NCBI GenBank assembly: GCA_964035545.1
Contig: OZ037770.1
Location: 9,864,973-9,928,972 of the forward strand
Direction: 5' to 3'
From: Bugula neritina
Taxonomy: Eukaryota > Animalia > Bryozoa
Length of the DNA: 64,000 bases
In this document: in pieces, positions 1 through 64,000 of the stretch
How the letters are laid out: each line of letters opens with the position of its first letter
Numbering within the stretch: position 1 is the stretch's first letter
The notes under the pieces: generated by a model
Seen by the model: only the letters and a program-made list of their open reading frames with translations
What the model was told of the DNA's origin: nothing
The model's database searches: none
Translations under genes and position numbers: made by a program

Positions 1-103
1 GAGCTAGTAGCCTAGCCTATAAATTTGATTTGAAATAAAAAACTAGAATACACAACTTGTTTATTTTACTTCATTAGTAGCCTGTCTTTCATGCTAATTG
101 TAG

Positions 104-3028
<2,925 letters not shown>

Positions 3029-4244
3029 TACAGGCTCAAGTGCTGTTTGGCACAGCAAATCATATAGTTATATAATTATATTTGCTTATGAGACTACAGT
3101 CAGACTATAACTGTATATTCTCAGGTCAGCGACTGTACAGTAAATAAAGTATTATATTATATATTCATTTATGCTGTCGGAGATAAAAAAGCTGCACTAT
3201 TTTTACTAGTTTTGGCCTGTTTATACATTTGATCAGTTTTATGATTGCATGATATAGATTGTCAAAATTATAGAATAATATTATTAAACAATAATATATT
3301 TTACACAAGCATGTGTTGTTTGCAGTAAAGTAGAAAAAAACTTATAGCTTTATATCATTGATTTTTTTTTTCATCAATATATTTGCTATTTCTACCAGCT
3401 GCTCATTGCTCATTTTATTTAAATACTATCATGGTTTAGTTATAAACTTTAAAGAAATGTTTATACAAATATCATTTATGGTTTTTTGAAACTGCCTTAA
3501 AGAACAGAGGAATTGTTGAAAACAACATATCAAGTGTAAGTGGTGATTGCTCTTCTTTTAACCTATTGACTATACATCAGAGCTTCCCTATACCAGGTTC
3601 ACATTCAGGCTACACTTTTAAGTGGCATGCATTTCTATCATATAATAAAAATAATTAGACAGGACAGTTATTTGAAATTGAAGTGGTGAGAACACTTTAT
3701 TGCGCTAGTGGCTGGAAGATGGAATAGTTATGAAAGTTACGGTAACTGAGGTTAAAAGGAGATCTGAGACATTTGTGTTATAACTTCACTTTTACACTAG
3801 CCACTTTTTATTGATCAACAGCGCAAGTCACTAGATAGCACCTCAGTTGATGGCCACAAGTTCATTAGCAGTGGTTATAGCTGGTCACTTACTTGTAGAA
3901 TGGCAGGGATGGCGGCCTTAAACTTGAGTGAGTTTTTTACTTGTAGAAGGGCATGTGCTTTCTTTACCATTTGACTTACTGCTGATGCTGTATTAGTAGT
4001 TGAAGCAATTGGCATGATCATCATGATTGTGTTTGTTGACAAAACCAGAGATTGATTTCCAGTTGTATTTAAACTTTAAACACTTTTTGCTTACATCAAG
4101 ATAAAATAGAATTGGTGAATAAAACAAAAGTGATGAAATATTGTTGTAGTTTTGTGTACTACTCTTGAGGGTGTTATTGTGTACTCGAATAACTATTGCA
4201 TATCCACTGTGGGTTATGTGAAGAACCGAACCGAGCTATAAGGA

Positions 4245-4388
4245 ATTGCAGGCTACAGTTAGCCAACTAATATTTCTGCAGCTCACCTTAATTCCGTTGG
4301 TATTGGAGTGAAGTGTTGTTTCTAGGTCAATACAGGCACCAGCTAACTGCTCCAAAACCAGTTTAAGCTCTAAATCTTTAGTTGCAGT
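4245..4388. repeat. Dispersed repeat fragment, inverted partner at ~14300-14435
   Basis: gtttctaggtcaatacaggcaccag...gctctaaatctt matches the reverse complement of aagatttagagc...ctggtgcctgtgttgacctagaaac. Confidence 0.7.
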
Positions 4389-5685
4389 GTGCTATGCTTC
4401 ATAACACTCTATAAACCAAACATGATGAAAATCTGTGTTTTTAATTACAAAGTCTTTATGCATCATGGAACATGGCTTTACATATTATCTATAAAATAAC
4501 TTAAGGTAATAACCAGCACAGCATGCAAAGAGGTGACCAATCTCATAGTATTAAAAGTTTTTCTAGCTTAGCTGCATGCTTTACCCACCAAATTTTACAA
4601 CCCCTGTAGTTTGTTTTACGGTATCATCTGGCTACTATAAAGGAATAGGTTTTATCCCATGATTTCACAAGGATAACATTGGGGTAACATAAACATTATC
4701 GTTATAGTTTTGGTGAATCTTTTTACTAGTTCTGCCTCAATCAGATCTACTATTGTGTAGCCAATACATCAAATAGCAGTTTTTCACTTATAAACGTATA
4801 TTATAGCTGTTTTATCTAATAATCATTTGTTGATATCATTATTTAGTTATGTAAATTTTGTCTAATATGTGATCTTCTTGCATGCTTATTATAATAGGAG
4901 ACATATGCAGAATATCTCGAGCTTGGAGTTGGGGGTGTAAATTGGAACTTGAAAGCCCCAACTCCAAACTTGAGAAACAAAAACTACTGCACTCAGTCAC
5001 CCCCAACTGAAGCTGCTTAAAGAACCATTCAATGATCCCATTTAAAGGCTATTATTTTTACAAAAGAGGTTTAGGATAATTTCCAAGTATTGTGGAAATC
5101 AGCTGTTTACAAAACTAAAAACGCCATCAGTGCTTCAGTTTACCATTGCTTCATAGTAAGTTTAAAAAACGGATGGCAGTACATTATTCAGCAAAGAAGG
5201 CCCTTAAGTTCTTCTATCTAGTAACTTTTAAGTGTTTTAAACCACAGCTAATAAAAACGTTTTGACAAAGGACTAAATTACAGTAAAGGAAATGCTCAGT
5301 TATTTTGCACTGAACTGAGCTTGCGGACTACACTTTATATGGGTCAGAGTTTATGGCTAGTCCAATAGCAGTTCATATTGTTAATCCAATTGTAAAAGAG
5401 TCAGTTTACTTCATTTAGTACACACCAGCAACTTATGGCCTAACATTAAAGTTTGCTCAAAATCAGTTGAAATTTACTATACATGGTATTTTTATGTGCT
5501 GGTTTTAACTACGCATAACAGAAAAGGCTGGGAGGGGATTCCCCAACTACGAGGAAAAAGTTGCAACGGGACCAGGCCGACAGGGGGGCTCTCCGATCGT
5601 GGGGCGACTCTGTCCGCCCCTCGCAACTCACCTGCTGGGGATGTGGTGCATCGAGGCACATAAGAAGACACTGTCCTAGAGGAGG

Positions 5686-7555
5686 ATGGCTACCTTTAAA
5701 CACCCGAGGCTCAAGGTAACTTCCGCCAACCGTAAGCCCCAAGCCAGCCCCATTCGGGAGAGGGACCAGAGGATGACCAAGAGGGCCTCTATGGAGTCTG
5801 CTGATACTGAGTGGCAGGCGCATCGGAGACCTCGGAGACCGCAAGGTCTGCCCGATCCTCCAGCCTGGCCACTCCGTAATCGGTTCGCGAGGTTGCTCGA
5901 GGAGGTTGTGGAGGAGGATTCAGCTTACTTGCAAGAGTATCCCAAGCTACCCTCTCAACCTCAGAAAACCCCTGTTGTCTCTAAGACGAAGAGGAGGCCC
6001 GCTGTGTGGACCCAAGTTGTGTCTCTCCCAGAGACTGATTGCTCCAGGAGAACCCAGCCGTATGGAAGCAGCTATTTCCTGCCCGAAAAAATTTCGGGTA
6101 AAGCCACCACATTCCTAGTGGACACTGGGTGCACTACATACCTGCTGAGTAGGCGTCTCTTTGACACTCTTGGCGCCCGAGAGCGGGCGAGCCTCGAGCC
6201 GTACAAAAGTGAACATGGTATGTTGGCGGACGGATCATGTATTCCTTTTTACGGCATCATTACACTACCTGGACGCATCCGTGATCAGGTGATTCACAAG
6301 ACGTTCATAGTCAGCCAGCTGAAGGAGGACGCCATCCTATGGATGCCATTTCTGAAGAAACACCAGTGTCACATGGATTTCTAGAAATCGGCATGGCGAT
6401 GGCTGGAAAGCAACTTGTCTGTGTTAACAAGTTTGGCAGGCCTTTGGTGGGCGGAGTCCAGGTAGTGTGGAACTGCACAGTTCCGGTAAGATTCCAGGCA
6501 ACTTTTTGCTGCAGAGTCAACTGTAGGGAGATTGCCGGCCAGGGAGCGGTTGAGAAAACGCATGGAGCAATCCGACTGGCAAACAGCCTGAATCGGCTAG
6601 ACTGTCAGAGAGAGCTCCTTGTGCAGTGTATCAACCCCTTCACAGAACCCATCCGATTATCGGCTGGAGTGCTGGTGGGGAAGTACCACTCTATCCAAGA
6701 AGCGGATATGGGGCCGGCACTGGAAACAGTTGCCGGCACCCAGGGAAACCCCCCTCGTGCCAGTCAAAGAGCAGTCCCGGAGCACTTGGCTGACTTGTAT
6801 GGTAGAGCGTGTGGCAACTGTACGAGTAGTACTGAACGCCGAGTACTGGCTCAACTACTTATGGAGTACAGTGATGTTTTCATTCGCGGCGCTGGAGACA
6901 TGGGGAAGACTAAGGTTATCTCTCACAAGATACCCCTTGCAGCCGGCACCGCAAGAAGAAGGATGGTAGCTAGAGGTTCTGTGTGGACTACCGCAGACTC
7001 AACAGCGTTACCATCCAGGACGCCTACCTTCTCCCACGGATAAATGAGTCTCTGGATGCCCTCGCGGGTAGCAAGTACTTCAGTACTTTGGATCTGCTTA
7101 GCAGGTAATGGCAAGTACCCCTCAGTCCTGATGCCCAGGACAAAGCAGCATTCATTACCCACGACGAGCTCTGGAAATGGAAAGTACTGCCATTCAGGCT
7201 TACGTCCGCCCCAGCAACCTTCCAACGGCTCATGGAGCAGGTCCTCAGTAGGTTACAATGGAAGACCCTCTAATCTATCTGGATGACGTCATTGTTATCT
7301 CCCCAGACTTTACGACTCATGTCAGTCGTCTGCGGGAGGTCTTTGACCGCCTCCGGGTAGCTGGACTGAAGTTGAAGCCCTTCAAGTGGTTGGCCGTGAC
7401 GGGGTCGCTACCGACCCGGAGAAGGTGTAAGCTGTGAAAGAGTGGACTGTTCCCAGCAACCTCCCTCAGTTGCGAGCATTCCTGGGCCTGGTAGGATACT
7501 ACCGGCAGTACATACTTGAGTTTGGAGGGGTGGCTCAGCCTTTAAATCGGCTACC
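5686..7555 (+). pseudogene. pol: Gypsy pol remnant (aspartic protease plus reverse transcriptase), frameshifted
   Basis: DTG protease motif in ORF 5686-6384. RT motifs are spread across frames over ~6950-7550, with in-frame stops and internal deletions. Confidence 0.88.
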
Positions 7556-7561
7556 CACCGG

Positions 7562-9258
7562 GTGAAGGCGGGAACCTCCTACCTTCAAAAGCTGAGGAAC
7601 CACCGACGCCACAAGAGCCGGTCTCTAGGGAGGAGCCAGAGAGACAGAAGACCACCCAGATATCTGGCTGACTATCATGTGGGGCACATGGAGTTGCTTT
7701 CCCAAAGGGGTAGTACACCCAGTACGAGCAACTATCCCCATTTGGTTGGAAATTCCCTCCAGTACTTCGAAGAATTCCACCAAAAGGTAGAGATTCTGAA
7801 CCGAATTTCGGAGGGCACACGATTGTCAGAGTTGTCTCTTTGAAACTCGGTGGAATTACTGGCTGGGCACGTGACTGAAGGGTTGGCACGTAAAAACTTT
7901 GAAACACGAGGCTCAGCCATTGCACCCAGTAATTCCGCGGCAATTAAATGTGTCTCTGAATTCTCTTATAATATTAATAATAATAATTTGAATTCTAATT
8001 TCTACGAGATGGGAGTAACTCTGCCAGAGAACAACACTAGCCAGTCAGGTATTTGGTTAGGGTTAGATCCTCCAGTATCGGAGTTTAACCCAAACTCTAT
8101 TAATTGGTCAATGTTGGATTCGTTTGAGACTGCCCTGTTAAAGCCTGGGGTCGACATGGATCTCGGAGATGACTCTCTGCACGAATACCTGTTAGATCAG
8201 GACGTGGGGTCAGTCACTCTCTGTGACTCATCGCGGCCTCCAGTTTCTCACAGGTCACCTTATAAGCAGATGCTGAATTTTGGCATCGGTAAGATCGGTC
8301 AGTCACGGCCTCTACTGCATGTTGTAGGCACTGCTATGGAGTGCAAAGAGGTAGAAGCGAGTCGTACCGACTCCCCTCCTACTCAGGCCTCTGGTTCGGC
8401 TCCTAGCAGCCCGAAGGGTGCCTTTCAGCTACCCAAGGTGCTTCCCACCACCGCAAGTGCACCTGTTTCAGAACCTGTCAAACTTCAGCTAGCTGCAGGG
8501 GAAGAACAGGGCATCCTGCTCGGTGAGCCCTCAGAAGAAGAGGTATCAGAAGTGCTGGCCCTGCCTTGGGCCCTGGTTGCCCACCAGTACTGGGTATCCC
8601 GGAACACTAACCTTTGGATTAACGAAGTGTGTGGTGAGTCGGGCAACTGCATCTGCCACCAGTGTCGGAGGAAGTTCTCCTCCACATGGCAGCTGCGTGT
8701 CCACGCCCCCCAACACTTTGTTAATGTTTGTTTTGTCCATGCGGGGAATTCTCATACCAACGCGATTATGTGCTGCACCATCAGCGCATATCCCGTTGCC
8801 ACACGAGCAAAACATTCGTGGTTAAGGCCACAGTCCCGGAGTTCCGGGATCTCATCTCGTCGCATGTTGGGGACTACCGCAAACGGGCCTCTCTCACCCA
8901 GGGTTTCCCAGCATGTCGGCCCTTGAGAAAGGAGAACCCCGGGCCTGTTGCTGCCTCCCAACCGGCGGCCACCCAGCCTCTTCGGGTCGTGCTAGCATGG
9001 GTCGGTGAGGACTCTAGGTCTAATGCGCAGAACCTGGACCCCCGACCCGCAGCGACGGGCAGGAAGAAGATGTCGGAGCGCCGTACTACTACCACCACCA
9101 CTGCCCGGACCTCTCAGTCCGCTCAGGAGCCCCGGCCTTTATTGGAGGAGGAAATACGACGCATGAGGAGACAAATGCGCAGATATGAGGAGGACCTGGC
9201 GGAGCTAAGGAGGCGGCTTAAAAGACTGGAGCGCACAGATGGTGACAGGCGCCACTAA
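7562..9258 (+). pseudogene. Gypsy Pol C-terminal extension or extra ORF with a C2H2 zinc finger, a second finger-like motif and a terminal coiled coil
   Basis: ORFs 7562-7843 and 7850-8926 share a frame and are separated by one TGA. They contain CHQCRRKFSSTWQLRVHAPQH. After a frameshift at ~8728 come CPCGEFSYQRDYVLHHQRISRC and LEEEIRRMRRQMRRYEEDLAELRRRLKRLE. Confidence 0.7.
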
Positions 9259-10286
9259 GGATAATTTATTATATATATATATATATATATACATGGTGGT
9301 GGGTGTGTGGTGCGCTTACATATATTTTATTGTTTTTATGTGTGTTTTCTTTCCTTTTTACATATATGTTTTTCCTTTAGTACGTACCCTCCAGTTTTTT
9401 TTTGGTCTTTTTTGTATCGGAAAGTAGGCTTTCCGAGAGGGGGTGTGTGTAATAGATATGCGTATCTCAGAGTTATCGCTCCTTATATTTTTATCGTGTG
9501 ACTTGTTATTCCGAAATTTATATGCTTCTTTTCACTGTTCTCTAAATATTTTCATTGACTTGCAGGCATGTCATGTAAACAAATGCTTTTAAACCATTTA
9601 CATACTGTGTTTGACATTTTTAGATCATATATTGTTTGATATACAAATTTAATCTATTTATTATATTACATATCTTTATATTTGTAATAACAAATTTTAA
9701 TAAAAATATTAGACAGTAAGGTAGCCTAGTCATTTTCATAGTATAGTATGTGAGCATGTTAATACAGATGAGCCAGTGCCTTCATAAACTACAGGCATGT
9801 GTTCCAACCCATAATTTGGATCATTTGAATTTTAGTAAAAGCTGACTATAAGTGTAGCTATATTGTGTAAGATGAGCAGGTTGTGATTATCCTAAGAGTT
9901 GAAAGGTTTACAGCTCTAAACGGACTGGTGACAGCCAGCAAAGCAAATGATTAGTGGAATTCATATGACAGCTGCCAGCTTCAGCATTTCTCAATAACCA
10001 AAACCACAAAAATGCTTTGAATTTTATGTTTTGTCAAACTGATCAAGAAAAATTTGTTTTAGATAATTTCTGAAACTGCTAATATGTGTGATTATGCCCA
10101 AATAGTTTTCTTAGAAAAAATGAAACTCCTAATAGCAATAGTCTTCACACAAACCTCAGATTTCTACTGATTTTAGGCGCCTTCTATATATCATGGAGAC
10201 TGCCCCTCGGCCTGGTGGGAGGAGGCAACTTCAAAATACAAATTCCCCTAAAGGAACATGTGAAAAGTTTTATTGCAATTTTTAAT

Positions 10287-10455
10287 TACTACTACTTCCG
10301 CACTGTTTAATACATTTTCCCTTTGTTACTACCTCATCAATAATCAAAGAAATTTACTATCCTACTATCTATAAATTCAGGGAGGTCTATAGTCACTATC
10401 CCTGTGAAATCGCTTGGTGGAAAGATTTTTTAAGCAAGTAAAGGACTTATATCAC
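10287..10455 (-). repeat. ~170 bp direct repeat of ~11417-11560 (SINE 3' portion plus a shared extension)
   Basis: ttttccctttgttactacct(c/g)atcaataatcaaagaaatttactatcctactat occurs at both loci, each followed by SINE-tail-like sequence. Confidence 0.7.
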
Positions 10456-10715
10456 TATTATTACTGTTAACATCATCTGCTTGTTCAAGTTTAATTCATG
10501 GTAATTTATATAAATGCAGTCTGTATTTTTATTTTTGATGTTCTGCAGTTTGATTTGTAAAGTATCATAAATTTGCATGGGTCAATATAGATTTCCATTT
10601 CAAAAGCAAACTACCCCATCATATATGTTGCTGTAGTTTCAGCTAGCTGACAGCCATTTTATTGCATGCACGAAGACTAGCTTATATGCAAGTCCCTCAA
10701 AACTAATAGTGATAT

Positions 10716-11083
10716 TGTAAGGAAATTGGTAATTGTGCATATATATATCAAACAGGCAACTCCTCATTGTACTTCGTACTATTCCCCATAAATTGGAGGC
10801 GATGTAACTAGTCTAGTACAGCGCCTACTAACACTCAGACACTGGATAGCTAGTTTACGATATAGATGGGACTCACTAATTAGAGTTGATTGACAGCGCT
10901 CTTGGATAGCAGCAGTGGATTAGCTAGGTTGTGTTTCTGCTATTATAATTGTGTAACGTTTTTCCTTTGTGTTTAGTTAGTTACTCTTGTATTTTTCGCA
11001 TAAATAAACTCATTAATACTCTAAGTCAGTAGCATTGCTTCTAGAATAACTACCCACAATAAGTGAATCATAAATTCACAACA
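10716..11083 (+). mobile_element. Solo LTR candidate (368 bp)
   Basis: TGTAAGG...CACAACA termini flanked by an ATAT duplication (10712-10715 and 11084-11087); AATAAA at ~11003. It does not match the LTR start at 9448. Confidence 0.7.
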
Positions 11084-11502
11084 ATATTAATAACGATTCA
11101 CCTACTTAGGGAGCTTTCAATCAAAAGTGACCTGGTCTTAGCAAACATGCACCCACATTAATTATATGCTTCACCCTTTAAAATGCTCGACCAAACAAAG
11201 TTGCTCACTGCTGGAAAGATGAATAGTATTCGGTCTTCTATAACAATTCTATCAAACCAGATTTTTGCTTTTCCAGGAAGCCATCAGTGTAGAATGGATG
11301 TTATTATATTAGAAAGAACATTATAGCTACTTGTATGTAATTTGCAAAAGCTACACGACATTAACTTAGTATTCTGATTATATTAAAATATAGTTTGTGT
11401 ACCATAATTACAAGTTATTACTACTTTCACACTCTTTAATATATTTTCCCTTTGTTACTACCTGATCAATAATCAAAGAAATTTACTATCCTACTATATT
11501 AA

Positions 11503-11688
11503 CTGTCCCTTGGAAACCACTGATGGAAGGGGTTTTTTAAAGCAGGTGAAAGACTTACTCATATGTAACACAGCTAGAACCAATTATGACTGGATGCTCC
11601 TCCTAACATTATACTGCCAGTGTCTGGTTTTGAACCACTTCCCTTTCGTTTCACAGAGCCGGTGCTTTAACCACTACACCATGGCTGC
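11503..11688 (-). mobile_element. tRNA-derived SINE copy
   Basis: Reverse complement of the family core (aattatgactggatgctcctcctaacat) and of the tRNA-like head (ttaaccactacaccatggctgct). Confidence 0.75.
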
Positions 11689-12509
11689 TAAAGCAAACAT
11701 TGTATATGCATGATATTTAAATTAGATAAACATTGTTTGATTTGAGTCAGTTTGCACACACTTTGCCAAAAGATTTCTACTCTGATTTGGATTCACCTCA
11801 TAGCACCGCAATGAGCTTACATCAAGATTCAAATTGGTTTAGAACTGCTGAGAAGACGACTCTTGTCACAATTGCAGTTGCAGTCATTATATTCACTTGT
11901 ATCCTATATAAAAGCTCATCTTAGTGGGTTGTGAACACATGAGAAAAGCCAAATAGAAAGAGTTAGTATATCAAAACCACTTGGGCAGATTCAAACTATT
12001 AATCTATAAAATATAACTACTCTAGCAATGACGACGTTCACTCCCACACATAAGTTAATGAGGAATGTGAAGATGAATAATCAGAGATTTAAGAATGCTT
12101 TAGTTACTTTTTTCTCAGGAATTGTCTATAAGATAATTCAATGAACCTTTTAAGGTCCTGCACTGCAACTAAAGAAGGCACTAACTATAAGTTCCACCTA
12201 AAGTTAATAACCAAAGAAACTACATGCCTTAGTATAATGATTGCTCAACGCTTGAGTTAGCCATAAGTTTTGATAAAAACTCTAACACACTATACAAAAG
12301 AAGTTTTAGGGTATGAAAAGGTGGTTATATACTAATATATAAGGGTTTAGATAAACTGGTTAGTACAAGATGTTATCTATTATTGTTCAAGTTTCAGTAA
12401 AACTTGAAGTGCACCTGTATTCATCTGTATCCTACTAGTCTTGAGGTGAAAAAGTGAGCTAAGGGGAGAAAGCCATTGGCTTATTTAACCCCAATAATGT
12501 AGCATGCAA

Positions 12510-12960
12510 ATGTATGCCTAATAGAGTTTTAAAAGCAAGTACAGAATTAATGTCAATTGCTGCCTGGGGAAGTTTGTTCCAAACATCAATTACCTACTCT
12601 TTGGCAAAGTATAACCAAAAAAATATATATGTCCACATTTATAATCACTTTTCATTTCTTTATCCATGAATTGTTGCCTTTGTGACAGTTAGCAAAAGAA
12701 ATAGCAAACAAATTAAAGATTTTCAAGACTGGCAATACCAATTTAAACAAATTTAATTTTTAGTGTTTGAGAGAGTCAGCATAAAATTTTGTAAGTTGAT
12801 TAATAAAAGAAATTTTTTACATAACTATAAGTTTCATTGTTTATTGGGCCCATCAATCAGAAGTGACAATATCTTAGGTTCAGTTATTAATATGATCCCC
12901 TTTTAGCAGTTGCTATGCATTGCCAAGCTGTACGGCAAACTAGATGGCTATACAGTTTTC
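12510..12960 (-). mobile_element. CR1/L2-clade LINE ORF2 3' fragment
   Basis: The minus strand reads SRVIDVWNKLPQAAIDINSVLAFKTLL, the typical C-terminal RVxxxWNxLP...xFK motif of CR1/L2 ORF2. The remainder is degraded. Confidence 0.65.
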
Positions 12961-15900
12961 CAAATCATGATTAGCCGGATATGATTATATATATAATAGG
13001 CAGCAAGTAAGGAAAAGAGTATACAAATAATCTAAAATAAAAATCTAGGCTAGATCTAAAACAGGTCGCTCTGCAATTCTATCTCAGGTCAAATCATTTC
13101 AATAGCAGAAAAAACTTTTAACTGACTACACTAACAAACAGCGGTAAACAAACAAAATATATTTAATGTGCTTTTACGCCTTGTTTATATTTTATTGTAG
13201 AATTAGGCATTCTAAAACATAAAGATTAGATATTTTTATCTAACTTGATTTTAAAAGATTTTAGTTGCTAAAAGCATGTGCAGCGATAGTAAGAATAGTT
13301 TGCAGCCTAGGACAGTAGTGCACTAAGAAACATGGGGCACGTGAAAGATTTGTTCTACTACAAACTACTTTCACAATATTGCTATTAGAAGTTTCTACAT
13401 ATGATAGAAACACAACGCTGCTATTTTGCTGAAGTTTCTTTTGCTGCAATTTGGTACTTTAGCTGTAGTTTAAAAATTGCTAGATGAAATTTGAGGGTCT
13501 TCCTCTTTGAGTAATGTACTGCCTTCAGTTTTATGAACTTGCCATGAAAACAGAGGCATCTGTGGTGTTTTGGGCTTTTTAAACAGCTAACTTTCAAAAT
13601 GCTTAGAATATCTTTTATGCAGTCAAACTAATCTCTTTCTTAACTTATATCTTTGCTAGCATGCGTTTGTTTTTCACACTGCACCACTAAACCGTAACAT
13701 CCGCAACGCCTTCGAAACTACATGCAGGTCTATTATTCACTTCTATAACTGATGTAATAATATAGTTTTGAAAAGCTTTATTCTCTTTTCAAGCTTTCAG
13801 GGCCTATTATAGACTATGACCAACCCACTCAGCTTGGATTATCAGGTAATCTTTGAGAAAAAAAACTACTCAGTTTCAGAACTGCTAATTCCTGAGCCAC
13901 TAATCATGCTGATTTGGTGCATTGGCTACACAGGATCACGTCTGATAAAGGCGAACCTGGTAAGGACCTTAACTATAAAAATTTGCGTTATGCTAGTGTT
14001 TCTTTTGTGAAAGCATCTGAAAAGACATATTTCATTATGAAAATAATAATGTTTCTTCAGTTGCTAAAAAAACTACAGGAGCTCTAAGATTTGGTGGGTA
14101 GAGCAGCCTGCTAAAGTAGTAAGTATTTGAATATTATGAATATGTGCAGCCGGCATGCAGTAAGCTAATAATTTGTTATTACCCTTAAGCTATTGTCTAG
14201 TTTGTAAAGTCGTGTTCTTTGATGCATAAAATATTCATAGCTGAAAACATAAATGATTTTCATCCGTCAATTTTATTCTATGAATTGTCATGAGAAGAAC
14301 TGCAACAGCTTAAGATTTAGAGCAAAGTAGCTTTGAAGCAGCTATCTGGTGCCTGTGTTGACCTAGAAACGGCACTTTACTCCAATTCCAAGGTGAGCTG
14401 GAGAATTGCGGGGCTTTAGTTAACTGTAGCCTACACTTTCTTGCCATAGCTACTTATACCTCGTTACTCAATATTCCAATTGTTTATGCTAAGTACACAT
14501 ATTATTTTAATAACAGTGAAGAAAGTGCAGATACTAATTTTACTAATTAATAACTCTTTTAATTTTTGTGAAGCATGTTGAAGCCAATTTATCCCATCCC
14601 AGCTTTTTGTTGAAGTGCAGTATAGTTTTTGAAACAAAACATTTGCTAAAATTATTTTGGTATGAGAGAGCAAATATTTTAAGTTTTGACTTTGAGAATA
14701 AATCAGTTATCTGTATATAGATTTCAATCTCGGCCAGTTTTATATGAACTGAGTATTAAATATCTTACCTGCAGTAGGTAGCTTTAGGCCTAGTGAAGCA
14801 TAAAAATGACTTATTAAAGTATTTATAGTTTGTGTATTCAGGGCTGTTGAAGCATGGACTGGATATAATGTATTGCTTCACATGGTAAAATATAGTTAAA
14901 GAATCAGGGTTTAGATTGCGCGATACAGAACAGAAATTTTATACAGATGCAAAAGACAAAGCAAAATATCAATTTCTAAAGCTTTAGATTTGACATTCTA
15001 GTCTAGAAACTCTCTTCCAGGTTTCACAATCATGGAATCTATAGTTGATAACTTAAAATAGCTAACTAAGGTAGAAAGCTTACATTTGAGCACGACTCAT
15101 TCTCTGAGACTCCTTATTCCATTATACTTTATACTACATTTAGTAGCAGTTGTTCGCAACTTTTAGATAAAAACGATAATAATCCCTAATAGGATTTTTT
15201 TTTCTGAGTGCAAAGTGGTTTAGAGCATACAAAAAATGTTTTGGCATCAATAAAAAAACCTTACTATATGGTGAACAGATTAGAAAACTTTAGATAAAAT
15301 CTAAAACAAACAAAACAGAAAATGTATATCCTTTGGCAACTAGCTCAATTGACCTAAGAAAAAGAATGTTACAAAGTTGCCATAATCCTAATCATAGTTT
15401 TCTAGCTGCTTGCAAAAGATAGTATCACTGCATCACTGCTATTTGGCAACCTTTAGAAAGTTTGAATAGAATTTGTGGTTCAAATTTAAGGTTCCAGTGA
15501 TAGATTGTATTTCATTTCTACTGCTTTGTTCAAGATTTTGCTTAGATAACTTTTGACAATTGATATGAAACGTACTTAAGACTCTATTAGACTGTAAAAT
15601 ATAGGACGAGTTACACATATTTTGAAGTGATATGTGTTTTATGTTTTTAAAGTATTAAAACTGAAACTTGATTAAAGTTAATGAGAATATGCCAATTTTA
15701 TATAGAGTAGTAAATGCACCAACTACCATAGAGCACCACAATCACTTTAAATCGTATTCCAGATTATTCTGTTTAAAGAAAATATTGCTTGTAAATGCAG
15801 ACTTTTAAGAAAAGTCCTGTATGTTCGTAAGTTTTACCTTTAAAAACCTTTTGGCCAATTAGTTAAAGACAGTGAGAAAATACTATATAAAATGACTGCA

Positions 15901-15991
15901 ATATTTACTAAGCTGATGACAATCTAATATAATATTTGTAACAACTTGGCTTTCATTTAGCTGAACATTAATCAAAGAGGACTAATCGAAG

Positions 15992-35218
<19,227 letters not shown>

Positions 35219-35254
35219 TACAGGCTCAAGTACTGTTTGGCACAGCGAATCATA

Positions 35255-35360
35255 GTTATATAATTATATTTGTTATATAATTATATTTGTTATATAATTA
35301 TATTTGTGATATAATCATACATTGGTTATATAATTATATTTGTTATATAATTATATTTGT
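35255..35360 (+). repeat. 17 bp tandem repeat (gttatataattatattt) in the 3' UTR of ABCC copy 2
   Basis: About 6 units here versus one at ~3067-3083 in copy 1. Confidence 0.9.
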
Positions 35361-35663
35361 ATACCAGGTTATGAGACTACAGTCAGACTATAACTGTATA
35401 TTCTCAGGTCAGCGACTGTACAGTAAATAAAGTATTATATTATATATTCATTTATGCTGTCGGAGATAAAAAAGCTACACTATTTTTACTAGTGTTGGCC
35501 TGTTTATACATTTGATCAGTTTTATGATTGCATAATATAGGTTGTCAAAATTATAGAATAATATTAATAAACAATAATATTTTTAGCACAAGCATGTGTT
35601 GCTTGCAATAAGTAGAAACAAGCATAAAGCTTTATATTATTGTTTTTTTTTTCATCAATATAT

Positions 35664-38600
35664 GTGACCTCCCACCACAAAACAGGGAACGTTGGTCAGT
35701 TTTTCAAAATTGAGTTATTAGTACAGAGTTAAAGAGCAGATCTTTGCAATCATTTTGCAATTTGTTTGAAGTCTCTAGTGCAAATAGAACTCGAGATATT
35801 GATATTCAAAAGCCTTGGCGTTTTTAAAACAGTCAATTTACGTTTTTGAGAAATTCGCTTTTAAAGTAAGGAGGTCTGGAATAATTTATGGATTATTTGT
35901 TTACATTTGTCAAGCCTTAGCAACGGGCCTTTTTATTCTAGCAAACTGGACAAATTTGGTATCAAAACATTTGTTTAAGTATGGGCTTTCAGCTCAACCA
36001 GTTTTTACGTTTCCTAAACAAAATATTAGGTCAAAGATGGCCGCCAAACTTGTTGTAACCTTATTTTCCCGAATAGCTATTAAATTGTGATAACAGTTGA
36101 AAATTTTGCTACTTTCAGCACATATAAGGACCTTTAAGCACTTTTTTGCACCGACATTCATTTGAACCAACTATGCTAACTAGGTGTCGTATGAAACAAA
36201 ATGGCAGCCATTTCCTGTTTTACGTTTGCTATTTCCCTCATTATTAATATCTCATGTAACATGTCCAACTGTAGCTATTGAGCCATGCCATTCGATAGTA
36301 TCAATTGTTTAGTGCGTAAAAATCATATGAGAGAATCATTCAATTATTAAAATATTATACAAAATTTATTCAGTCATACAGTTACAATGTAGAGTGATCA
36401 AAAGTTACACATAGGGAATCAGTTGAGATATTGAGTATCCATACAAGAAAATGAGGTATACGTTATTTTTAATCTTCAAATCAATTATTATAAACAGATA
36501 AAAGTGTAGAAATTCAGCATAAATGAAACTTAAATTAATTCATATAGCAGAAAGACTGCTTAGGTGGTTCGTATGGTCTCTGAATCTATGTCCTTGTTCT
36601 TCATAGCGTGAGTTTACAGAGTATAAGCACATAACCAAGAGCTTAATTGCTGCTACAAACGATATTCCAGTAGTCAAAGTTAATAGATGCTGCTACTATA
36701 AATCTACCCTGTTCATCTATAGCCACTTAGACCTGCAATGATAATATTAAACTTATTTTTAGATTATAAAAGAGAACAATAGTGCATTAGAAATTAAATC
36801 TGGCTATAAAATGCAATTGTTTTAACACCATTTAACTACTATATTACAGCAGCTAATAATTATTGAGCAATTTCTCAACATTTAAGTTCATAGCGAGTTT
36901 GAAGGCACATTTGCAAACTAGTTATTTATAAAATTTTTGAGCATAATGAAATACTAGACACCTTTTTTCGAGTAAAGTTAGCAGAAGCTATAAGCTTGCA
37001 AGCGGTAGCTCTCCAAATGCAGGGAGTCCGGATCACAAGTGTAAGAATGATAGGTTATATGCAGCATGCTCTTGAGCTGTATAAGTGACATAACAAACAG
37101 CACCTCATCGACAAGTTCCATCATGTTGCCCTCACATCTTCACTTTCCTAAAATGGAAATAATGTTATATTCCTGAATAATAATCATGATGTAGTAATAA
37201 TAATTTTTTTTTTCCTATTGCCATCAAAAATTAAGTCATTTAAATACTTAGCATGTTTGAATCTGTAGTACTAAAGCAATGAGCTTGTATTTGAAAAATA
37301 AAACAACTAACTAATCAATATACTATTTAACATTCAATTAAAAGTGAGTAGACAGAGCTAGCCAAGTAGCAACAAAACCTACTAAATATAGCTACTGCAA
37401 AACCAATTTAAATTCAATTATTTACTTAAATATAAATAAATCAGCATAAGTAGTTGTAGTACTCCAATTCTATTTTGAAACTGGAAAGTCTTGCATGATA
37501 AAAGTGATGTATTCTAATAGTCATAGATAACTATAAGATTTAAACTAAGGGTAGCTGTAAGTGTTAGGCTGACAATGACTAACAACAAGTGACTTGATTT
37601 TGACATCATTATTATTGTTTCACTCTTAAAGATCTTAATCACTGTTATTATGAATATTATTATTATACTTGAACTTATTCAAATTGAATCACATTCGATA
37701 TTTCAGTATGAGTATAGATTATATTAAATATTCATATTCAAAATAAAAGTGGCGCTCCGCTGACTGTGGACCACTTAACATGCCCAGACTTAAAATTTCT
37801 ATAAATAATCAATATGAAAATGAACATTTAATACTATGAACTTCAAGTTAATGATAATAATAATATAATATTCAATAAGATTATCACAAGAACTAACTGA
37901 AAGAATTACTAATAGTATTAGTGTAATACTGAACCCTATTTAATAGTATTATCAATGTGAGTATGAGCATTTAATTTTGAATGAAAATAAAACACTCAAT
38001 ACTAAAAATTTCAAGTTAAAAATATCATCTTTTTAGCATCAGCTGTTAAAAATGAAAGTCAAGAAAGCATTTGACCTACATAGGCTAGAGTAAATCACTA
38101 AATCAAAATGAAAATGTAATACTATTATTATTTATTAATACAAATAACTTAATAAGCATATAACTCGGGTTGATTATGATATTTTAATCATGATTATTAA
38201 TAATAATATTATTATTAAATTCAACAACTACAACATTTGAAGTAGAAGTATAACTTTAACTATAAGTATAAGTTAATAACTACTAGTAAATTATATAATT
38301 ATTTAGTAGCGTAAATGAGCTATTTTCAGTATAATCACCTGCTTTGTAGTGATTTAATCATAAAGTCCAAAGATAAAGATCAATATTAAACTACAGCTAA
38401 GGAAATTACTTGCGTTAAAAGCTAACTTAATCTTTGCAGCCAGCGCCAAAAGTAGCTAATACTAAACTTAGTTTCAGAAGTAGGCTTCCTATCATGCGAG
38501 GAGAATGCAAGAGCTACCTTTGTTAAACAAAAAATTATTTGTAGGATTTCGCGCTATGAAATGTTTTAATTTCATTTTCGTAATAGTAATGATAACTCCG

Positions 38601-38860
38601 AGTCTACTTGACTACGATCCGCCATTTTGAAGAAATATTTAATGCATAGTTACCAACTTTAGAGTTAATTTTGAGCTTGAAGGAATTGGCAAATGCTTGC
38701 GAAAATATGATATTTGAAATCCTTGAGTTTTTTTGTATAAGAAAAGTTTAAAATTTAAAAACTGGCAAACAATTTCAATTTTTGGTTTTTCAAAATTTAA
38801 CCTTCATTTACTACACTTCATGAATGCCGCCAAGTTCCCGGTTTTGTCGTGAGGGGTCAC
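35664..38860 (-). mobile_element. 3.2 kb non-autonomous TIR DNA element, copy A
   Basis: Imperfect 27 bp TIRs GTGACCTCCCACCACAAAACAGGGAAC / GTTCCCGGTTTTGTCGTGAGGGGTCAC, with ATAT on both sides (or a TA TSD if the ends are TGTGAC). The empty site atcaatatatttgc is present in the paralogous flank at ~3373-3386. No transposase ORF. Confidence 0.92.
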
Positions 38861-41527
38861 ATATTTGCTATTTCTACCAGCTGCTCATTGCTCATTTTAT
38901 TTAAATACTATCATGGTTTAGTTATAAACTTTAAAGAGATGTTTATACAAATAACATTTATGGTTTTTTGAAACTGCCTTAAAGAACAGAGGAATTGTTG
39001 AAAACAACATATCAAGTGTAAGTGGTGGTTGCTCTTCTTTTAAACTATCGACTATACAGCAGTGCTTCCACACCAGGTTCACATTCAGGCTACACTTTTA
39101 AGTCGCATGCATTTCTATCATGCAAAGGACAATTAGACAGGGCATTTATTTGAAATTGAAGTGGTGGGAACACTTTACTGCACTAGTGGCTGGAAGATGG
39201 AATAGTTATGAAAGTTACGGTAACTGAGGAAAGGGAGATCTGAGACATTTGTGTTATAACTTCACTTTTACACTAGTCACTTTTTATTGATCAACAGCGC
39301 AAGTCACTAGATAGCAACTCAGTCGATGGCCACAAGTCCATTAGCAGTGGTTATAGCTAGTCACTTACTTGTAGAATGGCAGGAATGGCCACCTTAAATT
39401 TGCGTGAGCTTTTTACTTGTAGAAGGGCATGTGCTTTATTTACCATATGAGTTACCTATTGTTGATGCTGTATTGGGAGTGAAAGCAATTGACATGATCA
39501 TCATGATTGTGTTTGTTGACAAAATCAAAGATTGATTTCTAATTGTGTTTAAACTTTAAACACTTTTTTGCTAACATCAGCATAAAATAGAATTGATGAA
39601 TGAAGCAGAAGTGATATACTCGTCAGAATTTATTAAAATTCCAGAGTTATCATACTCCTGTATTTTCATGCGCGTCAAACCAGATAGTTACCAGACAGAC
39701 TGTTTTTTGCAGATATTAGTCTATAAACAGCCTCTATTTCGGGGTTACTGACTGCAGTAACCCGCAAATCTCTAGTTCAGACTTCAGAGGTTTTTATGAA
39801 GCATAAACTTGAGAATCTCAAACTACACTCAATCACCCCCAACGTCAAGCTGCTTATAAAACAATTCGTCTAGGCGGGTTAAAGGGCAAATATAGTAACA
39901 TGCTGCTGGCGCCCTCCTAAATCATTAAAAATAAATATTAATAAGCTTATTAGAAAAATTGGGATTGTTGGGTTATATATTTGTTGTTGTTTTATATGGT
40001 TCTATAAACACCAAGATAGTGATTAGTTTATTTTCTTTAGTTTCATTTATTTTCACCAAGTACAACTGTAAAACTCACTAAAAGTAAAAGTGAAACAGTG
40101 AGTGTGACTCAGACTTATAATGTTAATAATATTAATAATTATTATCAATTAGTATTACTCATTTACTGGTAGTGATACTATTGTTTATTACTATTACTAT
40201 TAGTGTTAGTGCTAGTATTAGTAATAGTATTGGAATTACTAGCTTGAGCATACTTTTACTGTTTTATTTTTAAGTTAACTTTTACTTTTAGTTTTACACA
40301 GTCTCATTATAATTATTATCATTAATTGTGATAATGATAATTATAATTGATAATACTAATACTAATAGTAATACAGTAATAGTAATACTTAATCATAATG
40401 TCAATGATCATGAGGATCATTATCATTATCATTATGATTAGCATTAATATCAATATCATCATGATGATGATAATGATTTATACTTGATCATCATCAATTT
40501 CAATTTGAATTCTTAACATTGACTTATAGTAACACTAACAGTACTACTATTAGTATTAGTATTACATTTACTATTAGTATTATCAGTATTAGTAACACTA
40601 AGTTTTAGTCTACCCGAGTCTTGAATTGAAATTAATTATTTAATATAATAATAATAATAATTATAAATTTATATAACTAATAACTATAAGTATAACCAAA
40701 AACTTTAAGTTTAACTTTAAGCGAGTATTGATTTAGTGATTAGTCATTAGTGATTACTTTAAGTGTAACAATTCACCGATTTAGTGATTCGATTATTGTT
40801 ATAAATATCATGATGATAATGGTTATACTTTTCCTATAGGCTATATTATGTTTATAAGAGTTATATAGTTAGACTTATACTAATTATAAATTGATATTAA
40901 CTATAACATTGACTATGGGAGTAAGTTATATTAAATATAGTTGATGTTATACACAAACGATTAGAAATCCCAAATAATTTCAGCACATACTTGCACAAAA
41001 TGCATTATAAAACAAAATTGTTTAGGCATACAACCTTAAAACAGTATGTAGATGAAAACTAATATACATATAAGAATATTTTAATACTGCATAATTGAAG
41101 TGTGTCACGGATTCTTGACGGCCTTCACGTAGAAAGTTTATTCTATGCCTGTCATTAAGGTTGCTGTCCAAATTCACAATACTGGCCATCACAACGATAA
41201 GTATAATGACGCAGGTGACTCATCATGTAAATAATTATGTTGAATTCAAAATGGTTCAAATGTGGCTTCTTTCTTTGTTTTATTCAAAGATGTTGTTGCT
41301 GAGGTATTTTCAAAAAGCTGCTGACCCTAGCAAATAGTTTTACCAATTGACTCTTCATATCTATTTATATAATTTGTATCCTGGACACATTTTATGATTA
41401 GATAAGCGTCATTCTTACATTTGATGGATTGAGTATTTTTAGAACTGCTTTTTTCTCATTGCCATGTCTATTTTTATTTCAACTTAACCTTGTTTATTTG
41501 TTGAAACTATTTGATGATAATGAATAA

Positions 41528-41870
41528 GCCTAGGGCCACACTGTGCGTATTTTCGCATGCGAAAATTAAAATCACAAGTAGCAAAGGTGTCCACTGTAGT
41601 GTCATTGATGCGTGATAAATAAAGCTTTCATTTTTAAATCGCACTCGCTTTCAATAAAACGCAATTTACTGGAATAAAGCACTAAACAAAGAAATTGAGC
41701 TCGCTGAATAGCTACCAGCCAATTAGGTGACGACGACAGAGACGATTCGCACTTGCGTTGAAAATGCAGAGCGACAAGTGCGACGGTTTTCTCAACGCGC
41801 ACAGTGGACACCTTTGCTACTTGTGATTTCAATTTTCGCATGCGAAAATACGCACCGTGTGGCCCTAGGC
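41528..41870. mobile_element. 343 bp MITE with ~70 bp near-perfect TIRs (PIF/Harbinger Tourist-like)
   Basis: gcctagggccacactgtgcgtattttcgcatgcgaaaatt...ccactgt is mirrored at the right end; TAA on both flanks. Confidence 0.9.
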
Positions 41871-42077
41871 TAATGAATTAATCTCTCAGAGATATAAACT
41901 AATTTCTTCAAAAGATTTATTTTTTTATATCTGGTATCTTTAGAAGATATGTTTCATTGCCGGAGCAAAGATGCTCAATTGTAAGCCTACTAATAATTTA
42001 CAATGTTAACATGTGCTGTTTTTATCCTCATAGACTGTAGCCCTGATATTTTGTTTTTGCAGTGGACATAGAAGAAT

Positions 42078-45000
42078 ATGGATGCTGAAATATTTTTAGC
42101 AGAGAAGCTTCAACCTCATAAGTTGAAAATGCTCTATCCTACCAATAATTTGTATCAGAACAAGTTGAATCTGACCAATCATCTAATAGGTAAGTTTAGT
42201 TTTTTAACTGTCATCCTTATATAATCGATGGCAGTTATATAACTTACCATTCCCTATTTGTTTTGTTTGTAAATAAGTTTGACCGCTTTACAGCTCAACT
42301 ATAATGCACTTACTAAATTTTGTTTTTGTCCAAGTGTTAGCTTATTAGTATGCAAAGTTTATGTCTTCAGTTGTTATGGAATTCCATATACTTTAAATGA
42401 TTAAAACCAAGTTCTTTTTACTATATATAGTAAATGTAAATTTACATTTTAGTGAATCAGTATACTGCCTTGTGCCAATTTTTAATCCCATTTTCGTATT
42501 AAGTTCTGATTATGATCGCTTCAGAAACCTTATTGGTTGACGAGATGGAGTGGGAAGGGAATGCTGCCGTGGGCGAAACAGCGTTTTGGCTCAAGATTTT
42601 GAGTGTGCCAGCAACTTCTGAACTTAGACGCTTGAAACTGGATTTTAAAAGAGAGGTTTATAAGATTTGGAATGAGAAGCTGTCATGTAAGGTAACTGTT
42701 ATCATATTCATCTTTGAACTATCTGCGATGAGAGGAGGAGGGATACCTTCAGTTTTTTCCTCATAGCTTCTAATGGTGCTGAAGAATACTTCTGTTTAAA
42801 CCTGTCCACATACAATGCCCTTTTTAACATTTCAAATGCTGGTAGAAAAGGCATTGCATTTTGTCATTTATGAAATGAAAAGCATACTCACTGAGCTGTC
42901 TATCGTCTATGTTAATCAACTTACCAACTCAAGTTACTACTAGTACTATGTAAAACTCCAACTTTTCTTTTTGAGTTGTTGGCAACTTACTACCCTGTGA
43001 TTCACGGGGTTTTCTTGCATGATAATAGACACAAACGTACATGCTAATTTTTGTTACCATTTTGTTTTTAGCTTCAGAAAGAGGTTGGCGATAAAGTAAC
43101 TCCTACAAACATTGAATCACCAGAAGGTAATGGGGTTCATTGTTCTAGTAAGTGCGGTATAAAATAGACAATAGCTTCGAAATATTGTGTTGTATATAAG
43201 TTTTTTGAAAATGCACAGAGGGCTAGATTTTAAGAGTGTGGTGAAGCTAACCATGTAGGGAGCAGCTGTGGTCTAGGGGTTAAGGCATTTGCCTAGTAAA
43301 CACGAGGTCATGGGTTCGAGCCGAATAAAGGCCATTAGTGATGTTAGGAAGAGCATCTAGTCATAATTGTTCTCTTCCCCATCTAAATAAGTCCTTAGTC
43401 CAATTTAACAAAAACCCTTTCTATTAGGGGTTTCTTACAGTGATAGCGACTATAAACTGGCGTGAGTGAAGCTAACCATGTCAAAATTTTATTTGTGATA
43501 TAATTTTATTCTTTATTATGAAAAATTACAGAATCTGCTCTTAAAGCTTGTCAATGTTTGTCTATTATTTGTTTAATACTAGTTTATTATCCTCTTAGCT
43601 ATATATAACCTAGCATCAAGAAGATACTCTCTATTGCTATAGCGACTTGCAACAGAAAGTACTGCAAATTGTGAAGTTTTATAGGCGGCCATCTTACTTT
43701 ACAATATAGATTGTAATGGCATTTTAGAATGGCCAATTTAGTTTCAATGTCCAGCATTTGTTAGACATCCTTGGCATGAAGCAATGACCTCTAATTAGCT
43801 AGTTGCTTATTTGCTTATACGATGGCTCAAGGTTTTTTTACGAGGTGATGCAGTCTAACCTAGCGATAGTTCTTATCGTGTCATCTGGTATATTAACCAC
43901 CATGGCAGACTGAACATTACTATCAACTGAAATATTACTACTGAAGTAACCCATGTTGCTGAGCTTTACAAATCTGAGTGATATTTTACAGGCACACCTC
44001 AGGAACACCAGTCATTAACCAACCAGTTTCAGTTAGATGTCCCAGATCTTGGCAATTCTCCAGAGAGACAGCAAGTCAAAGTCATCAACCCTGAAGGAGG
44101 TAAGAAAATGAATGGAGAACAGAGTATGGTACACTTTATAAGTTAGTTGACTTTTTGTTTCTCGTAGGAGAAGAATTCAGTTGTAGAGCCTAGTGGATAA
44201 ACAAGATTTACTTTATTTTATTTGACCTGGATTTGTCGTGTACTCATTGCTCATAAATTGTTGTCAAAGGGCAGATAACTGAACTGGACATTGCTTGCTA
44301 ATTTTTGCCATAATGACAAACTTTTGATAATTGCAAGCCGTGTTTTATAATTCCAGTAATTGAAGGCAACATTTTAATGAAAATATTTTAAATTTTCATG
44401 CCTTTAACTAAACGACACATTGCCAATAGCTTAATTAATACCGTGATTGTGTTGGAACATACAGATTGCTTATGTTGTAAAATTTTGCCTGATTAATTCA
44501 CAATTTTTGTCCAAGGAATAAACTCCTGTATCACATCAGGGTTGTTTGTCTTATTTTGTAGGTGAGAAAATTATTGAAATTCAGCCAGCAGAAGTGATTA
44601 ACTTTGAGGATCTGGAAATGTCTACAAATGAAACTGAAAGTCAGCAGGCAGCGGCAGTCATATGTGATACAGACAGCACCAGCAGCGTTGTAGCCACTCC
44701 TCTTCCCAGAATGCATTGTACGACGGAGAAACCGAGTCCAGCTAAGAGAAAGTCTCATCTGGTCAAAGCTGATGTGGAAAAATTAAAACTCATGAAATGC
44801 AGCCACTGCTCTTTTACTGGTGTAACATTGAACGATGTGGCCGTCCACAAATTTTCTGCGCACCAGGATATATATGTGATCCCATGCCCTTATCCCAACT
44901 GCCATTACCGGGCTAGACAAAAGAACATAATAAAGGTTCATATTGAGTCACGGCACACTAAGGAGAAAAGATTCAAGTGTTCAGTATGTAATGCATCTTT

Positions 45001-46285
45001 TAAGACACTCATGGTTGCCAAAAAGCATTACCGATCGAGACATGAGAACGAGAAACTAACTTGTGAATTGTGCGATTTTCAGTGCGATATATTTAAACAG
45101 AAATTAAAGAACATGCACATGGCGGAAGTTCACAACGATATGTCTAAGGTATTCAAATGCCAAGATTGCGAGTTTTATGGTAGCTCTAGAAGCATACTCG
45201 CTGCTCACATTCACGCTAAGCACACCGCGAGTTATGACTCTAAAGTCGCGTATCATTGTGGGAAAGGGCTGTGCGAGTATGCCAATTTTATTGAGGAGTT
45301 TGTCATTCAACATCGCAGACATTGTGATGGCCGGGCCAAACACCTGAGCTTGGCGTGCAAGAAGAAAAAATCAATTAGAAACAGAAATCATCTTATCAGC
45401 AAGTTTTGGTGCAGCGTGTGTGGAGGACTTTTTGTAACAAAGTATTCTGTTGAAACTCATATTGCCAAGTCACATGATAGTCAAGGTCACCCAGTCCCTA
45501 CTAACAGCGATAAACCAGGAAAGATGGAGTTCAAGTGTTCAGTGTGCGCTAAACCGTCGGCAGATAAACATGTAATCGACAAGCACATAACTGACGCGCA
45601 TGCGGAGAGTGGTGAATGTGTGGGAACATACTTGGAGGATAAGAACTACGTTCCTGAGCTAATTCGATGCAAGTATTGTGATTTCACCTCAAAGTTGTTG
45701 TGCGCAATGAAGTCTCATGTACGGGCTCGTCATACTCATGCTATCTACAAGTGTGATGTCTGTGATTTCACCACTAATTCCAAAAATGGTATTGCTACCC
45801 ATAAGACAAGTGCGCATCTTAAAAAGGCACTCCGGATAAAAATTTCTATGAACAATAAACCTTCAGCTACTAGCACTGACATTGTCCCACTTTCCCAACC
45901 AAATGGAGTGATACATGATGATCTTAGTCAAAGTGGTAACGAATCTGTAGCACACGAGAATCTCCCTGTAGCACATGCGAATCTTCCCGTAGCACACGAG
46001 AATCTCCCTGTAGCACACGAGACTCTTCCTGTAACACACGATAATCTCTCTGTAGCACACGAGAATCTCTCTGGAGCACACGAGAATCTTCCTGTAGCAC
46101 ACGAGAATCTCCCTGTAGCACACGAGAATCTCCCTGTAGCAATTGATCCGGTTGCAGTTGAAGAAGTGAATAGCGAAGATATAGTAGTTGTTGGTCAAAG
46201 TTTAGCTGCTTCTCATATGGATACCACCATGTTTGTTGTTGGAAATAGTGAATTTCCTGTTGAGGGGGAAGTTATTATTTCGTAG
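42078..46285 (+). CDS. Multi-C2H2 zinc-finger protein, 5 coding exons, ~728 aa
   Basis: Exons 42078-42189, 42504-42691, 43072-43126, 43992-44099 and 44562-46285 join in phase (2187 nt). The last exon has about ten CxxC...HxxxxH fingers (e.g. FKCSVCNASFKTLMVAKKHYRSRH). The 5' exons rest on splice signals and phase only. Confidence 0.85.
43257..43465 (+). mobile_element. Full-length tRNA-derived SINE with a 16 bp TSD
   Basis: A box tggtctaggggtta, B box ggttcgagcc. Perfect TSD gtgaagctaaccatgt at 43241-43256 and 43466-43481. Confidence 0.9.
45947..46141 (+). repeat. Coding 21 bp minisatellite (VAHENLP x ~9)
   Basis: gtagcacacgagaatctccct units in frame within the zinc-finger last exon. Confidence 0.95.
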
Positions 46286-47295
46286 TGGGCCCTGTTTACT
46301 TTTTTAGCTGTTTCTTTCGAAAATGTTGGCCTAAAAATTTTACATGTTATAACCCGTCCCCCATCATGTAGGTGCATGGAGAATTTCGTATACTGTTGCT
46401 AGAATTTACTTTTATTATATATGAGAGTTGATGGTCTCTTTTAAAATTTTAATATGTTTTTTGTTTCATAAGAAACTCATGACTCCCTAATCTAACTTTA
46501 TGTGCAACACCTGACAAAAGCATTAGTTTCTTTGCTAGAAATAAACTTGTAGTGATGTCAACATTTCAAACATTAGCAACATGTACATGTAATGCAACTT
46601 ATAACTTTTTACTGCAAAACTGTTTGTTAAAATGCAATTTGCGATCACATATATTATACATTATAAAGTTATATACAACTGCATGCACACCTACTCATCA
46701 GTAAATGATCTGAACCTAGGTAATATCATACTGTATAGTCAATATTCCTAATGTCACTAAGTAACTAGAACCTACAAATGGAAAAGCAAAATTTCTTATC
46801 ACAGATTTATTCATATGATATAAGGGTGTCCATATAATCGCAACCAAAAGGATAGAAGGCTGGCTACTATAACTGCCATTACAGAATTGAACTTGACTTG
46901 CCAAAAAAGTAATTTTATACCTTCACAAATCCTTGGCCTGTCGATTAACTGCTTGATCTTAGAGAGTTGTCTTTCAAAAACACTTGAAAATATGACCACA
47001 TGACCAAATTAGACGCGATCCTGCATCGACAAAAGGGTGCCCGACGTGTTTTGAATACTACTGATAGCAGTGTGTAATTTTAAAACTAACAGACATGTTA
47101 TTATTTTCACCACGTCGTAGAACACAGGCTAGGAGAACATCAAAACAACTATCCAGTAATCGGCACGTATTTCATTTTGGGGTATCAGTTTTAATAGTTA
47201 ATTCTTATAGTATTATAAAGTAAATTAAAATGTAATCCCATAGCCAAGTAACCTTCTGTCGTTGCACTGTAGATTTGCATATATAGCATAAAAAT

Positions 47296-50200
47296 ATGGC
47301 ATTGTCAACGCAGAAGTCCACCACAAGTTTCATTGAAGAAATCGACTATAATGAATTAGAAATTGGACAGGTATCAATTAGACTTAGTTAAACTTATTAG
47401 AATTATTCCATCGTTTCCATGCTCGTAGTCATACTCAGACTGAGACTCCTAGTGATACTCATACTCATAGTCATACTGAGTCGTATGCTCATAGTAAATC
47501 TCAATGTCATTTGATACACTTACAGCGATACGCAGTACAGAGTACTCATACTTGCGCTGATCATGGTGGTGGTATTAATTAAGAATAAGTGGCGCAGTTA
47601 TAGTGATATACCTATCCCACATTGACATAATCATAATGCTATTGATAGTCATAAAGATATCGACAATGATAATTGATAACATGAAAATTAAGTTTAACCG
47701 TAACATAACGTCATATTTTAATTTGATAATCATAATTATAAATTATTATAAGAAATTTTAATTATATTTCATCATTATAATATTCAAACATCATAAACTT
47801 AAGCATTAAGATAATCACAATAAAATTGAAATAAAATAATAATAAACTAAAAATAACAAAAATGAATTTATTAGAACAAATGAAATTGAAAGTATTATTG
47901 ATTTAATCCACATGAATGTTGAACTGAAAGTAAAAGTATTAATAATTGACCTATATAAAATGCTACCAGTATTTCTATGAGGATGACTAAGACTATCAGT
48001 TTGGCTTTGTCTTTAACTATTGAAGAATTCATCTTCACAGTCAATGTCATAAATGATTATGATAATAGTCTGTAAGACTTAATATAAGTATTAGTATATA
48101 TATGCTATTGCCATTGTAGGTCATATTTGATTTTAATTTATAAATATAATTATATAGGACATAGGTATTGTAACAGTAACAGCAATGATTAATATAGTAT
48201 TTTCAAAATAATGATGTTGATCAGCAATCTAGCAACTTCAACCTGGTAGTTAATTAGGTAAAATTGAGTGTCAGTTACATTTATACTCTGGTAGAATCAA
48301 ATTATTTTTTTCAAGACTTATGGCAGACCATCACCATTGTTACAATAAAACCTAACTAATCAAATGTTCTTTTTTACAAATTTTTGAATTCAAAATAATA
48401 AGTGTAGGTGTTAAAGTGCTAATAGTGATAAGTAGTATGCAAAATTGCTACAAATGCATAGTGACAGCTGATTCACATTACCATTAGATCAATGCTATGA
48501 TTATGATTAGCCTTTGTCAATGGTGAAAAGTTAATGTTGAAAGTCAAGTATTGTTAAGTCTAATAGCATTAGTAATATGAATACTATTAGTTGTAAAATA
48601 TATTTTCAATTTCCTAGGTGGTGGGAAAAGGAGCATTTGGAGTTGTGCAAAAAGCAATATGGCGGGGCATGACTGTAGCCATCAAACAGACAGAAACTGA
48701 AAATGAGAAGAGAGCTTTTGTCACAGAGTTGAAGCAGTTGTCTAGAGTTAGTCATGAAAATATCATTAAACTTTATGGCAAGTATCTCTATTTTAACTTC
48801 CTATTCTTAAATATCAATAGCTTGCTTAGAGTAGCCAGGCAATCGATATCAAGTTTGTAGTTTTAATGCAATTGCTATTGCTCGTGCAAAACCTAGCCCA
48901 GTATTTCTCTATGTATGTATGAGGCTCATGTTAACTGACTTACAGGAGCTTCAACGAAATACCCGGCGTTTTTAATGATGGAGTTTGCCGAGTGTGGTTC
49001 ATTGTATAATCTGCTCCATGGTCCTGAACCAATGACTGCTTATGAAGCAGCTCATGCCATTAGTTGGACTTTGCAGACAGCTCTCGGTGTAGCTTATTTA
49101 CACAACATGAAACCCAAGGCTATAATTCACAGAGATCTTAAGCCTCCCAAGTAAGTTTCTATCAAATCTAAACCATGAACCTTGAACTTAGCTGTTGGCT
49201 CATCAAATACTCACTAGAACATATCTTACTGGCTACTCCTTTTGAAAGACTTGTTTCAATCACGAGGTTGTGAAATCTAAATTGAGCATATTAGATACAA
49301 AATTATTTTTTCAGAGAAGTAATCACTTGGACACATATGTTTTTGGGTTGATTTCCTTCTCTTTTATTTTATTGCTTTTTTTACTGTTAAATAGTTTGCT
49401 TCTGGTGAAAAAAGGTATGGTTGTGAAAATCTGTGATTTTGGTACGGCAGCAGACATTCAAACACACATGACCAACAATAAGGTAAGTTCATCTCAGGTA
49501 TATACTGATAAGATGGTAGAGAACCATAGCAGCTGTAAATACACTGAACTACTACAGCTTTACATGATCAGTCTTTTCTATACAATGTAACGTATATACA
49601 GCTGCAATCAACGCAGACTTGTCACATCACTGCGATAGAGACGGTCTGGCTATTAACAACGAGCTTTCCAAAGGAACCAAATTATGTATATACTGCCACT
49701 TTTTTCTCTTTCACTTTTTCTCGACATCCTTTTCTTTTTTTGCCTTTTGTCCCTTCTTGTGTATACTGTCTCCACTATATTTTAAGTTGAGAAGTTTTGT
49801 CTTACATAACTTGTATGTAGATCTGTTGCTGTCGGTTCTAGGGCAGTGCTGCCTGGATGGCGCCCGAGGTGTTTGAAGGCAACAAGTACTCAGAGAAATG
49901 TGACGTCTTCTCGTGGGGAATTGTTCTCTGGGAGTGTCTGGCCAGACAGAAACCGTTTAATGACATTGGCGGCTCTGCTTTCCGTATCATGTGGGCTATA
50001 CACTCAGGTGATTGCATGTGTTTGTTTGTTTGATACTTTTATTCTTGTTTTGCTAAAAATTTAAATATCAAAAAATGTTACTGTTATGTACGGCGTTTTT
50101 TTTTCAAACTAGGAGTGGTTAGTAATAATATAGTTGATTATTCATGCATTGCTGTTTACTCTGCAATGACTTCTGAACCTATCAACTTTTAGTATGATTT

Positions 50201-53200
50201 GATTTATAGTTGCTAAATTCATTAGATATAAAAATATGTGCAGTGCAATTAAATTCTGACAGTTTAGGATGACACTAGTGTTTAATGATGTATATGTATG
50301 CTGTATATGTACATGTATATGTAATTATGTAAATGCTGTTGTAATCTCAATGATGCCTCTTTTAATTTTGCTCTGCTGTAGTAGTGTATCTATTTTTACA
50401 TTGGTGGTAAAGTACATGGTTTTCAAGCCTTTTAGTAATATTTACTTAATTATAATGTACAAGTAACAAATACTTAAACATACAAGTAACAAATACTTAA
50501 ACATACAAGTAAATATGTACTTGAATGTGCAAGTAATAATGTACTTGAGTATACAAGTAATAATGTACTTGAGTATACAAGTAATAATGTACTTGAGTAT
50601 ACAAGTAATAATGTACTTGAGTATACAAGTAATAATGTACTTGAGTATACAAGTAATAATGTACTTGAGTATACAAGTAATAATGTACTTGAGTATACAA
50701 GTAATAAGGTACTTGAATGTAAAAGTAATACTGACCTAAATATGAAGGTAATATTAATAGTCCTAATTGTCTAGTTGCAATGAAAAGCCTTTTCATTCCT
50801 ATTTGTAAACTTGTTGCTGATAGAGTTACATTGTGTTACAGGCACCAGACCCCCTCTGCTCAGAGGGATGCCCAAATCTCTGGAGAAATTGATGACCAGA
50901 TGCTGGAGTAAGAATCCCTCAGAGAGACCTAGCATGGACGAAGTAAGTCAACCATCTAACAGTCTTTCACATTATACTAGTTTATATCAGGTGTACTTTG
51001 TAATCATTTCTTGATGAAAAAGCTAGATAGGAACAGAGATAGCTGGTAAAGGAAGGCTAAATGTAGAGATGATGGGAAGATGTTTGATTAAACTAAATTG
51101 AAACAATGATTGTCGCACAGACAGACTGCTATGATGATGATGACCTTGTAACTAATTCTTGTACTTCATGACATCTGATGATTGTGCCAGGAAATAGCAT
51201 TAAATATAGTTATGAAACTTTTTTCTAATGTTTTTCTAATTCTTGCATTTCATGGAAGTAAATGTTTGTCCAAGAGAGTGGCATTAATTTTTTTCTGATT
51301 ATATTTGAACCCTGGTATGTATAATGTAACATAATAACAATAGTTTTTATCAACGTCGTATAAATCCTACTCCATAGTATCGTAAACTTTCACATGGTCT
51401 TTTCTGTTACAGATTGTTCGAGTAGTGAGTCAGACTATGCCATTTTACAAGGATAAGTTGTCTCCTCTCATCTTCCCCGGAACAGTGGCCAGTGATGATA
51501 ATAACACAGGCAATTCCAATGGCTCGGAATCCTTACGGATAGATGATATACTGTATAAGGACCGTAGGACGCCCAGTCCTGTGAATGTAGGGGACAGAAC
51601 CAATACTGCAAGCAGTAGCTCCACGGCTAGGAGTAACAGCAGGTCTATCAGTCATAGAGATAGCGAGGAAGTTCTGATTCCGCCTCTCCAAATTGACCCG
51701 CCCCCTGTCACTGTTGAAGAGGTCAGTTGATGTTATAGAATCCCCGACGCACTTTGTCTCTATGTAGCTTGAAAATTATCCGTGCATATCTTAGCTGTCA
51801 TCTACATACTTGTATGCTGGAATAATTTTGTTTTATGATAAATTCTGCACTCGTGTTGATGACTTTCCAGTCGACTATGAAGTCTATGGTATTATAAAAC
51901 TAATAGTAATTACTGCTAACTTTCATTGCATGCTATTTTTAGCTGAAATGGAAGTTCAAAGTTTAACTTTCAATTGTTGAGCCGTATTAGTTTTATAATA
52001 CTATAAACTCTAGAACTAACTGGAAGCTTTATTAGCATCGGCACAGGTTTCTTATAAGACAAAACGTTTTGAGTATACAACCCTCAAACAGTCTGCAAAT
52101 GATGGCTAAATGTAAATGAATATTTTGATAATGTATAAATGAAGTGTGTCAGGGACTCTTTCAGTAAATTAATTTTTGATGTCTATAGAAACGACATCAA
52201 TGTGAAGATAGCTTTGCTTTTTGCGAAATATTACAATTTTTCTGCTCTTGAATATTACACTAGGCCTAAGTCTACCGATGGACCTAATATCTAGTGCATT
52301 GATTATTAGTCGGAAGTTTGCTTTTCATGAGCTGCTTAACTGTTTCAGACTGAGAGACCAAGTATGAGGTCGGTGTCTTTTGTGTCTTCCCCCAGCCGAG
52401 ATGAAAGAGACTCGTCACCTGCAAGCACTATGATGAACCGAGCTCCGGTGACATGTGCCACACCTATAAGGGGTGTTTCTTTGGCACATACGTCCAGTGC
52501 TCCTCTAATACATACGTCATGTGCTCTTTTGTCACAAACTTCAGGTGCTTCTCCGACACATATGCCAAGTGCTCCTGTGTCACACACGTCAGGTGCTTCC
52601 CTGACACACACATCGGGTGTCACAGCTGCTATGACAGGTGCCACAGTTGCTGGGGCACCTGCCACTTGTTCCTTTGCCATTGGTACTTCACCTGTGACAA
52701 TGACAAGCTCTGCTGGAGATATGTATTCACCCCGTAACGTCATCATGAACTCCAATGCACAGGTTTGCGTCATTTTTCTTTTATGTATTTTTTTGCAAAA
52801 TAGTCTTTTTTAAAGTTTAAGCCTATTTTTTATCTATTTCATATTTTCCAATGAATACGATGCTCAGTTCAGTGATACCAATTTATGTCAAAATTTGCAA
52901 GTTGACAAATTGTATAATAAAAATACATTCTCTCAAATAAAAGCAAATAAAACTTGATTTAAATTTTTGGTAAACCTTATTTTATTACCTATAGGTTTGT
53001 ATGTCTGCTACGATATTTGTTTTTTTCTATGGCGGTCATGTGATGCAACATTAAATTTTTTCTGAGTGCTTTTCATCAGTCATAATGTGTTGTGATTATT
53101 TCTAATCAACAATTTGTCCACCCAACTATCTTAATATATGTTATATATATTATATTTATTTGGTACAGTTTTTGCTGCAGTTATTCACTTATTACAGAAG

Positions 53201-53563
53201 AGGTTTTCTGCTGATATGGAGCCGTTATTCCCACTCTTGGAAAACGTTAGCTTGGCTGATTCACGTATGTAATCTGAGTTCACTGTGTACCTTATACTGT
53301 GGTTACTGTGGAGTATAATATGTTGGTTTTATATATATGTGTGTGTGTGCGTGTGCGCGCGCGTGTGGTGTGTGCGTGTGCGCGCGTGTAGTGTGTGCGC
53401 GCGCGTGTGGTGTGTGCGTGTGCGCGCGCGTGTGGTGTGTGCGTGTGCGCGCGCGTGTGGTGTGTGCGTGTGCGCGCGTGTGGTGTGCGCGTGTGGTGTG
53501 TGCGTGTGCGCGCGTGTGGTGTGTGTGTGTGTGTGGATATATATATATATATGTGTGTGTGTG

Positions 53564-53611
<48 letters not shown>

Positions 53612-56600
53612 TATATATGTGTATATGTATATACAGTGCTGTGAAAAAGTTTAAGGACGCTTGCAGAAATTTCTATGTATCTTGTTTAATAGGCATTTCT
53701 TGTAAGTTCTTAATATTTTCCTGCAAGTTCTATATATCAAAATGACTCTTAGAGTGTGCTCTACAATTTCCACCTTATAGATTCTTTCTATTGTGATATT
53801 TTCTACCCATTTTTGGGCCAACTGCACAAGCAGCTAGGGAAGCACAACTCCTGTATTTTTATGTAGCCAAAGTTTATCGACTTATAACCACAAAAGGCTA
53901 AATAGTGAAATTTGACTTTGTGCATGGCATCATGATATCATAAAGTATGACTTCCTTTTATAATTTGAAATATGTCATTTAGTTGTGAGCTTTTACATGG
54001 TGTCCACTTGGGTGCTGCGCATAGACTAAATGAGAGCTGTAAATCTTCTTTCAGAGGCAAAGTTTGTAATAATTTTCTTGCACAAAGAAGGTTATTCAAT
54101 TAGGAAAATATCTGAAAAGGTTGGCAAAGCAAAGACAACTGTACATCAAATTATCAAGAAGTTTATGGACACTGGTAATGTAGCAGATGAACCTGAAAAT
54201 GGCCGACCAAAAATAAGCACACCCGAGATGACAAGGTTCTCATTGAGATCAGCAAGAAAGATCGCCATAAAACAAGTCTTGAGTAGGCAGGGAATAGTCA
54301 GAATCAACAGGAACACCAGCTTCGACATCCCTGATAAGGCAAGATTGCTGAGCCATGGTTTACATGGCCGCAAAGCAAGAGGAAGCCTCTACCTACGGAG
54401 AAGCAGCAATAAAGCCGATTACGGTGGGCCAGGGAGCATGGTAATTAGACAGTGAATGATTAGAAAAAAAGTAATTTTTTTCAGATGAATCCATATTTAA
54501 TGTGAACAATCATGCTGGGAACTGTTGTGTAAAAAGATACCAGTATGAGAAATATAGCCGTCAATGTATACTTACAACAATTAAGCACCCTATAATCAGT
54601 GTTTTATTCTGTGGTTTTATAACATCAAAAAGTACAGGTCGACTCAGTATTTGCTCTGGAATGACGTTAATACCCAAAAATATATAGATAATCTCAATGC
54701 TAAACTTCTTCCAATTATGAAAAGCTTTTTTTAAAATAAAATTTACATATTTCAAGATGACAATGCACCATGCCATCGGGTGAAGACTATTCAAGAGCGG
54801 ACGAAAAAGCAGAGGGTCTCAACGCTCAACTGGCCAGCACGAAGCCCTGACTTGAACCCTATAAACAAATTATGGTCAAGAATGGCTAAAATAGTCTCCT
54901 CAAAGAAGCCAACAATTGAGGTGACACTCATAGAGCCTGTAATGCATGCATAGCATCATGTCGTGACTGAAAACGAGTTGAAGAAGCTGTACGAGTCGAT
55001 GCCTCCTCACTGCCGACTTGTGATTAAGAATAAAGGCTGACCAACAAAATACTGATACTAAAATTGAGTGCACTGTATGTTGCAATGCTGCTATAAGGTG
55101 TATAACAAATCACATATAATATTTTTCTATATTTTAAGTAAAATATTCTGATGTCATACAGTACACACAAATTGTGAGAGTATCGAATAATTTCCATATA
55201 CGGATAGTATCTCATTGTTTCACCCAAATCTTTGGAGGATGTAAAAGGAGACACTTATAATTTCTATGAATAAGATAAGGAGATCGTAAAGATCATTTTG
55301 ATAGGCACCATGCCCATGGAAATGCTTTAGTTATGTCTTAAAATTAGCTAGGGACATTGCTATTATGGAAAACAGGGAAGCGTCCTTAAACTTTTTCACA
55401 GCACTGTATATATATATGTATATAGATTACAGGGAGTGTATATATAGATAGTATGTAGGGAGTGTATATATAGATAGTATGTAGGGGGTGTATGTATAGA
55501 TAGTGTATAGGGAGTGTATATATATAGATAGTATATAAGGGGTGTATATGCAGATAGTATATAAGGGGCGTATATGTGACCAGTCGCGACAAAACCGGGG
55601 ATGTGGCGGCGTTTGTAAAGTGTAGTAAATGAAGGTTTAATTTGGATATACTTAAATTTGAAATTAATTTCCAGTTTTTAGGTTTTGAACTATTCTAATA
55701 CAAAAAATCCAAGGATTTCAAAAATCATACTTTCGTAAGCATTTGATGATTCCTTCAGCTCCAAAATTGCATTTAAAGTTGGTAACTAAGGCATTCAATT
55801 TTTTAAATAGTGAAAAAATTGCGAAGTTATCAAATAAAGAAAGAAGACAATTTTAGTCATTTTCATAGCGCAAGATCTTGCAAATTTATTTTTTATCAAA
55901 TGAGTTTAGCTTACACCTCTTTCTTCGCATTGTCAGAAGCATCGTATTTAAAATCGCAGGCTAGTTTTAGTTTTTCATCGTGCTCCATCCAAAATTAACT
56001 TTTAAGTTACTGAGCTGTTTTGCCCTTTGGTGATAAAATGCTAAACTTAATCTTTATCTTCAGCGTTCAAGCTTGAAAATCACAACAATACAGGTAATTA
56101 TACTCAAAACCATCCTTTACGCTATTAACTTAGAATTGTTGCCAGGATTATTTGTAGTTATCAATTTATTAATATTCATACTATCACTAGGAGTATGTCT
56201 ATTCTTATTCTATACTACTAGTACTACTACTCAACTAGTAACTATTTAAATGACTCTCACTATGACTCACAGTTTGAGGTACGGTTACTCATAATGATAA
56301 TCATAATAAATATTATTCATGATTTACTGATACTCATACTGGTATTTGGCAGTAAAACCAAATGTAGCTCATTAATATTAATAGTATAACTATAAGTAAT
56401 AATTAATATTTAAATAATTATAAATTCACTATTTGAGTCTGACTCTGAGTTTCGCCTTCGGTCTTAAAACTTGATACTTATACTGATAGTATTATATTTA
56501 TTGATTTATTCTATAGTTTATATTTAAATTTACATTGGACTTATTTTTAGTAACTTTTAGCCTCTGTCTTAGATTTTGTGAATACAGTTACTGATTACTA

Positions 56601-59600
56601 TTACTATTACTATTAGTATTAACGTTAGGCCTACTAGTCAAACTACCGTTTTCTTTTGTGATTTTCAAATTAGCTCAAAGTTTGATTTAAAATATAATGA
56701 TAAAATCTTTATCACATTATGCAGGCTTACAGTTACTGTCAAAACTCAATTGGTAATCCTATTTATATTGATAAAAGCATCACCTATAACCAAATTGAAA
56801 TAGTAAATGTGATTAAATGTAAATGAATATAATGATGAAATATTAATGCGAGTTCATATTGGTTCTATAGTTGACTGACTTAGTTCTTTAGTAAGTTACT
56901 TTTAGTCTTATTTAGTGAGTAGTAACACTAACTGAATGCATAAATAGTCTAAACTTTTTAATTTTATTATAAAGGATGAGCAAACGTTTATTCATATTTT
57001 AAAGTAATTTATTGAATTCAAATTGATTTTATAGTAAATGTCTTTAATATATTCAGTTGCATTTAGCTAGCTTCTTTACTCAATCAAATGCCTGAGTGGT
57101 TAATAGTTATCGAAAGACATTGCTTCAAAATTGCCAATTGCAGATATGCTAGATATTCAAGTGCATAATGTGTAATTTTACTGATAATACTATGTTAATA
57201 TAGAATAATATGATATTCTGTACATTTTAGAAAGTGGGCTTATGAGAGCATTAGAGTGAAGACTTATACCTGCACAACTCTACTACCTATCAATCTAACA
57301 CTCCTAATGTAGACACTCTGAATTTTGGCTTGCAAGGTTATGGCTTCTGCTTATTTCATTCATAAAAAGGTTTGCAGTCTTTTAATGATGTGCTTAAAAA
57401 TTTTCAACAATTTTTTTAATTTAAATTGTTTTGTTTAATTCAATACATTTAAATGTTGATAAAATGCAGGATGACAATTAACTGCTGCCATAATAGTACC
57501 ACAAGAGTGTTTAACCAACTAAATTTTTATAATATAACTGCGTATAATTTCTAATCAAGCTACCGTTTTCTTTTGCTATTTAAAAAAGTCAACATTGTAC
57601 TTGCAGCTCTGGAATAGACAATAGATGGGTAGATTGGCAGAATAGATGTCAAGTAGCAGCATCTATAATTGCTAGAAAATCAGCTGATGATAGTGATAAA
57701 GCTTTTGCCACATACATGATGTTATGTGTCCATACTCTGTAAACTCATATTATGAAGACCAAGGAAGTAGAAAGATGAAAAGTGCCTTTTTTTGCAAAAA
57801 CCGCAGAAGCTACCTAATTTTCTTTTCTTGATTAGAGTTAATTCAAACATAATGGTTGTATCCAGGCTGGATTTGTTACTGCATTTAATTAGTTTTTTGA
57901 AATAATGTATTTGATGTTCTAAATGTGAATATTAATGCCTGATAAAACTCAAAAGTTCTAATCGCTGATTTTATGTTTATAATTTCAACATCAATTGCTA
58001 AATTTAGTTGCCGTTAAAGATTATAAAGATATTTATGAATGAATCTCAAATGATCTCATAATAGTCAAATAATTTTCTCATAAGTGTTCTACTCATTAAG
58101 CAATAACTATGAAACAGCACAGCTCAATAGCTGCAGTTCGATATATTACACAATATATTAGAGGAGAGGAAGATATTCAATGTATAGCAGAAAGCAGCTG
58201 CCATTTTGTTTTATATGACTTCCTGCTGACTTGGATGCCTAATTTAAATATCTCAACACACAAATTTGCTGAAACATCCTCTTCTTTGCTGGAATTGTTG
58301 AACCTTTCAATCATTGAACAAAGTAAAAAGCAAATTGACAAATAAATTAGACAAAAAGTTTGGCGGCCATATTTGACCTAATTTTTATGTTGAGGCAGCA
58401 TGAAATTGAGTTTAACAGAAAGCCCAAACTTTCACAATTATTTTGGTACCAAATTTGTCACTATTCCCATCATACAAAGACCCGTTGCTAAGGCTTGTAA
58501 ATTTTAAACAAATAATTCTCAACTTATTCTAGAGTTGCCCACTTTAAACGCGATTTTCTCAAAACAGTAATTTAGAAATTCTAAAAACTTTAAAGTTTAT
58601 AAATACTGATATCTCGAGTTCTATTTATGCTAGAGACTTCAAATAAAGTGCAAAATGTTTGAAAAAGTCTGCTCTATCACTCCATAGTAATAACTAGGTT
58701 TTCAACATTTTATATACATCCCTTGTTTTGTGGTGCCAGGTCACATATATAGATGGTACCATGAGTATATAAGGTATACATACACCATAAAATCTGGGGA
58801 CTACTGGGTGTATCTTGCGCCTGTTGGATTAACTTTATTCGTCTGCTGATTCCATTCTAACTATAATCACCAATTGCTGCAAGATTAAATCCTTTCATTA
58901 GCTGGTTTTATAGTTGGAGAAAGAAGTAAGGGTGGTCAATTATGTGCTGCCCACAATTAATATGCATGGTTTCATGGACACATAATTTGTATTATTCTAT
59001 AAATTATAATTTCTTTAAATGCACCAATAGTTTTCCCAAAGATTCAGATGAAGTTACTCATTATTTTAATTCAATATCAACACTCATCTTTAGTTCACTT
59101 AACTTTTTGATTTATGCATTTGACTCTGCTCATAGTGTGTTGAAAAATTAATATGAAATCAATATGCTTGGACATGCCACTCAGAAGCTGTATTTAGCTG
59201 ATATTCAAGATATATGTGAACAATTTAATACTAGTTACATAAAATATGTAACGTGGCAGGGATTCTTTAAATGCGCTATGTGTGACTAGGTGATACCATT
59301 TTGGGCATGTCTGTATGTCTGTCACTAAAATAAAAAATAACCTCAAGCTTTCTGATTATATAACGAAATCTAAGCAACAGAAGACCTTTAACAAATTGTA
59401 CTTGATCTGTGCTTTTATTGTCATAGCATTTTCACTTGACTGTCTTTTGTCCTTTGTCCATAACGTGGTGCATAGATGTGGATAGTGTCTTGCTTGTTAT
59501 CATAGAGGTTTTACCTGGTTGAAATCTCAACACATTAAAACTAGTATGGGATTCTACCTATCAACAACTCGAATCCTCCTTCGGTCTGAGCTTGTAGATA

Positions 59601-62600
59601 AAATGAAAAATTTGCTAGAATCATGTATATATTGGTGGAAACAAATTTATAAGATTGGAAAAATTTAATAAAGTGATTAGAGTTGTTGGCATCGTTGTGT
59701 CATTGTACAGTACAGTGTAAAATACTTCTTTATAAAATGGGAATATTATAAGGCAATAGAATGAGGGATTTTCAATATATCTTGCTGACAAAATAAATTT
59801 GTTTTAAAATAAACATGCTTCTACTGCACCTTTTAATTTTTATTGCTCCTTGCACACTTCTGATTTTAATGAATGCATTTTTTACCAAGCATTCCCCTTT
59901 GATGCTTCTTCAAACATCTTCCCTATTCAAAACCATCTGTGATTTCAGCTCAAACGCCCCCCACCAGACCTAAGAAATCTGGACATCGGCGCGTGGGTTC
60001 CCATGGTAATCCTCCAATAAAACTAGATGCACCCGCCAATCACCCTCACGGGTACTTTGGACGCATGAGCTCTAGCACCTCTAACACTGGTGAATATGTC
60101 AGCGGGGACGTGTTTGCACCCGCTAGTCTTGGTCATAGTAGATCTTGGGCTCCTGAGCAGAATATGATGTCTGCAGCTAACGCTTACCATCGCACTTCAA
60201 AGGCATCAGGTTAGCTGCTGCATTCACTCCAAACCCTACCTGGGACAGCTGCATGGTTTTAGCCTGCTTGATTTTGCTATTGGTCAAATTAGGATACAAT
60301 TAATTGCTTCTGGAATAGTTTGGATTTATGTTCTGGTGTTTTTTCTGGCATTAGCTGTAAATGTGAGTTTGTGATATTTCCCTTTTGTATTTTTATTTTG
60401 GCTTCTAACAACCATGCTGAGCTTTTTGTTTCTCATATTGACAGGTTTTGTAAATTCAAAATGGAGGTGCCGAGTAAATTTTATGTTATATGATGACTTT
60501 GTAGATGTACTGCGTGTTAAATCACTCAGTACAAGTAAGCTCAATGCAGGGGCTTTTATGTAAGGTATATGTTAATCATTGGGCTTCTATATGGTCTGTG
60601 TCCAACAAGAGGCAATTCTATGTTTCTTTTAACAAAGCTGATTGGCTCTCCTAATGTCCTAATTTTAACCTATCCTATTAATAGTCTTAACATTACTTTT
60701 ACCGGTGAAAATCTTGGTAAGGATTTGAAAAAATTTTATTCAAATTGATGGTTAAGCTGTTCAAGAAAAGGTTTAGAGAGCTAATATATGTATAACCTGT
60801 ATATCTACCTAATATGACTACGCTAGGATTGTCCTTTCATGGTGATGGAATAACTTTGACAATGGTTGTGGGCTAAGCATGTCTATGGCTGTATGCTAGC
60901 TAGGCTGAATGTCTGTTAGGGGTTTTTCCTCAAATTTCAACGAAACACTTTTCCTTAAAATGCTACTATTTAGCCGATGTCAATGCGATGGAAGTTTGTG
61001 ACCACCCCTAATAATGATAACTATTATTGTAGATACTCAGTCTACTCCTACACCCCCTCCTAGTTTCTCTCAGCTGGATGATAGTCTGAAACCGCTTCAA
61101 CCGCTGGCCAGCTCCTCGCAGTCTATGCTGATATATTACGAACACGTTGCACTGGCGGAGCGGTACGTCAAGTTACAACAGGAAAGGGTCTTGGCGCAGG
61201 CCAGAGTGTGAGTGTCTACTTGTATCATATTCCTGTACTAGGTGTTGTCCCCTCTTTATAATGGAACTACATGCTTTCTTTGCTGAGATGAATCAGAAAA
61301 TTTGAACATTTTTTGCTTATTCAAGGAAAGTCATCTTGACTTGTATTATAAGACTTTATTAATAGGTTTCAACAGAATCAAATTCCATTAAATGTTGTCA
61401 CTCTTCTGGCAAAAATCATCATTCTCTGCTCAACTAAAGTCATACAGAGCAAGCAACATGAGAACTAAAAAGCTGCAATGACGAAACTGTTTAGCATTTT
61501 AACTTTTTATACCCTTTTTATAATAATAACTTATAGAAGCAGCCGTGGCCTAGGGGTTAGGGTGTTTGTCGTAATAAACACAAAGTCATGGGTTCGAACC
61601 CCATTAAAGGCCATTGGTGATATCAGAAAGAGCATGCAGTCATAATTACTCCTCTGCTATGAATAAATCCTTAACCTGCATTAAAAAAACATTTCTATCA
61701 GAAGTTTTTCACAGAGATGGCGACTATTAACTTGTGTGAGTTTAATTAGTAATAACTTATAAGATTTTAATATCTAGAGCTGAACTGAAGCGCTCCCTCC
61801 AAGAACAGAGAGCGATTAGACGGAGAAATGAGCAGCTGATGAGAGAGTATCAGCGATTGGCTGATGAAAATGTATGTTGATTCTAGTAATTAATTTACTG
61901 GGTACACTGACTAACATGGCTAGAATTATAATGCTGCGTTCTCCATGTTAATTTATAAAATAGTTGCTGGGAATTAATAAATGAAGCTAGATCACAGATT
62001 ATTATGCAAGGTGTAAACAGTAACAGTACAACCTAAAATTATGTGGTTCAGTTGGTTTTGTGTGGAGCATGGAAATGTTACAGGTTGTACATTTTGGTTA
62101 GGAGTCACTGTAGGTGTTGTGTAATTCCTTCTATAAACTTACAGTAGGTTAGTTTTGATTGATCTAGAAAGCAAATGGCTTTTTCAGTGTTACTTATTTT
62201 CACGTGTGAAGGTAACCTTAATGCTCTATGCTCACTGCAGTATACAGTGTACTATATACGCTATACTGTTTACAATATACTGTATATAATATACTGTATA
62301 CAATGTTTGCAATATACTATACATAGTATAATGTATACAATGTTTACAGTATATTTTATACGTTGTAATGTATACAGTATACATTGTAATGTACACTGTA
62401 TACATTGTAATGTATACAGTGCAATGTATACTGTATACAATGCATACAATACACTGTAAACAATGTTTACAGCGTACTGTATGCACTACAATGTATGCCT
62501 ACAGTATACTCAGGAGTATATCTGGTGTATATCTGTAGGAAGACTATATTCAGATGAAAGAGAGTTTGGAGAGGCAGTTGGGAGAAGTTGGTTTACCAGT

Positions 62601-62607
62601 ATGTTGA
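47296..62607 (+). CDS. MAP3K7: TGF-beta-activated kinase 1 (MAP3K7), 13 coding exons, ~727 aa, plus one candidate cassette exon
   Basis: Exons 47296-47370, 48618-48777, 48946-49150, 49395-49482, 49842-50007, 50842-50942, 51413-51721, 52349-52762, 53198-53264, 59949-60209, 61033-61207, 61778-61871, 62539-62607 (2184 nt). TAK1-diagnostic motifs: [74 protein letters not shown] and a C-terminal coiled coil. Confidence 0.95.
50455..50730. repeat. 24 bp minisatellite (atgtacttgagtatacaagtaata), ~8-9 units plus degenerate flanks
   Basis: Head-to-tail near-identical units in TAK1 intron 5. Confidence 0.95.
53329..53633. repeat. Compound (GT)/(GC)/(AT) alternating purine-pyrimidine repeat
   Basis: gtgtgcgtgtgcgcgcgcgtgtg units followed by (TA)n. 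Confidence 0.95.
53634..55406 (+). mobile_element. Tc1/mariner transposon, 1773 bp, defective transposase
   Basis: Perfect 29 bp TIRs CAGTGCTGTGAAAAAGTTTAAGGACGCTT with a TA TSD. HTH region in ORF 54030; [14 protein letters not shown] and [15 protein letters not shown] lie in shifted frames. Confidence 0.96.
54030..55054 (+). pseudogene. Tc1-type DD34E transposase pseudogene
   Basis: Frameshifts and stops between motifs; the catalytic NPIE reads NPIN. Confidence 0.9.
55410..55571. repeat. ~26 bp degenerate minisatellite (gggagtgtatatatagatagtatgta)
   Basis: About five or six units between the Tc1 element and TIR element B. Confidence 0.85.
55576..58744 (+). mobile_element. 3.2 kb non-autonomous TIR DNA element, copy B (opposite orientation to A), in TAK1 intron 9
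   Basis: GTGACCAGTCGCGACAAAACCGGGGATGT / ACATCCCTTGTTTTGTGGTGCCAGGTCAC termini with ATAT on both sides. Colinear, patchy similarity to the reverse complement of 35664-38860. Confidence 0.9.
61536..61749 (+). mobile_element. tRNA-derived SINE with a 12 bp TSD
   Basis: A box tggcctaggggtta, B box ggttcgaacc. TSD taataacttata at 61524-61535 and 61750-61761. Confidence 0.85.
62236..62520. repeat. Degenerate tacagtatac/tacaatgtatac simple repeat
   Basis: Low-complexity repeated units in the last TAK1 intron. Confidence 0.8.
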
Positions 62608-63669
62608 GCATCATGTAGGGACGGGTTTGAGCCTCACCTAAAGATTTTTCCTAAATGATTGTCATTCAGTAGCAATTTTTTCTATAAATTTCAACACGTA
62701 AGTGAGGAACAATTTGTAAATTTATTTTCATACTTTTTTATGCATATCTAACATTTTGTTATTCAGTCTTATTAACCAATCATGTAAATATTGTTAGTGC
62801 TGAACATAAATAATTGAATTTTAAAAAGTAAAAATATGAAGTCCACAACTTTACAGTGTGAAGTCAAGACTGTTGAACAGTTTTATTTCTAGTTTTCAAT
62901 TTACATATTATTATACTTGTAGTTGTAGCATAGATTTTTAAAGAAAAATGTAGAGTATATTAGAAGCCATATAATCTATTATAATCTTTTTCACTTTGCA
63001 TTTATACTTTAATGCATAAATTGACATAACATGAATAAATTGAAGTTTCAAAACTGAAATTATCACATGAATACAGTTTTATTTTACGTTTGTAAGAAAA
63101 ATATTTTGTTGAAAAGACACTTGGGACATTTAAAAAAATATTTATTAGTGAAAAATAAAAATATATGTGAATATGCTCAGACATGTCTGTGATTTGGCAG
63201 GATGAATTCTGATAGAAAAATTAACGCTGTTAATAAATTCAAGAGCTAAGAGACAAAGAGCAATATATTTCATCTTAGTTGTATGAATATGTTGTATATA
63301 ACATAAATTATTAAAATACAAATAGAAAAGCATAAATTAAAAATAGAACCTACAGGCCACAAACAACTTGGGGCAATGTTTTCAAAAAATAAATTAGCTG
63401 GGAAAATGATCAATACTAAATTTTAGAAGCAATTATTATGCACACTACCAGCTAAGATGCAACAAAGCAGGGAAATCTTGCATATGGCAGCTGATTTGGA
63501 TACAGTCCCAATATGTCCTTTGGGTTGCATCTAATTCAGCTAGTTTAAACATACTATAAAGGTTTCATTATGGCGGCAAGCCACAAGTTGAACAGAAACG
63601 GACCACACTAATCCATCACAGCACCTATTGGAGAATGCCGAGGGGGGGGGGGCTAAGGGAAAGAAGTCA

Positions 63670-63876
63670 TCATGGTATACCGAAATCAAAGGGGTCAAAG
63701 TCTGAGTCTGAATCACTGTCGTTCAGACCTTCCAGTTCTTCTCCCGGGAAAAGGTTGCATTCCAAACTATTTCTAAAGTGAGCATAGGGGTCTGCTCGAG
63801 AGAGAATGGCTTGACACAGCCAGCAGAAGTATGCCTTACACTTCGTACACGTCATCTTATTACAACCATCTATCTT
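63670..63876 (-). CDS. RNF14: RBR E3 ubiquitin ligase RNF14/ARA54-like, last coding exon
   Basis: Acceptor cattacag is followed by KIDGCNKMTCTKCKAYFCWLCQAILSRADPYAHF...LF and an acidic tail. This is the RING2 GCNKMTC motif plus the LSRxxPYxHF motif typical of RNF14. Confidence 0.85.
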   Translation of the reverse strand, partial: KIDGCNKMTCTKCKAYFCWLCQAILSRADPYAHFRNSLECNLFPGEELEGLNDSDSDSDFDPFDFGIP

Positions 63877-64000
63877 CTGTAATGATACAACCGGTATTAT
63901 TTCTATACATTAGAAAAAACGGAAATAACTTCCTATCTATAAAGCTACAATGTAAAAATAGCATGTATATAATTATAATCTAAAATAGGTAATAAAACTG

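Follow-up and report, generated by a model that had tools for sequence, protein, structure and literature searches.

Two diverged subfamilies of a putatively Sola-like, non-autonomous DNA transposon family in Bugula neritina, with splice-like sites that are probably incidental

Elements A and B, which lie in a window of 64,000 nucleotides (the whole stretch of Bugula neritina DNA analysed here), probably belong to a single non-autonomous family of cut-and-paste DNA transposons that has split into two diverged subfamilies, and its splice-like sites would be incidental. Each is about 3.2 kb long, encodes no protein and is flanked by a duplicated 4-bp AWWT target, usually ATAT. Since a three-exon spliced RNA receives no support from sequence comparison, we regard both as ordinary non-autonomous elements. 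The lengths and colinearity given in the initial annotation were confirmed, the two elements lying in opposite orientations. Their extents, terminal inverted repeats (TIRs) and target-site duplications (TSDs) are as follows.

35664 to 38860, minus strand: element A, a TIR transposon of 3197 bp without a gene, A subfamily (13 full-length copies).
55576 to 58744, plus strand: element B, 3169 bp, larger B subfamily (at least 37 full-length copies).
38834 to 38860, minus strand: 5' TIR of A, GTGACC...ACAAAACCGGGAAC (31-nt arms including ATAT, 87% complementary).
35664 to 35690, minus strand: 3' TIR of A (same 31-nt arm pair, 87% complementary).
55576 to 55604, plus strand: 5' TIR of B (33-nt arms including ATAT, 82% complementary).
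58716 to 58744, plus strand: 3' TIR of B (same 33-nt arm pair, 82% complementary).
35660 to 35663, unstranded: ATAT TSD on the 3' side of A (single ATAT at the empty site).
38861 to 38864, unstranded: ATAT TSD on the 5' side of A (from flank comparison).
55572 to 55575, unstranded: ATAT TSD on the 5' side of B (B flank).
58745 to 58748, unstranded: ATAT TSD on the 3' side of B (B flank).
3379 to 3382, plus strand: empty paralogous target with one ATAT (segment about 92% identical to both A flanks).

The TIRs are imperfect (ATAT plus 27 nt in A, ATAT plus 29 nt in B) and share the start GTGACC. Window positions 3058-4134 are paralogous to the flanks of A at about 92% identity, the left flank corresponding to 3058-3382 and the right to 3379-4134, with an overlap of exactly 4 nt. 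A had been described as missing from this paralogous flank, and so it is: one ATAT is found there, against ATAT-element-ATAT at A. This comparison supports an insertion of A that postdates the duplication of its flanking DNA. All 13 A copies have identical TSDs on both sides (ATAT in eleven, AAAT in one, ATTT in one), and the 3' flanks of B copies read ATAT six times and AAAT once. With AAAT and ATTT among the TSDs, their length is fixed at 4 bp. A 2-bp WW duplication with T...A termini is improbable, as it would require coincidentally invariant A/T flanks in 13/13 copies.

The family is dispersed and has been active recently. The 13 full-length A copies are 86-100% identical, each with separate flanks and its own 4-bp duplication, and the B copies, at least 37 of them full-length among 40 candidates scored, are 89-96% identical. 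Patterns built on the ends found 139 5' ends and 155 3' ends genome-wide, mostly of B type, with control patterns giving 0; where ends could be paired, 59/70 elements measure 3124-3310 bp. Identical B elements sit within unrelated flanks (L024/L025 and L029/L030), from which it follows that the family moved very recently. The initial description of an old, recently mobile, non-autonomous family is upheld, with two diverged subfamilies, both recently mobile. What these sequences define is a young, probably still active, non-autonomous AWWT family in a lophotrochozoan genome, estimated at about 140 copies in Bugula neritina; its definition aids repeat masking, the dating of insertions and the search for an active transposase.

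The lack of coding content is consistent across several comparisons. No long ORF is common to A and B, as first reported, and the 48-codon ORF noticed in exon 2 of A is indeed broken in B; it is open in 13/13 A copies, among which its changes are mostly amino-acid changing. Six-frame translated comparison of A with B met stops in every frame of the matches and gave no coding signal, and in the conserved 3' region A/B mismatches fall about equally in the three codon phases (39/48/46), which argues that this region is not coding. When the ten longest ORFs from A and B were compared with Pfam, two matches only were returned, both under the curated cut-offs and likely due to chance. A protein-atlas look-up did not recognise a 91-aa stop-free stretch. 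Rfam gave zero matches over the whole window at the gathering threshold and, for A and B at E<=1, weak sub-threshold matches only (E 0.16-0.6). A B-type TIR pattern found no match in public metagenome contigs.

By its AWWT target the family is Sola-like. A reported hallmark of Sola1 is a 4-bp AWWT target duplication (PMC3845634), and AT-rich 4-bp duplications (ATAT, AAAT, ATTT) are reported for Sola2 (PMC3627910); the initial remark that ATAT fits the Sola1 target is borne out, and the same site is known from Sola2. Here the TSD is 4 bp long with an AWWT consensus, both being Sola features, in A copies and B 3' flanks. The Sola1_NA elements of Bombyx mori and Rhodnius prolixus (PMC3845634) likewise show 4-bp AWWT duplications, are TIR-bounded, ORF-less and trans-mobilised, and have GACC near the tip as in the A and B termini; however, they are MITEs of 250-700 bp, whereas the elements here are uniformly 3.2 kb. 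Against one published Sola1 terminus (PMC3845634), the single terminus compared, the first 11 bases differ (GGACCGTTTAT versus GTGACCAGTCG); the Repbase rule for non-autonomous elements asks that the terminal 11 nt match a known family with at most one mismatch (PMC4455052). The Sola2 DFa/PPa elements of dictyostelids have TSDs of ATAT, AAAT and ATTT, the very set found in A copies, and their families have common ends and differing interiors, as do A and B; their TIRs are short and imperfect at 12-21 bp versus 27-29 here, and they are amoebozoan elements of at least 7 kb with transposase and Fanzor genes (PMC3627910). Kolobok, which duplicates TTAA between 5'-RR...YY-3' termini and is known in lophotrochozoans including a bryozoan, shares the 4-bp duplication but was rejected, the target here being AWWT and the termini 5'-GT...AC-3' (PMC9587614). 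Tc1/mariner, with its strict TA duplication, was rejected on the AAAT and ATTT sites, where neither way of drawing the boundary places a TA at the junction.

We propose that a transposase acting in trans, from a gene at another genomic location, mobilises A and B; judged by the target site, it is probably of the Sola group. Mobilisation would need recognisable ends, and the ends (about 230-320 bp at the 5' side, about 720 bp at the 3' side) would have been kept similar for that purpose, while the AT-rich, low-complexity interior would have drifted past alignability. The regions concerned are these.

38631 to 38860, minus strand: conserved 5' subterminal region of A, presumed cis-acting (81% to B 55576-55803).
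35664 to 36372, minus strand: conserved 3' subterminal region of A, presumed cis-acting (70% to B 58036-58744).
36571 to 37510, minus strand: internal module of A with moderate conservation, at element positions 1351-2290 (from z-scores and alignment).
56960 to 57765, plus strand: homologous internal module of B (from alignment and genomic matches of its E2 and E3b blocks).

Globally A and B align at 57% identity. End similarity, first put at about 70%, reaches 81% across 230 bp at the 5' end; across 715 bp at the 3' end it is 70%. The 5' subterminal region of A scores z 25-57 against B (identity 0.78, 1 gap column), and the final 491 nt of the 3' region align without indels. The subterminal regions hold no repeated 8-mers that could serve as candidate transposase-binding sites, TGGCGG being the only recurring word. 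The internal module of A takes in exon 2 and intron 2 of the proposed transcript, the beginning of exon 3 and a block within intron 1; z is 6-16 over intron 2 and both of these exons. With z 10-13, the intron 1 block (element positions 1351-1500) equals the exon blocks in significance.

This intermediate similarity may have arisen from mosaic, recombining master copies and uneven decay rather than from selection on an RNA. Compared with young A copies, L014 is 81-89% identical at positions 201-1400 and 95-97% at 1401-2200, and L012 and L013 share changes amounting to 8.2% of exon 2 and 1.8% of intron 1. Such mosaic subfamily copies explain the patchy A/B similarity without selection. Candidates for a third diverged lineage in the junction comparison (L021, L022, L023 and L026) were 3' ends only. 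Several observations count against our explanation: (i) the internal module, 1.3-1.9 kb from either end, is still similar though the remaining interior is saturated; (ii) element length is unusually uniform; (iii) the splice bases are intact wherever they could be checked; (iv) two internal AG·GT sites are shared, as described below. The cis requirements known for most DNA transposons lie nearer the ends than 1.3-1.9 kb.

The four GT/AG junctions on which the proposed transcript was founded are present where first placed, at homologous columns of the A/B alignment (538/538, 1779/1780, 1965/1965 and 2207/2207).

38337 to 38338, minus strand: donor 1 in A, CAG·GT (B homologue 56094-56095).
37148 to 37149, minus strand: acceptor 2 in A, TTTTAG·G (B homologue AG 57229-57230).
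36960 to 36961, minus strand: donor 2 in A, AAAAAG·GT (B homologue GT 57370-57371).
36733 to 36734, minus strand: acceptor 3 in A, TTGCAG·G (B homologue AG 57605-57606).

All eight splice dinucleotide bases are intact in 13/13 A copies, and the six that can be checked are intact in 7/7 B copies; about 3.4 changes would be expected by a rough estimate and none was observed (Poisson P about 0.03). Post-insertion decay should, however, be neutral under either reading. A/B conservation crosses every one of the proposed junctions: around donor 1 it reaches some 20 nt to the upstream side and 14 nt to the downstream side, identity is 77% in the first 30 nt of intron 1, and at donor 2 similarity extends more than 40 nt inside intron 2. 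AG·GT sites common to A and B number four on the proposed strand, two of them internal, versus three on the opposite strand, which argues that the junctions are not above chance within conserved blocks. The two internal sites are the sole internal ones on the proposed strand, each then followed by a shared acceptor-like site; acceptor-like sites common to both elements number 10 on the proposed strand versus 2 on the opposite one, a difference that may come from a T-rich strand. In the reading we favour, the four GT/AG sites would be short motifs that fall by chance within conserved blocks.

Internal-deletion derivatives of the Ac/Ds type keep their ends and may also keep leader or intron sequence of the parent, with functional-looking splice sites. 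A and B resemble them in being non-autonomous with conserved ends, and may likewise derive from a parent element by deletion. The exons could accordingly be real but relics, namely non-coding leader exons and introns of a parent transposase gene whose coding part was deleted; the splice sites would then possibly still be used when a copy is transcribed, yet with no selected cargo. We consider this unlikely. It gains from the existence of long copies with the same ends, located by their coordinates, among them copies of 7.6, 8.5 and 10.7 kb. One of 7573 bp (C1:3034641-3042217) has the E2 block 1849 nt from the 5' end, versus 1726-1849 in other B copies, and normal E2-E3b spacing, and from E3b to its 3' end it is longer by about 4.3 kb; a second E2 block (C1:13889501) lies 5.76 kb from its 3' end, nearly equal to the 5.73 kb of the first. 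Element positions 2291-2475, where A and B have no similarity, are moreover the expected place of a deletion junction. However, the other long copies carry extra DNA at differing places, and the one long copy read, L017/L018 (5581 bp), owes its additional 3.1 kb solely to a non-LTR retrotransposon inserted in it, whose ORFs are for RT and endonuclease. On this ground it was rejected as the autonomous partner with the same TIRs that had been called for. The deletion architecture is also common to A and B, so the non-autonomous form would itself be old.

The initial annotation favoured a retained promoter with a spliced RNA cargo of three exons, non-coding or specifying a micropeptide, rather than a simple deletion derivative. 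Taken as a functional cargo that master copies maintain under selection, this appears distinctly improbable. The homologous, intact GT/AG sites, the significant similarity of the internal module and the ORF open in every A copy speak for it. The contrast claimed between exon blocks that keep similarity and introns that hardly align is not borne out: per alignment column, identity is 0.54 in exon 1, 0.49 in intron 1, 0.52 in exon 2, 0.64 in intron 2 and 0.55 in exon 3, so that intron 2 outscores exons 2 and 3. Exon 2 also contains 46 gap columns and differs in length by 47 nt between the two elements. The suggested test of exons against introns likewise gave no advantage to exons, intron 1 holding a conserved block and, in the L012/L013 lineage, evolving more slowly than exon 2. 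Conservation ignores the exon/intron partition, opposite-strand AG·GT sites are comparable in number, the ORF is broken in B with mostly amino-acid-changing differences among A copies, and a structured-RNA family match is absent from Rfam; promoter and cargo are both unsupported. A promoter-driven spliced ncRNA at about positions 450-2290, selected in Sola-like master copies, for example as a mobilisation regulator or small-RNA precursor, is in our view equally improbable. Were it true, its function would account for the uniform element length of 3.2 kb and for conservation of the internal module. The family would be of more than repeat-annotation interest only if the module were such an RNA, which the sequence evidence disfavours.

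Least probable of all, and very much so, is capture of a host-gene fragment with genuine host junctions, as in Pack-MULEs (transduplication), for which the GT/AG-bounded blocks are the one indication, an indirect one, and against which coding signal and Pfam matches are absent in all frames. The pattern searches tolerated 2 mismatches only, so a diverged host parent of the module would escape them. They found the E2 block in 132 genomic copies and the E3b block in 124, neither above the number of ends, and each E2 match checked among those listed sits as far from the ends of a transposon as expected.

The two elements with terminal inverted repeats (TIRs) lie in a microsatellite-rich window of ~32% G+C, drawn from a 216-Mb assembly. 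A and B, which also name the subfamilies to which they belong, are colinear and mutually inverted.

Features of elements A and B (window coordinates)
35664-38860, minus strand: element A, 3197 bp
55576-58744, plus strand: element B, 3169 bp
35653-36023 / 58385-58755: inverted arms A/B, 371 nt, 74%, without gaps
38729-38864 / 55572-55707: inverted arms A/B, 82%
38338/37147 and 36962/36732, minus strand: proposed donor/acceptor pairs in A
56094/57231 and 57369/57607, plus strand: proposed donor/acceptor pairs in B
38832 and ~36046: TGGCGG sites in A
55604 and ~58361: TGGCGG sites in B

Both elements carry imperfect TIRs (GTGACC...ACAAAAC(C/A)GGG; 27 nt in A, 29 nt in B). Global alignment gives 57% identity, with the ends at 75-80% and the interior mostly at 40-50%. 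BLAST confines strong similarity to the two ends, at 81% over 230 bp (5') and 70% over 715 bp (3'), and finds a weaker stretch of 64-66% between B positions ~1710-2196 and some A copies. This agrees with the initial annotation, which had described the pair as colinear and patchily similar.

Judged on sequence, A and B belong to an ordinary DNA transposon family, non-autonomous and recently active, that resembles Sola in its target site. The A subfamily has 13 full-length genomic copies (86-100% identity) together with broken ones, and the B subfamily at least 37 full-length copies among just 40 candidates scored. Pattern searches of the genome returned 139 5' ends and 155 3' ends, whereas control patterns had 0 matches. 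Pairing, which took in only perfectly matching ends on contigs C1-C6, yielded 70 elements; 59 of these measure 3124-3310 bp, five 5.6-18 kb and one 145 bp. This last (G000:C4:17738661-17738809), the sole miniature among the 70, consists of hardly more than two B-type ends.

The flanking 4-mer is the same on both sides of every A copy (ATAT in 11, AAAT in one, ATTT in one), so the target-site duplication is 4 bp and fits AWWT. An AWWT target is described as the hallmark of Sola1 (PMC3845634), and the earlier suggestion that ATAT fits the Sola1 target is thus borne out. The same three tetramers are those reported as Sola2 targets (PMC3627910), and Sola elements make 4-bp duplications and have highly variable termini (PMC10741241). 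Kolobok, a candidate for an 8.5-kb relative that end pairing places at C1:32139522-32148043 (8518 bp), is excluded: it targets TTAA and its termini are RR...YY (PMC9587614).

Recent mobility, also claimed initially, is upheld. The B elements of L024/L025 and L029/L030 (genomic loci carrying copies) are identical across the 2.2 kb read in each and sit in unrelated flanks, which shows that movement was very recent and implies that the genome encodes a functional transposase. Among young A copies, pairwise differences are 2-3%. The flanks of A match a paralogous segment of the window at ~92% identity (left, 3058-3382; right, 3379-4134), the two matches overlapping by exactly one ATAT. This clean empty site indicates that A inserted after the flanks had been duplicated, in line with the initial argument. 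The segmental duplication itself relates 1785-4134 to 33664-39615 (~92%), with A in one copy and the empty ATAT site in the other.

The initial annotation had further proposed that A and B share a three-exon spliced transcription unit. The four splice-like junctions do lie exactly where they were placed and occupy the same A/B alignment columns, and their dinucleotides are intact in 13/13 A copies and in 7/7 B copies covering them. The claim that exon-like blocks keep similarity while introns barely align did not hold. Identity per alignment column is 0.54 in exon 1, 0.49 in intron 1, 0.52 in exon 2, 0.64 in intron 2 and 0.55 in exon 3, making intron 2 the best-conserved piece; exon 2 (186 vs 139 nt) has 46 gap columns. 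In a shuffle-controlled profile of local similarity, an intron 1 block (element positions 1351-1500) reaches z 10-13, equal to the exon blocks, and similarity is unbroken over 1726-2250, spanning both junctions there. Conserved blocks straddle the junctions, with 14 identical bases past donor 1 and more than 40 nt of similarity into intron 2. In the sublineage of loci L012/L013, shared changes amount to 8.2% in exon 2 vs 1.8% in intron 1. The proposed strand has four shared AG|GT sites: the proposed donors, which are internal, and two more that lie within terminal conserved regions. The opposite strand has three, and a donor-acceptor pair can be drawn on it as well. Across copies, splice dinucleotides show 0 changes vs ~3.4 expected, a marginal difference on a rough estimate; the count says little because decay after insertion is neutral under both models. 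No test possible on sequence alone supports a conserved spliced transcription unit, which we regard as improbable.

Comparison of the two elements found no ORF common to A and B. In exon 2, the 48-codon ORF is broken in B and open in every A copy, where its differences are mostly amino-acid-changing. The lack of a shared ORF and the break in B match the initial description. Translated A-B matches fall in every frame, stops included, with no coding signal, and in the 3' block of 491 nt that aligns without gaps, mismatches show no codon-phase bias (39/48/46). Pfam returned just two matches, both under curated cut-offs and likely due to chance, Rfam none at gathering threshold (sub-threshold matches were weak, E 0.16-0.6) and a protein atlas look-up none. 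Exons were tested singly, by reference.

Mosaicism would be a simpler account of the patchiness. The sublineages are mosaics: the copy at L014 matches young A copies at 81-89% over 201-1400 and at 95-97% over 1401-2200, and L012/L013 show the reverse pattern near 1600-1800. Master lineages may recombine or template-switch, which would leave parts of an element with differing ages. The termini would stay conserved if mobilisation is limited to copies with recognisable ends. The least alignable part, 553-1350, is by eye apparently the most AT-rich and has many short repeats.

Long copies besides the 8.5-kb relative include one of 10674 bp (C4:21671672-21682349) and one whose end is at C1:13895284. 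Another, of 7.6 kb (C1:3034641-3042217, 7573 bp), keeps normal spacing between E2 and E3b (search blocks from the proposed exons 2 and 3) at near-usual distance from the 5' end, and carries an additional ~4.3 kb between E3b and the 3' end, an arrangement compatible with an autonomous form or with a nested insertion. L017/L018, the one long copy whose sequence was read, is an A-like copy with a nested non-LTR retrotransposon (L017 2620-4119 plus L018 1-1275; G000:C1:15878587-15881726) bearing 310-aa reverse-transcriptase-like and 330-aa endonuclease-like ORFs. A further nested insertion splits the A copy on contig C7 (L011/L020) and includes a 405-aa open frame (L020 2140-3354) resembling, by eye only, a retroelement polymerase.

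The G+C-rich hexamer TGGCGG occurs in both subfamilies at element positions 29 and ~2800 in constant orientation (~0.15 per element expected), and the internal site reads TGGCGGCCAT(C/A)TT in A and B alike; it could be a protein-binding site. Directly upstream of B lies a Tc1/mariner-like element (53613-55427) whose inverted ends measure 50 nt (53613-53662 / 55378-55427, 90% complementary); its ORF at 54030-54455 matches Sleeping Beauty-type transposase HTH domains under the curated cut-off. A 26-nt tandem repeat of six copies (55385-55596) abuts the 5' end of B, whose target ATAT is at the array end. Elsewhere, a G+C-rich block with several ORFs (5686-9258; 47-52% vs ~32% around) is probably an LTR retroelement remnant, because one ORF weakly matches a retroviral-type aspartyl protease. 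An 80-nt inverted repeat (41518-41597 / 41801-41880, 94% complementary, arms 203 nt apart) may represent a small foldback element or one of MITE type. A 579-aa open frame (44546-46285) has several C2H2 zinc-finger matches and contains a 21-nt (7-codon) tandem repeat in 10 copies (45902-46183).
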